Assembly: GCA_964518565.1 (NCBI GenBank) | Contig: CAZFGX010000001.1 | Location: 203,046-267,045, forward strand | Reading direction: 5' to 3' | DNA length: 64,000 nucleotides | From: an uncultured Gammaproteobacteria bacterium | Lineage (GTDB): Bacteria; Patescibacteriota; Microgenomatia; CAZETR01; Amesbacteraceae | Part shown: piece by piece, positions 1 through 64,000 of the stretch | How the letters are laid out: the number at the start of each line of letters is the position of its first letter | How positions within the stretch are numbered: the stretch's first letter is position 1 | Made by a program: the position numbers and the translations under genes | The notes under the pieces: generated by a model | Databases searched by the model: none | Seen by the model: the letters and a program-made list of their open reading frames with translations, nothing else | What the model was told of the DNA's origin: nothing

Positions 1-506
1 TTGAGTTTTTAAAAACAGAAAAAATTAATCCAACCGTCTTTGTAATTGCCGATCCCAAAAAGGCAAATACGAAAGAGCTTGGTATAAACAACAAATTATT
101 GTCAATTTCGCAAATAAAGAAACTTATTTCTTATGGATGGGCTATTGGGTGCCATAGTATGACTCATCCAGATTTTAGTTCATTATCAAAACAAGAATTA
201 GATAAAGAAGTGTCCGGAGCAAAAAAACTTCTCGAATCAAAATTAAATACAAAAATAAAATATTTTGCTTTTCCTAAAGGAGTTTATAGTAACCAAATCG
301 TCTCTCAAATAAAAAAGTCAGGATTCTCCCTGGCAGTATCAATGGACGATGGTAAGGTGACGGCATCAAATATCTACAATCTGCCCCGCGTAGGTGTAGA
401 TAGATCACATTCAATTTCGGAGGTAATGACAACAGTTCGACCAAGTGTTGTTGCATTTAGAGGATTAATTAAAAAAAGCCTATTAAAAAACATAATCCAT
501 ATATGA
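1..506 (+). CDS. polysaccharide deacetylase (NodB/CE4-like), 5'-truncated by window edge
   Basis: In-frame ORF from position 3; motifs 'GCHSMTHPDF' (His-His metal site) and 'FAFPKGVY' (RPPYG-like) typical of NodB homology domain. Confidence 0.55.
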   Translation, partial: EFLKTEKINPTVFVIADPKKANTKELGINNKLLSISQIKKLISYGWAIGCHSMTHPDFSSLSKQELDKEVSGAKKLLESKLNTKIKYFAFPKGVYSNQIVSQIKKSGFSLAVSMDDGKVTASNIYNLPRVGVDRSHSISEVMTTVRPSVVAFRGLIKKSLLKNIIHI

Positions 507-1411
507 AAACCGTAACAATTGGTATTGCCGCATATAACGCTGAACGAAATATCACAAAATTGATTGATATTTTGTTAGGTCAAAATATCAAAAACTGGAA
601 ATTCGATATGCTACTAATTCATTCAGATTGTAGTACAGATCAAACAGTAACTAATATCCAAAAAATTAAAAATCCAAAATTAAAAATAATTGATAATAAG
701 GATAGACGTGGGTTTGCTGGATCTGTAAAAAAAATCTTAAGTATCTCAAAATCAGATATAACCTTGTTGTTAAATGATGATATTAAAATTGACGATAAAA
801 ATTTTGTTGAAAAAATCGTCAGGGCGTTTAACTCTGATAAAAGAATAGGATTAGCAACTGCTCGTCCTGTGCCACTTACGCCGCACTCATTTATTGAAAA
901 ATCCGTTATCTCTACTATTACAGCGTATGAAAACACCATTTATGGCGAAAAAATTCAAAATAGCATTTTCACTTGTGATGGAAAGGTTATGGCAATTGGA
1001 AAAGAATTTAAATCAAAAATTAAGTTTCCAGAAAATATCACTTTAGCGGGAAATGTTGATTCGTATATCTATTTATCTAATAAAATAAATGGGTTTAAAT
1101 ATCAACATATAGAGGAAGCAAAAGTGTTATTCAGATGCCCATCAACCTTAAAAGACTGGATCCGCTGGACGTCTAGAAACAATGCCGATAAACTAGTATT
1201 AAAACAAATTTTTGGACCAACAGTAGAGTCAGAATTTGTGTTTCCAAAACCCAATCAGCTATTAAAAAATAAACTTATGGCTACAGTCAGACATCCAGTT
1301 GAGTCAATTTTTGCATTTTTTGTTGGCCAATATTGTCGAATGAAAGCTCAAAATTATTCAACTTGGTTGACCGCCAAGTGGGACGTAGTAGCCACATCAA
1401 AATTGCTATGA
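503..1411 (+). CDS. glycosyltransferase family 2
   Basis: N-terminal 'VTIGIAAYNAERNI' GT-A start, 'LLNDDI' DxD-like; ATGA overlap with upstream stop. Confidence 0.65.
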   Translation: MKTVTIGIAAYNAERNITKLIDILLGQNIKNWKFDMLLIHSDCSTDQTVTNIQKIKNPKLKIIDNKDRRGFAGSVKKILSISKSDITLLLNDDIKIDDKNFVEKIVRAFNSDKRIGLATARPVPLTPHSFIEKSVISTITAYENTIYGEKIQNSIFTCDGKVMAIGKEFKSKIKFPENITLAGNVDSYIYLSNKINGFKYQHIEEAKVLFRCPSTLKDWIRWTSRNNADKLVLKQIFGPTVESEFVFPKPNQLLKNKLMATVRHPVESIFAFFVGQYCRMKAQNYSTWLTAKWDVVATSKLL

Positions 1412-2913
1412 TAAAAAAACTGTTCATCTATACCATAAGCGCGCTACTGATGCTTTTATTAGCAGTTCTAAGTATAAAAGGTCAGGGATTGCGATTTGAA
1501 ACACAGTATACCCAGGATTTAGGAGGTCCATATGAAGCTTCAAATAGTCGTGGTCGTTATATGTTGATCCAAGCAATCGTAGATTCTGGAACGTTTTTTT
1601 TGAATAAAGAGCAAGCAGCATTTTCTCTTCCTGACTTGACTATCTTTAATGGAAAATATATCTCAATTTTTACACCAGGAATTTCATTTTTGGCAGTACC
1701 GTTCTATATACTTGGAAAATCACTTGGTGCAGCTCAACTTACCACATTTGCAATGAATATTTTTATAGGTATTGCAAATGTATATTTAGTGTACGCCCTA
1801 ACACGAAAAATTGGCGTATCTCCAACCTCGTCAGCTATATGTGGATTTTTATTTTTATTCGGCACAAATACCCTGTCCTATTCAACTACACTAACACAGC
1901 ATCCGTTGAGCGCAGCTCTTGTGTTGGTCGGACTCCTCAGTGTGGCAGGTAAACCAACTATATTGAAGAACTTAACTCTCGGGTACATGTTTGGACTTGC
2001 TGCAATGACTGACATTCCCAATATATTATTATTTGCACCCATACTTTTGTATGCTGCTGCAAAACAAATAAATATTAAATATATTAATGATACAAAAACA
2101 ATCGAATTTTCCGGAAAAACTCTAGCCATCGCTCTTGGGGCAATCCCTTTCATATTTGCTTTTGCCTGGTACAACCATCGATTGACAGGATCTTATACTT
2201 CCGTACCTCAGCTTGTTGGTCGAAGTACTACGGTTGAAATTCAGGAGTCTAATATACCTAAGCCCAAAACTGAATTAGCATTTGCTCCTACTCATTTTGC
2301 CTTAAATCCTCGCAACATGATCCGGGGTGTATATACACTCGTAATTAGTTCTGAACGAAGTTGGATATACTATAGTCCATTCTTGGTGGTAGCAATTTTA
2401 GGCCTTGCGATCGGTTCCAGAAAGGAAAATACGTATAAATCATTAATTACTCTGTGTTTGAGCGCTGGAATAGTAAATATGATTGTGTACAGTTTGTTTG
2501 GTGATCCGTGGGGTGGTTGGGCATTTGGTCCTAGATATCTCATTCCTGGAGCCGCAGTACTTACACCAGGTTTGGGAATAATTTTAGACAAATACTCCAA
2601 AAAAATCCCTATTGTGATGTTTTTGTTTACTATTAGTTTGTACAGTGTGGCGATTAGTCTAGCTGGAAGCTTAACAACAAATCTTATACCACCTAAAGTA
2701 GAAGCTGACCATTTAACATCAGGACAAGGATATAACTACAAATATAATTTTGAGCTGTTATTCCAAAAAAACCAAACAGGTTCACTGATCTATAACACCT
2801 GGATATCATCAAAATTGAGTGCGAGCCAATATTATTTGATCTACGTTTTTATCACTATCACTCCTCTGGCATTTCTATTTGCCTTATTAACTATTTCAAA
2901 AAAATATGACTAA
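1408..2913 (+). CDS. multi-pass membrane protein, GT-C-like putative glycosyltransferase
   Basis: ORF track 1333 start is TTG; first ATG at 1408 overlaps upstream stop (ATGA); ~12 predicted hydrophobic helices. Confidence 0.5.
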   Translation: MIKKLFIYTISALLMLLLAVLSIKGQGLRFETQYTQDLGGPYEASNSRGRYMLIQAIVDSGTFFLNKEQAAFSLPDLTIFNGKYISIFTPGISFLAVPFYILGKSLGAAQLTTFAMNIFIGIANVYLVYALTRKIGVSPTSSAICGFLFLFGTNTLSYSTTLTQHPLSAALVLVGLLSVAGKPTILKNLTLGYMFGLAAMTDIPNILLFAPILLYAAAKQINIKYINDTKTIEFSGKTLAIALGAIPFIFAFAWYNHRLTGSYTSVPQLVGRSTTVEIQESNIPKPKTELAFAPTHFALNPRNMIRGVYTLVISSERSWIYYSPFLVVAILGLAIGSRKENTYKSLITLCLSAGIVNMIVYSLFGDPWGGWAFGPRYLIPGAAVLTPGLGIILDKYSKKIPIVMFLFTISLYSVAISLAGSLTTNLIPPKVEADHLTSGQGYNYKYNFELLFQKNQTGSLIYNTWISSKLSASQYYLIYVFITITPLAFLFALLTISKKYD

Positions 2914-4516
2914 GTTTAAATCTTTTTCTATACGACTACGTACGCCAGGATCTAACTTCTGGCCTCAGTGGTTTTTGCCATTATTAGGAGTGATGTTGAT
3001 GGTAATTTCAATATGCTCATTTGTCTATTTCTCTGAAATTAATCTCACGCTTGCATACAACGACGCTCGGTCACATTTGAACATAGGTCGGCGTGTAGTT
3101 GAAGGGCTAAAACCAGGTCTAGCTCAGTTAGGTTCTGTATGGTTGCCACTCACACATCTACTAATGGCGCCTACAATTTGGAACGACACGATGTGGCATA
3201 CCGGGTTAGCTGGTGCCATGCAATCTATGCTCGCATTCATTATTACTGGGCTGCTTATCTCTACTATCTTGAATCGTTTAGGGGTTAATAGGCTAGGGCA
3301 ATTAATCGCCGTATTAATATTTGCCACAAACTTAAATATTTTATATTTACAGTCTACTGCAATGACTGAGTTGATGCTATTAGTCACGATGACAGCTGGT
3401 TGTTACTATCTGATCAAATGGCATCAAAATGATGCCGTATTAGATCTGGTGAAGTCGGGCTTTTGGATCATGCTTTCTACGCTTATCCGCTACGATGGCT
3501 GGTTTTTATTGTTAGTGGCATCAGCTCTAGTAGCATGGAATACCTTTAAAAAGCATAATATCAGAACCGCTGAAGGTACGGTTGTATTATTTTGTTCTTT
3601 GGCTGGATTTGGAATTGCCCTCTGGTTTTTATGGAATCTGCTAATCTTTAAAGATCCTTTATATTTTGCGTTTGGACCTTTCTCCGCGCACACCCAACAA
3701 GAACAACTTTTAGCCTCTGGTGGGCTACCCACAAAAGGCAATCTGGTTTTGTCTTCAGAGGTATATCTATATGCTCTTTTATATAATTCATATAGTTTGC
3801 CCGCAATTATTGCACTTGTTGGACTTATTTGTTTCATTTCTGACCGCTCACTCCCATCAAGTTCACGGATGGCTGGATTGTCACTGCTTGCGCCATTAGT
3901 GTTTAATGTCGTTGCGCTTTATATGGGACATTCTGTGCTATATTTGCCAGATTTTTCTGGAAATAGTTGGTTCAATATTCGATACGGAGTAATGACCATC
4001 CCCGCAATCGCTATTTTTTGTGGCTATGCAATAAAACGACTTACTCAGGCTAAATGGTTAATCATAGGCACGTTAATGTTAGTAATAGGGCTAGCCTTCT
4101 TCAACCATGATGCTGTGACAGTAGATGACGCACGTTATGGTAGTAGCCAAAAAAATGTGACCGAAGTCGCGGGCTTCCTCAATGTTCATGCCAAAAATCA
4201 GAAAGAATTCATTCTTATTTCAGCGGCTTCGCACGACGCTATTATTTTTTCCTCAGGTCTGCCAATGAAAAGATTTATTCACGAAGGTACGGGGGCATAC
4301 TGGGATTCTGCAACAATCAATCCTGACAGATGGGCACGTTGGATAATTATGCGCACCTATGATAATAGTGACTTGACCTGGAAAAACGTCAACAAAACCC
4401 CTGGATTTAGTAGATATGACTTAGTGGGTCATTATCCATTTGCAGATATTTACGAACTTAAACCGGAATTTGTCCCTCAACTGATCACCACCCCCATCTT
4501 CGCCAACCAGAAATAA
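2906..4516 (+). CDS. multi-pass membrane protein (hypothetical, glycosylation-associated)
   Basis: 536 aa, many hydrophobic segments, start overlaps upstream gene end. Confidence 0.45.
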   Translation: MTKFKSFSIRLRTPGSNFWPQWFLPLLGVMLMVISICSFVYFSEINLTLAYNDARSHLNIGRRVVEGLKPGLAQLGSVWLPLTHLLMAPTIWNDTMWHTGLAGAMQSMLAFIITGLLISTILNRLGVNRLGQLIAVLIFATNLNILYLQSTAMTELMLLVTMTAGCYYLIKWHQNDAVLDLVKSGFWIMLSTLIRYDGWFLLLVASALVAWNTFKKHNIRTAEGTVVLFCSLAGFGIALWFLWNLLIFKDPLYFAFGPFSAHTQQEQLLASGGLPTKGNLVLSSEVYLYALLYNSYSLPAIIALVGLICFISDRSLPSSSRMAGLSLLAPLVFNVVALYMGHSVLYLPDFSGNSWFNIRYGVMTIPAIAIFCGYAIKRLTQAKWLIIGTLMLVIGLAFFNHDAVTVDDARYGSSQKNVTEVAGFLNVHAKNQKEFILISAASHDAIIFSSGLPMKRFIHEGTGAYWDSATINPDRWARWIIMRTYDNSDLTWKNVNKTPGFSRYDLVGHYPFADIYELKPEFVPQLITTPIFANQK

Positions 4517-4562
4517 ATCTCGGGTTGTGCATAATACCCTATAGTTGTATAATTATCCCCAT

Positions 4563-6617
4563 ATGAAACTCGTCACCACAGTTATAAATCAGATCGATGA
4601 TCAGGACAAAAACCGATTTGATTCAACAAAAAAAACAAACAAGTTAAAAAGTCTTATAGTCGATATGCTATTGCTCATCCTTGTTGCAAGTATCGGCTTC
4701 ACCCATATTTATTATCTGGTAAACAGTCAATTATTTTCTACCGGATATAGTGACTGGTTAATCCAAGCTTTTCGAGTGCGTTTTATATCAGAATTTGGGC
4801 TCAGCTCTTGGACACATCTTTGGTCAAACGGAATCAGTTTGTGGAGAGGTTATCAGTTCTTACCACATATTCTTACTTCTGAAATTACCAAAATATTCCA
4901 AATAGAAATTACCCGAGCAATGGTCATCTTGACCGTCATTCAGTTTATTGGAATGAGATTTATAATATATGCCTTAGCTAGATCGCAAAAATTCTCAGCT
5001 ATAACTGGCTTAGTTGCTGTAATTCTTTCCTATGATATTGGTCAATATTGGGGAGGAGTAAATGATTACTCTATTTTATTTGGCTTTACAATTTTTCCAT
5101 TATATTTGGCTATATGGATCCAATATACCAAAGGTCGTATGCAATGGGTTCTCCCTTACATACTAGGAATAGCTTTTTATATCCATCCATTATTAGCCGT
5201 ATATTCTGCTGGATTGTGGTTTACAGGTCTGTTGTTCAAAAGTTTATCAAGACCAAGACCAAAAATCTTATTCGCTCAATTGGCCATTTTTGTTGCAAGC
5301 AGTTCACTTTTTTGGGTTCAGCATATCTCGGGGTATGTAAAAAACTATTCTTCGCCTTTTTTTATCAGTTTGGCATTTTTTAAACAAACACTGGCAAATT
5401 TTTCGGCTCTTGGTTTGAGTATTGCCGTACTTATTGGCGGGGGTGTATTGTGGGTAACGCTTCCCACTATTAGTCAATCGGCCCGTTGGACCAGGGCAAT
5501 AGCACTCTACAGTCTAATTTGTCTTGTTGGTGTATTAATTTCTATTAACGTTCAGTTGCCAGGGATAATTGCGGAAACACAGTTTAGTCGAGGTATGACA
5601 TTTATCGCTTTAGCAATAATCGTTGGATTGATGCCTATAATTGAGAAAATAAAACAATCCCCGAGCTCGACACTCAAGTATCTTTTTGTGGCGTGTATCT
5701 CGCTGAGTATGGTCGAATCTTTTTGGATTTCAGGATCATTTGCCCCTCACTCAGGCCTACCGATAGAAGACCCTGTTGTAGCACTTCAAAAAAAATATCC
5801 CGAAATGAATATTCAAAATTCTCGTATTTGGACTCCTTATCTTGATGTTGCAAATAATAAAGCAACATTAAATGAAAAATACCCTAATTCTTATATGACA
5901 CATTCAGATTCTAATCAGGTCTCTGTCCGTTTAAGCAATTTACTTCTATACAACTCATTTCAAGATCGTGTGCCGAATGTCTCTCTTGATCGAGTAAAAC
6001 AATACATGCAAATCACCGCAACGCCATATGTGATATTTGAAAAAAACTCTCCTTTTGTTCGTTCCATTTCAGTTGACGATTCCGATATTAAAGACTTAGG
6101 CGATATAGAGTTAAAACGAAATATATTTCATGCCTATAAACTACTCAATGTCTCGCAGTCAGCAATCATTATTGATCCAACTCAAATACAAAAACTAGTT
6201 AAATTCCCAGAATCATTAAATCCAGCTGACCCACTAGATCAAACTTCTCTTGATCAGTATGTCTCCGAGTGGGTGAATATGGTATATGATCCAAAAAACC
6301 AACCAGTCACGATTCAGTACTCTGCGCAAGACACATTAGATATTTCAATTCCAAAACAACGCCTTTCAAACACCGTTTATATCCCTGAAAGTTATTCCAA
6401 AAATTGGCAAGGCTGGTTCAATGGTCAAAAAGTAGATATTACTCCTGTTGGTCCAAATTTTATAAGAGTAGATATGCATCAATCTGGGTCGTATGGATTG
6501 CTAATTCTAAAACATAATTGGCCTACTATTTGGTATATATCTTTGGCGACAATTTTATTGCTACCGGCTTTGTATATTGTTTTAAAAACAACACATCTTG
6601 TTATCTCAACTAAATAA
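4563..6617 (+). CDS. large membrane protein with C-terminal extracytoplasmic domain (hypothetical)
   Basis: Track start 4545 is TTG; ATG at 4563; ~400 aa polytopic N-region plus ~250 aa soluble region and terminal TM. Confidence 0.45.
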   Translation: MKLVTTVINQIDDQDKNRFDSTKKTNKLKSLIVDMLLLILVASIGFTHIYYLVNSQLFSTGYSDWLIQAFRVRFISEFGLSSWTHLWSNGISLWRGYQFLPHILTSEITKIFQIEITRAMVILTVIQFIGMRFIIYALARSQKFSAITGLVAVILSYDIGQYWGGVNDYSILFGFTIFPLYLAIWIQYTKGRMQWVLPYILGIAFYIHPLLAVYSAGLWFTGLLFKSLSRPRPKILFAQLAIFVASSSLFWVQHISGYVKNYSSPFFISLAFFKQTLANFSALGLSIAVLIGGGVLWVTLPTISQSARWTRAIALYSLICLVGVLISINVQLPGIIAETQFSRGMTFIALAIIVGLMPIIEKIKQSPSSTLKYLFVACISLSMVESFWISGSFAPHSGLPIEDPVVALQKKYPEMNIQNSRIWTPYLDVANNKATLNEKYPNSYMTHSDSNQVSVRLSNLLLYNSFQDRVPNVSLDRVKQYMQITATPYVIFEKNSPFVRSISVDDSDIKDLGDIELKRNIFHAYKLLNVSQSAIIIDPTQIQKLVKFPESLNPADPLDQTSLDQYVSEWVNMVYDPKNQPVTIQYSAQDTLDISIPKQRLSNTVYIPESYSKNWQGWFNGQKVDITPVGPNFIRVDMHQSGSYGLLILKHNWPTIWYISLATILLLPALYIVLKTTHLVISTK

Positions 6618-6618
6618 T

Positions 6619-8097
6619 ATGTTTCATCGTTTACAACCTCTACCTATTTCACTTTTACTCTTTATCACCTTGACACCCTTGGCTATTTTTTACTATGCAA
6701 TATATGTATTTAATCCTGCAAACATTGGGTTTTTGCCTCTATATATATTTCAGGTTGCAGCAGACACGATTTCTATCCTGATTGCCACATCACTTTGGCT
6801 CACTCTTCTCTTAGACATTCTTCAGCCTGAACACCATAAACGAAAGTTGCAAAACAATCCTGAATGGCTCAAAAAAAATCAAGTCACAGTAGACGTGTTT
6901 GTAACCGTACTCAATGAACCCATTGAAATAGTCACCGGCACACTCCAAGCGGCCGTGGATATGGATTATCCTCATAAAACGTTTCTACTTGACGATGGTA
7001 ACTCAGCTGAAATGAAACAAATTGCTGACCAACTTAATATTGAGTACATAGCTCGTCCAGTCACAGGCCGAAAACATGCAAAAGCCGGAAATATTAACTA
7101 CGGTCTCCAACGCACTCATGGAGAGTTTTTTGCGATATTCGATGCAGATTTTTCTCCGCGAAAAAATTTTCTTACTAAATTACTCCCATTTTTTGAAAAT
7201 AAAAAAATCGCTTTAGTGCAAACACCTCAATCATATAGTAATACGCACAATTTTATAGCCAGTGGTACAGCACAAGCTCAGGAAATTTTTTATAAATTCG
7301 TCATGCCAGCAAAAAATAGTTACAATGCGGCATTTTGCGTGGGGACAAATATGATTTACCGTCGCGATTCAATTAATCAAATTGGGGGAATTGCCAAATT
7401 AGACCACTCAGAAGATATTTGGACAACAATCAACTTACATGAAAAAGGTTATGAGTCAGTTTTTTATCATCAAGTATTGGCTACTGGAAGAGCGCCTGAG
7501 ACAGTATCTGCTTTCTTTAGGCAGCAAAATCGCTGGTCACAAGGTGGATTCTCACTCATGTTCACGAATAACCCCCTATTTAGCAAGTCATTAACAGTCG
7601 ACCAAAAAATACAATACTTTCTCTCAAACATCTTTTTCTTTAGTGGCTTTTCAATACTTATTTATTTATTGTTACCACTAACCTTTCTATTATTTGGCAT
7701 TCACCCTATGAAGCTAAACTCGTTGGAGTGGATAAAGCATTATGTACCATTTTTTCTTGCGATGTATATCATGCCCCTGACATTAATAGGTAAACCAAAA
7801 CTTGCAACAATCAGTGTTGCTCTGGCCAGCTTTTATCCGTATATCCAGGGTTTTTTTTCAACATTATTTCAGTCAAAGTTTATTTGGGTACCTACAGAAG
7901 CCAAAAAGAAAATACCAAGCCTAATTTCAATGCAAATCTGGCCACATCTATTTATTATTTTTGTCTCACTTTTCTCTCTTATTATAGGATGGTATAATGC
8001 AAACGACATCACGACAACTGTGGCTACGAGTATTTGGGTATCATTAAACACATATATTTTATTTTCATTTTTAAAAAATAGCCAAATAAAAAGCTAA
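6619..8097 (+). CDS. processive GT2 beta-glycan synthase (cellulose/curdlan/chitin-synthase-like)
   Basis: Motifs 'LDDGNS', 'FDADF', 'LVQTPQSY', 'QQNRWSQGG' (QxxRW) flanked by TM helices; track start 6598 is TTG, ATG at 6619 directly after upstream stop. Confidence 0.75.
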   Translation: MFHRLQPLPISLLLFITLTPLAIFYYAIYVFNPANIGFLPLYIFQVAADTISILIATSLWLTLLLDILQPEHHKRKLQNNPEWLKKNQVTVDVFVTVLNEPIEIVTGTLQAAVDMDYPHKTFLLDDGNSAEMKQIADQLNIEYIARPVTGRKHAKAGNINYGLQRTHGEFFAIFDADFSPRKNFLTKLLPFFENKKIALVQTPQSYSNTHNFIASGTAQAQEIFYKFVMPAKNSYNAAFCVGTNMIYRRDSINQIGGIAKLDHSEDIWTTINLHEKGYESVFYHQVLATGRAPETVSAFFRQQNRWSQGGFSLMFTNNPLFSKSLTVDQKIQYFLSNIFFFSGFSILIYLLLPLTFLLFGIHPMKLNSLEWIKHYVPFFLAMYIMPLTLIGKPKLATISVALASFYPYIQGFFSTLFQSKFIWVPTEAKKKIPSLISMQIWPHLFIIFVSLFSLIIGWYNANDITTTVATSIWVSLNTYILFSFLKNSQIKS

Positions 8098-8103
8098 ATC
8101 AAT

Positions 8104-8892
8104 ATGTTTATACAAAAAATTATTCGATCAAGTATTGATATTTTTGTCATATTTTTCATATTTGTTTTTTCTGTAGTTATTTCAACTATAGGTTTAACCG
8201 TAAAAGCAAATCAGTACAAATCTGAAAAAAATAACATAGTCAAAATCACTGTATATAAAAAGCCTATTCCCATACTTTCAACCACAAAAGGAATCATCCA
8301 AAAAGTTCACGTTAGGCCGGGTCAGGAAGTGCGAAGAGGCGACATCTTAGTAGAAATCGACAACCCAGTGTTAAAAGGTAAGATCACTGCCTTACAAAAC
8401 TATCCAGACAATCTATCAGCCAGAACTGAAGCTGAAGTTGCTCAAATCGAGTTAAATTATTTAAATGTTCCCTCACCAGTTGATGGTGTAGTTGGCGAAA
8501 TTCAAGTAACAGATGGAGTACCTGTCCAAGAGTTAACCCCATTGCTATCTTTGTATTCAAATGAAGATGTGACACTGACTACAAGTTTATATACCGATCA
8601 GTATTTACAACTCAAACAACAATCACTGGTAAAAGCCTATAACGAAAGATTAAACCAGACATTCCTCCTCACTCCATCTTTAGTTCGACCAGATATCGAA
8701 ATTCCTGTCGATCAAACCGATCAAAAAAAGATTGGGTTATATTTCAATCTCTTGCATAAAGAAGAAGCAGCTAGCCTTTTACAAAATGAAGATATGGAAT
8801 TGAGTACGAGTGTGGATGCTGCCGAAAACCCAAATCGCCCAATAGATTACGTTATTAATTTTTGGAATAGAATCCTTTTCGCATCCGAGTGA
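8104..8892 (+). CDS. membrane-fusion (HlyD)-like protein, short form
   Basis: N-terminal TM; lipoyl-like hairpin 'VHVRPGQEVRRGDILVEID' and beta-barrel-like 'SPVDGVVGEIQVTDGVPV' typical of MFP adaptors. Confidence 0.4.
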   Translation: MFIQKIIRSSIDIFVIFFIFVFSVVISTIGLTVKANQYKSEKNNIVKITVYKKPIPILSTTKGIIQKVHVRPGQEVRRGDILVEIDNPVLKGKITALQNYPDNLSARTEAEVAQIELNYLNVPSPVDGVVGEIQVTDGVPVQELTPLLSLYSNEDVTLTTSLYTDQYLQLKQQSLVKAYNERLNQTFLLTPSLVRPDIEIPVDQTDQKKIGLYFNLLHKEEAASLLQNEDMELSTSVDAAENPNRPIDYVINFWNRILFASE

Positions 8893-10787
8893 AATTAGCA
8901 ATCTTTTTGGTCTCCATCTTCGCACTCTCTGCGCTGTTCGTTTGGTTTTTTTTCTCGCCAGAGAAAAAAAACACTTCAATTGAACAACCAACTTCAAAAT
9001 CAAGTCATTCTCTATCCACAATAAAATCAAATAAATGGTTTAGTTCTATATACAAAGGTATACCAACTGCACCACTATATGCTCAGCCATTGGTGTATAA
9101 ATTTACGGATAAAGGAATACAAATTTCTTACCCAAAAATTGTTGTCGAGCCAAATACAATCTTCAGCCCTTTTACCTCTGATATTCAAATAGGTATCGGA
9201 CAAACCATTTCTTCACTAGAACCAGCTCAGATAGGGGATTGGCATATCAAAGTAAAAGCAAGTTCACAGACCGAAAATTTTTTGACAACTATTGGTCAAG
9301 GTCTTCCATATACTTATTTACATTCATCAACTAAAAATTGGCAAATTGATTTCGAAACTGGATATACCACAATAAATAAAACAAATACTTCTCAAACAGT
9401 TATGACAAATGAAAATCTATACCTCATCGTCTGGGATAAATCCGCTACTCTCGATGAGAGTGAACACCAAATAAAAATTAGTAACTCAGAAAAACTTTTT
9501 ATTGCTGTACTCGATGATAAAGAACACGAAAATTTATTTAAACAAATCAGTGAAGGGGCAATTGAATCAACTCAGGTTTCTTGGACAATAGATGCAGATA
9601 CGATAAAAGAAAATTTTCAAATTCAGCAACAAGCCAAATCACTCATTGCAATATTGCCTCATCAATATGCTGGACTCGTCCAAACATTCCCAGCTTTGGG
9701 TCAATATCGTAGCATACGTGGTCCAATGACATTAATACAAACAAATAAATTTCAAATAAAAATTTTTAGAATCACTCCTCCAGAATCATTTTCCATAATG
9801 GATTCTCCTGATTCCACTTTACTAAATAGTTTTATCCAAGACTCAAATGAATTGTTAAACAATCCTATCCCAGAAAGCAAAAATTATGGCCTGAGTGTCT
9901 GGATGGGAAAAATGGCAAATCAAATTGAACTAGCAAATGCCCTCAGGCAAGAAGCAGAAAAAAAACTTCTCATTACTCGTGCCGGAGAAGCATTAGAAGC
10001 TATCAATGAGTGGTATGAATATGATTCTAGACAACAAAGCATTGTGTCCAAGAGTCCTGAATTTGGCAACGAACGGTTAAACGACCACCACTTCCATTAT
10101 GGTTATGTCATTCGATTGGCCGCTATTTTGAAAAGGTATGGATATCAAATCCCGGAAGCAACCCAGCTTCGTATCAATGAAATTGTTCAAGATATCGCCA
10201 CCAATGACAGACAATCTGATCGCTTCCCGTTTGTAAGAAATTTTGATTTTTACGAAGGCCATTCCTGGGCAGATGGCTATGCCCAGTTTGCAGACGGACA
10301 AAACCAGGAGTCGAGTTCTGAAGCCATAAATGCCTGGTATGGATTATATTTATGGGCAAAGGTAAATTCAGATCCTGAAACCGAAAAATTAGCAATATTC
10401 TTATTTAATAGTGAAATCTACAGCACCAAGTATTACTGGTTTAATATTGGCAATATCTATCCCAAGCCGTATGAGCACGCAATTGCGTCACTAGTTTGGG
10501 GTGGAAAAGTAGATTTCACTACCTGGTTCGGTAATGACACAAATTTCAAGTATGGTATTCAGATTCTGCCTGTTACCCCTGCGTCAGGCTATCTCAAGAC
10601 TATTCCTAACTTTTTCAACTATGAAGGGGATTTTTTGCGCAGTGGTGGCAGCTATGATCGACCCTGGGGGGAACTTATGCAATTTTGGAAATCCCAATCG
10701 ACACGAGAAATTAGCCTCGATATGCTGCCAAAACAGCCAGAAACCACCCCAAGGTCAATTTTAGAATATTTTCTGCTTGCCGAGTAA
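8889..10787 (+). CDS. secreted glycoside hydrolase, GH81-like endo-beta-1,3-glucanase
   Basis: GTG start overlapping upstream TGA; signal/TM anchor; motifs 'NDHHFHYGY' and 'ESSSEAINAWYG' recalled as GH81 signatures. Confidence 0.55.
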   Translation: MKLAIFLVSIFALSALFVWFFFSPEKKNTSIEQPTSKSSHSLSTIKSNKWFSSIYKGIPTAPLYAQPLVYKFTDKGIQISYPKIVVEPNTIFSPFTSDIQIGIGQTISSLEPAQIGDWHIKVKASSQTENFLTTIGQGLPYTYLHSSTKNWQIDFETGYTTINKTNTSQTVMTNENLYLIVWDKSATLDESEHQIKISNSEKLFIAVLDDKEHENLFKQISEGAIESTQVSWTIDADTIKENFQIQQQAKSLIAILPHQYAGLVQTFPALGQYRSIRGPMTLIQTNKFQIKIFRITPPESFSIMDSPDSTLLNSFIQDSNELLNNPIPESKNYGLSVWMGKMANQIELANALRQEAEKKLLITRAGEALEAINEWYEYDSRQQSIVSKSPEFGNERLNDHHFHYGYVIRLAAILKRYGYQIPEATQLRINEIVQDIATNDRQSDRFPFVRNFDFYEGHSWADGYAQFADGQNQESSSEAINAWYGLYLWAKVNSDPETEKLAIFLFNSEIYSTKYYWFNIGNIYPKPYEHAIASLVWGGKVDFTTWFGNDTNFKYGIQILPVTPASGYLKTIPNFFNYEGDFLRSGGSYDRPWGELMQFWKSQSTREISLDMLPKQPETTPRSILEYFLLAE

Positions 10788-10805
10788 TTGACTATAGGGT
10801 ATAAT
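10776..10805 (+). promoter_or_regulatory. sigma70-like promoter TTGCCG-18-TATAAT upstream of giant PA14 gene
   Basis: Sequence 'ttgccgagtaattgactatagggtataat'; ATG at 10839. Confidence 0.3.
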
Positions 10806-10838
10806 GCCTTTACTTCCTGCTCTCCTAAACACCGTCTC

Positions 10839-13800
10839 ATGAAAAAAATCATTACATTCTTTATAGGGCTTTTTGCGCTGGTTTTAGCTGGCAGCTTATC
10901 GCCTAAAAGTATATTCGCTGCGCCTCCGCAAAACTTTCAAACCTCAGCCATAATTTCTACTGGGCTAGACGGACCTAGCGGCTTCCAATTTGCCCCGGAT
11001 GGTCGAATATTTATTCTACAAAGAACTGGAGAGGTAAAAATATATAAAAATGGCCAATTACTAGCGAATAATTTCATCACCCTTCCTTCTATCGCCTCAG
11101 GAGACCGTGGATTAATTGGTATTGCCTTTGATCCTGACTATGCTTCAAATAAATATGTATATTTTTATTACACCGCCTTAGACAAGCTTAACTATTTAGT
11201 AAGATTCTCAGCCGTGAACGATACCGCCAGTGATGGTCCGGTTATTATTTACCACACTACAAGCCCATCAGAACAATTACATGTTGGAGGAGGAATAGCT
11301 TTTGGAAATGACGGAAAACTTTATTTCACGGTCGGGGATAATGGATACCCTCCAAACGCACAAAGCTTAGATAATCCACACGGAAAGATACTTCGTATAA
11401 ACAAAGATGGTAGTATTCCCTCGGATAATCCGTTTGTAAACACTCCTGGTGCTTTACCTGAAATCTGGGCATACGGGTTAAGAAACCCTTGGCGTCTACA
11501 GTTTGATAGCACTACAGGAAAATTATATGACGGCGATGTGGGTCAAAATACCTGGGAAGAAGTGAATCTAATTGAGAAGGGGAAAAATTACGGCTGGCCG
11601 ACATGTGAAGGCAATTGTGGCACTTCCGGAATGACGAATCCAATCTATACCTACAACCATGACGGCTTGAGCTCTGCAGTCACAGGTGGTCCTGTATATC
11701 GTGGCACAATGTTCCCTTCTAGCTATGTCGGCAGATATTTTTTTGCCGATTATGCCCGAGGATTTATTCGCACCCTAGGGCTGGATGCAAATGGCAATTC
11801 AACCGACATGTCTGTATTTGATGCCAATGCCGGTACGCCGGTAGACCTGAGAGTTGCTCCAGATGGTTCGCTATATTACATCACCTATTATCCTGGTCGT
11901 TTGTATCGAATCACATATTCAACAACCAACCAGGTTCCAACTGCTTCAGCCGGTAGCAATGCCACAAAAGGATTGAGTCCTTTTACCGTAAACTTCACTT
12001 CAGCCGGATCAAGTGATCCAGAGAATAATCCCTTAAGTTTTTTTTGGGACTTCGGTGACGGTCAAACAAGTACTCAAGCCAATCCGTCTCATACATATAC
12101 AAATAATGGCTCATATCTTGCTCAGCTGACTGTGAGCGATGGTGTGAATACAGTAGATGCTATCCCCATTGTCATACAGGTTGGTATCGCCCCCACGGTG
12201 ACCATTGGTATGCCTGCAAATAACTCGCAATATAAATCTGGTGATTCAATCACATACTCGGTTTCTGCTACTGATGGCGTGGGAAACGATATGAATGACA
12301 ACGATATTGGCGTTGAAATCCTATTCCACCATTTGACCCACATTCACCCGTTTTTAGGTCCTCTGTATGGCAGAAACGGTACATTTGTAATTCCCACTAC
12401 AGGTGAACCATCCGATGCTACCTGGTTTGAGATCAAAGCTACAGCCACTGACACAAATGGACTTTCAACTACGAAATCGGTTTTTATCTACCCAAAAGTC
12501 GTTGACCTGACCTTCCAAACAAACCCCACTGGCTTACAAATTACACTCGATGGCGAACCTACCACTACGCCACAAACTATAAAGCATGTTGTTGGTTTTC
12601 AGCGTGAACTTTCAGCTAATGGTCCTCAATATGTTGGTGCAGACGTTTATCAATTTTCTGGTTGGTCCGATGGGGGAGGAGCAACACATACAATTTCCGT
12701 ACCAAATGTAAACACCACATATACAGCCAATTTTACAAAAACAGGCACAGTAGTACCATTTTCTGCGCAATATTTTTCTAACCAAAACCTTACGGGTTCC
12801 CCAACACTAACCAAAAACGACAATTTTATTAATTTTGATTGGGGAATAAATGCACCTGATTCCGCAATACCTGCAGACAACTTTTCTGTTCGCTGGACAA
12901 AAACAGACTCCTTTTCAGCTGGTAGTTATGAATTCTCAGTCACAGCCGACGACGGTCTGCGTCTATATATCGACAACAACCTAGTTATCGACAAGTGGGT
13001 AGACCAAGGAGCAACAACTTATAAAACCACTCAAGTTCTCACATCTGGTAATCACACCATCAAAATGGAGTACTATGAAAATGGTTACGATGCAGTCGCA
13101 AAATTAAACTGGATTCAATTGTCGGGCAATACCCCTACACCAACACCGACATCAATTCCTAGTGACCCAAATGCATTTTCTGGACAGTACTTCAACAATA
13201 AAAGTTTGACGGGTAATCCAGCCTTCACCAGAAATGACACAAATATAAACTTTGATTGGGCAGCGGGTAGTCCAGACCCAGTAATCACAGCAGACAACTT
13301 CTCTGTTCGCTGGACAAAAACATTGAACATTACTTCAGCTGGTGATTACAAGTTCTCAGTCACAGCCGATGATGGTGTTCGACTCAAAGTTGACGGCACA
13401 ACCATCATCGACAAATGGCAAGATCAGGCAGCCTCTATCTATACATCCACCGTAAATCTGGGACTAGGTAATCACACAGTAATCATGGAATACTATGAGA
13501 ATGGTGGAGAAGCAGTAGCAAAACTATCATGGTCTCAAATCACTCAAGTTCCAACACCCACCCCAACTCCAAATACAACAAATTCATTTACGGGTCAGTA
13601 CTGGAACATAGTTTGGAATGGAAATCCACAAATTCCTTCAACGAATCCAACTCTAACCAGACAAGACTCAAATATAAATTTTGATTGGGCATTAGTTTCT
13701 CCAGGCGCTGGTATAAACGCCGACGACTTTGTTGCTCGTTGGACCAAAACCGAGACATTTACTGCTGGTACATATCGTTTCTCAGTCACAGCCGATGATG

Positions 13801-15218
13801 GTGTACGTCTGTATGTGGACAACAACCTAGTCATCGACAAATGGCAACTCCAAGGTGCAACAACATACACTACAGATCAAATCCTTAGTGCCGGCGCTCA
13901 CACCATAAAAATGGAGTATTACGAACATCAAGAGGATGCAGTAGCCAAACTCTCTTGGACGTCTTTGACAACCGTACCTACTCCAACACCTACTCCGATA
14001 GTAAGTTCCAATTCATTCACAGGTGAATATTTTAATAATACGACCCTTTCTGGGACTCCTTCTCTTACTCGAGTCGATACAGATATTAATTTCGACTGGG
14101 CAAATGGGAATCCAGGATCCCCAATCCCAGCAGACAACTTCTCTGTTCGCTGGACAAAAACATTGAACATTACTTCAGCTGGTGATTACAAGTTCTCAGT
14201 CACAGCCGATGATGGTGTTCGACTCAAAGTTGACGGCACAACCATCATCGACAAATGGCAAGATCAGGCAGCCTCTACATATAATAGTACTAAGACTCTC
14301 GCTTCAGGCAACCATACCGTAGTTATGGAATATTACGAGAACTCTGGCTTAGCAGTTGCAAAACTCTCTTTTTCTCAAGTATCTGCAGCCCCAACTCCAA
14401 CACCGACGCCGTCCTTGAGTAATACCTTTACAGGAGAATATTGGAATGTAACTTGGACTGGTATACCAAATATTCCCAACGTGCCTGCCAATGTAGTGCG
14501 TACTGATGCAGATATCAATTTCGACTGGGCGCAATTAGCCCCAGCATCAGGTATAAACGCCGACGACTTTGTTGCTCGTTGGACCAAAACCGAGACATTT
14601 ACTGCTGGTACATATCGTTTCTCAGTCACAGCCGATGATGGTGTACGTCTGTATGTGGACAACAACCTAGTCATCGACAAATGGCAACTCCAAGGTGCTG
14701 CTACCTATACAACTGACCTAGTTTTAACTGCAGGTTCTCATGCCATAAAAATGGAGTATTTCGAACATCTTTTTGATGCAGTATCCAAATTAAGTTGGAC
14801 TAGTTTGGGAACACCGACTCCTACACCAACCCCAGCTCCCACTAATAATTTTGTTGGCCAATACTTTACAAATTCAAATCTATCGGGTGCTCCGTCTCTT
14901 GAACGTACTGACGCTCAAATCAATTTCGATTGGGGTTATGGTTCCCCGGCCGGAAGTATTCCTGTAGACAACTTTTCTGCCCGTTGGACTAAAACAGACA
15001 ACTTTGTAGGTGGCAATTATCAATTCTCTGTTTCATCAGATGATGGACTAAGAATAAAAGTTGACGGTACAAGTATCTATGATCAATGGATAGATCAGGC
15101 AGCAAATCCACAAACAATTACTGTTCCAATTAGTTCAGGTAGTCACACCATTACCGTCGAATATTACGAAAACGATTTAACTGCTAGTTGCCAAGTTTCA
15201 TGGGCTGCACTTCCGTAA
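10839..15218 (+). CDS. giant secreted protein: PQQ-type glucose/sorbosone dehydrogenase beta-propeller + PKD + Ig-like + 6x PA14 domains
   Basis: Track start 10788 is TTG; ATG 10839 gives signal peptide MKKIITFFIGLFALVLAGS; GSDH motifs 'GKILRINKDGSIPSDNPF', 'YGLRNPWR'; PKD 'WDFGDGQTS'; six ~120-aa PA14 units ('FSVRWTKT...FSVTADDGVRL..DG..IDKW...MEYYE') separated by PTPTPTP linkers. Confidence 0.8.
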   Translation: MKKIITFFIGLFALVLAGSLSPKSIFAAPPQNFQTSAIISTGLDGPSGFQFAPDGRIFILQRTGEVKIYKNGQLLANNFITLPSIASGDRGLIGIAFDPDYASNKYVYFYYTALDKLNYLVRFSAVNDTASDGPVIIYHTTSPSEQLHVGGGIAFGNDGKLYFTVGDNGYPPNAQSLDNPHGKILRINKDGSIPSDNPFVNTPGALPEIWAYGLRNPWRLQFDSTTGKLYDGDVGQNTWEEVNLIEKGKNYGWPTCEGNCGTSGMTNPIYTYNHDGLSSAVTGGPVYRGTMFPSSYVGRYFFADYARGFIRTLGLDANGNSTDMSVFDANAGTPVDLRVAPDGSLYYITYYPGRLYRITYSTTNQVPTASAGSNATKGLSPFTVNFTSAGSSDPENNPLSFFWDFGDGQTSTQANPSHTYTNNGSYLAQLTVSDGVNTVDAIPIVIQVGIAPTVTIGMPANNSQYKSGDSITYSVSATDGVGNDMNDNDIGVEILFHHLTHIHPFLGPLYGRNGTFVIPTTGEPSDATWFEIKATATDTNGLSTTKSVFIYPKVVDLTFQTNPTGLQITLDGEPTTTPQTIKHVVGFQRELSANGPQYVGADVYQFSGWSDGGGATHTISVPNVNTTYTANFTKTGTVVPFSAQYFSNQNLTGSPTLTKNDNFINFDWGINAPDSAIPADNFSVRWTKTDSFSAGSYEFSVTADDGLRLYIDNNLVIDKWVDQGATTYKTTQVLTSGNHTIKMEYYENGYDAVAKLNWIQLSGNTPTPTPTSIPSDPNAFSGQYFNNKSLTGNPAFTRNDTNINFDWAAGSPDPVITADNFSVRWTKTLNITSAGDYKFSVTADDGVRLKVDGTTIIDKWQDQAASIYTSTVNLGLGNHTVIMEYYENGGEAVAKLSWSQITQVPTPTPTPNTTNSFTGQYWNIVWNGNPQIPSTNPTLTRQDSNINFDWALVSPGAGINADDFVARWTKTETFTAGTYRFSVTADDGVRLYVDNNLVIDKWQLQGATTYTTDQILSAGAHTIKMEYYEHQEDAVAKLSWTSLTTVPTPTPTPIVSSNSFTGEYFNNTTLSGTPSLTRVDTDINFDWANGNPGSPIPADNFSVRWTKTLNITSAGDYKFSVTADDGVRLKVDGTTIIDKWQDQAASTYNSTKTLASGNHTVVMEYYENSGLAVAKLSFSQVSAAPTPTPTPSLSNTFTGEYWNVTWTGIPNIPNVPANVVRTDADINFDWAQLAPASGINADDFVARWTKTETFTAGTYRFSVTADDGVRLYVDNNLVIDKWQLQGAATYTTDLVLTAGSHAIKMEYFEHLFDAVSKLSWTSLGTPTPTPTPAPTNNFVGQYFTNSNLSGAPSLERTDAQINFDWGYGSPAGSIPVDNFSARWTKTDNFVGGNYQFSVSSDDGLRIKVDGTSIYDQWIDQAANPQTITVPISSGSHTITVEYYENDLTASCQVSWAALP
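13288..13858 (+). repeat. intragenic duplicated unit copy 1 (two PA14 domains)
   Basis: 13288-13437 is 100% identical to 14128-14277 and 13711-13858 is 100% identical to 14551-14698 (840-bp offset); flanks diverged. Confidence 0.85.
14128..14698 (+). repeat. intragenic duplicated unit copy 2 (two PA14 domains)
   Basis: See copy 1; identical cores verified by direct reading. Confidence 0.85.
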
Positions 15219-15246
15219 CAGTGTCTCAGGCCGTAATATAAACCTT

Positions 15247-16521
15247 ATGACTCGTAAATATCTTATTTCTTCGTCAGCTATGATTCTCGTGGGAATGTGT
15301 ATCTTCATGTATGCGAAAACCAAATCAGCTCTGTCTGCCGAGGAGACTTTACATCCAAAATTTTGGTCGGTGCAATCTATAGATACAGTCAAATACTCTC
15401 GAGACGTTGCTCGCGAAAAACTACATGATAGTAGTTTTGACACGACAATTGACGCCCAGATAAAACAAATAGCTTCAACCGGTGCAACGCATGTTGCTAT
15501 TGGTACTCCATACGACGACGAATTTTTACCATATCTAAAACGTTGGGTATCTGCAGCTCGTACACACAATCTCCATGTGTGGTTTAGAGGAAATTGGTCC
15601 GGCTGGGAAGGATGGTTTAATTATCCAAATATCACTGCTAAACAACATGTTTCCCAAACAGTTGTTTTTATAAAAAATAATCCTGACTTATTTGTGGATG
15701 GTGACATTTTTAGCCCATGTCCCGAGTGTGAAAATGGTCAAATTGGTGACCCACGTCAAACAGGTAAAATTCAAGAATTTCGCCAGTTTCTTATAGATTT
15801 AACCAATGGATGTGAAACTGCTGCAACTGAAATTAAAAAATCAATAATTTGTAACTACCATTCCATGAATGGAGATGTAGCTAGACTAATCATGGACAAG
15901 GAAACGACGCAAAAATTAGGAGGAGTAGTTGTTGTAGATCACTATGTGAAAGAACCCACTCAAATGGCTAAAGATCTCAAGGAATTTGCACTTCAGACCG
16001 GAGGCAAAGTAGTTCTAGGAGAATTTGGCGCCCCTTTACCAGATATTCACGGTAACATGTCCCAAGAACAACAAGCAGCATGGATATCTGAGACATTAAA
16101 CCAAGTAATTGAAATTCCCGAAGTGGTTGGGGTGAATTATTGGACGAATGTTGGTGGATCTACTGGTCTATGGGACTCTCATAACCAGCCAAGAGTAGGA
16201 GTGTCCTCCTTGTCACAAATTTATCAACCTAATGAAATAATTATCCACGTAAAAAATATAATTGATAAACCCATAGTCAGTAGTGCACTGTATTTAGATA
16301 AAACATTTGCTAGTGACAAAACAGGCAGTATTCGTTTACCAAAACAATTAAATAAATCAGTTATCCCTGCGATTATTATTGCTGCAGATGGGTATAAAGA
16401 TCAGGGAGTATATTTAGGAGCCACAGAGGCAGAAACAACAATTGTCTTAGAAAAACAATCTGAAAGTATATGGTTCAAACTCCAAGTATTGCTTTTTAAG
16501 CTATCCCATAGTATAATATAA
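15247..16521 (+). CDS. membrane-anchored clan GH-A (GH5-like) glycoside hydrolase
   Basis: N-terminal TM; TIM-barrel-like strands; 'HYVKEP' (NEP-like acid/base) and 'VVLGEFGAP' (nucleophile Glu) motifs. Confidence 0.45.
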   Translation: MTRKYLISSSAMILVGMCIFMYAKTKSALSAEETLHPKFWSVQSIDTVKYSRDVAREKLHDSSFDTTIDAQIKQIASTGATHVAIGTPYDDEFLPYLKRWVSAARTHNLHVWFRGNWSGWEGWFNYPNITAKQHVSQTVVFIKNNPDLFVDGDIFSPCPECENGQIGDPRQTGKIQEFRQFLIDLTNGCETAATEIKKSIICNYHSMNGDVARLIMDKETTQKLGGVVVVDHYVKEPTQMAKDLKEFALQTGGKVVLGEFGAPLPDIHGNMSQEQQAAWISETLNQVIEIPEVVGVNYWTNVGGSTGLWDSHNQPRVGVSSLSQIYQPNEIIIHVKNIIDKPIVSSALYLDKTFASDKTGSIRLPKQLNKSVIPAIIIAADGYKDQGVYLGATEAETTIVLEKQSESIWFKLQVLLFKLSHSII

Positions 16522-16526
16522 ATACT

Positions 16527-17408
16527 GTGAAGATATCAACAAAAGTTTCGTCCGCGATTCTTATCATGGTTTCCTTAGGACTACAGGCTAGTCCTGTATT
16601 AGCATCGTATACTCCAAATTTTCCTGCGTGTCCTAATCCGGGTGGTAATCTGACCGCTCAATATAATTCAGGTTTACACGGTATTCCAGGTGACTCACAA
16701 GAATATGTTGGATCTGATTCAGTATTTCAAATTAATTCAACCCAGTGGGTTCAATGTTTTTGTCCACAAAACGGTGCAGGAATTCAAACAAACTGGTTAC
16801 TACTCCAAGATCCTTCCGAGTCTGAAATATCAGCATACAAAAACCAAGGCTGGGTATTTATTCCAGATGGATCTGCCTGGGGACTTCAAGCTGCTAGTTA
16901 TGTAGCTCAAAATAGCTCGATTTCATGTGTTGGTGGCACAGGAAATGGTAACGATAGTTCAGCAAATACCAACTCTTCTAATACATCAGTTTGTGATTCG
17001 ATCAAACCAGGCACTCCAGTATTAACTTCAATAAAACGAATAGGATCAACAGCAACCCTTTCTTGGAATCCTGTTCAAAACGCTACTCATTACTCAATTT
17101 CTTATGGAGTCGAATCAGGTAAATATTTATACGGTGTTCCGAATACAGGCAATGTGACTCAATTCACCATTGGTAGCCTAGATCCAAATAAAACTTATTA
17201 CTGGGAAGTACGAGCCGTCAACAATTGTATGCCATCAGACGCTTCCTCCCAGCCTTCAGCTGCTCGAGGTGGTGGGGATATCCTGGGTAGTTCTACAGGG
17301 TTTGCACCTACTGGAGATTGGTCAATACTTATTCTAGCTGCAGGTATTGGGTGTATATTGACTGGTCTATCAGTGGCTATGAGAAATGGCCATGAATCAA
17401 AAAAATAA
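16527..17408 (+). CDS. secreted fibronectin-type-III surface protein with C-terminal sorting-signal-like tail
   Basis: GTG start, signal peptide; FN3 'LSWNPVQNATHYSISYG...YYWEVRAVN'; C-terminus 'GFAPTGDWSILILAAGIGCILTGLSVAMRNGHESKK' (motif+TM+basic tail). Confidence 0.55.
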   Translation: MKISTKVSSAILIMVSLGLQASPVLASYTPNFPACPNPGGNLTAQYNSGLHGIPGDSQEYVGSDSVFQINSTQWVQCFCPQNGAGIQTNWLLLQDPSESEISAYKNQGWVFIPDGSAWGLQAASYVAQNSSISCVGGTGNGNDSSANTNSSNTSVCDSIKPGTPVLTSIKRIGSTATLSWNPVQNATHYSISYGVESGKYLYGVPNTGNVTQFTIGSLDPNKTYYWEVRAVNNCMPSDASSQPSAARGGGDILGSSTGFAPTGDWSILILAAGIGCILTGLSVAMRNGHESKK

Positions 17409-17895
17409 TCTCTCCAGACTTTTATTCTTTCTTGGGCTCCTTTGCTTTGTTTTTGTTGGAGTGTTGATAGTAGATCGGTTAAAAAATAATACGGTATCCT
17501 TTGACCAGCTTCCTGTCACTTCTGAGACAAATACACAACCAGACGGTATCGAAATATCTACCCAACAAATCCGACTTGCCGTTGTCTCAAAAAAAGTTGA
17601 AAAAAGCTTTCCCACATCAAAAACAACCGCTATACATATTCAAGGTACAAACATATATTACGCTCACAACTGGCCAAACTTATTTGGAAATCTTAAAAAG
17701 ATTAAAATCAACGATCCAATAGTAATCCATTTCTCCAACGGTCAAATAAAAAAATATCTGGTCACTCAAACTGAATCTGTGTGGCCATCGGACACGAGTA
17801 TTTTAAATCAGAACAATTCAGAAACGATTGTCGTCTATACATGTACGGGAGTTTTTGACATCAAAAGGTTGGTCATAGTGGCTAAATCTGTTTGA
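17386..17895 (+). CDS. sortase family transpeptidase
   Basis: N-terminal TM, conserved His region 'IHIQGTNIYYAHNWPN', catalytic 'VVYTCTG' (TLxTC) motif; overlaps 3' end of FN3 gene. Confidence 0.7.
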   Translation: MAMNQKNNLSRLLFFLGLLCFVFVGVLIVDRLKNNTVSFDQLPVTSETNTQPDGIEISTQQIRLAVVSKKVEKSFPTSKTTAIHIQGTNIYYAHNWPNLFGNLKKIKINDPIVIHFSNGQIKKYLVTQTESVWPSDTSILNQNNSETIVVYTCTGVFDIKRLVIVAKSV

Positions 17896-17917
17896 CGGCA
17901 TCTGTAATAATAGACAT

Positions 17918-18421
17918 ATGCCATTTTTAGTTATAATTGCAGTAGTAATTTTAGGCGCAGGCATCGTGGCCAATATTGCCTCACCGAACAGTTCAGGGCC
18001 AGACGACCCTATCACCACGAGCGTGACTTCAACCCCTATTCCAACTTCATCTCCTACACCAATACCCACAATTCAACAATCCCTACCAACCCCAACAATA
18101 AAACCTGTTAATACTATCAATCCTACAAATATCGTTAACCCTACCCAAATTACCCAACCAGCTAACTGGCAATACCCTAATAGTCAAAAACGGTCTGAAA
18201 ACGAATTTGTCAGTTCAGAGTCTCCTGAAAAAATTACTCAGTGGTATAAAGACAAAATTATCGCCACTGGGTACTCAAGTAAGTCGTTTGTCCAAACATC
18301 TACAAACGCAAAAATTTTAAATAAGTTAGTTGGCGCAAAACAAAACAATGAAATTTCAGTTGAAATTTACAAAAATCCCGAGGATGCAAATACAACAATA
18401 AAAATTGCGCTTGACAACTAA
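17918..18421 (+). CDS. secreted hypothetical protein with Pro/Thr-rich linker
   Basis: N-terminal hydrophobic segment, 'TPIPTSSPTPIPT' linker. Confidence 0.4.
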   Translation: MPFLVIIAVVILGAGIVANIASPNSSGPDDPITTSVTSTPIPTSSPTPIPTIQQSLPTPTIKPVNTINPTNIVNPTQITQPANWQYPNSQKRSENEFVSSESPEKITQWYKDKIIATGYSSKSFVQTSTNAKILNKLVGAKQNNEISVEIYKNPEDANTTIKIALDN

Positions 18422-18452
18422 AAATTGCATGAGTAATATCCGAAGGTGTTTA

Positions 18453-18486
18453 AGCTGCCCAAATAAAATAAGGGCAGTTTTTTATT
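18453..18486 (+). terminator. rho-independent terminator
   Basis: Stem ctgccc/gggcag, 11-nt loop, followed by TTTTTTATT. Confidence 0.5.
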
Positions 18487-18503
18487 CTGTTTAACTAAAT
18501 AAA

Positions 18504-19079
18504 ATGAAAAAAATTACCTCAAAAAAATATTTACCAGCGCTTATTGTAATAGCATTTGCATTGATAGCTGTTGTTGGAGGGGTTAGGTTGTTATCAAAAA
18601 TAAAACAAAATAGATCAAACAGCCAAACTTCCGGGGAAAAAATATCAGTTCAAGACGCAAAAGCAACAGCCTCGGTAAATCGAGAGTTCTCATTTCCTAT
18701 AAAAGATAGTTCGAATAAAAAAATTACAGACCTAAAATTTATAATTGAATCAGCAGAGTTAAGAGATGAAATAATTGTTAAGGGTAGTCGAGCTACAGCT
18801 GTAAAAGGTCGGACGTTTCTAATTTTAAATTTAAAAATTACGAATAATTTCAACAAGGCTCTTCAAATTAATACCCAAGATTATTTTAGACTGACAGTAA
18901 ACAATTCAAATGACGACTTACTTGCTCCCGACATCCACAATGATCCGTTAATTATTCAGCCAACATCGACAAAATTTACTCGAGTTGGCTTTGCAATAAA
19001 TGATTCAGACAAAAATATTGTCCTACAAGTAGGTGAGATCGATGGAGAAAAAACAAAGATCGAACTAAACCTACAATGA
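18504..19079 (+). CDS. membrane-anchored DUF4352-like protein
   Basis: N-terminal TM; 'ATAVKGRTFLILNLKITNN...FRLTVNNSND' resembles DUF4352 beta-sandwich. Confidence 0.4.
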   Translation: MKKITSKKYLPALIVIAFALIAVVGGVRLLSKIKQNRSNSQTSGEKISVQDAKATASVNREFSFPIKDSSNKKITDLKFIIESAELRDEIIVKGSRATAVKGRTFLILNLKITNNFNKALQINTQDYFRLTVNNSNDDLLAPDIHNDPLIIQPTSTKFTRVGFAINDSDKNIVLQVGEIDGEKTKIELNLQ

Positions 19080-19291
19080 AAAAAAACACTCACATGGTTT
19101 CTCAAGAAGTTTTGGCAGAAATCGTATCTAGTCTTCAGGCGATCGACACTCATGGAAGTGTAGAAATATTTATTACCGATGGGCAAGTCAATCAAATTAC
19201 TGTTCGTAACATTAAAAAAACCACGCGGAAAAATCAAACTCCTGAAAAAAGTATCAACAAAGTACTTGACAAAGCTATATCAATATACTAA
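19076..19291 (+). CDS. YezD/DUF2292-like small protein
   Basis: 71 aa, 'HGSVEIFITDGQVNQITVRN' pattern; ATGA overlap. Confidence 0.45.
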   Translation: MKKNTHMVSQEVLAEIVSSLQAIDTHGSVEIFITDGQVNQITVRNIKKTTRKNQTPEKSINKVLDKAISIY

Positions 19292-19364
19292 ACAAATAGT
19301 ACAAACAACTTCACATCCTGTTTCTTTCCACTGCCCCTGGATATGAAGCAAAAAAGCTGACCGC

Positions 19365-19435
19365 AAACGGAGGCTTCTCTATCTTTAAATGGTCGTATAT
19401 TTCGACCCAAAGATCGAGGAGCCTCCGTTTTTTTT
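19365..19435 (+). terminator. long compound hairpin + U8 intrinsic terminator
   Basis: 15-bp outer stem aaacggaggcttctc/gaggagcctccgttt (one G-U), inner pairs atcttt/aaagat and ggtcg/cgacc, then TTTTTTTT. Confidence 0.6.
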
Positions 19436-19502
19436 AAAAATCGGGGGGATTCCCGAGAGTCAAAAAATACTTTAAGAAAGGGGGTGAAAATTAAAAAATA
19501 AT

Positions 19503-20747
19503 ATGACAACTTTCAAAAAGAAAATTGCTGCTGCATTAACTTCTGGTGCAATGTTTTTGAGTATGACAAGTACAGCCTTTGCTTCTACCTCAATTGAAGT
19601 AACAGGAAATGGATATGATTCGTCAAATTCATCAAATGTAAGTGCTCAAACCTCAACAAATGTAGTCCAAGATAATTCAGCTTCAGTCTCAAACCGTGTC
19701 AGTTCTTCTAGTAATACTGGAGGAAACAAAGCCGATCAAAACACAAACGGCGATGTAATCATCCGCACAGGCGACGCTCAAACAAAAGTGAATGTCGACA
19801 ATATGCTAAACAGTAACAAAGCTATGCTTGATTGCTGCAGCACTGCAGGTGACACTGACGTAACTGTTTCTGGTAACGGTGCCAAGTCAAATAGTGATGT
19901 CTCTCTTTCAAAGGATGCAAACACTTCAGTGTTTCAAACCAATGTAGCAGATGTCAAAAATGATATTGACGCTATTGCCAAAACAGGTGAAAACCAAGCC
20001 AACCAGAATACTGGTGGAACCGTTAACGGTGGTGTTGCTATCCGTACAGGAGATGCAAGAACCAACGTTGATGTGGCTACTGCTGCCAACGTAAATGTGG
20101 CACAAGTAGGTGGTAACGGTCATGTCGCAGGTGACACTACTGCCAAAATCATTGGCAATGGTTACAACTCCGACAATAGTATCGACTTGAGTGAAAATAA
20201 CTCTACAAACGTTGTTCAAGACAACTATGCAGATGTATATAACTCAATCGAAGCCGATGCTAAAACTGGTTACAACAAAGCCAACCAAAACACTGGTGGT
20301 GATACACTCATTTACACTGGCGACGCCAAAGTAAATGTAGCCGTCGATAATATGGTTAACTTCAATTGGGCAAACGTTGATTGCGGATGCCAAATGAGTG
20401 ACCTCGCAGTAAAAGTCGCAGGAAATGGTGCCGATTCATGGAATGATGTTGCTGTCAGTCACGATAGCGCAAAAGACGCATTCCAAACCAACGATGCCAA
20501 CCTAGACAACTGGGTCGATGGAAATGCCAAAACTGGTGACAATTCAGTCAAACAAAGTACTGGTAGTGTCAATGGAGATCCAGCTATCTGGACCGGAGAT
20601 TCAGCTTCATCATTTGATGTAGCAAATTCTGGTAACTCCAACAGTTACGGTAGTGATATGCCTGCATCTTGGCCAAACATGTCAAACATGGATTTCCACT
20701 TTAGCTTTTCGCTAGGTGATCTCATGGCCTGGGCTGGTCATAACTAA
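19503..20747 (+). CDS. secreted Asn/Gly/Thr-rich repeat protein (paralog 1, 4 repeats)
   Basis: Signal peptide; four ~95-aa repeats with GNG..S.N, Q.N.A.V.N, TG.N.A.QNTGG, I.TGDA...V.V.N and CC/CGC pairs. Confidence 0.65.
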   Translation: MTTFKKKIAAALTSGAMFLSMTSTAFASTSIEVTGNGYDSSNSSNVSAQTSTNVVQDNSASVSNRVSSSSNTGGNKADQNTNGDVIIRTGDAQTKVNVDNMLNSNKAMLDCCSTAGDTDVTVSGNGAKSNSDVSLSKDANTSVFQTNVADVKNDIDAIAKTGENQANQNTGGTVNGGVAIRTGDARTNVDVATAANVNVAQVGGNGHVAGDTTAKIIGNGYNSDNSIDLSENNSTNVVQDNYADVYNSIEADAKTGYNKANQNTGGDTLIYTGDAKVNVAVDNMVNFNWANVDCGCQMSDLAVKVAGNGADSWNDVAVSHDSAKDAFQTNDANLDNWVDGNAKTGDNSVKQSTGSVNGDPAIWTGDSASSFDVANSGNSNSYGSDMPASWPNMSNMDFHFSFSLGDLMAWAGHN

Positions 20748-20759
20748 AATTTTTGTGTA

Positions 20760-20785
20760 GTGTCCCGCCAGATATGGCGGGACAC
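20760..20785 (+). other. perfect palindromic hairpin (11-bp stem, 4-nt loop)
   Basis: gtgtcccgcca-gata-tggcgggacac between paralog 1 stop and paralog 2 ATG (20810). Confidence 0.5.
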
Positions 20786-20809
20786 CCACAGAAATTAAAT
20801 ATATTTAAA

Positions 20810-22912
20810 ATGAAAAAAATTATTAGCTTACTCACCATTTTTATAGTTTTCTCTTCGCTGATTACTCCAGTATCGGCTCTAGAGACTCCTATCGCACCCA
20901 CTGCCCCAGATGCACCTATTGCCCCAACAAGTGAACCAGCACCCACTGCCCCTTCTGCTCCAGCAGCGCCAACCTCACCCTCACAACAACAAACAGAACC
21001 TACTCCACGTCCAACAAGATCACCCAGAACTGAAAATTCTTCAAGTACTGATTCATCTACAATGTCAAATCCAACACCAACGAGCGCTCCTGTTTTGACT
21101 CCGGCAACAACCCCTGCAAAAAATAATATAGTAACTGGAAACGATACAAATTCTGCAATATCTACTACAACTGGAAATTCAAACGCGACAGGAAGTTCGC
21201 AAAGCAGTTCTGCAGGTTCAAACTCAATAATAAATACCGAAAATGGTGCTTATTCAGAAAACCATGGGGTAATAAATCAAAATTCTGATTCACAGACTAT
21301 ACAAAATAACGATGCGAATGTTCAAAATGATTTAAATCAATCAAGTAATACAGGTAATAATTCAACCTCATTTTCCGTTGGTGATACAGCAATAAAAACC
21401 GGAGACTCAAATGTATCAGGTACCGTAATTAATAGCGTAAATACAAATATTGATGGAGTATCGGTAGCAGAGTTTAATATTGCTGACACGCAAAAAGGTG
21501 ATTATATTTTAGATTTCGCCAAAAACTGTATCAGTGGCTGTTCTAATGGTGCAAATTTGGCTCAAAACAGTGGAAACGGTGCATATTCACAAAACACCGC
21601 CAATATCGATAACAATCAAAATAACGCGACTTTTCAGTCAAATGACGCTACTGTCGGAAATAAATTAGTACTATCTGCTGATTCAGGTAACAATAACGCA
21701 AATTACAATACTGGAGGTAGTTCTCAAATCCAAACTGGAGATGCAAATGTTTCAGCGAATGCACTAACGTTTGCAAACAATAATTTAAATGGAAATGTGT
21801 TGTATGGAGTCGTAAACATTTATGGTGATTTATATGGCGATATCCTTTTTCCAGAAGAAATTATCTCAAATGCAAATAATGGCGCAAATTCAAATAATCA
21901 AAGTTCAATCGCAACAAATAATACAAACCAAACCTTCCAAAGTAATAATGCAGATCTAGATAATACGGTACTAATAAATGCCAACACCGGCGACAATAGC
22001 ACCACAGGCAATACAGGTGGCGATTCCGGAGTTCTTACTGGAAACGCAAATGTAACAACACAAACACTAAATGTGGCAAACAATAATATTGATAGTGGTA
22101 CTACCTGGTTAGTGTTAGTCAACCAAGCTGGAAATTGGCTAGGACAAATAGTCGGGGCGGCCGGATCAAATTACGCAGGTTCTATAGGCACTCAATTTTC
22201 AGTGTCGCCATCAGGTGCAATTACTGCCTCAAACACTGGAAATGGTTCAGGTTCAGATAATCAAACAAACATTAATCAAACAAATACCAATGTCACCAGT
22301 CAATCAAACAATGTAAATGTGCAAAATGTACTAGATCTATCAGCAAATACTGGAAATAATAGTGCCAATTACAATACGGGCGGGGATTCTGCAATAAAAA
22401 CAGGTGACGCAAATATCGTTGCAAACTTAGTAAACTTTGTAAATAACAACGTTTCTTCAAGTGGTAAGTTAGTTGTAACAGTCGTAAACGTTTTTGGTTC
22501 ATGGGTAGGAGACCTGGTAACCCCTGGACAAAAGCAACAAAAATATACATCAGCAGCTCCAGCTCCTGTTGGCGGCGCAGCCATTCAAACGAACAATATA
22601 GTACCAGTATCTACATCTGCCGCCACCCCTACGCCAACTGTTGCAACCAGCATACTTGTCCAATCCAGCTCCAAATCGGATTCTACTCAAAACGTTACAA
22701 AAAATATTTCAAACACAAATAGGAGTAAAGTGTTGAGTCTGAATACGTCAAAAACAAATGACTCAAGTATTGATGAACCCGCAGTCTCATCTATTCAGCT
22801 TGCTCAGCCACAAAAAAAGATCGTCAAAATAAATTTGGCCTGGCTAATATTAAGCTTGCCATTAATTGGAGTAGGTATTTTAGTGAAAAAACTTCGTGTT
22901 CGAAAAAGCTAA
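20810..22912 (+). CDS. secreted Asn-rich repeat protein (paralog 2) with Pro/Ala linker and C-terminal TM anchor
   Basis: Track start 20753 is TTG; ATG 20810 gives signal peptide; 'APTAPDAPIAPTSEPAPTAPSAP' linker; repeats 'TGNNSANYNTGGDSAIKTGDANIVANLVNFVNNN'; C-term 'LAWLILSLPLIGVGILVKKLRVRKS'. Confidence 0.65.
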   Translation: MKKIISLLTIFIVFSSLITPVSALETPIAPTAPDAPIAPTSEPAPTAPSAPAAPTSPSQQQTEPTPRPTRSPRTENSSSTDSSTMSNPTPTSAPVLTPATTPAKNNIVTGNDTNSAISTTTGNSNATGSSQSSSAGSNSIINTENGAYSENHGVINQNSDSQTIQNNDANVQNDLNQSSNTGNNSTSFSVGDTAIKTGDSNVSGTVINSVNTNIDGVSVAEFNIADTQKGDYILDFAKNCISGCSNGANLAQNSGNGAYSQNTANIDNNQNNATFQSNDATVGNKLVLSADSGNNNANYNTGGSSQIQTGDANVSANALTFANNNLNGNVLYGVVNIYGDLYGDILFPEEIISNANNGANSNNQSSIATNNTNQTFQSNNADLDNTVLINANTGDNSTTGNTGGDSGVLTGNANVTTQTLNVANNNIDSGTTWLVLVNQAGNWLGQIVGAAGSNYAGSIGTQFSVSPSGAITASNTGNGSGSDNQTNINQTNTNVTSQSNNVNVQNVLDLSANTGNNSANYNTGGDSAIKTGDANIVANLVNFVNNNVSSSGKLVVTVVNVFGSWVGDLVTPGQKQQKYTSAAPAPVGGAAIQTNNIVPVSTSAATPTPTVATSILVQSSSKSDSTQNVTKNISNTNRSKVLSLNTSKTNDSSIDEPAVSSIQLAQPQKKIVKINLAWLILSLPLIGVGILVKKLRVRKS

Positions 22913-22951
22913 AAAAACACGTCCTAAATAATTAGGACGTGTTCTTTTTTT
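22910..22951. terminator. bidirectional intrinsic terminator between convergent paralogs
   Basis: A7-acacgtcctaa-ataa-ttaggacgtgt-TCTTTTTTT. Confidence 0.65.
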
Positions 22952-22959
22952 AAGAGCAA

Positions 22960-23553
22960 TTATAGCGAGTTACTTGCTCCTGCAACCACAACTTCCACTT
23001 GTGACGTTGTTGAACCAGTACTGATCTCAACCCCATTTCCTGTATTTAGCTTTGATTTATTTTTACCAGTAGAAGCTTTTGATGTAATCGCGTTCGACAC
23101 TTTAGTTTTTGACTTTTGTTCAGTAATCAAGGCTTTAGCTGAAGAAACCTCGACTTTATTTTTGGATTTTGCTCCATTTCCATCCACTAAAATATCTACA
23201 ACCGTCTCACTGCAACCACAACAAGAAGGCGCAGTAGCGGTATTTTCGCCGCCAATCACACTGACAGATACACTTGATGTTGCATCACCTGTATCGATCG
23301 AATTTAGACCACCAGTATTCATATTTGCAGTATTACTGCCTGTCGATGACGAAGATGAAATAGAATTAGTCACCACAGTACTGCTCATTTGAGTAACTGA
23401 TGAAACACAATCCATTGACATGGCAATTTTATTGTGTGACATAGCTCCATTTCCAGTTATTTCAACTGAAGCAAACGCGGCACTGGTAGCGGAAACAAGC
23501 AGCATTCCCGCACCAGCTGTTACAACTGCAAATCTTTTAATCAGAAAAGTCAT
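22960..23553 (-). CDS. secreted Asn/Gly/Ser-rich repeat protein (paralog 3)
   Basis: AGGAGG 7 nt upstream of ATG (MTFLIKRF...); signal peptide; 'ITGNGAMSHN', 'NTGGLNSIDTGDATSSVSV', 'SCCGCSET', 'VDGNGAKSKN' motifs shared with paralogs 1 and 2. Confidence 0.6.
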   Translation of the reverse strand: MTFLIKRFAVVTAGAGMLLVSATSAAFASVEITGNGAMSHNKIAMSMDCVSSVTQMSSTVVTNSISSSSSTGSNTANMNTGGLNSIDTGDATSSVSVSVIGGENTATAPSCCGCSETVVDILVDGNGAKSKNKVEVSSAKALITEQKSKTKVSNAITSKASTGKNKSKLNTGNGVEISTGSTTSQVEVVVAGASNSL

Positions 23554-23624
23554 ATATATCACCTCCTTTCGTCTCTTATTTTAATTTAAATAATCAAAGC
23601 ATAATCTGTCAACCAACAAATCAC

Positions 23625-23654
23625 TTGACGGTGCTCATACTTGAATCCCATAAT
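23625..23654 (+). promoter_or_regulatory. putative promoter TTGACG-18-CATAAT
   Basis: Ends 7 nt before ATG 23662, suggesting a leaderless or short-leader transcript. Confidence 0.25.
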
Positions 23655-23661
23655 AGGCTTC

Positions 23662-24519
23662 ATGCATTTATTTGCTCCTCATCATACGAACAATCAAAGG
23701 GCAAAACTTCTTCATCCAACAGGCCTTTTAATTTTACTATTCATGATTGTTGGTATTCAGGTAATACTAAGATCAACTGCCCATTATTTACCTCAGGTAT
23801 TAGGATATGCCGCTCAAATACCTAGCTCAGAAATAATTCGTTTAACAAATATAGAGCGTCAGCAACGAGGTCTTTCAGAATTAAAATTCGATGAAAAATT
23901 ATCTCAGGCAGCACAAAAAAAAGCAGTAGACATGTTCTCTAAAGATTATTGGGCCCACGTTTCTCCTGTCGGCACACAGCCTTGGTTTTTTATCACCGAT
24001 GCAGGCTATTCATACAGATATGCAGGCGAAAATTTAGCTCGCGACTTCACTGACCCAAATTCTGTAGTTCAGGCTTGGCTCGCCTCTCCTTCTCATCGAG
24101 AAAATGTATTAAATAATCGATACCAAGATATAGGTGTTGCAGTAGTTGATGGAAAATTAGGTGGAAGAGAGACAACTTTAGTTGTTCAAATGTTTGGCAC
24201 AAAGTTGTCTGCTCAAACTCAACCAAGGTTAACCGACGCCACTTCAATCAATGTAAAGGCTGCTGAACCACTTCCTACTACTCGACCCAAACCAAACTCC
24301 TTGGGCGCGTCTACAAACTTACAAGTCTCCCCATTTGATATTACAAAATATTTTGCTTTATTCGTGTTAAGTCTGCTATTAGTTGTATTAATAATTGATA
24401 TTTTTGTAGTAAATCGAAAAAATCTCGTTCGCTGGACCAGCAAAAGCCTGGCTCATTTAATTTTTGTAGTTGTTATAATCACAGCTGCTGCATTAATTGT
24501 TAGAGGTCAAATCATTTAA
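23662..24519 (+). CDS. CAP/SCP (YkwD-like) domain protein with C-terminal TM
   Basis: 'YWAHVSPVG...YAGENLA...WLASPSHRENVLN' CAP motifs; track start 23641 is TTG. Confidence 0.55.
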   Translation: MHLFAPHHTNNQRAKLLHPTGLLILLFMIVGIQVILRSTAHYLPQVLGYAAQIPSSEIIRLTNIERQQRGLSELKFDEKLSQAAQKKAVDMFSKDYWAHVSPVGTQPWFFITDAGYSYRYAGENLARDFTDPNSVVQAWLASPSHRENVLNNRYQDIGVAVVDGKLGGRETTLVVQMFGTKLSAQTQPRLTDATSINVKAAEPLPTTRPKPNSLGASTNLQVSPFDITKYFALFVLSLLLVVLIIDIFVVNRKNLVRWTSKSLAHLIFVVVIITAAALIVRGQII

Positions 24520-24521
24520 TT

Positions 24522-24800
24522 ATGAATAAAGTTATATTTGAAAAAGATTTAAGCAAACATCCTCTCCACTATTTTGTTCTTTTATGTTTGCAAATTATTG
24601 GTTTATGGGGAATTTTTTGGTTTAGTTATAGACCAGTGCTTCAATTTATAACAATTATATATATGGGGATTGGATATGTGACCTGGGGCATAATTCATCA
24701 TAAAATTCATAAAGATCTTCATATAAAAATTGTCCTCGAATATATATTATTTGCTACAATATTGATCACGTTATTTAGTTCACTAATTTTTCGATCTTGA
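24522..24800 (+). CDS. small membrane protein (hypothetical)
   Basis: 92 aa, 3 hydrophobic helices. Confidence 0.35.
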   Translation: MNKVIFEKDLSKHPLHYFVLLCLQIIGLWGIFWFSYRPVLQFITIIYMGIGYVTWGIIHHKIHKDLHIKIVLEYILFATILITLFSSLIFRS

Positions 24801-25363
24801 AATATCGTTTACAAATCTCTATTGAACTGCCTGAAAATCTCTATTCAACTGTTGAAGAGATTCAAAAAAAACTTGAAGGAGTTAGTCCATTAATAAAATC
24901 TATACCGGTAGATCAAATTCAATTAGTCCTGAACAATCTGGGGTTGATAGAAGAACAGCGTTTACCCGGACTCACCAAAAAACTATCCGAGACCATCGAG
25001 CAATTTTCCAGTATAAATATACAACCATATTTTATTAGTACATTATATAAGCGCCACGACCCTTCTTGTATTTATCTAGAACCAGTTGGCGATATCGCAC
25101 AAATAAAAGAGATTCAAAAAAATATCAGCCAACAATTATCTCTTTTGTCTTTGCCTTCTCAAAATAAATTCTCCGCCCTATTCCCATTAGCTGAAATTAA
25201 CAAGCAAGATCCTACTACTGTCAAACAAGTACTCGATAAAATTCAAAACTTCGAAATTCAACCTCTGGATGTAATTCATGTAACACATGTGTCTCTATAC
25301 CAGGCTGTTTCAAAACTAGATATCTCTAACACAAAAAAAATAGGCGAATTTACGCTCGAGTAG
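24797..25363 (+). CDS. hypothetical protein (TTG start)
   Basis: 188 aa ORF in operon context; no convincing motif; weak 2H-phosphoesterase-like 'HVTHVSL'. Confidence 0.3.
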   Translation: MKYRLQISIELPENLYSTVEEIQKKLEGVSPLIKSIPVDQIQLVLNNLGLIEEQRLPGLTKKLSETIEQFSSINIQPYFISTLYKRHDPSCIYLEPVGDIAQIKEIQKNISQQLSLLSLPSQNKFSALFPLAEINKQDPTTVKQVLDKIQNFEIQPLDVIHVTHVSLYQAVSKLDISNTKKIGEFTLE

Positions 25364-25997
25364 ACTCTCTCCAGGCAACAATCTTTTTATGGTTTCCCGA
25401 TAAGAGAATTTCAGGAACTTTCCAAGACTTATAAACTTCAGGTCGTGTGTACTGTGGATACTCAACGCCATCTTCATTGTGGGACTCTTCGATCAAAGAT
25501 TGGGAATTACCAAGTGCATTAGGAAGCAATCGGACAACTGAATCAACCAATACCATTGCAGCAATCTCTCCGCCAGACAATACATAATCGCCGATAGAAA
25601 TAATTTCATCAGCTATATGCTCATGAATCCGATGATCCACGCCTTCATAATGACCACAAATAATAATCATGTCTGAGTATGTAGACATTTTTTTTGCCAC
25701 AACCTGAGAATATTTTTTTCCTGTCGCATCGGTTAAAACCACCTTGGTTTCAGAATTGTTATTATGATGAACTCTTTTTATATCCGAAATTGCCTGATCT
25801 ATTAGATCGACTCGTAAAATCATTCCTGCCCCTCCTCCATATGGCTTGTCATCAACAGATTTATACGTATCGGTTGCCCAGTCGCGCAAATTTCGTATAT
25901 TGATACTGACTATACCTTTATCTTTAGCTCTCTTGATGATAGAAGTATCAAAAACAGAAAAGCCTTCGGGAAACAAAGATAAAATGGTTATGTTCAT
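25350..25997 (-). CDS. trmD: tRNA (guanine37-N1)-methyltransferase TrmD
   Basis: 'ILSLFPEGF', 'YGGGAGMILRVD', 'ICGHYEGVD', 'SIGDYVLSGGEIAAMVLVD' motifs; alternative start 26003. Confidence 0.85.
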   Translation of the reverse strand: MNITILSLFPEGFSVFDTSIIKRAKDKGIVSINIRNLRDWATDTYKSVDDKPYGGGAGMILRVDLIDQAISDIKRVHHNNNSETKVVLTDATGKKYSQVVAKKMSTYSDMIIICGHYEGVDHRIHEHIADEIISIGDYVLSGGEIAAMVLVDSVVRLLPNALGNSQSLIEESHNEDGVEYPQYTRPEVYKSWKVPEILLSGNHKKIVAWRESTRA

Positions 25998-26032
25998 TAA
26001 CATATTATAAAATATTCAGCTATGATAATACT

Positions 26033-27169
26033 ATGAAAGTGATAATGGTCATAGGTGTATATAATGAAGCCGAAAGTACACCCAAACTTATAGATGAGCT
26101 AGCGAAAGTCGTACCGCAAATTAAAAATCACCAATTAGAATTTCTTTTTGTGGATGGAAATAGTCCCGATGGAACTGCAACAATAATTAGAAAATATCAA
26201 CAGAAATACCCGTGGATACATTTGTTAGTAGAAAAAGAAAAAAATGGTTTAGGAGCAGCATATGCCATCGGTATGACATACGCAATGAAAGAGCTCAAGG
26301 CCGATTTTGTCGGTGAAATGGACGGAGATCTACAACATCCGCCCATGGTACTAAAAAAGCTTATAGATGAAATTGACAATGGGTATGAGTTTGTTATTGC
26401 TTCGCGTTATATACAAGGCGGGGAAATCCCCAAAGACTGGGGGTTCAGTAGAAAATTTTTAAGTGTTGTTGGAAATTTGGTTGCCCGTGTTTTACTAGTC
26501 TTGCCCAGGGTCCACGATGTGACTGGTGGATACAAAATTTCTAAAGTAAAGGGTTTCATGGACGAATTCGATTTTAAAAAATTGCTATCAAAACGTTTTG
26601 CATACAAAGTACATCTACTTTTTTATATGATTCAAAAAGGAGCCAAGGTCAAAGAGGTTCCATTTTCGTTTGCACCACGCCTAGCTGACGAATCAAAGAT
26701 AGGCAAAAACGACCTACAAGAAACATTAAGGGTAATTTTTTGGCTCCAATTTTACAATCCAAAATTACGACGATTCCTAAAGTTTGGTATTGTCGGAGGA
26801 ACCGGCTTAGCTATTCAAACGACTTTCTTCGAAGTCCTATCAGTATTTACTCAAACGTTAACACCCGCAATCGCAACAGTTATTGGAGGGGAAGTTGCAA
26901 TTTTAAGTAATTTTATCCTAAACAACTTTTGGACCTTTAACCAATTTAAAGTCACCGGAATAAAAATGATTAGCAAATTTGTTCAATTTAATACTACATC
27001 ACTTATTGCCCTGACTATCCAATTTGCTATACTAAAAATTGGCGAACATGTAGCTGCAGGTAATAAAGTAGTTATTCAAGGATTTTATTTTGGTGCAATT
27101 ATTCTCGTTTTAATTACAAACTACTATATCTACAACAAATTTATCTGGAAAACGGCAAAAAAGGAGTAA
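26033..27169 (+). CDS. polyprenyl-phosphate glycosyltransferase (GT2, DPM1/GtrB-like) fused to GtrA-like domain
   Basis: 'VIGVYNEAES', 'DGNSPDGT', 'EMDGDLQHPP'; C-terminal 'KFGIVGGTGLAIQ' 4-TM GtrA module. Confidence 0.7.
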   Translation: MKVIMVIGVYNEAESTPKLIDELAKVVPQIKNHQLEFLFVDGNSPDGTATIIRKYQQKYPWIHLLVEKEKNGLGAAYAIGMTYAMKELKADFVGEMDGDLQHPPMVLKKLIDEIDNGYEFVIASRYIQGGEIPKDWGFSRKFLSVVGNLVARVLLVLPRVHDVTGGYKISKVKGFMDEFDFKKLLSKRFAYKVHLLFYMIQKGAKVKEVPFSFAPRLADESKIGKNDLQETLRVIFWLQFYNPKLRRFLKFGIVGGTGLAIQTTFFEVLSVFTQTLTPAIATVIGGEVAILSNFILNNFWTFNQFKVTGIKMISKFVQFNTTSLIALTIQFAILKIGEHVAAGNKVVIQGFYFGAIILVLITNYYIYNKFIWKTAKKE

Positions 27170-28235
27170 AGTTAGAAATATCCAAGGCATTATTTCTTAC
27201 AAAATTTAACGTATACAAAAATAGAGGTATAGTCAAGAAAAGTAAAATTAGCTTCACTTCCTTTCTCGCCAAAAAATCTTCCAGTCCCAAAAGTACAACT
27301 GGTACCAAGGGTAGAGCATAACGGCTAATATCTCGATGCGAAACAAAAAGAATCGAGCCATAAAAAACCAAACCAAACCACCCCCAAACTTTGTGCATTC
27401 GAAATGTTTGCCAAATTCCTATTGCGCCAATCAAGTATATCCACAAAATATCTTCTAGCCAAAATGTACCCACCCACGATTGTGAGCTATCAAATACTTT
27501 AAACGGTAAAAGTTGTAAATGGATGTTATCTCCTGAATGAAAATAAGCCAAAAAATCCCCAGTCTGAAAATAATAGATACCAAACACGCCAAGAAGGCCT
27601 AAAGGAATAAAACATAAGAATACATATTTCCAATTAATCTTTTTTGTATTGAAAAGATTAAACAACGCATATAACCCGTAACTCACAAACAACAAAATAC
27701 CTGGACTCTTAGTAAATGTAGCCAATGCACCAAAAATTCCTGACCAAAAAAATTTCTTTTTTTCAAAAGAAAACAAAGATAAAACTATAAATAATAAAAA
27801 CAACGGCTCAGGGCTGGATATGGATCGAACTGCCCACATTCTGGGCCAGAAAAATAAACCTATCAGCGCCAAGGATAAAGCATGTTTGATGCCCAGTTTT
27901 AGATATACAACATACAAAACTACGCCATACAAAATACTCACACCGAACGTAGAAATTACTCCCGCGGTAAGCAAATTTGTTTGAGTTAAAAAACTTACCG
28001 CTCGAATTAATATGGGGAAAAGCGGAAAATGTGCAGCATAATATTCACTCGGTAGCGGAAAAGAAAATAAAGATTCAATACAAGATTTTTCATATCCACA
28101 ACGAGCAACTACAGAATAATAAGGTCCATCAAAATTTCTGTTGACAATAGATAATCCTGAAAAAATCCATAATATGACAGTTGACAGACCACATATCAAA
28201 AAAACTAGCAAAAGATCTTTCGCTCGAATCTTCAT
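27141..28235 (-). CDS. polytopic membrane protein, GT-C-like
   Basis: 364 aa, ~10 TM helices; convergent 29-nt overlap with upstream gene. Confidence 0.45.
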   Translation of the reverse strand: MKIRAKDLLLVFLICGLSTVILWIFSGLSIVNRNFDGPYYSVVARCGYEKSCIESLFSFPLPSEYYAAHFPLFPILIRAVSFLTQTNLLTAGVISTFGVSILYGVVLYVVYLKLGIKHALSLALIGLFFWPRMWAVRSISSPEPLFLLFIVLSLFSFEKKKFFWSGIFGALATFTKSPGILLFVSYGLYALFNLFNTKKINWKYVFLCFIPLGLLGVFGIYYFQTGDFLAYFHSGDNIHLQLLPFKVFDSSQSWVGTFWLEDILWIYLIGAIGIWQTFRMHKVWGWFGLVFYGSILFVSHRDISRYALPLVPVVLLGLEDFLARKEVKLILLFLTIPLFLYTLNFVRNNALDISNFTPFLPFSR

Positions 28236-28300
28236 TAAATCATCTTAGCGTACTAGTAAAACAGTTAGCAACTCCAGGCTAAAACTGGTATGATTGGCTC

Positions 28301-30484
28301 ATGAAAATTGGTTTGTCAGTTGTTATTCCAGCCTATAACGAAGAAGAAAATGTTGCTAGCTGTCTGGAAAAAGTAAACAAAGTCTTAAAAACGCATCCCG
28401 AAATTGATGCCCAAATAATCTTAGTAAACGATGGTTCAAAAGATAAAACAGGTAAGATAGCAGAAAATTATAAAAATAAAATCGGTAATTTAACGGTAGT
28501 CCACAACAATCCTAATCGGGGATATGGTGGCTCATTAAAAGCAGGTTTTGAAAAAGCAGAAAAAGAATTTATTGTATTCACTCCAGCAGATAACCAATTT
28601 GATTTTTCAGAAGTAACAAAACTAATTGACAAGCAAAAAGAAACAGATTCGGACATTGTATCTGGTATACGTGTTGGAGGAGGTGTAGATCCCATACATA
28701 GAAAGTTAAATAGATGGGGCTGGAATACTGTGGTTCGTGCGCTATTTGGATATTTAGCGACTGATATAGACTGCGGCTTCAAGCTTTTTCGAAGAGAAAT
28801 TTTGTCACATGTGTACATACCTGCCGAACGTGGAGCCATGATCGATACCCAACTCTTTGCAAGCGCTAGGGCTAAGGGGTTTTCTGTGGCTGAAATACCA
28901 CTAACACATCTTCCACGGACGGCTGGAAAATCAACAGGCGCTAATTTTCGAGTTATTATTCAGTCGTTTATTGACTTAATCACTTTTTGGTGGCAATTAA
29001 AAAAAGAAATTTTAGTAGAACGTGGTCTAGCAGTATTCCCATGGGAGATGATTGCAATTTTTAGTATTCTTATTATCTCTTTATTCCTCCGACTATACAA
29101 AATTGATCAGTATATGACATTTTTAGGGGATGAAGGCAGAGATGCCCTAGTGTTACGAGAAATCGTTTTAGGACAACATGTACCTCTCATTGGCCCCGGA
29201 ACATCTATAGGAAACATGTACCTAGGTCCTCTGTATTATTATCTAACAGCCCCTGCAATCGCTATTGCGAAACTTTCTCCAGTCGGACCTGCTGTAGAAG
29301 TAGCATTATTTGGCGTTCTTACTGTTGGACTAATTTGGTGGATAGGTCGTCAATGGTTTGGGAGAATCTCTGCTCTAGTAAGTAGTGTTTTGTATGCAAT
29401 TGCCCCCACTGTCATTATCTACTCTCGTTCATCGTGGAATCCAAATATCATGCCATTTTTTGCCCTACTAGCAATATATTCAATCTGGAAAGTATGGCGC
29501 TTTGGATATTGGCGCTGGTTACTAGTTACTGCAATAAGTATGGCATTTGTTTTAAATAGTCATTATTTGGGTCTTATCCTATTACCCACAATTTGTTTCG
29601 TCTGGCTTTTACGAAAAAAAACCCCGGAATCCAAAAAATATTCACTTCTTGCACTAATAATTTTCTGCGTATGCATGTCTCCGTTGCTTTTCTTTGATTT
29701 AAGGCACAACTGGCAAAACTCACGAGCGGTAAAACAGTTTTTTACCAACAGAGAAAACACTGTCAATTTAAAAGCATACAAATCCTTTCCAAAAATTATA
29801 CCTACCACCAGTGCGATATCTGAGACGCTATTGGCGGCTAAAAAACCTCAATTAAACATTTATATTATTATTTTTGTATCAGTAACATTTATATACGCCG
29901 CATTTTCTAAAAAAATATCCAAAGATATTGGATTTTTACTTTTATGGTTTTTTATCGGTTGTGTAGGACTAAGCTTGTACAAGCAACATGTATACGACCA
30001 TTATTATGGTTTCCTGTTTCCGGTACCCTTTCTTCTGTTTGGGTTCTGTATTTCGATTTTGTTACATCAAAAAAATATTTTAGTTAAAAGCATGGCAGTA
30101 ATTATAAGTAGTGCAGTAATTTTTATAAATCTTTCACAAAATCCTTTAAAATTTAGTCCAAATAACCAGCTAAAAAATACACAAATGATATCAGAATTCA
30201 TTAAAGAAAAATCTAGCGATCAGCCTTTTAATCTCGCGTTATTGTCTAAATCAAATTATGACGCAAGTTATAGATATTTTTTAACATTAAATCAATCTCA
30301 ATATAAAAAAATTGACCATCAAAAAACTAATCAATTATATGTAATCTGTGAGTATCAGCCCTGTTCTCCTATTGGTAATCCATTGTGGGAAATTGCAGCA
30401 TTTGGATGGGCAAAAATTGATTCAGTATGGAATGTGTCAGGCGTAGAAATCTATCGCTTGCTGCCTAACCCTCAAGGATCATGA
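28301..30484 (+). CDS. bifunctional GT2 (DPM-synthase-like) - GT-C membrane glycosyltransferase fusion
   Basis: N-term 'VVIPAYNEEEN...VNDGSKDKT...FTPADNQFD'; C-term polytopic domain with 'GDEGRDALVLREIVLG...GPLYYY'. Confidence 0.65.
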   Translation: MKIGLSVVIPAYNEEENVASCLEKVNKVLKTHPEIDAQIILVNDGSKDKTGKIAENYKNKIGNLTVVHNNPNRGYGGSLKAGFEKAEKEFIVFTPADNQFDFSEVTKLIDKQKETDSDIVSGIRVGGGVDPIHRKLNRWGWNTVVRALFGYLATDIDCGFKLFRREILSHVYIPAERGAMIDTQLFASARAKGFSVAEIPLTHLPRTAGKSTGANFRVIIQSFIDLITFWWQLKKEILVERGLAVFPWEMIAIFSILIISLFLRLYKIDQYMTFLGDEGRDALVLREIVLGQHVPLIGPGTSIGNMYLGPLYYYLTAPAIAIAKLSPVGPAVEVALFGVLTVGLIWWIGRQWFGRISALVSSVLYAIAPTVIIYSRSSWNPNIMPFFALLAIYSIWKVWRFGYWRWLLVTAISMAFVLNSHYLGLILLPTICFVWLLRKKTPESKKYSLLALIIFCVCMSPLLFFDLRHNWQNSRAVKQFFTNRENTVNLKAYKSFPKIIPTTSAISETLLAAKKPQLNIYIIIFVSVTFIYAAFSKKISKDIGFLLLWFFIGCVGLSLYKQHVYDHYYGFLFPVPFLLFGFCISILLHQKNILVKSMAVIISSAVIFINLSQNPLKFSPNNQLKNTQMISEFIKEKSSDQPFNLALLSKSNYDASYRYFLTLNQSQYKKIDHQKTNQLYVICEYQPCSPIGNPLWEIAAFGWAKIDSVWNVSGVEIYRLLPNPQGS

Positions 30485-31920
30485 AATACCTCAGTCTCCT
30501 GGTTGTTATTATTATAGTAGGTGCATTTTTCAGATTGTATCGAACCTCAGAGTTTTTAGGATTTTGGTACGACCAGGGCCGTGATGCAAAGATTGTTTGG
30601 TCAGCTATACACAATCAAAAATTATTCTTAATCGGACCAACTACAGGCATAGAGGGTATCTTCCTTGGGCCATTTTATTATTACTTACTACTTCCTTTGT
30701 ATTGGTTTGGTAAGGGTGATCCTCAAATTCCGGCAATGTCATTCGCTGTGATAAATGTAATAGTTATATTTTTTTTATACAAAATAGGGGAGATATTTAA
30801 AAACAAGAAAACAGGTCTAATAGCAGCCCTATTATATGGACTATCATCAGATCTGGTTCAACTGAGCCGATGGTTATCCAATCCTACACCGCTGCCTTTA
30901 TTCGCAGTAATCTGTATATATTGCTTAGCTAAAATTATTACAAAACAGGGCAGCAGAAAACATTGGTTAATTTCTAGTTTATGTGTTGGACTTGGCCTTC
31001 AGTTAGAAGCTGCTTCAGCTACGTTTTTTATACCCATTCTTGTAATTATCATTCTCATTTACAGAAAATATACAGTTAGTTCACTAGTGGTATTCACACT
31101 AACGCTTTTACCACAATTTATTTTTAACATTCGCCATGACAATATATTACTCGAAGCTTTTCAAAAATTTTTAATTACAGAAAAAAGTTTTATTCCCAAT
31201 ACATCATCATATATTTCTCATCGACTAAGCCAATACATAGATATCTTCTTAGGAAAAATATCTCATGATCAATATATTCAGTTTGCTGTAGGAATTATAT
31301 TAAGTGTAGCAATAATAGTTTATAGAAAAAAAATTATAAATAGAGTTTTTTTACTTCTAATGGTTTGGTGGGTATTGCCAATGCTAGTTTTATTGCTTTA
31401 CCACGGAAATCATGGATTTGTATGGAGTTATTATTTTATTGGAGCGTTTCCAGGTTTTATATTGTCGATCGCATGGATATTGGCTTCAATCAATCGATCA
31501 ATTATGTCTATTTTTTTGGCTTTATTTATATTGCAAAATATCGCGAGTAATATTTCATTTATTACCTTAAAACATCCCAATTACATTACATTTTCAGATA
31601 TATATCAAGCCGTGGAGTGGATTTATAAAGATAACAAGAACAACGATTTCAATGTCGATATATATGTGCCGCCAGTCATGACTGATGCATATGATTACTT
31701 TTTTTTATGGTTGGGTACAACCAAATATAGTCGACTGCCTTCAAGTCAAATGAAAAACCGTCTCTATCTAATAGCAGAACCAGATGGAGAACATCCATAT
31801 TATCGCCAAAAATGGCTGAACAGACAAAATACTTACGGCCAAATTGAACTAACCGACACTATTGGTCCGCTGTATATTGCGCGTCTATCAAGGTATGATT
31901 TCAGTAAATCCCATGAATAA
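30481..31920 (+). CDS. GT-C-like membrane glycosyltransferase (GRDA-motif family)
   Basis: 'WYDQGRDAKIVWSAI...FLGPFYYY' paralogous to C-domain of 28301 gene; ATGA coupling. Confidence 0.5.
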   Translation: MKYLSLLVVIIIVGAFFRLYRTSEFLGFWYDQGRDAKIVWSAIHNQKLFLIGPTTGIEGIFLGPFYYYLLLPLYWFGKGDPQIPAMSFAVINVIVIFFLYKIGEIFKNKKTGLIAALLYGLSSDLVQLSRWLSNPTPLPLFAVICIYCLAKIITKQGSRKHWLISSLCVGLGLQLEAASATFFIPILVIIILIYRKYTVSSLVVFTLTLLPQFIFNIRHDNILLEAFQKFLITEKSFIPNTSSYISHRLSQYIDIFLGKISHDQYIQFAVGIILSVAIIVYRKKIINRVFLLLMVWWVLPMLVLLLYHGNHGFVWSYYFIGAFPGFILSIAWILASINRSIMSIFLALFILQNIASNISFITLKHPNYITFSDIYQAVEWIYKDNKNNDFNVDIYVPPVMTDAYDYFFLWLGTTKYSRLPSSQMKNRLYLIAEPDGEHPYYRQKWLNRQNTYGQIELTDTIGPLYIARLSRYDFSKSHE

Positions 31921-33382
31921 GGCCACCACAACCATTTGCGTAGTCATTTTACTTATAGGAATGTTTTTACGAGTTTATGATTATAAAGAGCGTTTTTATT
32001 ATGGCCATGACAACGATCTTGCTTCATGGATTGTCAAAGACGTTGTTGTAAATCACCACCATAGGCTAATCGGCCAATTGACTTCATCTCCGGGAATATT
32101 TATTGGATCCTTTTTTTATTATGCATTAATACCGTTCTATCTTTTAGGTCATATGGATCCTGTATATAGCGTGGGCTTTTCATGGCTGATGAGTCTATTG
32201 TCTATTTTGAGTATATTTTATGTAACAGCAAAAATTCATGGAAAAAAGACCGCTATTTTTGCAACTCTTATTTATGCTCTTTCGTCAAGCATTGTTTCGA
32301 CTGATCGTGAGGTAGTGCCTACAACAGCTGTGCATATATGGTCTATCTGGTTTTACTATGCAATCTCAAATTGGTTTAATAAGAAAACAAATAGCATATA
32401 TATATTTGCCATATTGTTCGCATTGGTTTGGCATATTCATTTAATTTTAGGCCTGTTGTCCATAATTGTGATAATTGGCTATCTCCCTCAAATCAAGCAT
32501 ATTGAGATAAAAAAAATTATTCTGGCCGCAACAATATTTTTCATACTAGGCAGTCCTTTATTTAGTTTTGAATATCGGCATAATTTCTCTCAAACAAGAG
32601 CCTTATTTGGTTCTTTTGGTCAACATGCGAGAGTTGAAAGAACTGTATCAGAAAAATTTATACATGTAGGGGAGTATGTCGCAAAAAATATAAACAATAT
32701 TGTATGGGAAAAGCCAGAATCTATAAATAAATTTTTTATCCCCTTAATTTTGGCAATCTGCATATTGATTTCTTTCCTAAAACAAAAAGTTTCTTCCACG
32801 AGCATGCTCCCAGCCGCAATATGGATTGGACTGATAACGACTTTTTTTGCTCTCCATCCAATAAATTTATCTGAGTATTATTTAAACAGTTTAAACATTA
32901 TATGGATAGTCTGGATCGGGATTATATTTGCATCGATTTGGTCGAATAATAAAATCGCCAAATTTACTGTATTATCAGCGCTATCTCTCTTCGCATATCA
33001 CAACATTAATCGATATCTCTTCATGAACGTTAACAAGAGCGGTTATGTAGAAAAAACTGCAATTATTTCAGCCATTGCGCGCGATGCGCAAAATCATGGC
33101 TATCCTTGTGTGTCCATTTCATATATTACCGATCCTGGAAACAATTTAGGATACAGATATTTAATTTGGTACAAGGGTTTAAAAACAGCCCCAATCACAA
33201 ACAAAGTTCCAGTATATTCAATCGTATATCCACATGTACTCGTAGGAAAGATTGATGAGTCGTTTGGAGCAATAGGTCTAATTTATCCAGAATATGAAAA
33301 ATTTTCCATGGCTCGTATAATTGAAAATTGCCAAGGTCCTGATCAAAATACTACAGAATCCATGTTTGGTTTCACAAAATAA
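31913..33382 (+). CDS. GT-C-like membrane glycosyltransferase (GRDA-motif family paralog)
   Basis: ATG 31913 (track 31862 upstream extension unlikely); 'GHDNDLASWIVKD...FIGSFFYY'. Confidence 0.5.
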   Translation: MNKATTTICVVILLIGMFLRVYDYKERFYYGHDNDLASWIVKDVVVNHHHRLIGQLTSSPGIFIGSFFYYALIPFYLLGHMDPVYSVGFSWLMSLLSILSIFYVTAKIHGKKTAIFATLIYALSSSIVSTDREVVPTTAVHIWSIWFYYAISNWFNKKTNSIYIFAILFALVWHIHLILGLLSIIVIIGYLPQIKHIEIKKIILAATIFFILGSPLFSFEYRHNFSQTRALFGSFGQHARVERTVSEKFIHVGEYVAKNINNIVWEKPESINKFFIPLILAICILISFLKQKVSSTSMLPAAIWIGLITTFFALHPINLSEYYLNSLNIIWIVWIGIIFASIWSNNKIAKFTVLSALSLFAYHNINRYLFMNVNKSGYVEKTAIISAIARDAQNHGYPCVSISYITDPGNNLGYRYLIWYKGLKTAPITNKVPVYSIVYPHVLVGKIDESFGAIGLIYPEYEKFSMARIIENCQGPDQNTTESMFGFTK

Positions 33383-33386
33383 ATAT

Positions 33387-34148
33387 ATGCAACCATATCT
33401 GTCAATCATTGTTCCAGCATATAACGAAGAGCAAAACATTAATAAAGGGGTGATTGAAGGACTGGTCGAATATCTAAATAGTCAAACATTCACTTGGGAA
33501 ATACTAATTGTAAATGATGGCTCGACGGATCAAACAGATAAATTAATTAAGAAGATTTCAAAAGATAATAATAAAATTATTTACATACAAAACCCTCACA
33601 TGGGAAAGGCAGCTACAATTATGACCGGAGCGGCAAGAGCAAACGGTAAGTACTTTGTGTATACAGATATGGATCAAGCCACCCCAATTTCTGAAATACA
33701 TAAACTTTTGCACCAGCTAAATCAAGGTATAGACATTGTCATTGGTTCGCGCCAAAATCGAAAAGGAGCACCATTGTTTCGTCAAATATTGGCTTATGGA
33801 AATGTTATTATGCGCACATTAATTCTACGTCTACCGTATAAAGATACCCAATGTGGATTTAAGGCTTTTAGTTCATCTTCAGCAAAAAAAATATTTTTGA
33901 TTATGCAAAAATTCCATCCTCTAAAAGTGATTGACGGGCCAGCAGTAAATGCGGGATTTGATATGGAAATACTTTTTTTAGCCAGAAAATTAAAATATCG
34001 AGTGGTCGAGGTACCAGTTCAGTGGCGGCATCAAGAAACAAAACGTGTCTCGTTTATTAGAGATGCTTTCGCGAGTATGAAAGAATTAATGCTTATTCGC
34101 TATCGCGCGATTACAAATGCTTACGATCTAACCGATGACAATAAATAA
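33387..34148 (+). CDS. glycosyltransferase family 2 (polyprenyl-phosphate sugar synthase-like)
   Basis: 'LSIIVPAYNEEQNI', 'VNDGSTDQT', 'YTDMDQATP'; track 33321 start replaced by ATG 33387. Confidence 0.7.
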   Translation: MQPYLSIIVPAYNEEQNINKGVIEGLVEYLNSQTFTWEILIVNDGSTDQTDKLIKKISKDNNKIIYIQNPHMGKAATIMTGAARANGKYFVYTDMDQATPISEIHKLLHQLNQGIDIVIGSRQNRKGAPLFRQILAYGNVIMRTLILRLPYKDTQCGFKAFSSSSAKKIFLIMQKFHPLKVIDGPAVNAGFDMEILFLARKLKYRVVEVPVQWRHQETKRVSFIRDAFASMKELMLIRYRAITNAYDLTDDNK

Positions 34149-35643
34149 AAATCGTCTATCGATAATAAATATCAGTATTATTATTGGAATAATTGCAGTT
34201 GGGGCATTTTTACGATTAACAAATCTCAATGCGATACCGGTTTTTGCGGACGAATCTATTTACATACGCTGGTCTCAAGTAATGAAATCAGAATCGACAC
34301 TGCGTTTTTTGCCACTGTCGGATGGGAAACAGCCATTATATATGTGGACAGTAATGCCTTTTTTAAAATTAATTTCAGATCCACTTATTGCCGCAAGAAT
34401 AGTATCTGGTTTCTGTGGGATTGTTACAACAATTGGCGTTGGACTTGCTGCCTGGTTATTATTTAAAAATAGACGAGTAGCATTTTTATCTGCAGCCATC
34501 TGGTCGGTACTACCCTATGCTGTATTCTTCGAGCGTTTGGCTCTAGCTGATGCAATGTTGGCCATGTTTATTATTTGGACTTTTAATTGTATGTATATTG
34601 CTTTAAAACAAATACGATTAGATTTTGGAATGCTAGCAGGTTTTTGTTTAGGATTTGCCTGGTTAACAAAGTCGCCGGCGATGATCATATTATTACTGCT
34701 TCCTTGTTTATTAATTGTTTCAATAAACAAATCTGAGTTAATCAAACAAATTGGTATTTTGCTTGTGTGTTTTGTAATTAGTTATGTCATGTACAACATT
34801 CTCCGACTGGGGCCAGAGTTTCATATGATTGCCATACGAAATAGAGATTATATTTTTCCGTTATCTGAAATAATTCATCATCCATTAAACCCATTAATAA
34901 GCAATTTGAAAACAACTGTAATTCTTTTTGGCTATTTGCTAACTCCTGTTGGGCTATTGTTAGCATTACTAGGTATTTTAGATAGGGGAAAAAATCACAT
35001 ACCACAACGAATTTGTTTAGTTATTTTTCTGCTTTTACCAATTTTTATCCAATCAGGGATTGCAAAAACATTCACTGCTCGCTATTTACTATATACCATA
35101 CCATTTGCAGTGATTTTAATCAGTCACGCCATTGAACATATTGGTCAACACACCAAGAAACATTTTTTAGTTTTGGTAGCTGCTGCAACAGTCGTGATTC
35201 CTTCGTTATGGATAGACATCCAATTACTTACAAAACCAGAAAACGCCCCCTTGCCCAAAATCGAGCGTTCAGGATACCTTGAAGGCTGGACAGCGGGTTA
35301 TGGAATAAAGGAAATTAGTCAAAAAATAAATAATCTTCCACCAACAGAAAATATTGTAGTGGGTGCAGAAGGTTTTTTTGGAACACCATTTAGTGCGTTA
35401 CAAATTTACACTAATAATCATCCAAATATTCGCATAGTCGGAGTTGGTATATATGTAGACACTTTAAACGAAAATCTTGTCCAAGCCAAAAAGGATAATA
35501 CGGTATTTTTAGTTGTAAATTCTTCTAGGTTTCATATAGCTAATCCTGAAAAAGAGGGTCTTTTGTTGCTAGCAAGTTTCCCCAAGGCAATCCAGGCGGA
35601 TGGATCTCAAGAATTTACTCTATTTTTCCAATTAAAAAAATGA
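34135..35643 (+). CDS. ArnT/PMT-like GT-C glycosyltransferase
   Basis: 'IPVFADESIYIRWSQVM' DE motif in first loop, ~12 TM. Confidence 0.55.
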   Translation: MTINKNRLSIINISIIIGIIAVGAFLRLTNLNAIPVFADESIYIRWSQVMKSESTLRFLPLSDGKQPLYMWTVMPFLKLISDPLIAARIVSGFCGIVTTIGVGLAAWLLFKNRRVAFLSAAIWSVLPYAVFFERLALADAMLAMFIIWTFNCMYIALKQIRLDFGMLAGFCLGFAWLTKSPAMIILLLLPCLLIVSINKSELIKQIGILLVCFVISYVMYNILRLGPEFHMIAIRNRDYIFPLSEIIHHPLNPLISNLKTTVILFGYLLTPVGLLLALLGILDRGKNHIPQRICLVIFLLLPIFIQSGIAKTFTARYLLYTIPFAVILISHAIEHIGQHTKKHFLVLVAAATVVIPSLWIDIQLLTKPENAPLPKIERSGYLEGWTAGYGIKEISQKINNLPPTENIVVGAEGFFGTPFSALQIYTNNHPNIRIVGVGIYVDTLNENLVQAKKDNTVFLVVNSSRFHIANPEKEGLLLLASFPKAIQADGSQEFTLFFQLKK

Positions 35644-37295
35644 AATACCTGCTCATATTGGTAATTTTGTTGACACCTACATATAGTTTGTTATTACAGC
35701 GGGGATTTTTCCCCGTACATGACAATCTTCAACCAATGCGTCAGCTTCAGATGGAGAAATGTTTTTCAGATGGTCAGATCCCTTGTAGATGGGTTCCAGA
35801 TATGGGTAATGGATATGGCTACCCACTATTTAACTATTACCCCCCCCTTCCTTATCTACTTGGACAAGTATTCAGAATTGCTAATTTTTCATTCATAGAT
35901 ACGATAAAAGCAGTTGGTGTGACCGGATTCGTTCTTGGCGGACTTGGTATGTATTATTTAGCAAAAGAAATATGGGGTAAAAAAGCTGGCCTAATCTCAG
36001 CAATACTGTTCAGTTATGCCCCATACCATTCTGTTGACTATTTTGTTCGAGGAGCTGTAAATGAGTTTTGGGCAATGACAGCCTATCCATTAATATTTTT
36101 TCTCTTTTTAAAACTTATTAAATCATCAAGGCCAATATATGTACCATTTTGTGCTATCTCACTTGCCGTTCTGATGCTTTCACATAATTTAATGTTAATG
36201 ATTTTTATTCCATTTTTTGTTCTATGGATCACATATTGGTTAACTACCTATCCTAAAAAAAATTCATTAATATTTGTAATTGCTTCAGGACTACTTGGTA
36301 TTTCAATATCTGCATTTTTTAATATTCCGGTTTTGTTTGAGCAAAAGCTGGTACATATCGAAACATTAACAATCGGATACTTTAACTATCTGGCACACTT
36401 TGCAGATATTAAACAACTATTTTTTGAAACAAATTGGGGGTATGGAGGATCTTCCTTGGGTCATAACGATGGTCTAAGTTTTGCTCTAGGTTATGTTCAA
36501 TCTGCAGCGGCATTGGGAGGATTATTATTTGGAATATTTATAAAAAAAATCTCTGCCGACCGAAAAATAATTTTTGGCTTATTTATAAGTTTGCTTCTAA
36601 GTTTATTTATGACCCACTCACGTTCTTCATTTATCTGGGATCACATTAGGCCTCTTCAGTTCTTACAATTCCCATGGAGATTTTTGACTATTGCTGTATT
36701 TTTTGCTGGTTTGCTTGGCGGAGTTATTGCAAAAATAAATTCAAAAATTTCGATAGTTCTGATAGTAATATGTCTGATGGTAAATGGAAATTATTTTCGA
36801 CCAAGTGAATGGTATTTTGATCAAAATGATAGCCAAATGTTTTCAGGAGATTCGTGGAAAAAATTAATAACAGCAAGTATTTTTGATTATTTACCTATAT
36901 CCGCCACTCTCCCGCCTGTGAACACTGTCACAAGTCCTATTGTTTCGCTCAAAGAACCGATTTTTATCGAAGAATTAGCTCAAAAAACTAACAAGGAAGA
37001 ATATAAAATCGTTTCTTCACACAGCACAGAAATAAAATTCAATAAGTTATATTTTCCATATTGGACAGTTAGCGTAAATAACCAACCAGCAGAGCTAAAA
37101 ATTACCCCAGATGAAGGAACCTTTTCCACTACAATTCCTAGTGGAACAAATTATATTCAACTAAAATTACAAAACACTCCAATTAGACATGTTGCCAATA
37201 TTCTCTCTGTGGTCGGGATATTCGTATCAGTTTTCTGGATTGTCGCGGCTAAGTGGTCTAAAATATCAAATGTATGGAAACTGAAGTTACGCTAG
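35640..37295 (+). CDS. membrane protein of CFSD-QIPC-WVPD-GYGYPLF family (possibly YfhO-like GT-C)
   Basis: Conserved N-terminal loop shared with 52895 and 54520 genes; C-terminal 'FPYW..S.N' beta-rich domain. Confidence 0.45.
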   Translation: MKYLLILVILLTPTYSLLLQRGFFPVHDNLQPMRQLQMEKCFSDGQIPCRWVPDMGNGYGYPLFNYYPPLPYLLGQVFRIANFSFIDTIKAVGVTGFVLGGLGMYYLAKEIWGKKAGLISAILFSYAPYHSVDYFVRGAVNEFWAMTAYPLIFFLFLKLIKSSRPIYVPFCAISLAVLMLSHNLMLMIFIPFFVLWITYWLTTYPKKNSLIFVIASGLLGISISAFFNIPVLFEQKLVHIETLTIGYFNYLAHFADIKQLFFETNWGYGGSSLGHNDGLSFALGYVQSAAALGGLLFGIFIKKISADRKIIFGLFISLLLSLFMTHSRSSFIWDHIRPLQFLQFPWRFLTIAVFFAGLLGGVIAKINSKISIVLIVICLMVNGNYFRPSEWYFDQNDSQMFSGDSWKKLITASIFDYLPISATLPPVNTVTSPIVSLKEPIFIEELAQKTNKEEYKIVSSHSTEIKFNKLYFPYWTVSVNNQPAELKITPDEGTFSTTIPSGTNYIQLKLQNTPIRHVANILSVVGIFVSVFWIVAAKWSKISNVWKLKLR

Positions 37296-38755
37296 GTCAT
37301 ATTGATATAGATACGGTAAAAACCAGATCTATTAGTGGAGTTATTACACTTATCACTCGTTCATTTATTCAAAGAATTATTAGCTCTGTCGGATTTTTTT
37401 TCATATCAGTTTTTTTATCTCGTCCTGAGATTGGTATTTTTATTGCAGTTAATGATTTAGTTTCAATACTTGGATATTTTTCAGACATTGGATTAGCAGC
37501 ATCATTAATTCAAAAAAAAGATCAAATAACACGAGAAGATTTAAAAACCACCTTTACGCTTCAACAATTAATTGTCTCTAGTTTGATAATTTTAACTATT
37601 GCGGGTTCCTATTGGATATTAAAGTTTTATCAAATAGGTACAGGTGGAAGTTGGTTATTCTTTAGTTTGCTGTTAGCTTTCTTTCTAGCTTCATTAAAAA
37701 CAATCCCTTCAGTTATTCTTGAGCGACAATTAAAATTTGAAGTTTTAGCATTAGTAGAAATGGTTGAAACAGTGGTCTTCTATGTCATTGTTGTAGTGTT
37801 GGCATGGAAGGGGTTTGGTATTAGTTCTTATGCGATTGCCGTTTTAGTCAGAGGGGTAATTGGAACAACTATTCTATACAAGTTGTCACCATGGAAAATG
37901 GGGTTGGGGATATCCAAATCAAGTTTAAAAAGTCTTCTATCGTTTGGATTGCCATATCAATTCAACAGCTTAATGGCGGTAATAAAAGATAGGTTTGTAA
38001 ATATTGCTTTGTGGAAAATCGTTGGAGCAGACGGGGTGGGGATATTGGGATGGGCACAGAATTGGTCACAATTGCCACTAAGATTTGTTATGGATAATGT
38101 AACAAAAGTCACGTTCCCGGCATACGCAAGGCTTCAATCGCATCCTGATCAATTAAAAAATGCAATAGAAAAAACACTTTTCTTTATTGCATTTTTAACC
38201 TTCCCGCTCGTTGCGGGATTGGCAATTATTTCGCCAATGCTGATTCATATAATTCCTAAATATGCTAAATGGGAAGTGGCGTTGATTCCATTGATCCTTT
38301 ATTGCTTCAATAGCGCCTGGGCAAGTATATCTACACCATTAACCAATTTAATTAATGCGATGGGTAAGGTAAAAATAAATTCATATCTAATGATTATGTG
38401 GACATTGTTGACATGGATTTTGACACCTTGGTTAGCGATAAAGTACGGATATATTGGAGTTAGTTATGCTTCTGCAATAATTGCACTTTCATCAATTGTT
38501 CCAATAATTATTGCCAAAAATTTGGTAAATTTTTCACTCAAAAAAAGCGTCTTACCTCCTGTAATTGCGGTAATAATTATGTTTATGTTGGGGTGGTATC
38601 TGGTACATGCATTACCCGCAAGTATTGCGAATGTCATTGTTATAATTGTTGCTTGTTCAATCGTATATTTCAGTCTAAATATAGTATTTTTAGGCCAAAA
38701 CTTAATAGTTGACGTTAAAAAATTCTCCCATGCGTTCATTCATCGAAAAAAATAA
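37274..38755 (+). CDS. Wzx-type oligosaccharide flippase (MOP superfamily)
   Basis: ~14 TM, 'polysaccharide biosynthesis protein'-like N-terminus, C-terminal repeat of 6-TM bundle. Confidence 0.6.
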   Translation: METEVTLGHIDIDTVKTRSISGVITLITRSFIQRIISSVGFFFISVFLSRPEIGIFIAVNDLVSILGYFSDIGLAASLIQKKDQITREDLKTTFTLQQLIVSSLIILTIAGSYWILKFYQIGTGGSWLFFSLLLAFFLASLKTIPSVILERQLKFEVLALVEMVETVVFYVIVVVLAWKGFGISSYAIAVLVRGVIGTTILYKLSPWKMGLGISKSSLKSLLSFGLPYQFNSLMAVIKDRFVNIALWKIVGADGVGILGWAQNWSQLPLRFVMDNVTKVTFPAYARLQSHPDQLKNAIEKTLFFIAFLTFPLVAGLAIISPMLIHIIPKYAKWEVALIPLILYCFNSAWASISTPLTNLINAMGKVKINSYLMIMWTLLTWILTPWLAIKYGYIGVSYASAIIALSSIVPIIIAKNLVNFSLKKSVLPPVIAVIIMFMLGWYLVHALPASIANVIVIIVACSIVYFSLNIVFLGQNLIVDVKKFSHAFIHRKK

Positions 38756-40592
38756 ATTTGACTTAAGTAAATGGCTACTCATTATCTGTGGTAGTAGTAT
38801 CTGGTCAATTACTATGGTAAAAAGCGGACTTCTCACGTCGTATGGAATTGGATTTTGGGGTGCAAATGGTCACGATGGTATATGGCACATCGCCTTAATA
38901 AACTCTCTTTCAAGGTTCAGTTTGGACATGCCAATATTAGCAGGATTTAAAATACAAAACTATCATTTGGGCTTCGATTTGTTACTCGCATTTGTTCATA
39001 GAACCACACGTCTCGATAGCTCTATATTATATTTTCAGATCATTCCGCCTATTTTGGCTTTCTTGATCGGATATCTTACATATACTGTAGTATACAAATG
39101 GAAACAAGATCGTTTATCTGCGACACTTTCGACATTTTTTGTATATTTTGGTACAAGTTTAGGCTGGGTATTTAATGGTGGAGATTCGCTATTTTGGGCT
39201 CAACAAAGTTTATCAACGTTAATAAATCCTCCATTTGCTCTCTCGCTTGTGGTCTTACTTTTGGGAATTATTTTTGTCTTGCGCAAAAAATATATATACG
39301 CCAGTATATGTTTTGGGCTCTTAATTGAAATAAAAGTTTATGCAGGGCTCCTTGCATATCTCGGCTTATTAATGGCATCAGTCAAAACAAAAGAGCTACG
39401 AAAAGTTCTTTTGTTTTCCTCCTTTATTGCTTTCCCAATATTTTTAATCACAAATTCAGATTCAGCAAATCTCATCCAATTCGAACCCGGATGGTTTTTG
39501 GAAACATTGTTTGCTCCAGATAGATTAAACTGGCCTAAGTTTTTCTCAGCGTTAAATACATACCGTACAGGTGTAATTTTATACAAAGCCGTACCAGCAT
39601 ATATAGTTGCATTTGTAATTTTTTTAATTGGCAATGCAGGAATAAGAATTTTAGGCTTATGGCAAATAAAAAATAAAGACTGGTTCACAAAGTTTGGCAT
39701 AACAATAGTTGTATTTGGTAGTTTAATTCCAATGGTATTTGTCCAAAAAGGAACTCCTTGGAACACAATTCAATTTTTTTATTACTCTCTATTTTTTTTA
39801 AATATATTTACTGGAATAGTTATCTCTCAAATTTTTAAAAAAGTCACAAACAAAATTTATTTATTTACTTTTTTATCTCTTATTTTGACCATAACTATTG
39901 TAGAAATAACTCAAACACTGAAAAACTATCTACCAAGTCGACCCCCAGCAAAAATTACATACTCTGAATTATCTGCACTCAGAGAATTAAAAAAATTACC
40001 TTCAGGCACTGTATTGACTGAATTATTTGACAAATCAAAAGCAGAAGAACAAAAGAAATTTCCGCCGCGATCTTTGTCTGTATACGAATCTACTGCATAT
40101 GTATCTGCCTATTCAGCACAAGAAACATATCTAGAAGATGAGGTGAATTTATCTATAACAGGCTACAACATAGAGGAACGTAAAATACGTATAAAAAATT
40201 TTTTTGAGAATCCAAACTCACAATTCCTTCGAGATGAAAATATTAAATATATATATTTAATATCAATACCTAAATTCAATTATGAATTAATTCCAGGAGT
40301 TTCATATATCTACAAAAATTCAGAATATTCAATACTAAAATTTGATTCACAAATAGCTGAAAGAGTAAAAATTTCGAAACAAATGGCTATAAATATGGTA
40401 GGTCAATTGCCTCAAGTAAAATCTGCTACAAGCATCGAAGCAGACATGTTTGACTCTTCTAATATCTCTTGGAAAATAAAAGTCTCTTTTGCAAATTCCC
40501 TAATACTATTTTATAAAATAGATGGTCAAACTGGTGTTGTATCAGACTGGTCTTCAAATAGACCAATTACTCCGCTCGCTCCACAGAACTAA
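38730..40592 (+). CDS. large polytopic membrane protein with C-terminal soluble domain (candidate polymerase/GT-C)
   Basis: ATG 38730; ~14 TM then ~200 aa hydrophilic tail. Confidence 0.4.
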   Translation: MRSFIEKNKFDLSKWLLIICGSSIWSITMVKSGLLTSYGIGFWGANGHDGIWHIALINSLSRFSLDMPILAGFKIQNYHLGFDLLLAFVHRTTRLDSSILYFQIIPPILAFLIGYLTYTVVYKWKQDRLSATLSTFFVYFGTSLGWVFNGGDSLFWAQQSLSTLINPPFALSLVVLLLGIIFVLRKKYIYASICFGLLIEIKVYAGLLAYLGLLMASVKTKELRKVLLFSSFIAFPIFLITNSDSANLIQFEPGWFLETLFAPDRLNWPKFFSALNTYRTGVILYKAVPAYIVAFVIFLIGNAGIRILGLWQIKNKDWFTKFGITIVVFGSLIPMVFVQKGTPWNTIQFFYYSLFFLNIFTGIVISQIFKKVTNKIYLFTFLSLILTITIVEITQTLKNYLPSRPPAKITYSELSALRELKKLPSGTVLTELFDKSKAEEQKKFPPRSLSVYESTAYVSAYSAQETYLEDEVNLSITGYNIEERKIRIKNFFENPNSQFLRDENIKYIYLISIPKFNYELIPGVSYIYKNSEYSILKFDSQIAERVKISKQMAINMVGQLPQVKSATSIEADMFDSSNISWKIKVSFANSLILFYKIDGQTGVVSDWSSNRPITPLAPQN

Positions 40593-40914
40593 TTCTAACC
40601 AATACTTGACCTGAAGCGTTAATACTAACAGAACCAGTAACTTTTACCGGTCTATCTGTAAAATGAACTAGACTCGTACTGTTCTCACCGTCTATGCGGG
40701 CGACGCTAGTTTTTCCTTCCTTGATTTTATAAAGATAATATCCCGGACCTGTATCATAATCTTGAGCTCCATGAATAATATAAGTTGCGCCCTGCTCAGT
40801 AAGAGACCATTGTTCACGACTTGAAACTTCACTTTTTCTATTGCGAAAAATTAGTAACCCTGAAAAAATTAAGGCCAGAGCAAGACAGACAATAAACACT
40901 TTTTTCATAGCCAC
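40567..40914 (-). CDS. small secreted/anchored hypothetical protein
   Basis: 115 aa with N-terminal TM; convergent overlap with upstream gene. Confidence 0.35.
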   Translation of the reverse strand: MAMKKVFIVCLALALIFSGLLIFRNRKSEVSSREQWSLTEQGATYIIHGAQDYDTGPGYYLYKIKEGKTSVARIDGENSTSLVHFTDRPVKVTGSVSINASGQVLVRISSVERAE

Positions 40915-40944
40915 ACTTACGATGATACAATAATATGTATTGAT

Positions 40945-41853
40945 ATGCCAAAACCAAAGCTATCGGTTGTTATTACAGCCTGGAACGAAGCAAAAAATTT
41001 ACCCGTTGCTGTTGCATCAGTAAAAGAATTGGCGGACGAAATCATTGTTATTGATACAGAAAGTACTGACGATACCGCCGATATTGCAAAAAAACTTGGC
41101 TGTAGGGTTTTCTCTCATCCCAATACACAAATTGTCGAGCCTGTAAGAAATTTTTCTATTGAAAAAGCTACAGGTGATTGGATTCTATTGCTAGATGCTG
41201 ATGAAGAAGTGAGTTCCTCGCTGGCAGAAGAAATTCAAAAAATTATATTTGAGAATCAGATAGACTACTGTCGAATTCCTCGTCAAAATATCATATTCGG
41301 CCAGTGGATTAAATCAGACCATTGGTGGCCTGATTATGTATATCGCTTATTTAAAAAAGGGGCTATTACCTGGGAATCCACAATCCACAGTATTCCAAAA
41401 ACCCGAGGCCAAGGAAAAGATCTAGACATTTCGGCCAAAACCAGTCTTATCCACCATAATTACCAATCAATAAGCCAATTTATTATCAGATTAGATCGAT
41501 ATACATCAATTCAAGCCCAAGAAATTATTAAAAGTCAAACAAAATTCAATTGGGCCAATTTTATTTCAAAACCCTCCAATGAATTTTTAAATCAATATTT
41601 CGCTCGACAGGGTTATAAGCAAGGTATTCATGGATTGGTCCTATCATTGCTTCAAGCTTTTTCAGAATTTATAGTGTATGCCAAAGTTTGGGAAAAATTT
41701 AGTTTTCCAGAAGAAAAGATAAAATCAAATACGTTAAATCAGTTAGTGGAAAAGGCGACTAACGACACAAAATGGTGGATTTCAGAAACAGAAATTCAAC
41801 AAGAGTCGAATGCTGTAAATAAAATATTATTAAAAATAAAACGAAAATTATGA
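40945..41853 (+). CDS. glycosyltransferase family 2
   Basis: 'LSVVITAWNEAKNL', 'IDTESTDDT', 'LLLDADEEV'. Confidence 0.7.
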   Translation: MPKPKLSVVITAWNEAKNLPVAVASVKELADEIIVIDTESTDDTADIAKKLGCRVFSHPNTQIVEPVRNFSIEKATGDWILLLDADEEVSSSLAEEIQKIIFENQIDYCRIPRQNIIFGQWIKSDHWWPDYVYRLFKKGAITWESTIHSIPKTRGQGKDLDISAKTSLIHHNYQSISQFIIRLDRYTSIQAQEIIKSQTKFNWANFISKPSNEFLNQYFARQGYKQGIHGLVLSLLQAFSEFIVYAKVWEKFSFPEEKIKSNTLNQLVEKATNDTKWWISETEIQQESNAVNKILLKIKRKL

Positions 41854-42755
41854 AAGTCAGTATTGTCGTATTGAACTGGAACGGAGAAAAATATATTTCC
41901 CATTGCCTTGATTCGTTAAAAAATTTATTACACACGTCAATTGAGATTGAAAAAATAGTGGTAGATAATGACTCAACTGACAATTCAGTCGAATTAATAA
42001 AAAATCAATTTTCTGATTGTGTTTTGCTACGTAACCCTACGAATCTTGGTTATGCTCAAGGAAATAATATTGGTATTAAATACGCATTAAGAAAAAAAGC
42101 GGATTTTATCTGGATACTAAACTCTGACATTATTGTCGAAAAATCTAGTCTAATAAAACATATAGAAGCAACCGCCTTGCATCCCAACGTAGGAATTTTT
42201 GGTTGCAAAATTTACTTCGCCCCTGGTTATGAATTTCATAAGGACCGCTATACAAAAAATGATCTTGGTAGGGTTATTTGGTATGCTGGCGGACAAATAG
42301 ATTGGAAAAATGTAATTAGTAGCCATAGAGGGGTAGATGAAATAGACAAGGGTCAATTTGATGAAGATGTTTTGACTGATTATGTAACTGGGGCGTCAAT
42401 GTTTGTAAGAAGTGATGTGTTCGAGAGGGTTGGATTGTTTGATCCAAACTTTTTTTTGTACTTTGAAGAAACAGATTTTTGTCAAAGAGCTATGAAGCAT
42501 GGATATAAAAATATGTACATCTCCAGCCCAGTTGTATGGCATGAAAATGCCCAAGCAACTGGTATGGGATCCCCGCTGCAAGACTACTTTATAACTCGAA
42601 ATAGACTTTTATTTGGCCTAAAATATGCTCCTTTGAGAGCAAAGCAGGCCCTTATTCGAGAAAGTATAAATATCTATCGTTCAGGCAGGGTTTGGCAAAA
42701 ACAAGCGGTTGTGGATTTTTTTGTCGGAAGACTTGGAAAGGGAACATATAAATGA
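41850..42755 (+). CDS. glycosyltransferase family 2 (rhamnosyltransferase-like)
   Basis: 'VSIVVLNWNGEKY', 'VVDNDSTDNS', 'ILNSDI'. Confidence 0.7.
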   Translation: MKVSIVVLNWNGEKYISHCLDSLKNLLHTSIEIEKIVVDNDSTDNSVELIKNQFSDCVLLRNPTNLGYAQGNNIGIKYALRKKADFIWILNSDIIVEKSSLIKHIEATALHPNVGIFGCKIYFAPGYEFHKDRYTKNDLGRVIWYAGGQIDWKNVISSHRGVDEIDKGQFDEDVLTDYVTGASMFVRSDVFERVGLFDPNFFLYFEETDFCQRAMKHGYKNMYISSPVVWHENAQATGMGSPLQDYFITRNRLLFGLKYAPLRAKQALIRESINIYRSGRVWQKQAVVDFFVGRLGKGTYK

Positions 42756-43504
42756 AACTGACCGCAGTTGTCATTACAAAAAATGAACAGGCAATGATCG
42801 AAGATTGCCTCAAATCAATTCAATTTGTGGACCAAATTCTAGTTGTTGATACTGGAAACACTGACGCGACAAATAAAATATCGCAAAAATTTGGCGCAAA
42901 AATTATTAAATCAGTTGGAAAAAATTATTCAGACTATCGTAATGACGGATTGAGTCAGGTAAACACGGATTGGGTGTTATATGTCGATGCAGACGAACGA
43001 GTTTCTCCAGAATTGGCCAAAGAAATTTTAGAAAAAACTTCGGTCACCCAAAAGAATAATTGCTTCCTTATACCGCGAATGAATAATTATTTGGGTAAAT
43101 TTATGAAATATGGCGGATGGGGAGGGGAAAAAATACCTAGGCTATTTAAAAAAGAAGCATTAAAAAAATATACAGGTGATTTACACGAACAACCTATTTA
43201 TGTCGGTTCGACAGGTGAAATGAAGCATTCACTTTTGCACTACTCACATCGAGACATCTCATCTATGGTCGAAAAAACGATTAAGTTTACAGAGTTTGAA
43301 GCAAAATTACGTTTAGATTCAAACCATCCCCCCGTAGTTCCATGGAGAATAATCAGAGTTATGATTACAGAATTTTGGAAGAGATTTATCAAATATTCAG
43401 CTTGGCGAGATGGATATGCAGGTGTTGTTGATGGACTGTTTCAAGTATTCAATATGTCAATTATTTATTCACGCTTATGGGAAATGCAGCAAAAAAAGTC
43501 CTAA
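42752..43504 (+). CDS. glycosyltransferase family 2
   Basis: 'TAVVITKNEQAMIEDCL', 'VVDTGNTDAT', 'YVDADERV'. Confidence 0.7.
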   Translation: MKLTAVVITKNEQAMIEDCLKSIQFVDQILVVDTGNTDATNKISQKFGAKIIKSVGKNYSDYRNDGLSQVNTDWVLYVDADERVSPELAKEILEKTSVTQKNNCFLIPRMNNYLGKFMKYGGWGGEKIPRLFKKEALKKYTGDLHEQPIYVGSTGEMKHSLLHYSHRDISSMVEKTIKFTEFEAKLRLDSNHPPVVPWRIIRVMITEFWKRFIKYSAWRDGYAGVVDGLFQVFNMSIIYSRLWEMQQKKS

Positions 43505-44517
43505 TAGTTAATCCGTATTGGGATTCATATGGAGGAGGAGAGAGATATACTGCAATGGTAATAAGGTATTTTTTGGACAAAGGCTATTGTGTAGATATTG
43601 TCTGGAATGCACCACTTTCAGATTCAATCAAAAATAAATTTAATATTGATATCTCGACTGCAAAAATTGTTAAACGAGACGTTTATACATCAAAGTACAA
43701 AATTGCGTTTTATGTTTCTGATGGATCTATTCCACTTTCCTTTGCTGAAAAAACTATTATTCACTTTCAATTCCCTTTTATAAATGTTTCGGGTAAAAAA
43801 GTTCTCAATAAATTAAAATCAGTTTTTTATAACTATGTTTGTAATTCACAATTCACAAAAACTAGAATTGACAAAGAATTTGGCATAAATAGTCGTGTAA
43901 TATATCCACCTATTGCCACCCAAGATTTCACTCCTGCAAAAAAAATAAATAATATTGTATATGTTGGACGTTTTTCACAACTGACACAAAAGAAAAATCA
44001 ACACCTACTGATAGAGGCGTTTAACAAATTTTCAAAAAACAATCCTACGTGGAGTATGACATTAGCTGGGGGATATGGTGTGGGTACTGATGAAAAATAT
44101 TTTGAACAAATAACAACAGAAGCCCAAAAAAACAAAAAAATTAAAATCCTAATTAATCCATCGTTCGTAGATATTAAAAACATATACGCTAAATCAACAA
44201 TATTTTGGTCTGCAACAGGTTTGGGTATTGACGAAGAAAAAAATCCGGAACAAGTTGAGCATTTTGGTATGAGCTTAGTAGAAGCGATGGCCGCTGGGTG
44301 TATACCTGTTGTAAGTAATAAAGGTGGACATGTCGAAATTGTTGGCGAACAAAATGTAAACCAACTAGTTAGCAATCAACACGAACTTGTTGAGAAAACG
44401 CAAAATATTATCCTAAACCAAAAATTATTAGTTGATTCATTGCAATATAGTATGGCAAGGGCAAAAGATTTTGATCTATCACATTTTTATCAAAATTGGG
44501 ATAAAATTTTTTCATGA
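43477..44517 (+). CDS. glycosyltransferase family 4 (GT-B)
   Basis: 'EHFGMSLVEAMAAGCIPVVSNKGG' E-x7-E motif. Confidence 0.65.
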   Translation: MGNAAKKVLIVNPYWDSYGGGERYTAMVIRYFLDKGYCVDIVWNAPLSDSIKNKFNIDISTAKIVKRDVYTSKYKIAFYVSDGSIPLSFAEKTIIHFQFPFINVSGKKVLNKLKSVFYNYVCNSQFTKTRIDKEFGINSRVIYPPIATQDFTPAKKINNIVYVGRFSQLTQKKNQHLLIEAFNKFSKNNPTWSMTLAGGYGVGTDEKYFEQITTEAQKNKKIKILINPSFVDIKNIYAKSTIFWSATGLGIDEEKNPEQVEHFGMSLVEAMAAGCIPVVSNKGGHVEIVGEQNVNQLVSNQHELVEKTQNIILNQKLLVDSLQYSMARAKDFDLSHFYQNWDKIFS

Positions 44518-45710
44518 AAAAAATTAGCAACTCCATAAAATTATTTTTTTGCGTTGGATTGGTTTTACGACTAATTAGTATGCCATTCACGTATCATCCT
44601 GATCTTCATGGACACTACCTCGGATCATGGTTGATGGTTAAAAAATCGGCATTATTAACCATGTACGACTACATTAGTCATCAACCAAGAAATAGTCAGA
44701 TAGTGAAAATATATGGGGATGATTTTTTCGTATATGGCCCAATGACATATTGGACACACGCAATTTGGCTTACATTGGTAAACCCAATTATTGATTGGAA
44801 TTTATTTAATAATTTTGAAACTAATTACGACATTGCAGAACAGTCATCTCAGTTGCCTTGGTTAATATTTATTCTAAAAACTCCCTATTTATTGGCAGAT
44901 ATCGGCTTATTAATATTGCTAATGAAAATAGCTCCAGAGTCCATGAAATCCAAAATTGTTTTATTGTGGGCATTCAATATTCCTATAATTCATTCGGCAT
45001 TTCTAATGGGTCAATTCGATATATTTATTGCTCTCGGGATACTCGCTGCGGTGTACGCATCCCAAAAAAATCATCCCTTTCTGGCTAGTGTATTTCTTGG
45101 AATTTCAGCTGCATTTAAACCGTTTCCGCTTTTTTTGTTGCCATTTGTACCAAAAACCTCATGGAAAAACGTTGTAATTGGAGTAGCAACATATTCAATA
45201 ATTATTTTGCCCTACATTCTTACATCACCCGGCTTTAGGATGTTTGCCCTTTCTGCTCAACAAAGCAGTAAACTCTGGGAAGCACATATTCCAGTATCAG
45301 CTACCCAATCAGTTGTCATATTTTTTGCATTATTAGGATTATTTGCCTGGATAAAAAAAGATCATCCAGAAAAAATGTCGCAAGTGGGTTGGTTTGCAGT
45401 TCCATTATTACTTTTTTATGGTTTGACCCATTTTCACCCACAATGGATTTCCTGGATTAGTCCAATATTGTTGCTCATCTACGCCCGTGAATCAAAATTG
45501 CGACTTGCTATATTGACCATATTGGGTTGTTGGATATTAATTACGTTGTCATTTGAACCTTCACTGCATACAGGTCTTTTTGGTTTCCCCATAAACCTTA
45601 AGCCGTACCTAAATGACCAGGCTGTATCATTTGTTAGGTCTATTCTAGCCGCAACCACTAGTTATTTTATTTATAACCTATTTATTCAAAATAAATCAGA
45701 AGTTACTTGA
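44514..45710 (+). CDS. polytopic membrane protein, GT-C-like (DUF2029/GT87-like)
   Basis: 398 aa, ~11 TM. Confidence 0.45.
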   Translation: MKKISNSIKLFFCVGLVLRLISMPFTYHPDLHGHYLGSWLMVKKSALLTMYDYISHQPRNSQIVKIYGDDFFVYGPMTYWTHAIWLTLVNPIIDWNLFNNFETNYDIAEQSSQLPWLIFILKTPYLLADIGLLILLMKIAPESMKSKIVLLWAFNIPIIHSAFLMGQFDIFIALGILAAVYASQKNHPFLASVFLGISAAFKPFPLFLLPFVPKTSWKNVVIGVATYSIIILPYILTSPGFRMFALSAQQSSKLWEAHIPVSATQSVVIFFALLGLFAWIKKDHPEKMSQVGWFAVPLLLFYGLTHFHPQWISWISPILLLIYARESKLRLAILTILGCWILITLSFEPSLHTGLFGFPINLKPYLNDQAVSFVRSILAATTSYFIYNLFIQNKSEVT

Positions 45711-46570
45711 AACAAGGCTTGTTTATAATAATTTCGTTGCTGAGGTTTTAAAATCATTCGTAAACTACATCCTAGAAGTATGGCAAATAATAAAAAGGGC
45801 TTGTGCCATCCAGGATTATGTTTTTCAAACCAATATTTCCAACCATTAATTTCGCCGATTACAGCAGGAGATCTATCTGAAGAACTTCCACCAAGTGCAT
45901 GTATACATTGGGCAATAGGTAAATACCATATTTGATATTTAGCCTTCTTGCAACGATATAGCCATTCTATTTCTTCGCCATACATGAAAAATTTTCCATC
46001 AAAACCTTCTGTTGTCAAAAATACTGATTTCCGTAAGAATAAAAACGCTCCTGTTACCCAGTCCGCTCGCTTTGGTGAATAATAACGTTGCGTGCTTCGT
46101 ATATGAATTGAATCAATGTATTCTCGTATCAAAGGCAAATTATCCAAAAAAAACATCATTTGAAATATTCGTCGTAATGTCGGGAAATATCCCCAAGAAG
46201 ATTGAATCGTGCCATCGGTATTTAATAATTGACAGCCAGCAATATCCACATCTTGGTGTGCGATAAAATATTCATAAAACAATTGAATCGTATCTTCAAA
46301 AACATAGGCATCGCTATTTAGTAAAAGTAATAAATCACCCTTAGCATTTCTCATCCCTTGGTTGTTCCCAAGTGCAAAACCAACATTGTCAGAGTTTTTA
46401 ATCAACTGAACTTGTGGAAAATCTTTTTGAATCATTTCTAGACTTCCATCCGTTGATGCGTTGTCGACAACAATAGTTTCAAATTCACCAAAAGTCGATC
46501 GATATAAGCACTCCAGGCATTTACGAGTTTTATCTAGGGTATTGAATGAAAGGATAATAACTGACAACAT
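45686..46570 (-). CDS. glycosyltransferase family 2
   Basis: 'LSVIILSFNTLDKT', 'VVDNASTDGS', 'LLLNSDAYV'. Confidence 0.7.
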   Translation of the reverse strand: MLSVIILSFNTLDKTRKCLECLYRSTFGEFETIVVDNASTDGSLEMIQKDFPQVQLIKNSDNVGFALGNNQGMRNAKGDLLLLLNSDAYVFEDTIQLFYEYFIAHQDVDIAGCQLLNTDGTIQSSWGYFPTLRRIFQMMFFLDNLPLIREYIDSIHIRSTQRYYSPKRADWVTGAFLFLRKSVFLTTEGFDGKFFMYGEEIEWLYRCKKAKYQIWYLPIAQCIHALGGSSSDRSPAVIGEINGWKYWFEKHNPGWHKPFLLFAILLGCSLRMILKPQQRNYYKQALFQVTSDLF

Positions 46571-46591
46571 AGTAAGAAGTATAATATAAAA

Positions 46592-48208
46592 ATGTCATTC
46601 ATATTGTTTTTGCTGCTAATAATCTCAAGTATAGTTCGTACAGTTGCCCCAACAGTTAGTCCACCAGAACTGTTTGGTGACGAGGTAGATGTGGGTTATC
46701 AGGCATACAGTCTTCTAAAAACTGGTAAAGATGTCAGAAATTACCCCGTACCCTTATATGTTCATTCACTATCAGAGTCTAGAGCTCCGTTGCTCATCTA
46801 TGCTACTGTTCCAAGTATTTTGATTTTTAAAAATACTATTGTGGGCGTTCGAGCTCCAGAATATATATTTGGCAGTTTGGCGCCAATAATTTCTGTCTGT
46901 TTGGCGTATAAGCTTACCCGATCCAAAAAAATAAGCCTTCTTACTGGTTTTTTTCTTGCCACATTACCATGGCACATTCATTATTCTAGATCTGCCTTTG
47001 AAGTAGTAATAATGCTCGATCTAATCATGGCAGGAACTACACTACTTTTGTCACAAAAAAGGATCCTCGGCGTCGTTCTCTTATTTTTATCAATGTATAC
47101 ATATAGCACTGCGGTGATATTCGCTCTTTGTTTATTTTTTGGTTTGTGGATATTGATTCCTAAAATACGCCACAAAACCACTTTTGTAGCTGCCTTGATA
47201 ATGTGCCTTCCTCTAATATTTAATCTCATTCAAGGATCGGCTAGTCAGCGTTTTAGTATACTGAGTATTTTTAATGAAAACGAGCAAATAAAAACTATCA
47301 CAGAACTTCGATCTGTCGATCTATCTGTTTGGGCTAAAATTTGGCATAACAAAGCTCAATCACTAGTCTATAAATTTTTGAGCAACTATTTTCAATCATT
47401 CTCCACTGATTTTCTCTTTGTAAGAGGTGATCCAACCCTGCGACATGGAATAGGTCAAATAGGAAATTTCTTATCTATTACCGCCCCTTTAATATTGATG
47501 GGTTTTGTGAGATTTTTGAAAAAAAGATTAATGATTCCAATCTTGTGGTTCATCTTGGCTCCTATTCCTGCCGCCCTCACGGTAGATGGGGGGTACCACG
47601 CCACTCGTTTATTTTTGCTCGTTTTCCCGCTAGTTTTAGCTATGGGACTAGGTGTGATCGAATGTATTCATTTTTTTAATAACAAAAAAATTTCTTATTC
47701 ACTATTAAGTCTTTTTGCAATAATTTTTTGCTACCAGTTTGGTTGGTATACACATTACTACTATGTACACTATCCTACTGCTTCTTGGCGCTGGTGGCAT
47801 GTAGGTTTTTCAAAAACGTTTACTGAAGTATCAAAAATTCAAGATCAATACACACGTGTTTTTATAAACAACACATATGAACCAGCGTTAATTAGATATT
47901 TGTTTTACTCTGAATATGATCCAAAAAGGTTTCACCAAACATTTTCAAACGATCAACCACAGACAAATATATTAAAAGGGTATGATGGCTTTACTCTTGA
48001 TAATAAAATATTTTTCGGTACATTCCACGACAAAGGTGGCGATATCCAAAACAAACTCAGCCCTCGAAGTCTATATATCCTTAGTCAGCGAGATGATGTT
48101 GGTGGCAACTGGGACTGGCGTAAATCCCCCCCAGCAGGGATCAAAGTAATCGATACCATTACAGATCCATACAATGACCCCATATTTTATTTAATAAAAA
48201 AAGAATAG
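46592..48208 (+). CDS. PMT/ArnT-like GT-C glycosyltransferase (DE-motif family)
   Basis: 'GDEVDVGYQAYSLLKTGKD', 12+ TM, C-terminal soluble domain. Confidence 0.55.
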   Translation: MSFILFLLLIISSIVRTVAPTVSPPELFGDEVDVGYQAYSLLKTGKDVRNYPVPLYVHSLSESRAPLLIYATVPSILIFKNTIVGVRAPEYIFGSLAPIISVCLAYKLTRSKKISLLTGFFLATLPWHIHYSRSAFEVVIMLDLIMAGTTLLLSQKRILGVVLLFLSMYTYSTAVIFALCLFFGLWILIPKIRHKTTFVAALIMCLPLIFNLIQGSASQRFSILSIFNENEQIKTITELRSVDLSVWAKIWHNKAQSLVYKFLSNYFQSFSTDFLFVRGDPTLRHGIGQIGNFLSITAPLILMGFVRFLKKRLMIPILWFILAPIPAALTVDGGYHATRLFLLVFPLVLAMGLGVIECIHFFNNKKISYSLLSLFAIIFCYQFGWYTHYYYVHYPTASWRWWHVGFSKTFTEVSKIQDQYTRVFINNTYEPALIRYLFYSEYDPKRFHQTFSNDQPQTNILKGYDGFTLDNKIFFGTFHDKGGDIQNKLSPRSLYILSQRDDVGGNWDWRKSPPAGIKVIDTITDPYNDPIFYLIKKE

Positions 48209-48211
48209 CTT

Positions 48212-49471
48212 ATGCAAATCGTAATCGTCTTATTAATTAGTTTATTATTACGAATTTTTGTTAGCACTGCTATATATAGCGGAGATCTAAACAACCATGT
48301 TGGTTGGGGAGAAAGTAATTTGAAATACGGCTATGAGGGAGCTTACGACAGACAATATGTTGGCATCATGCAACCCACCTATCCCCCCATAGCTATCGGA
48401 GCCTTTACTGCCTCAGTTGGTTTATATGAAACAGTATACAAAATCTCATACAGTCTAAACGAAAAAATAAATCTTTTCCCATCAAAAATTATCTGGTCAC
48501 TTCAGGATGAAAATGTACGACCTGCTTTTACGAAAATTATTGCGATTATTAGTGATGTCGGGGTCGGGCTCCTCATATATAGATTTTGCAAGTCAATATG
48601 TAAAAAAAGCCGAAAAACAAGCGTAATTGTCGCAGCAGCATATCTATTTAATCCAGCTGTTTGGTACATTAGTGCATTATGGGGACAAATTGAGTCATTA
48701 CCAATTTTTTTTATATTGCTTAGTATCTGGATGGCATATCAAAAAAAATACAAACTAGCCAATGTTAGCTTTGTCGCGGCAGTACTTTCAAAACAAACAT
48801 CTTTAATTTTTTCCCCATTATTTTTGATTCTTTCTTACAAAAAATTTGGAATAAAAAAGACTGTCAAAGGTCTGTTTATACAAATGGCAATATTTTATAT
48901 TGCATACCTTCCGTTTGCCCCCACACTGTCACCACTCTGGCCATTCCAAGTATATATAAATCGAATCCAAACAGGATCTGGCTCAGTCTGGATAACTGAT
49001 CATGCATTCAATGTCTGGATATGGTTTTCGCATTTACAAAAAATTCCTGATACCACAAAAGTAATTGGACAAATTTCAGCAAACATAGTTGGTATTGGAC
49101 TTTTTTTCATTGCGGTTTTAGCTCCATTGTTTGCTTATACAAAACGAAAACTCTCCTTTAACCAATTGATACTCCTATGTAGTCTCATGCCGATGGCGGC
49201 ATTTAGTTTTTTAACAAAAATGCATGAACGTTATAGTGCTCCAGCGATACCATTTATTGCTCTTGCTTCTTCATTTGATCCAGTTCTGTGGATTATATAT
49301 TTCCTTGAGTCAGTCGCTCATCTAGTTAACCTCTACCACGAATGGTACTTTCCTCGAATAGGGGGGGTAGACACACTTGTTTCAGATTGGACTACGATAC
49401 AAGTATGTGCAATCACCAATATCATCGTCACGCTTATTCTTATATGGAAAAATCTAAAACCCAAAGCATAA
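48212..49471 (+). CDS. polytopic membrane protein, GT-C-like
   Basis: 419 aa, ~11 TM. Confidence 0.45.
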   Translation: MQIVIVLLISLLLRIFVSTAIYSGDLNNHVGWGESNLKYGYEGAYDRQYVGIMQPTYPPIAIGAFTASVGLYETVYKISYSLNEKINLFPSKIIWSLQDENVRPAFTKIIAIISDVGVGLLIYRFCKSICKKSRKTSVIVAAAYLFNPAVWYISALWGQIESLPIFFILLSIWMAYQKKYKLANVSFVAAVLSKQTSLIFSPLFLILSYKKFGIKKTVKGLFIQMAIFYIAYLPFAPTLSPLWPFQVYINRIQTGSGSVWITDHAFNVWIWFSHLQKIPDTTKVIGQISANIVGIGLFFIAVLAPLFAYTKRKLSFNQLILLCSLMPMAAFSFLTKMHERYSAPAIPFIALASSFDPVLWIIYFLESVAHLVNLYHEWYFPRIGGVDTLVSDWTTIQVCAITNIIVTLILIWKNLKPKA

Positions 49472-50658
49472 ACCAAAAAAAAATTATCTGGACTTGTATT
49501 GGGCTTCGAATAATATTTGCGACCATTTTTTTTCACCCGGATATAAAAAGTCAGCATTTCCATGCTAGCTTGTTTGTAAAAAATAATCTAATCAATATCT
49601 ATGATTACCTAGAATTATCGCGAAACACATTACCATACTCCGATACGTTTAATTATCCGCCGCTCACATATTATTTTCTTGCATCATGGCAAAAAATCAT
49701 CACTACCGCCAGTCTACAAAACTGGCTTTGGGATTGGAGTGAATATGCTATTCAAAATAAAGATATCTACACACATTTATTGCTATTAAAATTACCCTAC
49801 CTCATTTTTGACTTACTATTAATTACGGTTTTGTTGACCCAAACAAAAAAAACTGCCGAAAAGAATGCGTTGATATATCTATGGGGATTTAATCCCATCA
49901 GTCTCTATGCGATATATATGATCGGTCAATTTGATATTTTGCCAGCATTGTTAACATGTTTGTCATACATATTAATGAAAAAATCCAAATATTTTTTGTC
50001 AGGTCTGTGTCTAGGCTTAGCGGCGGCCACCAAAACATATCCATTACTGTTAATACCTCTCTTTTTAGTTACGTATCGGTCAACAAAAGCTTCTGCCCAA
50101 TTGATAATTGGTGCTGTGATTGGTTGGCTGGGACCAAATATATATTTTTTAAATTCAATCGGATATCAACATAGTGTTCTACAATCTTCGTTGGCCGTCC
50201 GTTTATTTGCGGTTGGTATAAACATTAAAAATATTCACATCCCGTTATATCCAATATATTATCTCGCGATCTTGGCAGCAGCAATTCGAAAAAAGATAGA
50301 CGATGTAGTATTTTACTGTTTTTTGATTACTTTCTCACTCGTGGTGTTTACTGAATTTCATGCACAGTGGTTAGTATGGAGTTTGCCCTTTTCCCTTTTG
50401 GTATGTATTAAATATCCAAAAATAAAACTCTTACTTGTTGCCCAATATCTAATAGCAATGATCGTTGTTTTTCTCATACGTGATCAGTTTGTACTTATCG
50501 GACTATTTACTCCATTGAATCCTTATTTAGCTACCATTCCTCCGTTGTCATCATTTATACCGTCGGCTGAAAAAATACAAATAATTTTGCGTTTAATATT
50601 AGCGACAATCTCTATTTCTACGTTTATAAAATATCATCTCACCCCAAAAAATGTATAA
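49444..50658 (+). CDS. polytopic membrane protein, GT-C-like
   Basis: Internal ATG 49444 chosen (track 49342 extension has no hydrophobic start and overlaps upstream gene). Confidence 0.4.
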   Translation: MEKSKTQSINQKKIIWTCIGLRIIFATIFFHPDIKSQHFHASLFVKNNLINIYDYLELSRNTLPYSDTFNYPPLTYYFLASWQKIITTASLQNWLWDWSEYAIQNKDIYTHLLLLKLPYLIFDLLLITVLLTQTKKTAEKNALIYLWGFNPISLYAIYMIGQFDILPALLTCLSYILMKKSKYFLSGLCLGLAAATKTYPLLLIPLFLVTYRSTKASAQLIIGAVIGWLGPNIYFLNSIGYQHSVLQSSLAVRLFAVGINIKNIHIPLYPIYYLAILAAAIRKKIDDVVFYCFLITFSLVVFTEFHAQWLVWSLPFSLLVCIKYPKIKLLLVAQYLIAMIVVFLIRDQFVLIGLFTPLNPYLATIPPLSSFIPSAEKIQIILRLILATISISTFIKYHLTPKNV

Positions 50659-51298
50659 AGCTTTCTCTCTCATATTCATGTACTTGGCAATTATTTTAAT
50701 CTGTCTAGGAATTTTTTCATTATTTTTTGTTCGAAGAATCCAAGAATTCAACCAAGCAGTGGTTGACCGATTTGTTCCAATCACAAAAACTCATCCGGTT
50801 ACCCAAACTATTACTCCTCAGCATAATGGGTTAAATGTAATAGTAATTTTTTTAAAAAATGGTGGTATTAGAAATACAGAAGAATTTATATTTACAGTAT
50901 TAAATACAAAAAATGAGCCTATACGAAAAATTCTTTTATCAGGATCAAATATTGGCGATGGAGAAACAGTTCGATTTCAGTTTGATCCAATAGCAAACTC
51001 AGCTAATCAAATATTCAAGGTCAAGCTTGAAGCCCCAAAAACTGACTTTAGCCATCCATATATAGAAGCAGGATTTTCAAATACAGATACCTACAAACTT
51101 GGCCAATCTGAAGATATAAACACTCCAGGAGATCTATCGTTTCAAATTTATTATCATCCAAATAGTAAGTTGTCTATGGTATATGAAATTAGTCAGTTGA
51201 TAAGTCAAAAAATCTCTTTAAGACTCCTAGTCTCCAATCTAATAGTGATAGTTTCATGTGCAGTGACAATGAAATTGGTAAAATGGGATGATATATGA
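50651..51298 (+). CDS. membrane-anchored hypothetical protein
   Basis: N-terminal TM then beta-rich region. Confidence 0.35.
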   Translation: MYKAFSLIFMYLAIILICLGIFSLFFVRRIQEFNQAVVDRFVPITKTHPVTQTITPQHNGLNVIVIFLKNGGIRNTEEFIFTVLNTKNEPIRKILLSGSNIGDGETVRFQFDPIANSANQIFKVKLEAPKTDFSHPYIEAGFSNTDTYKLGQSEDINTPGDLSFQIYYHPNSKLSMVYEISQLISQKISLRLLVSNLIVIVSCAVTMKLVKWDDI

Positions 51299-52902
51299 AA
51301 TACCTACTGTTGGCAGTCGTTTTGGGAAGCATGCTAAGGCTAGTGTATATAACCCAACTCCCGAGTGGATTTACCCCAGATGAGGCTGCTTTTGGCTATA
51401 ATGCATATAGTCTTGGACAAACCGGTCGTGATGAATGGAGCACACCCTTTTGGCAGCTACCCCTAACCAATCTCAGATCATTTGGAGACTACAAGCTACC
51501 GTTGTATGCTTTTTTGGCAGTCCCCACCATAAAAATATTTGGTTTAAACGAATTTGCTACTCGTCTACCTAACTCAATAATCGGTATATTCTCTATTATT
51601 ACAACGGCTATATGTGCAAGCAAGCTATTCCCAACCAATAAGCGTATCATGCCTATTGCCTCATTTGCAGTCGCCCTATCACCGTGGTCTGTTCAACTAT
51701 CTCGTGGAGCATTTGAAGCAAATCTAGTTACCTGTTTTTTCCCTTTAGCCATTAGCCTATGGCTATCAAAAAAATCACTCCTTGCCGTATTGATGTTTGG
51801 AATAAATTTTTATTCGTATCACAGTGCAAGACTACTAACACCAATTTATTTTGCGTCTATATTTTTATATAAAAAGCCAGCCAACTGGATCAGAAGTATA
51901 ATTTTATTGGTGTGTTTAGTATTTCCAGGAATAATTGCACAATTTTTTTCAGCAAACACGCGTATTGCAGATGTTTCTATCATCTCACCTACAGACAAGT
52001 GGCAAGCCGTTAGTGATCGTCGATATGATAGTGTTGCTTTTGGAGAGCCAGACAAGCTTGCCAGATTTTTTTCAAACAAATTTACATACGTTGTATCTTT
52101 AGTAAAACACAACGTTATTCAGTACATTTCACCAGAATTTTTATTTACCAATGGTCCTGCGGAATCGACATATGGAATGATTCGTGGCAGGGGGGTCTTG
52201 TATGGCATAGAAGGAATTGGCCTAATCTCCTTCTTTGTTATGTTGTGTATAAAGCCAAATAAAACTCAGAGTTTTATTCTTGGCATGTTACTTATTTGTG
52301 CAGTACCCGCGGCATTAGCAAAAGGTCCAGGATATGCCGCCAATAGATCCGTCTCTATGCTTCCATTTTTTCTTATAGCCAGTTCATACGGTTTTTCAAT
52401 ACTAATAAAAAACATTCAAAAGTATAAAAAAATAGTAATTCTTACAGTTTTTATTACCTATACAATTGAATCACTTTTTTTCGTCGAAGATTATGTAATT
52501 CACAGCCCTCGTCAAACAGCAAGTAGTATGAATTACGGCTGGAAAGAAGCATTTGCTCGAACTGTACCAGCGATTGCTCGGTTATCTCATATATATATAG
52601 ATACTGCTCTCTCCGAACCTCATATATTTGCGGCCTTCTATTTAAAGATCCCGCCCCAAACATACCATCGTTATTCAAAATCTTGGACAGATTTCAATCA
52701 AAAGGGGATAAGGTTTTTAGATCAACTCGATGGATATCAATTAGAAAATATGACATTCGGACATGCCGACAAAGCAATCAACGATTCTAAATATCAACTA
52801 ATTATGGCAAAGACATCGGAAATATCTAATCAAGCAAATGAGCTATTCCGTATTAATTATCCGAATGGTCATCCGGCAATATCTGTAATTTCAAATGAAT
52901 AA
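51295..52902 (+). CDS. PMT/ArnT-like GT-C glycosyltransferase (DE-motif family)
   Basis: 'PDEAAFGYNAYSLGQTGRDEW', 'GDYKLPLY', 'GLNEFATRLPN'. Confidence 0.55.
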   Translation: MKYLLLAVVLGSMLRLVYITQLPSGFTPDEAAFGYNAYSLGQTGRDEWSTPFWQLPLTNLRSFGDYKLPLYAFLAVPTIKIFGLNEFATRLPNSIIGIFSIITTAICASKLFPTNKRIMPIASFAVALSPWSVQLSRGAFEANLVTCFFPLAISLWLSKKSLLAVLMFGINFYSYHSARLLTPIYFASIFLYKKPANWIRSIILLVCLVFPGIIAQFFSANTRIADVSIISPTDKWQAVSDRRYDSVAFGEPDKLARFFSNKFTYVVSLVKHNVIQYISPEFLFTNGPAESTYGMIRGRGVLYGIEGIGLISFFVMLCIKPNKTQSFILGMLLICAVPAALAKGPGYAANRSVSMLPFFLIASSYGFSILIKNIQKYKKIVILTVFITYTIESLFFVEDYVIHSPRQTASSMNYGWKEAFARTVPAIARLSHIYIDTALSEPHIFAAFYLKIPPQTYHRYSKSWTDFNQKGIRFLDQLDGYQLENMTFGHADKAINDSKYQLIMAKTSEISNQANELFRINYPNGHPAISVISNE

Positions 52903-54547
52903 AGCCCGACATCTAATTATCCTCCTACTAATTATCCTTCCGACAATTTCATCGCTGATGCGACCAGGTTTCTTTCCAATACAAGATAAAATGCAGCATT
53001 TTCGCATATACCAGATGTCTAAATGTTTTTCGGATTTGCAAATTCCATGCCACTGGGTACCAGATTTAGGTTACGGATATGGCTATCCATTATTTCTGTT
53101 TTATGCACCTGGACCGTTTTACATAGGTGCCTTAATGCATAGTGTAGGAGTTCAATATATTGATGTGGTGAAATTATTATTTGTAATAGGAGTTTTTAGT
53201 TCCAGTGTATGTATGTATCTTGCAGTAAAAAAAATCTTTAGTTCATCTTCGGCCGGTGTTATTGCTGCAACGTTGTACGCATACACTCCGATAAAAGCGT
53301 CTGAAATATATGTTCGTGGTTCGTTGAGTGAGTTTCTATCCTTTATTTTTTTTCCATTACTCTTTTGGTCATTAGTAAAAGATGAAAAAGCTACCCCTTC
53401 AATAAATTTCGCCTTTACATTATCTGTTGCAGCCCTCTTACTAACTCACAATCTCATGGCTTTTATATTTATTCCCATTGCATGTGTGTGGGCAATAGTA
53501 ATTTCTCGTTCAAAGCCTGGAGGTTATTTAACCAACCAAGCCATTTCACTTCTTTTAGGATTTGGCGTATCTAGTTTTTTTCTTTTGCCACTGCTTTTTG
53601 AAAAACAATTTATACACACAGAAAGTCTCACGAGTGGCTATTTCGGCTATCTTCAACATTTTGTATCGTTATATCAGCTCTTTATATCAAATCACTTTGG
53701 ATATGGATCATCTCAGCTTGGAATGGGAGATGATATCACTATTTCGTTAGGACATGTTAATTGGGTCTTAGGTTTGGTGGGAGTTATGCTAGCGTTGAAA
53801 AATTTTCGTGACCGATTGTCAAAAGCGGTGTTGGCAATAGCTGCTATCGTGTTAATGATAATTTTTCTGATGCATCAACGGTCTACCCCAATTTGGGAAA
53901 TTATTACTCCACTTCAGTTTTTACAATTCCCCTGGCGCTTGCTAGTAATTACTTCATTTTTATTATCACTAATTGCAGGCTACGTAGTTTCGAAAATCTA
54001 TAACAAAACAATAATGGCAGCAACGATATTGGTTATTTTTTTATTGTATGGCAATTTCTTTCAGCCCAAGAGCTGGGAGAACACTTCGGATAAAATAGAG
54101 TTTTCAGGTCAAAAATTTTTAGATCAAATGACAATAAGTATTTTTGATTACCTCCCGATATCAGCAAAATTTCCACCAAACAAAATTGCTCCGCCCGAAC
54201 CTGAAATTATTTTGGGAGATGCGTCTATTAGTTCTTACGAAAAAAAATCAGATTCTCAATCAGGTAAAATAGAAGTATTGTCTTCACAAGCCACAATTCG
54301 TGCTCCACTTTTTCAATTCCCTGGTATGCAAGCTCGTATTGATAATCAACCTGTACAAATACAAAGTAATTGCACAAACCAGCCATACTGTTTTGGTTTA
54401 ATAACCATTGACGTGCCTTATGGAGAGCATCAGATTGACTTCGTTTTAAAAAACACACCCATTAGATCGCTGGGCAACTTGATCAGTCTGAGTTCGTTAA
54501 TTTTTATCATTGGTGCCACATGTCGAAAAAAATATTTTTCACACTAA
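52895..54547 (+). CDS. membrane protein of CFSD-QIPC-WVPD-GYGYPLF family
   Basis: 'MSKCFSDLQIPCHWVPDLGYGYGYPLF', 'FPGMQARIDNQPV'. Confidence 0.45.
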   Translation: MNKARHLIILLLIILPTISSLMRPGFFPIQDKMQHFRIYQMSKCFSDLQIPCHWVPDLGYGYGYPLFLFYAPGPFYIGALMHSVGVQYIDVVKLLFVIGVFSSSVCMYLAVKKIFSSSSAGVIAATLYAYTPIKASEIYVRGSLSEFLSFIFFPLLFWSLVKDEKATPSINFAFTLSVAALLLTHNLMAFIFIPIACVWAIVISRSKPGGYLTNQAISLLLGFGVSSFFLLPLLFEKQFIHTESLTSGYFGYLQHFVSLYQLFISNHFGYGSSQLGMGDDITISLGHVNWVLGLVGVMLALKNFRDRLSKAVLAIAAIVLMIIFLMHQRSTPIWEIITPLQFLQFPWRLLVITSFLLSLIAGYVVSKIYNKTIMAATILVIFLLYGNFFQPKSWENTSDKIEFSGQKFLDQMTISIFDYLPISAKFPPNKIAPPEPEIILGDASISSYEKKSDSQSGKIEVLSSQATIRAPLFQFPGMQARIDNQPVQIQSNCTNQPYCFGLITIDVPYGEHQIDFVLKNTPIRSLGNLISLSSLIFIIGATCRKKYFSH

Positions 54548-56139
54548 TAATTTGCATTCTACCGTCTTGTATCGCTCTAATGCATTCAGGATATTATGGG
54601 GCTTCTGATGATTTGCATATTGGCTGGCTTCAACAAATGCATAAGACAGTTACTGCTGGATTTATACCACCCAGATATGTTCCTGACTTAAGCTATGGGT
54701 TTGGCTACCCCTTATTCAATTTTGTCTTTCCATTACCGTTTTATCTTGGAGAGATAGTACATGCATTTGGATTCACTCTTGTAGATAGTATTAAAGTTGT
54801 TTTCGCTCTTAGTATAATTCTTTCCGGCCTTTTCATGTATTGGTCCATGCGCAAGGTTTTTTCTAATGCTGCAAGTTTTATAGCTACTATTTTATATATT
54901 TATACGCCATACAGAGCAACAGAAATTTATATTAGAGGAGCTATTGGAGAAGCTTTTGCATTTGTTTTTTTCCCACTTATTGTTGGTGGGCTAATAGCTC
55001 TAGTCAAAAATAATACAAATAAAAATTTAGCAATAGTTGCAATAGGGGTAGGGTTATTAGTTTTAAGCCACAACATTAGTGCATACATGTTCATTCCTTT
55101 TGCAGTGCTATTAGGTATTATCCTGCAACCAAAAAAGCCTCAAACATGGATTTATCCATTACTTCTCGGTTCGACAATTAGTATGTATTTTTGGTTACCC
55201 GCACTCAGAGATAGTCGTTTGCTAGTCTACGACACCGTCTTTAATTATTGGGATCACTTTCCCACACTGAAACAATTATTGATTCCAAACTGGGGGTGGG
55301 GAGCATCAGTGCCTGGTCCATATGATGGTATGTCGTTTTTTATCGGTACGGTAAATTTGTGTGTTTTAATTATTTCAATACCGCTATTTTTCTTCCTAAA
55401 TAAAAAATTCAGCCAGATTCAATCAAAGATATTTATATGGGCAATATTAGCCTTTGTTGTAGCCTTTGTCTGTATGAATTTTCGTTCAGCAGTTTTTTGG
55501 GAGGTAGTGCCATTAATTAAATACTTTCAATTCCCTTGGCGATTTTTACTTGTAACCTCTTTTTGTTCATCGATAATTGCCGCATTGGTCGTCGAACATC
55601 TAAAACTTCCCAAATATATGGTCTTAATTCTTCCTTTGTTGCTAATTGGTACTGAAAGCTGGAAATTTAATCCACATGATTTTCTTGCAAGGCAGGACAA
55701 TTATTATCTTAATAGATATATTCCATACCCTTTTGCAAGTTATGAATATACTCAAACCAGTGAGGAATATTTACGTCTTCCAAAAAACACTCAAATACGA
55801 CCAAATAAAATATTTCCAAGATTTTATTCTGACAATATCCAAATAAATCAGTTAGATATAGAAAATGATTTCTCTGCTTCGGTAAACATTACTTCACCTG
55901 AAAACGGATCAATAAATTACAACAAATATGCATTTCCTGGGTGGAAAGCTAAATTAGATGGAGAGATGGTAAGAATCAATCCTGGGGAACCATTTGGCCA
56001 AATAAATATTTCCATACCTGCTGGTACACACAATCTTCACGTCTTTTACGAAGAGCCTAAACAAAACTGGCCATTAGACATCATGTCTGCTATGGCATTA
56101 ATATATACTATTTTTAGATTGATATATGCAAAAAAATAA
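54520..56139 (+). CDS. membrane protein of the same family (tandem paralog)
   Basis: 'YVPDLSYGFGYPLFNFVFPLPFYLG', 'FPGWKAKLDGEMV'. Confidence 0.45.
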   Translation: MSKKIFFTLIICILPSCIALMHSGYYGASDDLHIGWLQQMHKTVTAGFIPPRYVPDLSYGFGYPLFNFVFPLPFYLGEIVHAFGFTLVDSIKVVFALSIILSGLFMYWSMRKVFSNAASFIATILYIYTPYRATEIYIRGAIGEAFAFVFFPLIVGGLIALVKNNTNKNLAIVAIGVGLLVLSHNISAYMFIPFAVLLGIILQPKKPQTWIYPLLLGSTISMYFWLPALRDSRLLVYDTVFNYWDHFPTLKQLLIPNWGWGASVPGPYDGMSFFIGTVNLCVLIISIPLFFFLNKKFSQIQSKIFIWAILAFVVAFVCMNFRSAVFWEVVPLIKYFQFPWRFLLVTSFCSSIIAALVVEHLKLPKYMVLILPLLLIGTESWKFNPHDFLARQDNYYLNRYIPYPFASYEYTQTSEEYLRLPKNTQIRPNKIFPRFYSDNIQINQLDIENDFSASVNITSPENGSINYNKYAFPGWKAKLDGEMVRINPGEPFGQINISIPAGTHNLHVFYEEPKQNWPLDIMSAMALIYTIFRLIYAKK

Positions 56140-57682
56140 GCTGGTTATATTAATAAGTTTTTTAATCATATGTGTGAGTCGAATTATATATATATCCCAG
56201 TTTCCGCCTAGCTTAAATTGGGATGAAGTCAGTTTAGGATACAACTCATATTCAGTACTAAAAACCGGTAAAGACGAGTGGGGCGTAGTACTACCAACAA
56301 TATTTCGAGCATTTGGCGATTATAAATTACCAGTTTATATTTATAGCCTAACTCCAGCAATCGCAATTTGGGGGTTAAATGAATTCACTGTTCGATTGCC
56401 ATCGATAATCTCAGGACTTTGTTCGTTGATTGTAATTTATATTTTGGCAAGGAAAATTTTTCCACAAAAAAAATACTTCGCATGGTTGGCATTAATTACA
56501 TATGCATTTTCGCCTTGGAGTTGGTTTTTATCTCGAATCGCTCTGGAAGCCAATGTAGCGTTAGCCTTTACATTACTAGGGATTGCGTGTCTACTTTTTC
56601 GTCGATTTTCTTCATCAGCTTTACTTCTTGGTTTGTCTGTCTGGACTTACAATGCAAATAGAATTTTTATTCCACTGCTCATTTTATTTTATTTCTATAA
56701 AAATTTTTCAGATATCCCACGCAAAAGTTTAACAATAATAGTATTGATTCTAGGTCTTATGTTTTTGCAAATTGCTACTGCTACTGGGCAAGCAAGATTT
56801 AGATGGACCACTATTTTGGACGAAGGAGCAATCGCTAAAATTAATGAGCAATCACTTGAATTTGGTGGAAGAATTCTCCATAACAAAGGAACCTATATTT
56901 TAGTCGAATTTACAAAAAATTATATAAGTCACTTCACGCCAAATTTCTTATTCATAAAAGGTGGAAACCAGTATCAATTTAGTGTGCAAAATATTGGAGT
57001 ACTAAATATTGCTGCCTTACCATTTTTCTATTTTGGATTGATTAGATTAATCAGGTACAAATCAAAATATAAATATCTTCTTTTGGTATGGGTTTTTTTA
57101 TCACCAATCCCCGCCAGTATTACTAGAGATGCGCCTCATGTACTGCGTTCGTTAGCATTATTACCTGTTTCAATTTTCATATCCATTATTGGATTAGATA
57201 TCATAATCAAAAAGTACAACAAGATAATATACTTTTACGTATTGATTTTAGTTATTTTTACAAGTGTTTATATAAATAAACTGCAAACATATAGGACAAA
57301 ATATTCATGGGCATGGCAATTTGGATACAAACAATTAGCTGAAAAGATATTTTTTGAATATCAAAATTTTGACCAAATTATTATTACAAAAAGATATGGT
57401 GAACCTCATGAATTTATTTTGTTTTATACTCAATATGATCCGGAAAAATTTCAATCAGATGAGAATCTAAATAGGTATTCGAAATCAGACTGGTTTTGGG
57501 TTGATGGGTTCGATAAGTTCAGATTTGTAAATGATTGGGAAATATCAGCCTTAGTTGCAAATTTACCACACGACAAAAAATATTTAATTGTTTCCAGCCC
57601 AGAATCACCAACAATTGGTTCTGGTATGTCCAATATTGAATTTCTAGATGGAAGCACAGCCTTTAATTTAAAACAATTATGA
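56126..57682 (+). CDS. PMT/ArnT-like GT-C glycosyltransferase (DE-motif family, tandem copy 1)
   Basis: 'NWDEVSLGYNSYSVLKTGKDEWG', 'GDYKLPVY', 'GLNEFTVRLPS'. Confidence 0.55.
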   Translation: MQKNKLVILISFLIICVSRIIYISQFPPSLNWDEVSLGYNSYSVLKTGKDEWGVVLPTIFRAFGDYKLPVYIYSLTPAIAIWGLNEFTVRLPSIISGLCSLIVIYILARKIFPQKKYFAWLALITYAFSPWSWFLSRIALEANVALAFTLLGIACLLFRRFSSSALLLGLSVWTYNANRIFIPLLILFYFYKNFSDIPRKSLTIIVLILGLMFLQIATATGQARFRWTTILDEGAIAKINEQSLEFGGRILHNKGTYILVEFTKNYISHFTPNFLFIKGGNQYQFSVQNIGVLNIAALPFFYFGLIRLIRYKSKYKYLLLVWVFLSPIPASITRDAPHVLRSLALLPVSIFISIIGLDIIIKKYNKIIYFYVLILVIFTSVYINKLQTYRTKYSWAWQFGYKQLAEKIFFEYQNFDQIIITKRYGEPHEFILFYTQYDPEKFQSDENLNRYSKSDWFWVDGFDKFRFVNDWEISALVANLPHDKKYLIVSSPESPTIGSGMSNIEFLDGSTAFNLKQL

Positions 57683-59277
57683 AAAAAAATCTGATTATAT
57701 TATTTGGTATTACTATTGTTGGATTTTTACTCCGATCCATATGTATCTCAACATTGCCACAAACGTTTACCTGGGATGAAGCTGCTTTGGGATACAACGC
57801 ATATTCAGTTCTAAAAACAGGTAGAGATGAACATGGTGTATTGTTTCCAATAGTCTTTAAGTCGTTTGGCGATTTTAAACCTGGTTTATATATCTATTTT
57901 TCAGTTTTGCCTATCCATTTGTTTGGATTAAATGAGTTCTCTACTCGGATTATTTCATCAATATTTGGTTCACTCTCAATTTTGGGAATTTTTAGTTTGA
58001 CATACATCATTACCAAAAACATGCGTTCTGCTTTGTATTCATCAATTACGCTAACTATCATGCCCTGGGCTATTCAATTTTCTCGTGCAGCTTGGGAATC
58101 TAACATTTGTGTTAGTCTAACACTTTTCGCCTCAACACTTTTCATAAGAAAAAAATATTTTGCTTCAAGCATATTATTTGGTTTAACATTCTGGACATAT
58201 CAAAGTGCAAAATTATTCACTCCAATTATTCTTTTTACACTAATTATTCTAAACAAAAAAAATATCACTACAAAAAACATAATAAAAATATGCACACCCG
58301 CTCTTTTATTATTAATTCCTATACTTCTTGGTTTATCTGTACAGTCTGGTAGATTGAAAGTATTTAGCGTTTTTTCCTACTCAAGACAACTGGATTTTGT
58401 GAACACTTTAGCCCAGCAAGATGGTACAAACATACAAAATATTTTTTTTAATATATTTCATGCTGAAATAATTGACCAGCTTAGGGGTGTAGAACAAAGA
58501 TATTTAAACTATTTTTCGCCCAAGTTTTTATTTTTTTCAGGAGATTGGTCAAATTCTCGGCATGCTACATTATATTATGGATATCTTCATATCGTGGATT
58601 TAATACCGTTACTTTTAGGTATTTATATACTGACAAGGTCAACATACAAGTATAAAAAATTTATTGCCGTATGGTTGTTTGCAACACCACTATTGGGTAG
58701 TCTCTCTAGAGATCTAATCTCTGGCGTTAGATCTTTATCCCTCATTGTTCCATTGGCTTTCATTATTGGAATAGGTCTCGAAAAATTATTACAAAAAAAA
58801 TTTTTTACAACTGTATACATTCTTTCTGTGATCTATCTATCTGTCTATTTTATTGACTTATATAGTATTCATACTACATATAAGGCGAATGATGAATCGC
58901 TTGTATCTTATAAGCCCGCAGTTGAGTCAATGTTGAAATATCAAGAAAAATATCGTCACGTCATCTTTTCTGACAAACTTGGACAGCCATATATATATAT
59001 TCTTTTTTATTCAAAAACAGATCCTAGAGTTTACCAAAAAGACCACATATTTGAAGATGGGGCAAATGGTGATGTGGGTAGGGTGGTTTCTATGTCGAAA
59101 TATTCATTTCGAAAAATTTACTGGCCTCAAGACCGAGGTGAAAGTGATACCCTATTCATAGGTGATGAGTTTGAGCTACCAGAGACGGATCTACAAACTG
59201 TAAACGGTATCCAAAGGTTAGACGAGATTTATTATCCAGATAGAAGATTGTCGTTTCATATTGTGGGGTTGCCATAA
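57679..59277 (+). CDS. PMT/ArnT-like GT-C glycosyltransferase (tandem copy 2)
   Basis: 'TWDEAALGYNAYSVLKTGRDEHG', 'GDFKPGLY', 'GLNEFSTRI'. Confidence 0.55.
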   Translation: MKKNLIILFGITIVGFLLRSICISTLPQTFTWDEAALGYNAYSVLKTGRDEHGVLFPIVFKSFGDFKPGLYIYFSVLPIHLFGLNEFSTRIISSIFGSLSILGIFSLTYIITKNMRSALYSSITLTIMPWAIQFSRAAWESNICVSLTLFASTLFIRKKYFASSILFGLTFWTYQSAKLFTPIILFTLIILNKKNITTKNIIKICTPALLLLIPILLGLSVQSGRLKVFSVFSYSRQLDFVNTLAQQDGTNIQNIFFNIFHAEIIDQLRGVEQRYLNYFSPKFLFFSGDWSNSRHATLYYGYLHIVDLIPLLLGIYILTRSTYKYKKFIAVWLFATPLLGSLSRDLISGVRSLSLIVPLAFIIGIGLEKLLQKKFFTTVYILSVIYLSVYFIDLYSIHTTYKANDESLVSYKPAVESMLKYQEKYRHVIFSDKLGQPYIYILFYSKTDPRVYQKDHIFEDGANGDVGRVVSMSKYSFRKIYWPQDRGESDTLFIGDEFELPETDLQTVNGIQRLDEIYYPDRRLSFHIVGLP

Positions 59278-60887
59278 TGTCAAAAAAAATTCTACTTATA
59301 TTCATACTCCTTGTCGCGACGATTTTGCGTCTAGTACAAATTACAAACTTTCCAGCCGGACTAAATGCTGATGAGGCAGCGCTGGGCTACAATGCATATT
59401 CTTTAATGAAAACAGGTAGAGACGAACACGGACATCCGTGGCCTGTCAATTTAGAGTCGTTTGGGGATTTTAAACCTGCAGGATACACATATATTCTTAT
59501 CCCATTTATTAAATTGTTTGGGTTAAATGAGTTTTCAGTACGACTTCCATCAGCAATTTTTGGCATTTTAGCAGTGTATTTGGTTTACAAATTAGCTAAG
59601 TCTACGGTAGGATCTGAGCATTTTATTGCCGCTGTTTTAGCATTTTCACCTTGGCATATTCAGTTTTCGCGCGGTGGTTGGGAAGTAAATGTCGCCAGCA
59701 CATTAATTTTACTAGCAGTTTATCAATTTACATTATGGCTTGAGTCAAAATCCTATCGATATCTATGTGTTTCATTTTTTTCACTAATATTTTCGATGTA
59801 TGTATACCAATCAGCAAGAATTCTCGCTCCGTTATTCGGTCTAGCACTAATTATACTAAATATGTATGTTGTAAAAAAACAGTTGAAACAATTTTTTCTA
59901 GTATGCATTCTATCTCTAGTACTGATCGCGCCGCTTGCCTATTCAATAGTTTCATCAAATGCCGCCTCTAGATTTTCTGGTGTTGGTTTTACAGCAGATA
60001 TGGGGCCTTTAAACAGAATAAATGAGTTACGAGGCCAACATCTCAACCAAAACGGTTTTATTTCTAAAATGCTTCATAACAAACCAATTGCGTATGGTTT
60101 CCAATTCATCTCAAATTATTTAGACCATTTTAATGGAAACTTCCTTTTCGTAAACGGCGATGTCATACATAGAAATAAAACTCCCGAAACAGGTCTATTA
60201 TATTTCACTGATATTGTTTTCGTTATCATAGGGACAATATTTTTAATCAAAAGTAAAAATAAAAGCAAAAATATTGTATGGGTCTGGTTATTTTTTAGTC
60301 CAATACCAGCTGCCTTAACCTTCCAGACCCCCCATGCATTGCGTGCGCAAAACATGGTGATACCACTAAGTTTTCTTGTAGGGTTAGGAATATACGCTAC
60401 AATAAAGTCATTCGGTAAATATAAATATTTTGTCACTGCTTGCATCTGTTGTGTCTATGCATGGCAAGTTGCCAGATTTATTCATGAATATACAGTGCAC
60501 TATCCAAAAACCTACCCTGATGCTTGGGAATACGGATTCAAACAAATAACCAGTGAGATAAAAGCACATGGTGATCAATATCAAAAAATTATTGTCACTG
60601 ATATTTATGATCAACCGTATATTTTAATATTATTTTATCTCAAATACGATCCAGAACTATTCCAAAAAAATCATCAACTTACTCCAAGAGACAAATTCAA
60701 TTTTTCCACTGTAACATCCTTCGATAAATTTTCATTCGAAAAAATTGACTGGGAGAAGATCAAAAACTCTAAAAACACATTATTGATAGGAAGAAAAGAT
60801 GAAATTCCAGATATAAAGTTGGATAATGTAATAACAATACCCGATCCAGACGGAAATCCGGGTTTTAAAATCGTACAACTTCCTTAA
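59277..60887 (+). CDS. PMT/ArnT-like GT-C glycosyltransferase (tandem copy 3)
   Basis: 'NADEAALGYNAYSLMKTGRDEHG', 'GDFKPAGY', 'GLNEFSVRLPS'; TAATG coupling. Confidence 0.55.
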   Translation: MSKKILLIFILLVATILRLVQITNFPAGLNADEAALGYNAYSLMKTGRDEHGHPWPVNLESFGDFKPAGYTYILIPFIKLFGLNEFSVRLPSAIFGILAVYLVYKLAKSTVGSEHFIAAVLAFSPWHIQFSRGGWEVNVASTLILLAVYQFTLWLESKSYRYLCVSFFSLIFSMYVYQSARILAPLFGLALIILNMYVVKKQLKQFFLVCILSLVLIAPLAYSIVSSNAASRFSGVGFTADMGPLNRINELRGQHLNQNGFISKMLHNKPIAYGFQFISNYLDHFNGNFLFVNGDVIHRNKTPETGLLYFTDIVFVIIGTIFLIKSKNKSKNIVWVWLFFSPIPAALTFQTPHALRAQNMVIPLSFLVGLGIYATIKSFGKYKYFVTACICCVYAWQVARFIHEYTVHYPKTYPDAWEYGFKQITSEIKAHGDQYQKIIVTDIYDQPYILILFYLKYDPELFQKNHQLTPRDKFNFSTVTSFDKFSFEKIDWEKIKNSKNTLLIGRKDEIPDIKLDNVITIPDPDGNPGFKIVQLP

Positions 60888-60888
60888 T

Positions 60889-61665
60889 ATGAAAAAAAAT
60901 ACCCTATCGGTTGTCCTTGCAGTGTATAACGAGTCTGATGTTTTAGAAAAAACATTAAATGCAATTAAAAATATTGCTGATGAAATAGTTATTGTAGATG
61001 GAAGTTCAACAGATAATACGGTTGAGATCGTTAAAAAGTTCAAGGCAAAAGTTATTTCCACCAGCAACAAACAAAATTTTCATATAAATAAAAATATTGC
61101 AATTGATGCTGCAACAAAAGATTGGATACTCCAACTTGATGCAGATGAAATAGTGAGTCCTGAACTTGCCAAAGAAATTGTAGAAAAAATAAATTCAAAT
61201 TCAGAATTCAATGGGTACTGGGTAAATCGAAGAAACTGGTTTCTAAATCAATTTTTAATGAAAGGCGGTCAATATCCAGACCCTACAATAAGATTATATA
61301 AAAGGGGAATGGGCAGACTTCCAGAAAAAGATGTGCATGAGCAAGCCACTGTAGAAGGTAAAACTACCTTTTTGAGAAATGATCTGTTTCACTATCGTGA
61401 CACAACATTTGAAAAGTATCTAAACGGATTCAATAGATACAGTTCATTTCAGGCTATACAGCTTGAACAAAAAAACATTCAAATAAATTTTTTAAATTCT
61501 TTGAAATATTTTTTTATCAAACCGATAAGCATTTTTCTATCAATTTTTATACGTCACCGTGGATATATAGATAAAACAGCTGGATTTATATTTGCTCTTT
61601 ACTCTAGTTTTATACCAATGATTGCTTACATGAAGTTGTGGCAAAAAAAATATATTAAAAAATGA
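60889..61665 (+). CDS. glycosyltransferase family 2
   Basis: 'LSVVLAVYNESDVL', 'VDGSSTDNT', 'LQLDADEIV'. Confidence 0.7.
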   Translation: MKKNTLSVVLAVYNESDVLEKTLNAIKNIADEIVIVDGSSTDNTVEIVKKFKAKVISTSNKQNFHINKNIAIDAATKDWILQLDADEIVSPELAKEIVEKINSNSEFNGYWVNRRNWFLNQFLMKGGQYPDPTIRLYKRGMGRLPEKDVHEQATVEGKTTFLRNDLFHYRDTTFEKYLNGFNRYSSFQAIQLEQKNIQINFLNSLKYFFIKPISIFLSIFIRHRGYIDKTAGFIFALYSSFIPMIAYMKLWQKKYIKK

Positions 61666-62723
61666 AACGCATCGCTTTTGTAAGCCAAAAAGAAATCACG
61701 GATCACTATGTTAGAGGAATCGGGTTCTATGTACAAAATCTTCTTCCGGAAATTCAGAGCTTGGCAAAAAAAATAGATATTGAAGTAGTAGAAATTTCAA
61801 ATACTCAAAAAGTATCAGAAAAGGATTATTCAATTGTACATTACCCATTTTTAGATATTTTTTATCCTACATTGCCATTAGTTTCTAAAGTTAATCGTAT
61901 AGTGACCATTCACGATCTAATACCATTAGAATACCCAAATGTTTATAAAACAGGAATAAAATCAAAGATAAATTTTATTCACCAATATCTATCTGTTAAA
62001 AGGTGTAACGCAATCATTACTGACTCAAATTATTCGGCGGAGAGTATACACAAGCATTTTAATACTCCACGATCAAAAATTAATGTAATTTATTTAGCTG
62101 GAGCAAACAAATTTAATATTGGAGATGACACAAAAAAAAATTCCCTTATCAAAAAAAAATATAATCTACCTAGTAAATTTATTCTTTATGTCGGAGATAT
62201 TAACTACACCAAAAATATTCAATCCCTAATACAGGTTTGTGTTCAAAATAAAATAAACCTTATCCTAGTAGGAAAGGCACTAACAAATATTGAAAATATC
62301 GACCTAAATCATCCAGAACATATCCATTTGAAAAATATTATTCCATTTTTATCATCAGCTTATGTTAAAAGACTTGGATTTGTACCAGATGAAGATTTGC
62401 CTTTTATTTACAAAGCAGCGACTCTATATTGCCAACCGTCATTTGCAGAAGGATTTGGAATGCCAATATTAGAAGCAATGAAATCAAAAACCCCTGTTTT
62501 GGTAAGTGATGCATTGGCAGTTTCTGAAATTATGGGGGCAAAAATGTCTAAATATCAATTTAATCCAAAAGATATGAACGATATGCAAAGAAAAATTGAT
62601 TTGTTATGGAATTCAGAATCAGAAAGGAAGACGAACATCGATCTTTGTATTGAAAGAGAGAAAAATTTTTCCTGGCAAGCGACTGCTAAACAAACCCTAG
62701 AAGTATACAAAAAACTTTTATGA
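61662..62723 (+). CDS. glycosyltransferase family 4 (GT-B)
   Basis: 'FAEGFGMPILEAMKSKTPVLVSD' E-x7-E motif. Confidence 0.65.
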   Translation: MKRIAFVSQKEITDHYVRGIGFYVQNLLPEIQSLAKKIDIEVVEISNTQKVSEKDYSIVHYPFLDIFYPTLPLVSKVNRIVTIHDLIPLEYPNVYKTGIKSKINFIHQYLSVKRCNAIITDSNYSAESIHKHFNTPRSKINVIYLAGANKFNIGDDTKKNSLIKKKYNLPSKFILYVGDINYTKNIQSLIQVCVQNKINLILVGKALTNIENIDLNHPEHIHLKNIIPFLSSAYVKRLGFVPDEDLPFIYKAATLYCQPSFAEGFGMPILEAMKSKTPVLVSDALAVSEIMGAKMSKYQFNPKDMNDMQRKIDLLWNSESERKTNIDLCIEREKNFSWQATAKQTLEVYKKLL

Positions 62724-63826
62724 TAAAAAAAATATCACTAATTTTTTTTTGTTGGCAATTAATAATAATATTTTTGACTCATACTAGCCAATATGTTTTA
62801 CCGCTTCAACCTGGCTATTTAGGCAATTCATTATCTGAGTATGAAAAAAATCCCATTTTATATTCAAGAGAAAATTTTGATGGAAACCATTACATATATA
62901 TAGCTACGCGTGGATATGGATTTGCTCAGCAAGCTTTTTTTCCTCTTTATCCCATGTTGATCAAAACAGTAAATTCATTTATCGCTAACCCTGTACTCAG
63001 TGGAGTTCTTATATCGATCGTCGCATGTTTTATAGGGCTAATTATATTAGCTAAAGTAATAGCGCTAGATTTTGGTGAGCAAATTGCTCTTTGGTCAATT
63101 GTTGCACTGATAATATTTCCCACCAGTTTCTTTCTGTCGTTTGTCTATACGGAGGGGCTATTTTTGTTTTTAACTGTTTCATGTATCTACTTATTTAAAA
63201 AAAATAAATTCTTATTGGCGGGTATTTTAGGAGGGTTGTCATCCTATACCAGGCTTTCGGGCATATTCCTATTTGTAGGAATTGCTACTGAATTTTTTAC
63301 AAATACAAAAAAAATTACATATAAGATCTTGTGCGTGCTCCTTATGCCCTTAGGGTTAATAACATATATGTACCAATTACAAAAAAATTACAACGATGGT
63401 TTGTTATTCATTCACGCACAAAAATTTTTTAATAACAATCGTAGCGAGCAAATTATTTTGCTGCCACAAACATTTTGGAGATATATAAAGATTATCTGGA
63501 CCGTAGATAGGCAAAACAATATTTATCCTGTAGCCCTTCTTGAGATATTTGTTACCCTTTTAGCTATATATTTACTAATAAAATATATTAAAATTCACCC
63601 AAAACTATATTCAATGTATTTTTTCTTATCAATAATAATACCCAGTTTAACCGGAACACTTACGTCAATACCCCGATATATGCTTGTATGTTTTCCCCTC
63701 TTTGTGGCAGTCGGCCAATTTTTGGCGAAGAGTAATTCAAGAATAAAATTATCTGTAACACTTAGTTCGATATTTATATTTTCAGCATTTTTGTTATTAT
63801 TCGTGAGAGGATATTGGGTAGCATGA
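62720..63826 (+). CDS. polytopic membrane protein, GT-C-like
   Basis: 368 aa, ~10 TM. Confidence 0.45.
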   Translation: MIKKISLIFFCWQLIIIFLTHTSQYVLPLQPGYLGNSLSEYEKNPILYSRENFDGNHYIYIATRGYGFAQQAFFPLYPMLIKTVNSFIANPVLSGVLISIVACFIGLIILAKVIALDFGEQIALWSIVALIIFPTSFFLSFVYTEGLFLFLTVSCIYLFKKNKFLLAGILGGLSSYTRLSGIFLFVGIATEFFTNTKKITYKILCVLLMPLGLITYMYQLQKNYNDGLLFIHAQKFFNNNRSEQIILLPQTFWRYIKIIWTVDRQNNIYPVALLEIFVTLLAIYLLIKYIKIHPKLYSMYFFLSIIIPSLTGTLTSIPRYMLVCFPLFVAVGQFLAKSNSRIKLSVTLSSIFIFSAFLLLFVRGYWVA

Positions 63827-64000
63827 AACAACTTTCAATAATTATTCCTGCCTATAAACAAGAAAAAACAATTGTAAAAAATTTACAAAATTTAGATAAA
63901 ATTGCCTCAAGGCTGAATATCTCATACGAAATTATATGTGTAGTTGATGGGATGCTAGACAATACCTGGTCAGAAGCAAAAAAAGCTAAATTGAAAAATG
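63823..64000 (+). CDS. glycosyltransferase family 2, 3'-truncated by window edge
   Basis: 'LSIIIPAYKQEKTI...VVDGMLDNT'; ATGA overlap. Confidence 0.55.
   Translation, partial: MKQLSIIIPAYKQEKTIVKNLQNLDKIASRLNISYEIICVVDGMLDNTWSEAKKAKLKN

Follow-up and report, generated by a model that had tools for sequence, protein, structure and literature searches.

A conserved synthase, short adaptor and GH81 hydrolase as the probable core of a curdlan-like envelope-glucan system

Do five adjacent genes, read as making, exporting, trimming and modifying a beta-glucan, form one self-contained extracellular module? This had been proposed from sequence alone for part of the 64,000-nucleotide stretch of DNA analysed here (the window), which comes from a CPR/Patescibacteria bacterium with a tiny genome. 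We assigned families with Pfam, NCBIfam and PDB searches. All five ORFs were recovered on the + strand, closely packed between 6598 and 16521, and their family calls were confirmed; the gene list was incomplete in that it left out a conserved upstream GT-C gene (4563-6617). Just part of the five-gene stretch is a conserved unit, namely the trio of GT2, short adaptor and GH81 genes. The features of the locus are the following:

503-4516, + strand: upstream flanking module with a small GT2 (503-1411) and GT-C-like membrane proteins (1333-2913 and 2906-4516)
4545/4563-6617, + strand: X690, GT-C gene, ending 1 nt before the GT2 start
6598/6619-8097, + strand: GT2 synthase gene; the database copy (P0001) begins at ATG 6619 and has 492 aa
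8104-8892, + strand: HlyD-type adaptor gene, 262 aa, after a 6-nt gap from the GT2 gene
8889-10787, + strand: GH81 gene, 632 aa, overlapping the adaptor gene by 4 nt
10788-15218, + strand: giant ORF; 1459 aa from ATG 10839, with a signal-like N-terminus
15247-16521, + strand: Y424, membrane-anchored clan GH-A protein
16527-17895, + strand: downstream flanking module with an fn3 surface protein (16527-17408) and a sortase (17386-17895)
26033-27169: DPMS/GtrA-type gene within the window

The product of 6619-8097 is predicted to be a processive membrane GT2 of the BcsA/CrdS type and thus a putative beta-glucan synthase, as the sequence-only reading had it. It matched Glyco_trans_2_3 in Pfam at 1e-22 and Cellulose_synt more weakly, its best PDB matches were BcsA chains (5e-48), and the alignment to 4hg6 spanned residues 95-487, including the membrane region. 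The D,D,D,QxxRW signature was present, with motifs DDG, DAD, SED and QQNRW invariant among 21 homologues. A PilZ domain is absent from the 492-aa protein, which scored 252 bits with TIGR03030 (CelA, NCBIfam), under the 699-bit cut-off. In a rough NJ tree this GT2 and its Actinomycetota and CPR homologues formed a clade of their own, apart from CrdS, BgsA and BcsA. Two active-site motifs, FCVGT and SED, are common to this clade and the CrdS-like sequence only, the corresponding motifs being FCCGS/TED in BgsA and FFCGS/TED in BcsA. Overall similarity does not favour CrdS (BLAST bits of 134-187 to CrdS-like, 157-219 to BgsA and 174-228 to BcsA-like sequences), and in a motif comparison the clade did not have in common the CrdS channel residues H374, W422, E439 and H442, which Oehme et al. 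tied to CrdS specificity (PMC6821405).

Domain matches identify the product of 8104-8892 as a putative short HlyD-type membrane-fusion or adaptor protein. HlyD_D23 (37.4 bits) and HlyD_3 (30.5 bits) both exceeded their Pfam gathering cut-offs, Biotin_lipoyl_2 matched as well, and the architecture consists of an N-terminal TM helix (residues 13-31), a lipoyl-like domain and a beta-barrel domain. The barrel domain begins near residue 120, as against residues 235-277 in CrdA-like and BgsB-like proteins, and these coordinates suggest that there is almost no alpha-hairpin.

The GH81 call for 8889-10787 also held: its product is, judging by family match and motifs, a homologue of GH81 endo-beta-1,3-glucanases with a single N-terminal hydrophobic segment (residues 3-21) that may be an anchor or a signal. 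It matched Glyco_hydro81C (Pfam, 5e-49) and CtLam81A (6fop, 6e-66 across residues 37-598), and its NDHHFHYGY and NQESSSEAINAW motifs are intact. While a regex scan of GT2-linked GH81s recovered the first motif in 36/40 and the second, searched in a narrower version, in 20/40, both ND(H)HFHYGY and DGNNQES[STV]SE were found in all 16 copies that we inspected directly, regex failures included. The GT2-linked GH81 therefore looks active.

The trio was found again in 12 CPR loci and ∼30 Actinomycetota loci. A genome scan gave 80 loci, 39 of this GT2 clade and 41 BcsA-like controls, and every GT2 above 285 bits (n = 39) came from Actinomycetota or CPR. GH81 lay within the cassette in 36/39 clade loci versus 0/41 controls (Fisher p ∼1e-19, a value that overstates independence because the counted loci come from phylogenetically related genomes). 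With a profile of the CPR adaptor copies, a ∼250-aa homologue was detected right after the GT2 in 37/39 clade loci and in none of the 41 controls, and Pfam upheld the HlyD-type family in 8/8 adaptor ORFs tested. Among the CPR loci, GT2 and adaptor occurred together in 12/12, and a GH81 gene was no more than three genes away in 10 of the 11 informative ones. The GT2/GH81 adjacency thus spans two very distant lineages, and the genes often overlap. The closest relative (L089) has all five genes in the same order; co-conservation, which had been suggested as a check on the whole stretch, was strong for synthase, adaptor and GH81 and did not extend to the giant and GH-A proteins. For the trio, none of the outcomes named beforehand as refuting the sequence-only reading (a non-processive GT2, a non-glucanase hydrolase or lack of co-conservation) was observed. 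Five of the loci with the cassette belong to Cellulomonas (L031, L025, L033, L041 and L047), a genus known to produce curdlan, for which neither the synthase genes nor the re-use enzymes have been identified (PMC3544764).

Y424 belongs to the flanking GT-C/fn3/sortase module and not to the glucan cassette. It combines a (beta/alpha)8 fold of clan GH-A with a beta-sandwich at the C-terminus and has two invariant, candidate catalytic glutamates, E151 (CPECENG) and E248 (LGEFGAP). Its best structural match was GH5_18, a subfamily that contains beta-mannosidases for N-glycan cores and is not known to include glucanases. More than 2200 homologues were found at E ≤ 1e-4, and, of the top 120, nearly all that carried a name were from CPR. 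The upstream module, whose proteins gave weak PMT_2 and LA_3751-family matches, is syntenic in L089 and L091, and homologues directly adjoin Y424 in L094 and are found close to it in L093. Downstream, the fn3 domain was recognised by Pfam and the sortase by a family match, and the fn3 protein ends in FAPTG, a hydrophobic stretch and a basic tail, resembling a sorting signal. Y424, fn3 protein and sortase stay together in L089, L091, L092 and L093.

The giant protein is a secreted, lineage-restricted accessory. It comprises a GSDH domain (PF07995, 223 bits, 1e-65), one PKD domain and six PA14 stretches, and its propeller matched Asd/sGDH-type dehydrogenases in the PDB (1e-35) and retains the LHxGG histidine. 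The gene contains six repeats of ∼420 nt, arranged as ABABAB; modules 2 and 4 share 96-nt stretches at 100% identity, as do modules 3 and 5. The GC content of the gene is 0.42 versus ∼0.35 in the flanks, and both this higher GC and the recent duplications within the gene fit an accessory insertion. Homologues near the cassette were found only in L089 and L001.

The gene missing from the original list, X690, appears to encode a GT-C-fold membrane glycosyltransferase and a CPR-specific partner of the synthase. Besides ∼9 TM helices it has a beta-rich extracytoplasmic domain of ∼290 aa and a TM helix at the C-terminus. Its first outer loop contains a GYxDW motif in which D64 is near-invariant, and the protein reached no Pfam or NCBIfam threshold. 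The family is small (186 representatives among 1.84 billion), and all members that could be located were on CPR contigs. One relative, P0300, is a fusion with a DPMS-like GT2 (5mlz, 3e-42), and relatives gave weak YfhO and PTPS_related matches. An X690-type gene lies directly upstream of, or overlaps, the GT2 gene in 11/12 CPR loci; we know of no described system in which a GT-C gene abuts a processive GT2 glucan synthase gene in this way. GT-C genes crowd this genome, and the adjacency of X690 and synthase may partly reflect that.

The gene families and their folds are established here, as are the intact catalytic motifs and the conserved gene order. We infer the type of linkage, the formation of a complex, the topology and the GT-C and accessory roles as follows. 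On balance, the core is probably a synthase-dependent beta-glucan system suited to a cell without an outer membrane, with a curdlan-like beta-1,3 product. Since the trio is shared with many Gram-positive Actinobacteria, it is probably an undescribed machine that makes and trims a curdlan-like envelope glucan. The GT2 would polymerise glucose from UDP-glucose at the cytoplasmic face and pass the chain across the membrane by way of a channel of its own. The adaptor, anchored by one helix and lacking a long TolC-docking hairpin, would most likely serve as an outer-face collar that receives the chain, and GH81, held by its N-terminal hydrophobic segment, would cut, release or remodel the polymer outside the cell, much as BcsZ/KORRIGAN do for cellulose and Eng1 for the fungal beta-1,3-glucan wall. 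In CPR only, the GT-C protein would most likely decorate the glucan, or attach it, as it emerges at the outer face, with a polyprenyl-phosphate sugar as donor, which is suggested by the DPMS-like GT2 fusion and the DPMS/GtrA-type gene at 26033-27169. The giant protein may be a sugar-binding, possibly sugar-oxidising accessory. The cassette is embedded in a large glycosylation/sortase island, with the GH-A protein as part of the neighbouring module.

The beta-1,3 linkage is suggested by the GH81 partner and by the two CrdS-like motifs. The same system might have another product, i.e. cellulose, mixed-linkage beta-1,3/1,4-glucan or another beta-glycan, which we consider unlikely; the linked GH81 subfamily would then have an unseen specificity or cut just the 1,3 bonds in a mixed polymer. 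Homologues of the GT2 are labelled cellulose synthase by JGI, its top PDB and NCBIfam matches are BcsA/CelA, and in BLAST it scores slightly better against BcsA-like sequences than against CrdS-like ones. Linkage cannot be read from the synthase sequence, because mixed-linkage glucan was shown to be the product of one BcsA-like GT2 from a Gram-positive bacterium (PMC10374906), and few bacterial GH81s have been characterised, three before the enzyme of PMC9609564. However, the GH81s characterised so far are all endo-beta-1,3-glucanases that act on barley glucan or CMC weakly if at all (PMC9609564), so that a beta-1,3-glucan, as first read from the GT2/GH81 pairing, is the most economical interpretation. 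The canonical GH81 motifs, the replacement of FFCGS/TED by CrdS-type FCVGT/SED, the absence of PilZ, BcsB and a GH8 partner, and a TIGR03030 score far under its cut-off likewise speak against another product.

It is improbable that all five genes are one self-contained functional module, with a glucan that is modified by the dehydrogenase and trimmed by the GH-A enzyme. Tight co-oriented packing, the shared order in the closest relative, PA14 and GSDH domains that are plausible glycan binders and oxidisers, and the glycosidase fold and conserved glutamates of Y424 would fit such a module. It does not fit, however, that GTC1–GTC2–Y424(–fn3–sortase) occurs without GT2, HlyD and GH81 in three other CPR genomes (L092, L093 and L094), that Y424 best matches GH5_18, and that the giant, with its insertion-like gene, lies beside the trio in just 3/12 CPR loci, being absent from the other nine and from all actinobacterial loci examined. 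Far less credible still is a nutritional or antagonistic GH81 directed at foreign beta-1,3-glucans (fungal walls, laminarin), its place beside the GT2 being functionally meaningless. Genome papers do treat actinobacterial GH81s as degradative or antifungal (PMC3544764, PMC12823222), and the characterised bacterial ones are secreted biomass enzymes (PMC9609564). This is at odds with the GT2 adjacency in 36 clade loci and none of the controls, with the single hydrophobic segment that precedes the catalytic domain in 12/14 sampled copies, and with retention of the gene in CPR genomes of roughly 1 Mb. Moreover, a Pfam scan of six GT2-linked copies gave no match outside the GH81 domain, whereas the characterised BH0236 and PsLam81A carry CBM56 (PMC9609564).

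A synthase paired with an HlyD-family protein is already known, the HlyD-family member being encoded by the crdA equivalent in an Agrobacterium crdASC-like locus and being BgsB in bgsBA (PMC13438883). We found no published description of a GH81 partner for such a synthase, or of such a system in a monoderm setting. Like the Agrobacterium curdlan system crdASC (HlyD-family CrdA, GT2 synthase CrdS, and CrdC), whose beta-1,3-glucan product it would share, the cassette pairs a PilZ-less membrane GT2 with an HlyD-family protein, and FCVGT, SED and QTPQ are shared with the CrdS-like sequence, as is a K270 equivalent in CPR. However, the GT2 is just 33% identical to that sequence and not monophyletic with it, the adaptor has 262 instead of 484 aa and apparently no long hairpin region, its gene lies downstream rather than upstream of the synthase gene, and no CrdC homologue was found; crdASC, from diderm instead of monoderm or CPR hosts, has neither GH81 nor GT-C. 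Rhizobial bgsBA (with TolC) also couples synthesis to secretion through an HlyD-like membrane-fusion protein and a GT2 (PMC13438883). It makes a mixed-linkage glucan, its 669-aa BgsA has a C-terminal c-di-GMP-binding domain besides the FCCGS/TED motifs, BgsB (∼410 aa) operates with TolC across the outer membrane, and there is no glycoside hydrolase or GT-C partner.

The cellulose systems (BcsA–BcsB–BcsZ and plant CesA with KORRIGAN) share the synthase superfamily, with BcsA aligned over the channel region, and a dedicated endoglucanase encoded with, or required by, the synthase. They differ in that the hydrolase is GH8 or GH9 (beta-1,4) instead of GH81 (beta-1,3), and the cassette lacks BcsC as well as PilZ and BcsB. 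Fungal GH81 enzymes Eng1/Eng2 are endo-beta-1,3-glucanases that act on beta-1,3-glucan made by the fungus itself, as when its cells separate; there, unlike here, the synthase is GT48 (FKS), the genes are unclustered and no adaptor is involved. X690 resembles CsbB/GtrB with YfhO and other polyprenyl-phosphate-sugar GT-C systems (AftA, PMT, ArnT) in its relatives' weak matches, its relative's DPMS-like fusion and the DPMS/GtrA-type gene in the window, but it belongs to a small CPR-located family below every Pfam and NCBIfam threshold. The giant's N-terminal propeller, with its LHxGG histidine, resembles PQQ-dependent soluble aldose/glucose dehydrogenases (Asd/YliI and sGDH, CAZy AA12 relatives), from which the protein differs in that the predicted PQQ-type propeller is fused to PKD and six PA14 domains and is linked to the cassette in only a few genomes.

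The five open reading frames that a sequence-only reading of this stretch had grouped into one self-contained beta-glucan module are all real, lie on the + strand and are spaced by -4 to +51 nt. As a single glucan unit, this claim holds for three of them (the GT2, adaptor and GH81 genes), which are joined in CPR bacteria by a GT-C membrane protein, here called X690, that the first reading had missed; it does not hold for the five genes as listed. The window has a low GC content (about 0.35), and the source names on the GT2 homologues are Levybacteria, Moranbacteria, Parcubacteria or Patescibacteria, which places the DNA in a member of the CPR/Patescibacteria. The genes concerned are the following.

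4563-6617: X690, membrane protein of GT-C fold
6619-8097, + strand: GT2 synthase, matching Glyco_trans_2_3 and, more weakly, Cellulose_synt (Pfam)
8104-8892, + strand: adaptor, matching HlyD_D23 (37.4, cut-off 30), HlyD_3 (30.5, cut-off 22.2) and Biotin_lipoyl_2 (33, cut-off 29.8)
8889-10787, + strand: GH81 protein, matching PF17652 with 167.9 bits (cut-off 25.6)
10839-15218, + strand: giant protein with a GSDH propeller, one PKD domain and six PA14 modules
15247-16521, + strand: Y424, the GH-A protein

The GT2 protein carries the processive signature D, D, D, QxxRW together with KAG and QxPQ/H motifs, in the form of DDG, DAD, SED, QQNRW, HAKAGN and QTPQ, and DDG, DAD, SED and QQNRW were unchanged across 21 homologues. 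Hydrophobic helices flank the GT domain on both sides. BcsA chains were the top PDB matches (5e-48), and the alignment with 4hg6 spans residues 95-487, including the membrane region, while the gating-loop motif reads WVPTEAK as against FxVTxK.

Conservation of the genes was assessed from the neighbourhoods of GT2 homologues and from a GT2-alignment scan with one genome per GTDB species, in which all ORFs of the collected loci were searched with the window proteins. Among the 12 CPR loci, including the window, the adaptor lies immediately 3' of the GT2 gene in every case, GH81 is at most three genes away in 10 of the 11 informative loci, and X690, an unannotated membrane protein of ~680 aa, stands directly 5' of the GT2 gene in 11 of the 12, usually overlapping it by 4-20 nt. 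The GH81 gene is mostly downstream; Moranbacteria have it upstream, and one CPR locus (L090) carries it on the other strand. In the closest relative (L089), whose GT2 is 60% identical, the entire 12-gene order of the window is preserved.

Among the 80 loci scanned, all GT2s scoring above 285 bits fell into one group of 39 loci, with GT2s that are 33-57% identical over their full length and come from Cellulomonas, Demequina, Curtobacterium, Microbacterium, Nocardioides, Actinoplanes, Propionibacterium, Saccharibacteria, Peribacteria and other CPR. A GH81 gene follows just 3' in 36 of these 39 loci, as against none of the 41 lower-scoring BcsA-like loci (Fisher p ~1e-19, for genomes that are not independent). 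A phmmer search of the actinobacterial loci with the window adaptor alone gave no match at E ≤ 1e-5. These loci have an ORF of adaptor size (~250 aa) between GT2 and GH81, and a profile of 11 CPR adaptors matched 0-250 nt past the GT2 stop in 37 of the 39 group loci and in 0 of the 41 controls. When adaptor-position ORFs were searched against Pfam, HlyD_3 was found above the gathering cut-off in all eight tested and HlyD_D23 in seven. Since GH81 and the adaptor are linked to GT2 in both lineages, the conserved unit is GT2 – short HlyD-type adaptor – GH81, and the gene order is thus kept in CPR and Actinomycetota relatives for this cassette. Co-evolution, measured as the rank correlation of GT2 with GH81 scores, was not significant (rho 0.19).

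Several loci depart from the single-copy arrangement. Demequina sp. SO4-13 (L017, 6804-16303) has two tandem cassettes in the order GT2–GH81–GT2–GH81, and in an Actinoplanes locus (L014) one GH81 is flanked by two GT2s of the clade; these pairs agree with the two CrdS-like GT2s per genome described for Cellulomonas (PMC3544764). In one CPR genome (L006, 7996-10005) the X690 homologue is present as two ORFs, whether by frameshift, pseudogene formation or faulty assembly, and no GH81 was seen inside the sequenced flanks; the system may be degenerating at this locus. A rough NJ tree, built without support values, groups the Saccharibacteria GT2 (L020, L036) with Actinomycetota and apart from other CPR. 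As Saccharibacteria live as epibionts on Actinomycetota, a transfer of the cassette between host and epibiont is conceivable.

The window adaptor has lipoyl and beta-barrel domains above threshold and a single N-terminal TM helix (residues 13-31) as its anchor, as is characteristic of HlyD-type membrane-fusion proteins. It is ~150-220 residues shorter than its CrdA-like counterpart (from the Agrobacterium crdASC-type locus) and its BgsB-like counterpart (from the rhizobial mixed-linkage glucan system), and its beta-barrel starts near residue 120, compared with residues 235-277 in those proteins. Because the lipoyl halves are only ~30 residues apart and the barrel begins so early, the long alpha-helical hairpin for docking to TolC, which works with BgsB (PMC13438883), appears from the domain coordinates to be missing. 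Such a hairpin-less adaptor is consistent with cells that have no outer membrane, a condition that we infer for the CPR hosts of the cassette. Actinomycetota have no outer membrane. The crdASC locus likewise has an HlyD-family partner, but that of the window is short and 3' of GT2. BLAST detected no pairwise similarity between the window adaptor and the CrdA-like protein, no CrdC-like protein was found, and Y424 showed no similarity to the CrdC-like protein by BLAST.

The third member of the cassette is matched nearly over its full length (residues 37-598) by CtLam81A (6fop; 6e-66) and retains the GH81 motifs NDHHFHYGY and NQESSSEAINAW, to which the catalytic Asp, Glu and Glu of solved GH81s are assigned. 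The catalytic motifs were intact in every GT2-linked GH81 inspected directly, including copies that an initial regular expression had failed to match, and a hydrophobic segment precedes the catalytic domain in 12 of 14 GT2-linked GH81s sampled.

Several products were considered for the GT2. Against a cellulose synthase of the BcsA type stand scores of 252.6 bits against TIGR03030 (CelA/BcsA; cut-off 699.1) and 210 against NF008558 (BcsA; cut-off 992), and a Pfam search gave no PilZ match in a protein whose C-terminus lies ~60 aa past the gating loop. BgsA, the mixed-linkage synthase, has 669 aa, a C-terminal c-di-GMP-binding domain and the motifs FCCGS and TED, whereas the window GT2 has 492 aa and the motifs FCVGT and SED. 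A PNAG- or chitin-like product came into consideration because of a polysaccharide-deacetylase-type ORF at 99-506; it was rejected, as the PgaC and NodC scores of the GT2 were very low and we assign this ORF to the flanking module. With CrdS, for which a protein of the pAtA6 locus served as reference (apart from 2 mismatches, the first gene of this locus opens with the ribosome-site and start string published for crdA; PMC10819609), overall identity was 33% (181 bits), no better than with BgsA or BcsA, and in the rough NJ tree the GT2 clade is a branch of its own, separate from CrdS. Being about equidistant from CrdS, BgsA and BcsA, the GT2 gives no information on linkage through overall similarity.

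FCVGT (FCCGS in BgsA, FFCGS in BcsA) and SED (TED in the others) are common to the CrdS-like protein and the clade only, which also have QTPQ, Q237 and Q259 in common. K270 of CrdS is kept by the CPR members and by one actinobacterial sequence of the four shown, with R at this place in the other three. Of the channel residues that have been tied to CrdS (Oehme et al. 2019; PMC6821405), W422, E439 and H442 have no counterpart in the clade, and H374 has one in the Peribacteria sequence alone. A BcsA-like Gram-positive GT2 makes a mixed-linkage glucan (PMC10374906), and linkage can therefore not be read reliably from sequence alone. The beta-1,3 product already proposed in the sequence-only reading is nevertheless the best-supported candidate, mainly because the obligate partner belongs to GH81, a family with endo-beta-1,3-glucanase as its sole activity on record (PMC9609564); together, the GH81 linkage and the motifs suggest that the GT2 would make a linear beta-1,3-glucan. 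Circumstantial support comes from Cellulomonas, a curdlan maker whose synthase and re-use enzymes are unidentified and whose genomes encode two GT2s each, 35-39% identical to CrdS (PMC3544764); the cassette GT2 of C. uda and the CrdS-like protein share 34% identity.

X690 reached no family threshold in Pfam or NCBIfam. It has a GT-C membrane fold whose first outer loop carries a conserved acidic residue, the near-invariant D64 of a GYxDW motif; for some relatives there are weak matches to YfhO and PTPS_related. With 186 representatives in 1.84 billion, the family is small. One member (P0300) is fused to a GT2 matching dolichol-phosphate mannose synthase (5mlz; 2.8e-42), which indirectly implies that the donor may be a polyprenyl-phosphate sugar; a DPMS/GtrA-type gene is present at 26033-27169 of the window. 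X690 may add decorations to the glucan or link it to an acceptor. It showed no detectable paralogy with the neighbouring GT-C genes, and the idea that it is a paralogue of adjacent GTC2 was rejected (hhalign probability 0.1%).

Two genes fall outside the glucan system. The Y424 family has >2200 matches at E ≤ 1e-4, of which the source-named ones are nearly all CPR. In three CPR genomes (L092-L094) Y424 lies beside GTC1–GTC2 (upstream) and/or an fn3 protein and a sortase (downstream), and no GT2, HlyD or GH81 gene was found near it; in the window, L089 and a further CPR locus (L091), the glucan block sits between GTC2 and Y424. Y424, which had been counted as a glucan hydrolase of the module, is therefore part of the flanking GTC1–GTC2/fn3–sortase module. 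The giant protein is accessory: it adjoins the cassette in no loci other than the window, L089 and L001, its gene has a GC content of 0.42 compared with about 0.35 in the flanks, and it has undergone recent two-module duplication. Its propeller matches the family of PQQ-dependent soluble sugar dehydrogenases (PF07995, 222.7 bits against a cut-off of 25), and in alignments with solved enzymes the LHVGGG histidine is conserved. The PA14 region (12800-15110) consists of six ~420-nt repeats in an ABABAB pattern, which were resolved by a repeat search, while Tandem Repeats Finder reported nothing there. Stretches of 96 nt are 100% identical between modules 2 and 4 and between modules 3 and 5, which indicates that a two-module unit of 840 nt was duplicated recently. 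Ahead of the giant gene (10777-10805) lies a single 10/12 promoter-like site, from a promoter/terminator scan of 1-20 kb of the window that yielded nothing enriched over shuffles.

We consider it rather probable that the membrane GT2 synthesises a curdlan-like glucan that is exported through the adaptor and trimmed by GH81, with a GT-C partner in CPR. Our confidence is higher for a synthase-dependent beta-glucan system as such; it is lower for the type of linkage and for what the GT-C protein does. The pairing of a GT2 synthase with GH81 had been thought unfamiliar. The synthase-adaptor principle is already known, GT2 and HlyD genes being paired in bgsBA of R. etli and S. meliloti and in the crdASC-like locus, but no relevant description of GT2–GH81, HlyD–GH81 or a CPR glucan system was found in the searchable literature, nor one of a GH81 partner, a hairpin-less adaptor in monoderms or GT-C coupling.

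To our knowledge, curdlan synthesis genes come only from Agrobacterium-type diderms. The cassette offers a concrete candidate for a Gram-positive curdlan locus that can be checked in culturable Actinomycetota. We put forward, tentatively and as a wider reading that may well prove wrong, that it is a monoderm machine for curdlan synthesis and turnover, which would explain how Cellulomonas makes and re-uses curdlan, and that a dedicated GT-C protein in CPR adds branches to the glucan or anchors it by means of a lipid-linked sugar, so that these ultra-small episymbionts would have a beta-1,3-glucan envelope layer resembling a fungal wall. The cassette would also be a case of HlyD-type adaptors serving polysaccharide synthases in cells without an outer membrane, and bacterial GH81 enzymes, usually taken as biomass-degrading or antifungal, would in many cases have a housekeeping role beside a synthase. 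CPR envelopes are, as far as we know, almost uncharacterised, and a retained beta-glucan system with a GT-C protein bears on how episymbionts build their surface and attach to hosts.

The surroundings of the cassette showed further features. The deacetylase-type ORF at 99-506 is the first of a co-directional block and is syntenic in L089, where its homologue has 253 aa, so that mechanical ORF calling has probably truncated the window copy. The Y424–fn3–sortase trio also occurs in L089, L091, L092 and L093; in the window (fn3 protein and small sortase, 16527-17895) the fn3 C-terminus reads FAPTG followed by a hydrophobic stretch and a basic tail, and looks like a sortase sorting signal. Several CPR genomes encode a CAP/cysteine-rich secretory-family protein at a distance of a few genes from either the cassette or the Y424 module (window 23641-24519, L090 14420-15379, L091 16775-17368, L093 15318-16268). 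The window is a glycosylation island throughout its 64 kb (1333-6617, 28301-40592 and 46592-60887, also 26033-27169 and 40945-46570), with at least ten to a dozen genes for GT-C-type membrane glycosyltransferases (PMT_2, PTPS_related, STT3-like), mostly as tandemly arrayed ORFs of ~480-550 aa. Other genes of the island encode many GT2 proteins, GT4 and GT87 proteins, a GT2+PMT_2 fusion (28301-30484) and, in the DPMS/GtrA-type gene, a polyprenyl-phosphate sugar synthase.

Follow-up and report, generated by a model that had tools for sequence, protein, structure and literature searches.

Within a 64,000-nt stretch of genomic DNA (hereafter, the window), one gene raises the question of how an array of diverged PA14 domains comes to contain two pairs of short segments that are identical to the last nucleotide. 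The encoded secreted protein, whose ATG start agrees with that of a database protein (P0001) 100% identical to it over 1459 aa and itself a singleton in the cluster look-up, lies in a reading frame already open from a TTG at 10788. It comprises, in this order, a signal peptide, a GSDH propeller, a PKD domain, an Ig-like region, and six PA14 modules (Table 1). The six tandem PA14 domains of the original prediction were recovered both by Pfam (PF07691 in six stretches, E = 1.5e-119, 395 bits versus a cutoff of 24) and by HMM segmentation (six envelopes). The accompanying label "adhesin-like," by contrast, is doubtful, given the GSDH and PKD domains of the N-terminal half, the GT2, HlyD-like, and GH81 genes upstream, and a C terminus formed by the last PA14 strand (…VSWAALP), where no anchor or sorting signal is present. 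Judged from these sequence features, the protein resembles an enzyme that binds polysaccharides, encoded in what seems to be a locus for the synthesis and processing of glucans, rather than a classical adhesin.

Table 1. Coordinates, within the window, of the PA14 array gene, its domains, and the segments compared
Feature	Coordinates	Strand	Basis
Secreted-protein gene, 1459 aa	10839..15218	+	start ATG 10839, agrees with P0001
GSDH (glucose/sorbosone dehydrogenase-type beta-propeller), aa 43-356	10965..11906	+	PF07995, E 9.9e-66
PKD domain, aa 365-441	11931..12161	+	PF18911, E 5e-18
PA14 module D1 and PT-rich linker	12759..13175	+	Pfam, HMM segmentation
PA14 module D2 and linker	13176..13586	+	HMM segmentation
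PA14 module D3 (W-type, 7-aa insertion) and linker	13587..14015	+	HMM segmentation
PA14 module D4 and linker	14016..14426	+	HMM segmentation
PA14 module D5 (W-type) and linker	14427..14849	+	HMM segmentation
PA14 module D6 (C-terminal, most diverged of the six)	14850..15215	+	HMM segmentation
Core 1, D2 copy, 150 nt, encodes ADNFSVRWTKTLNITSAGDYKFSVTADDGVRLKVDGTTIIDKWQDQAAS (four central strands and Asp-Asp putative Ca motif)	13288..13437	+	exact string comparison
Core 1, D4 copy, 100% identical to 13288-13437	14128..14277	+	exact string comparison
Core 2, D3 copy, 149 nt, encodes GINADDFVARWTKTETFTAGTYRFSVTADDGVRLYVDNNLVIDKWQLQGA	13710..13858	+	exact string comparison
Core 2, D5 copy, 100% identical to 13710-13858	14550..14698	+	exact string comparison
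Inter-core segment, unit 1 (D2 C-flank with CBL2 loop, PT linker, D3 N-flank), 272 nt	13438..13709	+	
Inter-core segment, unit 2 (D4 C-flank, linker, D5 N-flank), 272 nt	14278..14549	+	

The array, which Tandem Repeats Finder does not report because its modules are too diverged, was analyzed by register comparison and codon alignments. Overall identity across module pairs ranges from 55 to 76%. String comparison confirmed that both core pairs are offset by exactly +840 nt, corresponding to 280 codons, and that no difference is present in their 299 nt. Specifically, the identity originally predicted for core 1 extends over all 150 nt, and that of core 2 is equally perfect and begins one base earlier than proposed (at 13710 and 14550), giving a match of 149 nt. 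When positions 13176 to 14015 are set against 14016 to 14855 in the +840 register, the longest runs of matches measure 150, 149, 18, and 9 nt. Shuffling the match and mismatch positions 20,000 times gave no run longer than 59, and a 149-nt run has an analytic chance probability of about 1e-32. Each core corresponds to the four central strands of the domain, the Asp-Asp motif included, and the CBL2 specificity loop falls in the diverged flank; along the domain HMM, one island spans columns 38 to 85 and the other columns 35 to 83, their ends agreeing within about 7 nt. In Ca-dependent PA14 lectins of the DcisD type, an Asp-Asp motif on the central strand is combined with a CBL2 loop that bears Asn or Gln. 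The Asp-Asp motif, here a putative Ca-binding site, is present in six of six modules and invariant among 32 aligned dyads. At the CBL2 position, EN.., EH.., or END.. is found in the modules.

Outside the cores, the picture is a different one. Here, identity between the two 840-nt units drops to 59%, and their third codon positions agree in 41% of cases, as in any unrelated PA14 pair. The divergence proposed for the linkers and the N-terminal halves of the domains is thus present, yet that description was incomplete, as the C-terminal thirds have diverged equally. In the flanks, the Nei-Gojobori pS reaches 0.88 for D2/D4 and 0.59 for D3/D5, compared to 0 inside the cores, and pN is about 0.25 in both pairs (dN of 0.30 and 0.27, respectively), indicating flanks of old age on which purifying selection acts. 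Codons for the same amino acid are identical in 14 of 44 flank positions for D2/D4 (0.32) and in 18 of 42 for D3/D5 (0.43), compared to a background of 0.39 to 0.47 for PA14 pairs in general, as determined in three genes; inside the cores, codon identity is 46/46 and 44/45. At the same time, the flanks of D2/D4 and of D3/D5 are mutual best protein matches among the eight proteins compared (62 and 64% identity), the inter-core spacers are of equal length, and the W-type insertion is found in both D3 and D5, and the units are therefore true but old paralogs.

The contrast between cores that show no differences and flanks that are saturated argues for an old duplication whose cores were homogenized recently. 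On the basis of this single sequence, we consider it likely that gene conversion was responsible. The two interpretations originally offered for the array therefore part ways: gene conversion accounts for 299 nt without differences between saturated flanks, and a very recent duplication of a two-PA14 unit does not. In the mechanism that we propose, a tandem duplication of a two-module unit would long ago have produced D2-D3 and D4-D5, of 840 nt each, and silent-site divergence between the copies would then have reached saturation. Subsequently, short-tract, nonreciprocal homologous recombination may have copied the central segment between D2 and D4 and, likewise, between D3 and D5, in either direction, a process that is perhaps still active. 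As a by-product, this would leave two pairs of in-phase 150-nt direct repeats, and a RecA-type crossover between them could result in the in-frame loss or gain of exactly 280 codons, i.e., two modules. The array may thus reasonably be regarded as recombination-prone, possibly variable in copy number, and an assembly hazard. At the family level, four, five, and six PA14 modules are found in 7, 77, and 36 proteins, respectively.

Islands of this kind recur in homologs, where those from other assemblies measure 96, 110, and 154 nt. Two of them, a 96-nt island with saturated flanks at HMM columns 51 to 81 (L085) and a 110-nt island at columns 36 to 71 (L084), come from independent lineages and lie in the same domain segment, which we count in favor of gene conversion. 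As a separate observation, the similar edges of islands in unrelated homologs hint at a family-wide rule. On the other side of the balance, the two nearest homologs (L001 and L082) contain no exact intragenic repeat of at least 30 nt. The collections searched hold no relative above 62% protein identity; metagenome scans with 39 nt of exact core sequence and with a degenerate back-translation of WTKTLNITSAGDYKF each returned 0 matches, and the matches listed from a scan of genome contigs are all remote relatives with GSDH or PA14 domains. The cores cluster according to genome; to resolve positional orthology of the flanks, a closer ortholog than the nearest one, at 62% identity, would be needed. 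Older conversions among D1 to D5 were also considered, based on a same-amino-acid codon identity of 0.60 in the core versus 0.44 to 0.47 in two homologs, and were dropped, since much of this signal is due to protein constraint, the core of the ortholog also being about 78% identical at the nucleotide level.

What might confine conversion to the center of the domain? The island ends fall at or beside conservation valleys of the HMM (columns 33 to 38 and 88 to 92), which correspond to poorly conserved loops, and conversion tracts may halt there because the paralogs become too unlike for strand exchange to go on. Selection for a distinct CBL2 specificity loop in each module may reinforce these limits. 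However, this account of the boundaries is only partly convincing, because the core itself holds variable columns (48 to 52, 55, and 57) and because the INFDW and EYYEN blocks are equally conserved. We roughly estimate the probability that two near-equal tracts fall at one domain position by coincidence at 1e-3 if boundaries were random. It is tempting to speculate that selection maintains the mosaic as such, keeping the putative Ca-binding scaffold of alternate modules identical and the CBL1a/CBL2 loops different, and that the protein would thereby act as a multispecific lectin array with reversible, in-frame switching of its valency by two modules, in a bacterium with a small genome that is probably of the Patescibacteria type; to this idea we give an outside chance.

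Alternatively, the identity might have been produced in silico, either because near-identical cores were collapsed to one version during assembly or polishing or because the order or copy number of the segments was misassembled. The core lengths of 150 and 149 nt equal a common Illumina read length, exact repeats of this size cannot be spanned by 150-nt reads, and a second assembly of the organism is absent from the collections searched, which leaves some room for a contribution of the assembly. However, the near-equal lengths follow from the position of both islands on one domain segment, and the homolog islands mentioned above, which stem from other assemblies, have other lengths. Moreover, De Bruijn collapse merges only paths that are about 95% or more identical, so that a strong island of identity would stay real even then; no assembler could make up the core-flank junctions, linkers, and flanks, all of which are unique sequence, and the array is located on a contig of 1.0 Mb. 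We therefore consider an artifact unlikely.

Quite unlikely, in our view, is a scenario in which a perfect 840-nt duplication arose recently and diverged flanks were then imported, cassette-like, from other alleles or strains, with the cores as anchors. The cores would serve well in this role, two-module duplications do arise in this protein family (as in L083, below), and mosaic genes of the cassette-replacement type are known in other bacteria. However, at least three separate imports would be needed, all of them sparing one domain segment, and the 64-kb window contains no donor copy. Furthermore, the flanks are each other's best matches among the eight proteins, and no foreign affinity is seen. 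A very recent partial duplication of the two-PA14 unit on its own is very improbable. The exact, in-frame 840-nt offset and the equal 272-nt spacers do identify the units as homologous, but silent sites have reached saturation both between the cores and in the outer flanks, and a recent duplication is expected to leave contiguous identity. Such a case is at hand in L083 (protein P0034), a member of the same family whose duplicated unit likewise consists of two modules (810 versus 840 nt): at an offset of 810, it shows 925 contiguous nt with one mismatch, whereas the array in the window shows only two islands of about 150 nt, split by 272 nt at about 60% identity. Finally, a function of the cores at the nucleotide level, as a structured RNA, an internal regulatory site, or the template/variable repeat pair of a diversity-generating retroelement (DGR), is scarcely credible: the folding of core 1 is slightly better than that of shuffled sequences (z = -2.3), but core 2 (z = +0.9) and likewise the antisense strands show no such tendency and Rfam matches in the window number 0, so that an RNA-structure role was rejected; identity between core 1 and core 2 is only about 70%; and a DGR was rejected in view of repeats that differ nowhere, where DGR pairs differ at adenines, and of a scan of 24 proteins from the window, including 14 encoded no more than about 10 kb from the array, that revealed no reverse transcriptase domain.

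Returning to gene conversion as the preferred explanation, the array is a clean, fresh example of an already known process and no new kind of system. It offers a single-sequence case in which conversion would homogenize only part of a repeated domain, the predicted structural and Ca-binding core, and would leave divergent the loops presumed to determine which ligand is bound, and might therefore serve as a textbook-style case for the evolution of repeat proteins. It is also a warning to annotators and assemblers that such arrays hold exact repeats of read length in phase.

With respect to known proteins, the closest counterparts of the modules are the PA14 dyads of the clostridial anti-sigma factors RsgI3 and RsgI4 (6QE7 and 6QDI; PMC6852018), which are the best match both in sequence (E = 1e-41) and, by Foldseek, in fold. 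The AlphaFold model of D2-D3 (pLDDT 92, with values below 50 at model residues 125 to 133, which include the PT linker) finds 6QE7 and 6QDI as its best matches, and single PA14 lectins superimpose with an rmsd of 2.9 to 4 Å. Both sets of modules have the Asp-Asp (DcisD) motif and a Tyr-Tyr plus CBL2 loop region in common, and the polysaccharide-binding role of RsgI3 and RsgI4 is likened to that predicted for the modules described here. In RsgI3 and RsgI4, however, two modules are packed as a dyad on a membrane sensor (PMC6852018), whereas our protein places six modules on flexible PT linkers in a secreted GSDH/PKD protein.

A second parallel is provided by the periscope proteins, bacterial surface proteins of variable length that are built from tandem domain repeats of high identity (Whelan et al. 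2021, PMC8201768). As in these, tandem folded domains rest on DNA repeats that could recombine in frame and thereby change the domain number. However, in periscope proteins the high identity extends from one end of each repeat to the other, and the repeats build a stalk that is fixed to the cell wall, whereas the array in the window has two 150-nt islands in a 59% background and presents its lectin-like PA14 modules at the C terminus of an enzyme-like protein, where an anchor motif is absent. If strains were to gain or lose the two-module unit in frame, the idea of variable-length surface proteins would reach the carbohydrate-binding arrays of secreted enzymes in uncultured bacteria with small genomes.

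The process itself is best compared with concerted evolution by gene conversion, of which the tuf genes are one example. Gene conversion or concerted evolution of repeats or paralogs is also described for bacterial rRNA operons and the PE/PPE genes of M. tuberculosis. As in known intragenic conversion, the tracts seen here are perfect and sharp-edged within old, diverged paralogs, are no longer than a few hundred nucleotides, and occupy the more conserved portion of the repeat. What sets the array apart from those cases is that the partners are modules two positions apart (i and i+2) within a single protein-coding array and that the two tracts fall on one structural segment in two different module pairs.

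Direct comparison bore out the original prediction that two pairs of segments in the PA14 array are identical when shifted by exactly 840 nt, core 1 being shared by modules D2 and D4 and core 2 by D3 and D5 (D1-D6 are the six modules in order along the window); the second core extends one base further left than had been claimed. In the +840 register (13176-14015 versus 14016-14855), the longest matching runs measure 150, 149, 18, and 9 nt, with 59% identity outside the cores. Since shuffling the match and mismatch positions in 20,000 trials never gave a run above 59, chance is excluded as the source of the identical runs. The cores show 0 differences over 299 nt, which limits their divergence to about 1% (95% upper bound).

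Coordinates of the PA14 gene, its identical cores, surrounding features, and features at homologous loci
Feature	Position	Strand	Remarks
PA14-array ORF	10839-15218	+	open from TTG 10788; 1459 aa
Core 1 (D2; D4)	13288-13437; 14128-14277		150 nt, no mismatch
Core 2 (D3; D5)	13710-13858; 14550-14698		149 nt, no mismatch
Chi-like match in core 1 (copy)	13330-13345 (14170-14185)		GCTGGTGA
Antisense ORFs	13595-13870; 13928-14170; 14375-14680	-	80-101 aa
Upstream genes (GT2, HlyD-like, GH81)	6598-10787
fn3-domain protein	16527-17408
Sortase	17386-17895
Tandem paralogous genes	28301-35643; 46592-60887		~480-550 aa
62-nt motif in five tandem paralogs	46679; 51379; 56222; 57775; 59370
Same gene order, L001	1805-5929
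Repeat, L083	3987-5721		925 nt
Island, L084	5457-5566; 5862-5971		110 nt
Island, L085	5642-5737; 6053-6148		96 nt

Codon alignment shows that the six modules alternate in an A/B-like manner, with D2 pairing with D4 and D3 with D5, the latter two being W-type and having a 7-aa insertion in common. The inter-core segments are exactly 272 nt in each unit, and D2-D3 and D4-D5 are therefore homologous two-module units. Their flanks are old. For D2/D4 and D3/D5, respectively, flank pS (Nei-Gojobori) is 0.88 and 0.59 and dN is 0.30 and 0.27 (pN ~0.25 in both), and third codon positions outside the cores are 41% identical. Where the amino acid is the same, 14/44 and 18/42 flank codons agree, which is the background level (0.39-0.47) of PA14 pairs in general, as measured in this gene and two homologs. 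The flanks are thus saturated and under purifying selection, whereas the cores are without difference, with 46/46 and 44/45 such codons identical.

Perfect cores within saturated flanks support one of the two explanations originally proposed, the pattern being the classic signature of gene conversion between old paralogs: short-tract non-reciprocal recombination between these segments would have made the cores identical. That an assembly artefact did so is improbable, because graph collapse could only convert near-identity into identity and assembly cannot invent the unique junctions; the like core lengths follow from the like domain segment. If foreign flanks had instead been imported, anchored on the cores, several coincident events would be required, and flank affinities give no support for import. 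The other proposed explanation, very recent duplication, is rejected, since it cannot give perfect islands within saturated flanks. A two-module unit in L083 (homolog P0034) shows what such an event may look like: its copies, offset by 810 nt, match over 925 contiguous nt with a single exception, rather than in two ~150-nt islands. This repeat, to which a third, incomplete copy (115 nt) is added, would stem from very recent duplication unless the L083 record is misassembled there. A nucleic-acid function of the cores is not supported, with fold z-scores of -2.3 (core 1) and +0.9 (core 2) and no Rfam family found across window positions 1-64000, which also yielded no tRNA gene; a DGR is excluded by the absence of mismatches.

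The islands cover PA14 HMM columns 38-85 (core 1) and 35-83 (core 2), their ends agreeing within about 7 nt. In the predicted model, this segment comprises the four central strands (D2 residues 39-87) with the invariant Asp-Asp. The RsgI structures show that the calcium which contacts the ligand is bound by both the Asp-Asp pair and the CBL2 loop, and that CBL2 determines whether pectin or xylan is recognised (PMC6852018). Here, the Asp-Asp lies inside the identical cores and CBL2 in the diverged C-flank, where it differs in all six modules (ENGYD, ENGGE, EHQED, ENSGL, EHLFD, and ENDLT). The island edges fall at or adjoining the conservation valleys of the domain (columns 33-38 and 88-92), which fits tracts stopping where the paralogs become too unlike, albeit imperfectly because the core too holds variable columns. 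The boundaries may also, or instead, be due to selection that keeps the specificity loops from being homogenised. A site in core 1 agrees at 7/8 positions with the Chi octamer of E. coli, GCTGGTGG, which may not be the host's, and core 2 has GCTGGTAC; the match is probably coincidental.

Among the 120 best family members, 7 proteins have four PA14 modules, 77 have five, and 36 have six. Screening the proteins and then retrieving their DNA revealed perfect islands between adjacent modules in two unrelated homologs, P0023 in L085 (columns 51-81; gene GC 43%) and P0056 in L084 (columns 36-71; 67%), both in the central domain segment, as are the window cores. The L085 flanks are saturated (19/43 same-amino-acid codons identical), and the L084 pair is younger. 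L086 holds several patches of 35-53 nt, and no island of ≥30 nt occurs in either of the nearest homologs (L001 and L082). Partial homogenisation of PA14 cores thus recurs in the family but is not universal.

The product comprises a Sec-type signal peptide, a glucose/sorbosone dehydrogenase-type (GSDH) beta-propeller, a PKD domain, an unassigned Ig-like stretch, and six PA14 modules joined by PTPTPT linkers; the last PA14 strand ends the protein, with no C-terminal sorting signal. Among solved structures, the modules come closest to the PA14 dyads with which clostridial RsgI3/RsgI4 sense polysaccharides, both by sequence (6QE7, E 1e-41) and by fold (predicted model, pLDDT 92). Directly upstream lie genes for a GT2 cellulose-synthase-like glycosyltransferase, an HlyD-like protein, and a GH81 endo-beta-1,3-glucanase; downstream follow a 424-aa protein without Pfam match, an fn3 protein, and a sortase. 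This order is kept in L001, the locus of the 62%-identical nearest homolog, and a GT2 gene also lies upstream in L082, L083, and L085 (the adjoining gene being GH8, without Pfam match, and PMT_2-like, respectively), which suggests a conserved module for glucan or exopolysaccharide synthesis and processing. Given these neighbours, the enzyme domain, the RsgI-like modules, and the missing sorting signal, the proposed adhesin label finds no support, and we infer a secreted polysaccharide-binding enzyme of such a locus. The C-terminus of the fn3 protein, where FAPTGD is followed by a hydrophobic helix and a basic tail, resembles a sortase sorting signal, which the PA14 protein lacks; the sortase gene comes next. 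Several of the tandem paralogs elsewhere in the window match PMT_2/GT-C membrane glycosyltransferases. G+C is 0.41-0.43 at 10001-16000 versus 0.31-0.39 over most of the window, which could reflect protein composition or foreign origin. Antisense ORFs in the array partly overlap the cores and are probably spurious, as their extents differ between the units.

Homologous crossover between the in-phase 150-nt direct repeats is predicted to remove or add exactly 280 codons, yielding 4- or 8-module proteins, and 4-module family members (1160-1189 aa) exist; copy-number variation and an assembly hazard at the array are plausible. Modest added interest comes from the domain-structured tract position, with scaffold homogenised and specificity loops diverged, and from the recurrence of the island pattern in unrelated homologs. 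Best read as gene conversion, the array adds one more tidy example to a well-known process.

What the first reader, a model, noticed from the sequence alone, without database searches (positions are those of the whole stretch)
16527..17895. Sortase gene overlapping the 3' end of an FN3 surface protein whose tail reads APTGD-TM-basic: candidate non-canonical sorting motif
The sortase (TLxTC-type 'VVYTCTG') begins inside the last codons of the upstream FN3 protein. That protein ends with 'GFAPTGDWSILILAAGIGCILTGLSVAMRNGHESKK', the classic tripartite cell-wall sorting architecture, but with (F/L)APTG in place of LPXTG. This is a self-contained enzyme-substrate pair and suggests a lineage-specific recognition motif.
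Basis: partly seen in the sequence, partly recalled or inferred. Interest (0 to 1): 0.6.

Follow-up and report, generated by a model that had tools for sequence, protein, structure and literature searches.

The report
Dedicated mini-sortase and LAxTG-type substrate cassette
A small cell-surface protein and the enzyme that most likely clips it and fixes it to the cell wall sit in overlapping genes, a pairing conserved across the uncultured Microgenomates bacteria; its sorting tag ([L/F]-A-x-T-G) resembles one already known from Actinobacteria, but the enzyme belongs to no named sortase class.

Summary
ORF 16527-17408 has a signal peptide, a Cys-containing N-domain, an FN3 domain and the tail FAPTG-TM-RNGHESKK. 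It overlaps by 17-23 nt a 169-aa sortase (17386-17895) with His94/Cys153/Arg161.

- **Motif.** The motif is not "APTG". In 194 non-redundant homologue tails it is [L 79%/F 16%]-A(96%)-x-T-G-[N/D/T/S]. Pro is just the variable x. FAPTG is a 6% variant that recurs on several sortase branches. This is the LAxTG pattern known for class E sortases of Actinobacteria.
- **Enzyme.** The enzyme is not class E. It scores far below every NCBIfam class cut-off, and class E is the weakest match. It belongs to a large clade of about 175-195-aa sortases from Microgenomates (CPR).
- **Pairing.** Substrate-first, 31 of 36 genomes have a sortase directly downstream. Sortase-first, at least 70 of 72 metagenome loci have an [L/F]AxTG protein directly upstream. 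All 94 non-redundant pairs have Ala at P3.
- **Co-switching.** In three loci the tail reads LPxTG or LPAAG, and there the neighbouring sortase is of a different type.

Best reading: a dedicated, translationally coupled sortase-substrate module, usually preceded by a conserved 424-aa protein, that anchors one surface protein to the wall. It is a new variant of a known kind, of moderate interest.

The parts
15247..16521 (+). Conserved upstream partner gene (424 aa). It has an N-terminal TM/signal anchor, a domain of about 300 aa with many invariant acidic and aromatic residues (DTxKYSRD, WFRGNxSGWEGWF, CPECENG), and a C-terminal beta-sandwich in relatives. Function unknown, possibly glycoside-hydrolase-like.
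   Evidence: A homologue lies directly upstream of the substrate gene in at least 25 of 36 genome loci. Invariant columns are listed. No Pfam or PDB sequence match for the window protein. CarboxypepD_reg matches in 9 of 19 homologues; Glyco_hydro_cc matches only faintly (E 0.008, 2 of 19).
16527..16604 (+). Sec signal peptide of the substrate (MKISTKVSSAILIMVSLGLQASPVLA|SY), using the GTG start.
   Evidence: Sequence. N-termini of homologues align to it. The AF2 model has a helix at residues 3-18. The cleavage site is inferred by eye, not by a predictor.
16605..16928 (+). Conserved N-terminal domain of the substrate (aa 27-134). It is beta-rich, with four invariant Cys (C35, C77, C79, C134) and invariant H51, D64, Q76, Q87, W90, W109, Y125 and N129. 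It belongs to no described family.
   Evidence: Alignments A1 and A7. AF2 pLDDT above 90. No Pfam or NCBIfam hit. No PDB sequence hit.
17016..17252 (+). FN3 domain (aa about 164-242). It is an optional spacer, absent from most family members.
   Evidence: Pfam PF00041, E 1.9e-7. Foldseek FN3 matches with TMt about 0.7. Short forms without FN3 appear.
17301..17315 (+). Sorting motif F259-A260-P261-T262-G263. The predicted scissile bond is T262|G263.
   Evidence: T and G are invariant and A is at least 90% conserved. Among 194 non-redundant tails: P4 is L 154 / F 32; P3 is A 186; P2 is variable; FAPTG occurs 12 times. The cleavage position is inferred from the sortase mechanism, not tested.
17319..17405 (+). 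Hydrophobic TM segment (W265-M285) followed by a positively charged tail (RNGHESKK). These are the second and third parts of the cell-wall sorting signal.
   Evidence: Sequence. The AF2 model has a helix at residues 265-291. In homologues, 20-38 residues follow the TG, mostly 26-31.
17386..17408 (+). Overlap between the substrate stop region and the sortase start (ATG 17386 or 17392). It implies translational coupling.
   Evidence: Related loci show 4-nt ATGA overlaps or gaps of under 60 nt.
17386..17895 (+). Mini-sortase (169 aa). It has an N-terminal TM helix (aa about 5-33), a short disordered linker and a catalytic barrel of about 120 aa with His94, Cys153 and Arg161. Only 7 residues lie between Cys and Arg.
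   Evidence: Pfam PF04203, 48.1 bits. Clade alignments. AF2 model. Foldseek and PDB profile hits to sortases. Below all NCBIfam class cut-offs.
17918..19079 (+). Two downstream genes: a 167-aa TM plus Pro/Thr-rich protein, and a 191-aa TM plus DUF4352-like protein. They accompany the cassette in only some relatives, so membership of the module is uncertain.
   Evidence: Homologues lie next to the cassette in L005/L006, L009, L017 and L037 only. DUF4352 matches at E 8e-4, below the cut-off.

Best explanation
This is a dedicated sortase-substrate module of a Microgenomates (CPR) bacterium.

Proposed mechanism:
1. The 293-aa protein is exported by Sec.
2. It is held transiently in the membrane by its C-terminal TM segment and basic tail.
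3. Its [L/F]-A-x-T-G signal (here FAPTG) is recognised by the membrane-anchored mini-sortase encoded by the overlapping downstream gene.
4. Cys153, assisted by His94 and Arg161, cleaves between Thr262 and Gly263 and forms a thioacyl intermediate.
5. An amine nucleophile resolves the intermediate. This is most likely the peptidoglycan precursor, which would leave the N-domain and FN3 covalently displayed on the cell wall.

The gene overlap couples synthesis of enzyme and substrate.

What is shown:
- the sequence features;
- the sortase fold and catalytic triad;
- strong conservation of the motif;
- near-obligatory gene pairing, tested from both directions;
- Ala at P3 in all pairs;
- co-switching of motif and sortase type.

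What is inferred:
- the actual cleavage and its position;
- the nature of the acceptor;
- the display function.
For: - **Enzyme.** Sortase family, fold and triad are established.
- **Motif conservation.** It holds in an otherwise variable linker: T/G invariant and A at least 90%. Among 194 non-redundant tails, P3 is Ala in 186 and P4 is L in 154 and F in 32.
- **Substrate-first search of one genome per species.** 36 loci from Ames-, Woese-, Levy-, Roizman- and Daviesbacteria were found, and 31 have a sortase ORF directly downstream.
- **Sortase-first search of metagenomes.** Of 72 evaluable loci, 65 have the substrate family directly upstream. Five more have truncated or unmatched upstream ORFs that still end in [L/F/Y]AxTG-TM-basic.
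- **Pairs.** 94 of 94 non-redundant mini-sortase/substrate pairs have xAxTG.
- **Co-variation.** Substrate homologues with LPKTG, LPAAG or LPSTG tails (L034, L041, L042) are instead followed by a different sortase type (FSHS...LMTCxPPGT...R). Its best NCBIfam match is class C at 63-78 bits for L034 and L042; L041 was not scored.
- **Modular duplication.** L019 has a second, unrelated 390-aa protein with a MAGTG tail followed by its own paralogous sortase. L026 also carries a second sortase ORF at the equivalent position.
- **Gene spacing.** Overlaps or very short gaps between the two genes are typical.
Against: - No biochemical evidence exists. Cleavage, the scissile bond and the acceptor are all inferred by analogy.
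- Only 64 kb of the genome is visible. I cannot say whether this is the only sortase or the only [L/F]AxTG protein in the organism.
- A sub-family with FADTGR tails (L027, L033) has no adjacent sortase.
- One homologue has FPPTG (P0023), so Ala may not be strictly required.
- The wall chemistry of Microgenomates has not been characterised here.
Confidence: 0.78

Rival explanations
1. It is simply a class E (LAXTG-type, actinobacterial housekeeping) sortase with one of its substrates. On this reading it is already known biology, perhaps acquired horizontally.
For: The motif consensus LAxTG is the class E signal (PMC5148588). Clade members give weak hits to the class E model.
Against: - The window enzyme gives no class E hit at E<0.01.
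- Typical clade members score 16.5-26.6 bits on NF033747 against a cut-off of 160. This is the weakest of all the class models; class F gives 36-42, class D 31-37 and class C about 36.
- Only 58 residues separate His94 and Cys153. This leaves no room for the 21-aa beta6/beta7 insertion described for SrtE1.
- Class E enzymes are housekeeping and serve many unlinked substrates. This enzyme is paired one-to-one with a substrate.
Confidence: 0.07
2. It is a pilus-type (class C-like) system. The sortase would polymerise the Ig/FN3-like protein into a covalent fibre rather than only anchoring it.
For: The best Foldseek and PDB hits include class C sortases (6bwe, 6ixz, 3o0p). A sortase gene adjacent to an Ig-like/FN3 substrate is the classical pilus-island layout.
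Against: - The class C model scores 31 bits against a cut-off of 160.
- There is no room for a lid: the TM helix is followed by a low-confidence stretch (residues 36-47, pLDDT below 50) and then strand 1. There is also no C-terminal TM.
- The substrate family has no invariant Lys. The best-conserved K column, at 81%, is Leu in the window protein, so there is no pilin-motif nucleophile.
- Usually only one substrate gene is present.
Confidence: 0.07
3. The C-terminal segment is only a membrane anchor. The neighbouring sortase would act on other proteins or be inactive, and the resemblance to a sorting signal would be incidental.
For: The window contains no other candidate substrate. Some relatives (FADTGR tails) lack an adjacent sortase. 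Another protein in the cluster (20753-22912) has a TM plus basic tail with no motif.
Against: - The A-x-T-G residues are conserved at a fixed distance, mostly 26-31 residues, from the C-terminus across about 200 divergent homologues.
- 94 of 94 pairs carry the motif.
- Motif and sortase type switch together.
- The catalytic triad is intact.
Confidence: 0.04
4. The sortase processes the protein but transfers it to an acceptor other than peptidoglycan. Candidates are a surface glycan or lipid made by the surrounding glycosyltransferase island, the 424-aa partner protein, or water (release).
For: The cassette lies in a large glycan-synthesis and glycan-processing island: a cellulose-synthase-like GT2, GH81, a PA14 lectin-like protein, many PMT_2 enzymes and a flippase. 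A conserved uncharacterised 424-aa partner always sits upstream.
Against: All characterised sortases use peptide amines as acceptors (wall cross-bridge or pilin Lys); this rests on established knowledge. Nothing here points to another nucleophile.
Confidence: 0.1

Closest known systems
Class E sortases of Actinobacteria (e.g. Streptomyces coelicolor SrtE1/SrtE2 with chaplins; LAXTG signal)
   Same: The sorting-signal pattern is the same: Ala replaces Pro at P3 (L-A-x-T-G), followed by a TM segment and a basic tail. The enzyme has the same His/Cys/Arg sortase chemistry and is membrane-anchored through an N-terminal TM.
   Different: - The enzyme fails the class E model (16-27 bits against 160; no hit for the window protein).
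- It is about 170-195 aa in total.
- It lacks the long beta6/beta7 insertion and the cytoplasmic N-terminal extension.
- By alignment to SaSrtA, it has Leu/Ile at the position of A104, which PMC5148588 equates with SrtE1 Tyr229.
- It is genetically dedicated to one substrate rather than housekeeping.
- It occurs in CPR/Microgenomates.
Dedicated sortase-substrate operons (class B SrtB-IsdC, NPQTN; class D SrtD/SrtC-BasH/BasI, LPNTA)
   Same: One specialised sortase is encoded next to its one or two substrates, which carry a variant motif.
   Different: The motif differs, and sequence similarity is low (class D model 27-37 bits against 165; class B essentially no hit). Here the genes actually overlap, and the pairing is conserved across a whole superphylum-level lineage.
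Class C pilus sortases with adjacent pilin genes
   Same: They are the best structural matches (Foldseek E about 2e-9, TM about 0.6). The layout is also similar: a sortase next to a beta-sandwich substrate gene.
   Different: There is no lid, no C-terminal TM, no conserved pilin Lys in the substrate, a single substrate gene, and Ala rather than Pro at P3.
Sortase family 'fam000526' reported as near-ubiquitous in Microgenomates (Meheust et al. 2019, PMC6744442)
   Same: It is probably the same enzymes. That paper notes that sortases are near-universal in Microgenomates.
   Different: In the passages read here, that work and other CPR genome papers (PMC3812714, PMC7143001, PMC4736985) report only presence, or search for LPXTG. 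None names the substrate family, the Ala-containing motif or the conserved cassette. Identity with fam000526 was not tested.

Membership tests
Sortase superfamily (Pfam PF04203, peptidase C60) | Match to the family profile above the curated threshold | tested here: met
   48.1 bits against a gathering score of 26.6, E 1.2e-12.
Sortase superfamily (Pfam PF04203, peptidase C60) | Catalytic His, Cys (TLxTC-like) and Arg in the right order, on an eight-stranded beta-barrel | tested here: met
   H94, C153 and R161 are invariant in 29- and 67-sequence alignments. AF2 model pLDDT 83.5; Foldseek probability 1.00 to many solved sortases.
Sortase superfamily (Pfam PF04203, peptidase C60) | Transpeptidase activity on a sorting signal | not testable with these tools
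   Requires a peptide cleavage/ligation assay.
Tripartite cell-wall sorting signal | Pentapeptide motif ending in T-G, then a hydrophobic span of about 20 aa, then a basic tail at the extreme C-terminus of a Sec-exported protein | tested here: met
   FAPTG, then W265-M285, then RNGHESKK; an N-terminal signal peptide is present. The arrangement is conserved in 194 of 208 non-redundant homologue tails. The curated LPXTG-anchor model does not detect it: no NCBIfam hit.
Class E sortase (NCBIfam NF033747) | Score at or above the curated class cut-off (160 bits) | tested here: not met
   No hit at E<0.01 for the window protein. Typical clade members score 26.6 and 16.5 bits.
Class E sortase (NCBIfam NF033747) | Substrates carry LAXTG (Ala at P3) | tested here: met
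   Ala at P3 in 186 of 194 tails and in 94 of 94 enzyme-substrate pairs. This is genomic inference, not enzymology.
Class E sortase (NCBIfam NF033747) | Conserved Tyr in the beta3/beta4 loop (S3 subsite) and a long beta6/beta7 insertion (Kattke 2016) | tested here: inconclusive
   Profile alignment to SaSrtA puts Leu (Ile85 in the window protein) at the A104 position, which PMC5148588 equates with SrtE1 Tyr229. A Tyr/His lies one residue earlier. The His-Cys spacing of 58 residues argues against a 21-aa insertion. No direct structural superposition on SrtE1 was possible.
Class C (pilus) sortase (NF033745) | Class cut-off of 160 bits; lid over the active site; pilin substrate with a conserved Lys | tested here: not met
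   31.3 bits. No lid segment in the model. No invariant Lys in the substrate family.
Class D, class F and class GN sortases (NF033746, NF033748, TIGR03784) | Curated class cut-offs (165, 166 and 158 bits) | tested here: not met
   Window protein: class D 27.2 bits, GN 20.1 bits, class F no hit. Clade members: class F 36-42, class D 31-37, GN 29-31 bits.
Class A and class B sortases | Match to a class model; housekeeping LPXTG (A) or NPQTN with an N-terminal helix (B) | tested here: not met
   No class A model is among the hits. Class B matches 2 of 67 members at E 0.006. The motif has Ala, not Pro. PDB class A chains match only at the superfamily level (E 1e-12 to 1e-7 with the clade profile).

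The most novel reading that the evidence does not exclude
The Microgenomates mini-sortases are a separate, unnamed sortase class. They are about 175-195 aa, have only 7 residues between the catalytic Cys and Arg, and carry no lid or insertions. On this reading they evolved Ala-at-P3 ([L/F]AxTG) specificity independently of class E. They have co-evolved one-to-one with a single ancient wall-anchored protein whose uncharacterised Cys-containing N-domain is a core surface component, possibly for adhesion or glycan binding, of this episymbiotic lineage.
Probability: 0.4. Interest if true: 0.6.

Novelty: new variant of a known kind. Interest (0 to 1): 0.45.

Why it matters
Sortases were known to be near-universal in Microgenomates. 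In the CPR papers read here, substrates were sought, where at all, with LPXTG patterns, which would miss this family. The analysis here identifies the likely cognate substrate, its real motif ([L/F]AxTG) and a conserved three-gene cassette.

For CPR biology, this yields a concrete, widely conserved, covalently displayed surface protein to study in organisms whose surface interactions are central to their lifestyle.

For sortase enzymology and protein engineering, it offers a very small natural sortase clade predicted to prefer Ala at P3. Such an enzyme could be orthogonal to SrtA. It would also be an independent test of how P3 specificity is built.

It is nonetheless an extension of a well-understood mechanism, not a new one.

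Tried and rejected
1. **Exhaustive profile search with the whole substrate alignment.** Giant multi-FN3 proteins swamped the result. The counts (947 at E<=1e-30) are therefore not a family size and were not used.
3. **The 424-aa partner.** It has no Pfam, NCBIfam or PDB sequence assignment. Scanning 19 homologues gave only a C-terminal CarboxypepD_reg domain and faint Glyco_hydro_cc/GH10 hits. I treat 'glycoside-hydrolase-like' as a lead only.
4. **The first genome scan with the 42-sequence alignment failed.** It had no conserved 7-mer. It was repeated with 12 sequences.
5. **Does FAxTG define its own sortase sub-clade?** No. F-type motifs are scattered over the sortase NJ tree. F/L is therefore a tolerated alternation rather than a separate specificity. 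The tree is a quick distance tree without support values.
6. **Promoter and terminator scan of 8-24 kb.** There was no enrichment over shuffles. The only strong terminator lies at 22911-22948.
7. **Rfam and tRNA scans of the window were empty**, so they gave no taxonomic marker.
9. **Literature searches.** They found no description of the substrate or motif in CPR. The library covers only open-access papers and preprints, so absence is not proof.
Full report
**Observation**

The two ORFs exist exactly as described.

The upstream ORF (16527-17408, +, 293 aa, GTG start) encodes:
- a Sec-type signal peptide;
- a conserved Cys-containing domain (aa 27-134);
- a low-complexity linker;
- an FN3 domain (Pfam E 1.9e-7, above the cut-off);
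- the tail G-F259-A-P-T-G263-D, then a 21-residue hydrophobic span, then RNGHESKK.

The downstream ORF (17386-17895, +, 169 aa) starts 17 or 23 nt before the upstream stop codon. It matches Pfam Sortase at 48.1 bits against a cut-off of 26.6. His94, Cys153 (in VVYTCTG) and Arg161 are invariant in alignments of 29 and 67 relatives. An AF2 model (pLDDT 83.5) shows an N-terminal TM helix plus a sortase barrel. That model hits solved sortases at Foldseek E about 1e-9. The tail is the only sorting-signal-like C-terminus in the 64-kb window, and no second sortase is present in the window.

**What the motif really is**

The substrate has over 200 homologues at the 90% cluster level. All of those that carry a source name come from CPR/Microgenomates: Amesbacteria, Gottesmanbacteria and 'Patescibacteria group'.

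In a 42-sequence alignment the linker before the tail is hypervariable. Even so, T262 and G263 are invariant and A260 is at least 90% conserved.

I pooled the 120 listed homologues with the genome and metagenome loci, giving 208 non-redundant tails. Of these, 194 have x-x-x-T-G placed 20-38 residues (mostly 26-31) from the C-terminus:

| Position | Residues observed (n = 194) |
|---|---|
| P4 | L 154, F 32, M 3 |
| P3 | A 186, P 3 |
| P2 | variable: S 57, T 41, A 33, G 15, P 14, N 13, D 8 and others |
| residue after the G | N, D, T or S in 91% |

The commonest forms are LASTG (54), LATTG (39), LAATG (28) and FAPTG (12).

The signal is therefore [L/F]-A-x-T-G-[N/D]. The Pro in the window protein occupies the free position, and the Phe is a minority alternative to Leu. 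On a quick NJ tree of 94 non-redundant partner sortases, the F-type motifs are scattered among L-type ones. F/L thus looks like a tolerated alternation rather than a separate specificity.

**Enzyme-substrate pairing**

I tested adjacency from both directions to avoid ascertainment bias.

*Substrate-first.* A scan of one genome per species found 36 loci in Ames-, Woese-, Levy-, Roizman- and Daviesbacteria and other Microgenomates.
- 31 loci have a sortase ORF directly downstream, either overlapping or within about 150 nt.
- For one of the five exceptions (L016) the contig ends just after the substrate gene.
- L017 and L018 have aberrant tails.
- L027 and L033 have a distinct FADTGR tail. L033 has no sortase within 6 kb. 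The L027 contig ends 339 nt after the substrate gene.

*Sortase-first.* A metagenome scan with the sortase-clade profile returned 80 loci.
- 8 loci begin too close to the sortase to judge.
- Of the other 72, 65 have the substrate family directly upstream.
- 5 more have truncated or unmatched ORFs that still end in [L/F/Y]AxTG-TM-basic.

All 94 non-redundant mini-sortase/substrate pairs have Ala at P3.

Two further observations argue for specificity rather than mere linkage.
- Three substrate homologues have tails reading LPKTG, LPAAG or LPSTG (L034, L041, L042). They are followed by a clearly different sortase type (FSHS...LMTCxPPGT...R). For L034 and L042 its best NCBIfam match is class C at 63-78 bits.
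- In L019 a second, unrelated 390-aa protein with a MAGTG tail is followed by its own paralogous sortase. L026 also has a second sortase ORF at the equivalent position. The module therefore duplicates as a unit.

A 424-aa protein (window 15247-16521) lies directly upstream in at least 25 of 36 loci. The conserved unit is thus three genes.

**Classification of the enzyme**

The window sortase scores far below every NCBIfam class cut-off: class C 31.3 against 160, class D 27.2 against 165, GN 20.1 against 158. It gives no hit to classes A, B, E or F at E<0.01.

All 67 aligned clade members behave alike, with weak hits to C, D, E, F and GN and none near a cut-off. Typical members score best on class F (36-42 bits) and worst on class E (16.5-26.6 bits). 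They even fall below the generic TIGR01076 cut-off.

A clade profile against PDB sequences matches best, all at the superfamily level only:
- 2kw8, at 1e-12; its identity as B. anthracis SrtA is from memory;
- 4d70, C. perfringens SrtD, at 1e-11;
- 5hu4, Listeria SrtA;
- class C chains, at about 1e-10.

A word-indexed profile search found 543 relatives at E<=1e-5. The 120 listed are 165-206 aa long and, where named at all, are called only 'sortase', 'sortase A' or 'LPXTG-site transpeptidase'.

The clade has these features:
- the His motif YGHNWxxLLG;
- the Cys motif (L/I)YTC(T/S)GFxDxKR, with only 7 residues between Cys and Arg;
- no lid and no C-terminal TM.

**Comparison with class E**

Class E sortases of Actinobacteria recognise LAXTG. 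Kattke et al. attribute this to a conserved beta3/beta4-loop Tyr and describe a 21-aa beta6/beta7 insertion (PMC5148588).

In the clade studied here, His and Cys are 58 residues apart, which leaves no room for that insertion. The alignment places Leu (Ile85 in the window protein) at the A104 position, which the paper equates with SrtE1 Tyr229. A Tyr/His lies one residue earlier.

I regard the similarity to class E as functional (same motif type). It is not membership.

**Rival explanations considered**

- *Pilus polymerisation* is unlikely. There is no lid and no invariant Lys in the substrate: the best K column, at 81%, is Leu in the window protein. Usually there is only a single substrate gene.
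- *A plain TM anchor* is contradicted by the motif conservation and the co-switching.
- *Transfer to a non-peptidoglycan acceptor* cannot be excluded. The cassette lies in a glycan-centred island containing a cellulose-synthase-like GT2, GH81, a GSDH-PKD-6xPA14 protein, many PMT_2 paralogues, further GT2 enzymes and a flippase.

**Function of the displayed protein**

This is unknown. The N-domain is confidently folded and beta-rich. It has four invariant Cys and several invariant aromatic and polar residues. It has no Pfam, NCBIfam or PDB relative. FN3 is present only in the longer forms, and most family members are 180-230 aa. Given the neighbours, a glycan-binding or adhesive role is plausible, but this is speculation.

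**Literature**

Meheust et al. 2019 reported a sortase family as near-ubiquitous in Microgenomates (PMC6744442). Other CPR genome papers mention a sortase, or searched for LPXTG only (PMC3812714, PMC7143001, PMC4736985). I found no description of the substrate family, the Ala-containing motif or the cassette in CPR. The library covers only open-access papers and preprints.

**Verdict**

The 'self-contained pair' interpretation is strongly supported by comparative genomics. The claim of a novel APTG motif should be restated as an LAxTG-type signal with an F/L alternative, read by an unclassified, minimal, Microgenomates-specific sortase clade. This is a new variant of a known kind. Interest is moderate (0.45). 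Biochemical confirmation is the missing step.

Noticed in passing
window 16527-16565: The GTG start at 16527 gives a complete signal peptide that aligns with the N-termini of homologues. The public gene call for the identical protein (P0005, 280 aa) starts 13 codons later and would lack the n-region and part of the h-region. That call is probably truncated.
   Followed up: partly
window 19503-20747 (+), 20753-22912 (+), 22960-23562 (-): Three paralogous secreted Asn/Thr/Gly-rich proteins carry repeated 'NQNTGG...I.TGDA...V.V.N' modules and have no Pfam or NCBIfam match. They co-occur with the cassette in several related loci (L005, L008, L009, L013, L035, L037). The 719-aa one ends in a TM plus basic tail without a sorting motif.
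   Followed up: no
window 15247-16521: A conserved 424-aa protein lies upstream of the substrate in most loci. It has many invariant residues (DTxKYSRD, WFRGNxSGWEGWF, CPECENG) but no family assignment. Homologues show only a C-terminal CarboxypepD_reg domain and faint glycosyl-hydrolase-core hits.
   Followed up: partly
window 8889-15218: A GH81 C-domain protein (E 5e-49) is followed by a 1476-aa GSDH beta-propeller + PKD + six PA14 domains with near-identical repeats. A public Logan contig (L005) breaks inside this gene, presumably because of repeat collapse.
   Followed up: no
window about 24800-64000 (also 1333-8097): A long, mostly same-strand island contains a dozen or more ORFs of 480-550 aa; the three scanned match PMT_2 (GT39-like membrane glycosyltransferases). 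It also holds GT2 enzymes, a cellulose-synthase-like GT2 and a Polysacc_synt_3 flippase. This is an unusually large share of a genome of about 1 Mb devoted to surface glycosylation.
   Followed up: partly
L016:3-4685: A protein of at least 1560 aa with an LPATG-TM-KKKN tail lies next to an LASTG-tailed member of the substrate family. Pro-type and Ala-type sorting signals therefore co-exist in one Microgenomates genome.
   Followed up: no
L027:2475-3179, L033:5974-6630; P0103, P0113, P0124: A sub-family of the substrate has the tail (I)LGFADTGR plus a TM rich in aromatic and Arg residues. No sortase lies downstream (none within 6 kb in L033). It may use a distant sortase or have lost processing.
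   Followed up: no
P0085, P0089, P0094, P0095, P0097: Homologues of 346-366 aa lack the TM tail altogether and end in a conserved '...RY.SGAFAYS....' segment. This may be a different C-terminal targeting signal.
   Followed up: no
L019:7147-8845 (L026 has a second sortase ORF at 8285-8863): A second module sits beside the first: a 390-aa Thr/Pro-rich protein with a MAGTG tail, followed by an overlapping paralogous sortase (IYTCWGLFDSTR).
   Followed up: partly
P0023 versus L057/L058: Nearly identical tails differ only by FPPTG versus FAPTG. This natural Ala/Pro polymorphism at P3 suggests the enzyme may tolerate Pro, as reported for SrtE1.
   Followed up: no
Genome contigs record titles for L008, L011, L016, L019, L024-L031, L033, L036, L038, L040, L042: Contigs with clearly Microgenomates-type gene content are titled 'uncultured Gammaproteobacteria' or 'uncultured Pseudomonadales' in the public records. 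They are probably mislabelled MAGs.
   Followed up: no
window 22911-22948: A strong bidirectional intrinsic-terminator-like hairpin (17 pairs on the minus strand, 12 on the plus) lies between the convergent genes 20753-22912 (+) and 22960-23562 (-). It is the only convincing terminator in 8-24 kb, consistent with a long co-directional transcription unit that includes the cassette.
   Followed up: no

Follow-up and report, generated by a model that had tools for sequence, protein, structure and literature searches.

The question raised by this locus is whether three neighbouring genes for repeat proteins, here called A, B and C, specify a structure on the cell surface of a Microgenomates bacterium. 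Microgenomates are ultra-small CPR bacteria. We know of no member in pure culture, and no paper identifying molecular parts of their cell surface, where contact with hosts or substrates presumably takes place, was found. The preferred answer, to which we give about an even chance, is that A, B and C belong to a Microgenomates-wide family of exported beta-solenoid proteins building an anchored surface fibre or coat. In the window, i.e. the whole stretch of 64,000 nucleotides analysed, the three open reading frames proposed by an earlier sequence-only reading were recovered with the same boundaries, and each carries the shared repeat.

19503-20747, forward strand: gene A, 414 aa, with signal peptide (aa 1-28), four repeats and a 29-aa C-terminal tail
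19587-19853, 19854-20135, 20136-20402 and 20403-20657, forward strand: repeats 1-4 of A, from alignment and HMM matches (1e-26 to 1e-34)
20810-22912, forward strand: gene B, 700 aa, with an alternative ATG at 20774
21221-21499, 21554-21814, 21860-22120 and 22220-22489, forward strand: repeats 1-4 of B
22960-23553, reverse strand: gene C, 197 aa, with signal peptide and exactly two repeats
23197-23469 and 22963-23196, reverse strand: repeats of C, with CCxC between them and nothing beyond the second

The copy number thus agrees with the two to four per gene claimed earlier, while the unit measures about 85-90 aa in the alignment instead of about 95 aa. All ten units align with few gaps and share the invariant columns N8, G9, S12, Q28, N36, G45, N47, T61, G62 and N77, with the consensus GNGxxSxN...QxNxAxVxN...AxTGxNxAxxNTGGDxxIxTGDAxxxVxVxNxxNxN. 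When the repeat HMM was searched against the whole window translated in all six frames, only A, B and C gave matches, each repeat scoring an E-value between 1e-24 and 1e-34. Identity between A and C is 38% across about 198 aa. Repeat HMM, alignment and this identity establish the paralogy of the three proteins. All of them start with a Sec-type signal peptide, read from the sequence with cleavage between AFA and S in A and C and between VSA and L in B, in agreement with the earlier description of exported paralogs. The biased composition (N 14-16%, S 12-18%) could hint at low-complexity Asn/Ser-rich frames without a real repeat fold. Against this stand a consistent structure prediction and hundreds of full-length orthologs that have invariant columns, signal peptides and fixed synteny; such an artefact is barely credible and is effectively refuted by the conservation data.

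The same residues (N, G, Q and T) are invariant at the equivalent position of every repeat, which fits structural ladders and not one active site. This bears on the possibility that the proteins are secreted beta-helix enzymes, e.g. polysaccharide lyases or hydrolases. Such enzymes have the predicted fold in common with A, B and C, but the invariant residues are periodic in each unit and form no single catalytic constellation, the family includes 1-, 2-, 3- and 4-repeat forms, and no real lyase or hydrolase match was obtained in Pfam or NCBIfam (a single repeat reached Glyco_hydro_49 at E 0.018). An enzymatic role is very improbable.

Protein A is the proposed major secreted subunit. Repeat 1 begins directly in mature A, and the chain ends in ...LMAWAGHN.

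19833-19838, forward strand: CC at the repeat 1/2 junction of A
20382-20390, forward strand: CxC at the repeat 3/4 junction of A
20658-20744, forward strand: C-terminal tail of A, comprising conserved Pro, alternating strand with aromatic residues (DFHFSFS) and amphipathic helix

C112, C294 and C296 are invariant in 48 orthologs; among 120 orthologs C294 and C296 are invariant and C112 is conserved in at least 90%. Orthologs of A are about 410 aa long, share 45-62% identity and contain 4-5 repeats without exception. The tail is kept in them and appears in the structure model as a low-confidence linker followed by a helix (404-413); it could be a cap against end-to-end stacking. In 39 orthologs of C, the mature protein runs from repeat 1 at the signal-peptide cleavage site to 0-2 residues past repeat 2, the C-terminus in the window being ...GASNSL.

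B is composed of a signal peptide, a Pro/Ala spacer, a degenerate half-repeat, the four repeats, each trailed by a hydrophobic hairpin insert, a Ser/Thr/Pro stalk and a C-terminal TM anchor.

20879-21127, forward strand: spacer of B, Pro/Ala/Thr/Ser-rich (aa 24-106)
21455-21517, 21791-21859, 22097-22156 and 22463-22528, forward strand: hydrophobic inserts specific to B
22523-22828, forward strand: stalk of B, Ser/Thr/Pro-rich (aa 572-673)
22829-22885, forward strand: TM helix of B, INLAWLILSLPLIGVGILV (aa 674-692), followed by KKLRVRKS

The Pro/Ala linker and C-terminal anchor described earlier are thus both present, and the INLAW motif and the TM helix are conserved in two related loci (L001 and L002). 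No sortase signal was found in A, B or C; B has the TM helix and basic tail without an LPxTG-like motif. No Shine-Dalgarno sequence was found for B, from which a low copy number is proposed, and B is proposed to be a low-copy membrane-anchored base.

Neighbouring genes in the window encode FN3, sortase, DUF4352-like, DUF2292-like and CAP-domain proteins.

16527-17408, forward strand: FN3 protein (Pfam fn3), with a tail resembling a sorting signal (..FAPTGD, TM helix, basic tail)
17386-17895, forward strand: sortase gene (Pfam Sortase), overlapping the FN3 gene
17918-18421, forward strand: 'p167', with N-terminal TM helix, Pro/Thr-rich linker and small C-terminal domain
18504-19079, forward strand: DUF4352-like membrane-anchored protein (weak Pfam DUF4352 match, E 8e-4)
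19076-19291, forward strand: DUF2292-like small protein without signal peptide (Pfam DUF2292, E 8e-5), overlapping the preceding gene by 4 nt

A had been placed immediately downstream of the sortase/FN3 pair, but the last three of these genes (17918-19291) intervene. The FN3 protein is probably the substrate of this sortase, and action on A, B and C is only conceivable. The pair is also upstream in a subset of related loci. 'p167', which has no Pfam match, lies upstream of A in about half of them, the DUF4352-like gene is directly upstream in nearly all 80, and the DUF2292-like gene stands right before A in most.

Searches of Pfam, NCBIfam and PDB sequences gave no family match for A, B or C, bearing out the earlier failure to place them; no confident HMM match to a described family arose, and no name, domain model or paper for the family was found. 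The repeat profile retrieved 3204 cluster representatives from Microgenomates, none of them named. The 479 homologs of A and 530 of B all belong to Amesbacteria, Gottesmanbacteria, Woesebacteria, Levybacteria, Daviesbacteria, Roizmanbacteria or unclassified Patescibacteria. The family is undescribed, yet not rare, with thousands of entries every one of which is labelled 'hypothetical', and the locus, with its fixed gene order and an identity of about 45-50% between class-level groups, is among the most conserved lineage-specific features met in this analysis. Most of about 80 related loci keep one order: DUF4352-like, DUF2292-like, A, B, usually a further paralog D with a sortase, and C on the opposite strand. 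In relatives, the C-terminus of D carries LPATG, LPVTG or LPITG followed by TM helix and basic tail; an LPxTG-type sorting signal occurs only in this D of other genomes and, as FAPTGD, in the FN3 protein. D and the second sortase are absent from the window, so a wall-anchored component is not present everywhere. C is near-neutral to basic, in contrast to the acidic A (strongly so), B and D. The conserved operon and its anchored paralogs uphold the idea of a dedicated surface locus.

For the repeats of about 90 residues in A, B and C, the predicted fold is a right-handed beta-solenoid rod. The structure model of A has moderate confidence (pTM 0.64), and an earlier, shallower model gave the same outcome. 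Stacked coils of short strands form a rod in the prediction, as in right-handed parallel beta-helices, and no disordered or low-complexity structure lacking a repeat fold emerged. Structural comparison with HxuA covered 80 residues at 1.9 A, and in fold class the SufD/SufB-type flattened right-handed parallel beta-helix is among the closest known systems. The proteins had been called curlin-like, a label which holds for the predicted fold class only and fails for sequence, repeat length and sub-repeat. Curlin_rpt (PF07012) had no match to whole proteins at E<=1 or to single repeats at E<=10, and aligning the repeat profile with CsgA of E. coli in hhalign gave a probability of 0.14%. The curli repeat has 19-23 aa (Sx5QxGxxNxAx3Q) in contrast to the unit of about 85-90 aa here. 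Column autocorrelation over 606 repeats showed a period-2 strand signal with weak bumps at 22 and 46, and no clear sub-repeat of about 22 aa was found. Export genes of the csgEFG type (CsgE/F/G) were found neither near the window locus nor in the synteny of 80 loci. Anchoring in this family is by TM helix or sortase, unlike in curli; this is what one expects of a cell that lacks an outer membrane. The proteins may form a fibre or amyloid.

The preferred mechanism would begin with Sec export and cleavage of the signal peptides. A, acidic, with four repeats, its own leader, a strong Shine-Dalgarno sequence and a hairpin after the gene, would be the abundant free subunit. Its open solenoid ends may stack strand to strand onto cell-bound paralogs: B, low in copy number and held in the membrane by its C-terminal TM helix on long Pro/Ser/Thr-rich stalks, and D, present in most relatives, where a sortase dedicated to it would link it to peptidoglycan via LPxTG. 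C, with two repeats, a neutral-basic charge and its own promoter, may be an accessory subunit (adaptor, cap or alternative). The product would be an anchored surface fibre or coat in which a polymer of A is seeded or tethered by the anchored paralogs. What the analysis shows is the paralogy, the export and anchor signals, the conservation of the operon and the fold prediction; polymerisation, stoichiometry, surface location and the role, as envelope structure or in attachment, are what we infer.

Many beta-helical surface proteins work as monomers. The same rods may instead be non-polymerising adhesins for host or substrate, anchored in the case of B and D and loosely bound in the case of A and C, in the manner of autotransporter or TpsA passenger domains or of LPxTG beta-helix adhesins. 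We consider this unlikely. Neither A nor C has an anchor or a domain for wall binding, C lacks any capping residues, and the four-paralog architecture of anchored and free forms would be left unexplained. Across class-level lineages A is about 48% identical, and median identity of B orthologs is 44%, with fixed length and repeat number; host-binding adhesins usually vary, and such values, unusual for variable adhesins, fit a core structural part. The beta-helix adhesins compared (PfbA, the L. reuteri SRRP binding region, autotransporter and TpsA passengers) are single anchored, capped, monomeric chains, whereas A and C, the most conserved members, are unanchored, and a multi-paralog operon is unlike LPxTG or secreted beta-helix adhesins.

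A two-dimensional S-layer-like coat in place of fibres, with a lattice of A held by B and D and possibly dependent on Ca2+ as in the beta-helical RsaA, appears improbable, though sheet and fibre would look alike in these data. No SLH, CWB2 or similar wall-binding or other known anchoring domain was found in A, B or C (Pfam, NCBIfam), and the RTX nonapeptide GGxGxDxUx (HemolysinCabind) had no Pfam match, RTX domains being only mid-rank among the fold matches. Ca2+ binding by the Asp-rich turns is conceivable. A, with 414 aa, would be a small S-layer protein. RsaA of Caulobacter has 1026 aa; it uses type I secretion and LPS binding and shows no similarity in sequence to A, B or C.

For the fibre or coat reading, there is a likeness in system logic. 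The chaplins of Streptomyces comprise long ChpA-C with a sortase signal and short secreted ChpD-H. There as here, a single repeat domain serves both multi-domain paralogs with a sortase anchor and small secreted ones, and conserved Cys pairs are found in the secreted forms. Anchored chaplins hold the surface polymer, and the same logic is proposed for this family. The long/short split has its analogy in related loci (D with LPxTG and sortase; A and C secreted), not in the window, and the membrane-anchored B is an extra component. The chaplin domain is hydrophobic and about 40 aa long, in contrast to a polar, acidic repeat of about 90 aa; the sequences are unrelated, and the Pfam chaplin model (PF03777) did not match the proteins or single repeats. 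A, B and C would thus resemble chaplins or curli in logic and not in sequence. A bolder version, possible though doubtful, is that the locus encodes the chief polymer outside Microgenomates cells, a beta-solenoid fibre or sheath resembling functional amyloid in which the acidic four-repeat A is templated on B and D, that CPR bacteria thus have an independent counterpart of curli and chaplins specific to them, and that in most lineages A mRNA is controlled or stabilised by pairing of its 5' leader with the 3' hairpin loop.

If a surface fibre or coat is formed, the family would offer a concrete candidate for structures that cryo-EM has shown in the envelope of ultra-small cells, a marker for Microgenomates and an independent means of anchoring a beta-solenoid polymer where the cell has no outer membrane. 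The small secreted proteins make in vitro work possible without cultivating the organism.

Signals of expression surround the genes on both strands.

19365-19435, forward strand: long hairpin with U8, intrinsic terminator of the upstream operon
19480-19487, forward strand: Shine-Dalgarno sequence of A, GGGGGTGA
20748-20796, forward strand: hairpin directly 3' of the A stop codon, without U-tail (MFE -32.4 kcal/mol, z -9.3)
22911-22948, both strands: bidirectional intrinsic terminator common to convergent B and C (stems of 12 and 17 pairs, T-runs on both strands)
Complement of 23559-23569, reverse strand: Shine-Dalgarno sequence of C, AAAGGAGGTGA, 7 nt ahead of the ATG
23612-23583, reverse strand: promoter-like TTGACA-18-TAAATT of C

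The bracketing by strong terminators reported earlier is borne out by the hairpin with U8 5' of A, the hairpin 3' of A and the B/C terminator, and AAAGGAGGTGA agrees with the strong ribosome-binding site claimed for C. The terminator ahead of A closes the upstream operon, giving A a transcript start of its own. The 214-nt leader (19292-19505), which includes this hairpin, folds with an MFE of -66.4 kcal/mol (z -5.4), and related loci have an element ...GCCTCCGTTTTTT at the same place. Shine-Dalgarno strength is high for A and C, the GGAGGTGA/GGGGGTGA element of A being found in related loci also; the locus may be highly expressed, as claimed earlier. A hairpin homologous to the one after A is present in 77 of 77 related loci, with a covarying inner stem; it is a candidate attenuator or 3' stabiliser separating the expression of A from that of B. 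In the relatives, and not in the window, the loop of this conserved hairpin is complementary to the A leader.

Three neighbouring genes of the window, A, B and C, encode exported proteins with a common repeat, and are present exactly where the sequence-only reading had placed three paralogous ORFs:

19503-20747, + strand, gene A, 414 aa
20810-22912, + strand, gene B, 700 aa; a possible earlier ATG at 20774 is chosen by gene callers
22960-23553, - strand, gene C, 197 aa

BLASTP detected multiple internal matches among the three proteins, and A and C showed 38% identity over ~198 aa. The 10 repeat units (four in A, four in B and two in C) formed a near gap-free alignment of ~85 columns, 10 of which are invariant, with the motif GNGxxSxN...QxNxAxVxN...AxTGxNxAxxNTGGDxxIxTGDAxxxVxVxNxxNxN. 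In a six-frame search of the 64-kb window, the repeat HMM matched only A, B and C (E 1e-24 to 1e-34 per unit), with a marginal half-unit match at the start of B. The repeat shared by A, B and C had been correctly recognized by the earlier reading, while its length is 85-90 aa and not ~95 aa. When 606 units from relatives were analysed by column autocorrelation, a period-2 beta-strand signal appeared, with no convincing signal of a ~22-aa sub-repeat within the 90-aa unit. The probability that the repeat is a low-complexity artefact is negligible.

All three proteins possess Sec-type signal peptides as read from the sequence, with the cleavage sites AFA|S in A and C and VSA|L in B. Mature A is composed of four repeats followed by a 29-residue tail with a conserved proline, the stretch DFHFSFS and an amphipathic helix. 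Mature C is composed of exactly two repeats, and its orthologs (n=39) start at the cleavage site and end 0-2 residues past repeat 2. The organization of B is more complex. A Pro/Ala-rich spacer and a degenerate half-repeat precede its four repeats, each of which is followed by a hydrophobic hairpin-like insert such as KLVVTVVNVFGSWVGDLVTPG, and the C-terminal part contains a Ser/Thr/Pro stalk and a transmembrane (TM) helix, which starts with a conserved INLAW and is followed by a basic tail. The cysteines of A are situated at the repeat junctions, as CC at junction 1/2 (19833-19838) and CxC at junction 3/4 (20382-20390), while C has CCxC between its two repeats (residues 111-114). This vicinal or near-vicinal arrangement at junctions 1/2 and 3/4 indicates that A represents two C-like modules in tandem. 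C112, C294 and C296 of A were invariant in an alignment of 48 orthologs; among 120 orthologs C294 and C296 remained invariant and C112 was conserved in at least 90%. Such conserved cysteines at the junctions of exported proteins may form disulfide or metal cross-links. A CC pair was also observed after the repeats of D, a fourth repeat paralog found in related loci only, in the loci read. Acidic repeat regions are found in A, B and D (net charge per 100 aa of -13, -7 and -6, respectively), while C, whose median pI is 7.9, is neutral to basic. The Asp-rich turns along with the strong negative charge hint at Ca2+ dependence.

The fold of A was predicted by AlphaFold2. With 48 sequences the mean pLDDT was 64.7; with 120 sequences it was 75.3 (pTM 0.64), and 311 of the 414 residues reached at least 70. 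In the all-beta model one unit is present four times in equivalent form, and a helix forms the C-terminus. Every unit has the invariant N, G, Q and T at corresponding positions, and the Asn/Gln ladders and tight turns of beta-solenoids have just this appearance. These periodic invariants, together with the variable repeat number, speak against beta-helix enzymes, a very improbable reading of the three proteins. Structural matches of the A model were partial and of 6-17% identity, and would place A in a fold class rather than in a family. Foldseek found nothing significant for the model in PDB, the best match being FapC (E 0.023, TM <0.1); the low TM scores are probably a result of the long-rod shape of the model. 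The repeats had been described as curlin-like. At the sequence level this likeness did not hold, as hhalign gave the repeat profile no relation to CsgA (probability 0.14%), and the term is therefore true for the predicted architecture only.

Searches of Pfam and NCBIfam with A, B, C and each single repeat returned only noise (CoA_transf_3, GltJ and Grg1; E 0.005-0.06), and PDB sequence searches gave no match for A, B or the profiles A2, A3 and A4. In a large word-indexed database 479 homologs of A and 530 of B were found, typically with 45-60% identity and constant length, and none of them contains a Pfam domain; for C, the database gave only 3 further word-sharing homologs. Except one automatic JGI label, 'autotransporter adhesin', all homologs are labelled hypothetical. 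The named sources are Amesbacteria, Gottesmanbacteria, Woesebacteria, Levybacteria, Daviesbacteria, Roizmanbacteria, Chisholmbacteria and unclassified Patescibacteria. The same synteny was found on contigs labelled otherwise (Nealsonbacteria for L059, Acidiferrales for L080), and one homolog is labelled Actinobacteria; these contigs are probably mis-binned or placeholder-named. Of 1.84 billion cluster representatives (clusters of 50% identity), 3204 were matched by the single-repeat profile. Judging from the sources of the homologs, the window belongs to a Microgenomates (CPR) genome. No paper on the repeat family was found in the Microgenomates/CPR literature on sortase, LPXTG, amyloid, beta-helix and S-layer; PMC7143001 deals with a different Microgenomates genome. 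The claim of an undescribed family is thus borne out by the Pfam, NCBIfam, PDB-sequence and literature searches. Anchored surface polymers or adhesins with a beta-solenoid fold are a known kind of system; for the family, its operon of four paralogs and the conservation throughout the Microgenomates lineage, no description was found in searchable sources.

To compare gene order, 80 loci were taken from species-representative genomes and two more from metagenome contigs, and their ORFs were classified by the repeat HMM and by jackhmmer profiles of the neighbours in the window. The order is near-invariant: a p167 gene in some cases, a DUF4352-like gene, a DUF2292-like gene, A and B. Across the loci A has 4-5 repeats in ~410 aa and B 4-5 repeats in 700-800 aa. 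In most loci B is followed by D, with 1 or 3 repeats, a sortase gene and then C, with 2 repeats, on the opposite strand. Wherever D is present, a sortase gene follows it. Two examples of D are:

L034, 11715-12881, third repeat gene on the + strand, after B
L001, 11470-12054, third repeat gene on the + strand, after B

At the C-terminus of D, a Gly/Pro/Ser-rich spacer is combined with either of two signals. The first is a canonical sorting signal (LPATG, LPVTG, LPITG or similar) together with a TM helix and a tail resembling YLRLRSGRSP; the second, found in one-repeat variants, is (V/I)LGL(S/A)xT(S/A)G and likewise has a TM helix. D and its linked sortase are missing from the window and from about a dozen other loci; the B-C gap of the window is only 47 nt and holds a bidirectional terminator.

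The window does possess an FN3 protein/sortase pair (16527-17895). At the C-terminus of the FN3 protein, FAPTGD is followed by a TM helix and a basic tail. The FN3 gene has a 23-nt overlap with that of the 169-aa sortase (17386-17895), of which the FN3 protein is a likely substrate. FAPTGD is an unusual sorting-signal-like motif, and an FN3/sortase pair is also situated upstream in some relatives. Action of this sortase on A, B or C was rejected, as none of the three has a sorting motif while the overlapping FN3 gene has one. The sequence-only reading was largely right about the predicted beta-solenoid, the surface locus and the undescribed family, and overstated the curlin link and the sortase adjacency. 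Among other neighbours, two overlapping genes (18504-19291) stand before A in almost all related loci; one product is DUF4352-like and membrane-anchored, the other a small cytoplasmic protein of the DUF2292 (YezD-like) type. The pair may have a role in regulation or assembly. Just past C, 23641-24519 encodes a CAP/SCP-domain protein which has a membrane segment at its C-terminus and holds the same position in several related loci. A 1476-aa secreted protein (10788-15218) contains a glucose/sorbosone dehydrogenase beta-propeller, a PKD domain and six PA14 domains with TPTPTP linkers between them.

The four paralog classes have one predicted solenoid-forming repeat in common. B (by its TM helix) and D (by sortase) are tethered, while A and C are free, with no or minimal terminal extensions. 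The free subunits would join the tethered ones by edge-strand stacking of the open solenoid ends, and the product would be a surface fibre or coat with A as its bulk component. We give this polymer model an even chance, and consider the narrower statement, an exported and partly anchored beta-solenoid surface protein family, highly probable. Chaplins, with anchored long forms and secreted short forms, and curli, with CsgB and CsgA, follow the same logic, but differ in sequence, repeat size and anchoring. Monomeric beta-helix adhesins are a doubtful alternative; A and B are highly conserved, which favours a structural part in the envelope over that of a variable adhesin. An S-layer-like two-dimensional lattice overlaps with the polymer model, from which only its geometry differs, and is improbable.

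The expression layout includes one hairpin on either side of A:

19365-19435, long hairpin with U8, ends the upstream operon
20748-20796, strong hairpin without U-tail, after the stop codon of A, z -9.3

A has a leader of its own and the Shine-Dalgarno sequence GGGGGTGA, no recognisable Shine-Dalgarno sequence was found for B, and C has both a separate promoter-like site and the Shine-Dalgarno sequence AAAGGAGGTGA. Such a layout would fit production of A in large excess over B. It is comparable to that of major pilin genes with a hairpin behind them. The hairpin after A was found in 77 of 77 related loci, with a median MFE of -31.9 against -14.2 for shuffled sequences; its outer stem is conserved and its inner stem covaries. 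Rfam gave no family for this hairpin or for the A leader (window and L005). In relatives its loop is usually GCACUUC, a motif absent from the window hairpin, and 70 of the 99 CACTTC-loop hairpins in 1.27 Mb of loci lie at most 80 nt past the A stop codon. The reverse complement of the loop, GAAGUG(C), was found in the A leader of 64 of the 72 loci with the loop motif and in 0 of the 10 without it, ~59 nt before the A start (IQR -66 to -52). In 63% of loci, loop and leader have a Watson-Crick complement of 7 nt or more, compared to 4.3% with shuffled leaders. This complementarity in relatives suggests either 5'-3' pairing within the A mRNA or paired DNA sites on both sides of A, which may bind protein. 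Some loci have differing yet complementary pairs, as in L028 (AGGUGCA/UGCACCU), L049 (CAAAGUA/UACUUUG) and L062 (GAAAGU/ACUUUC).
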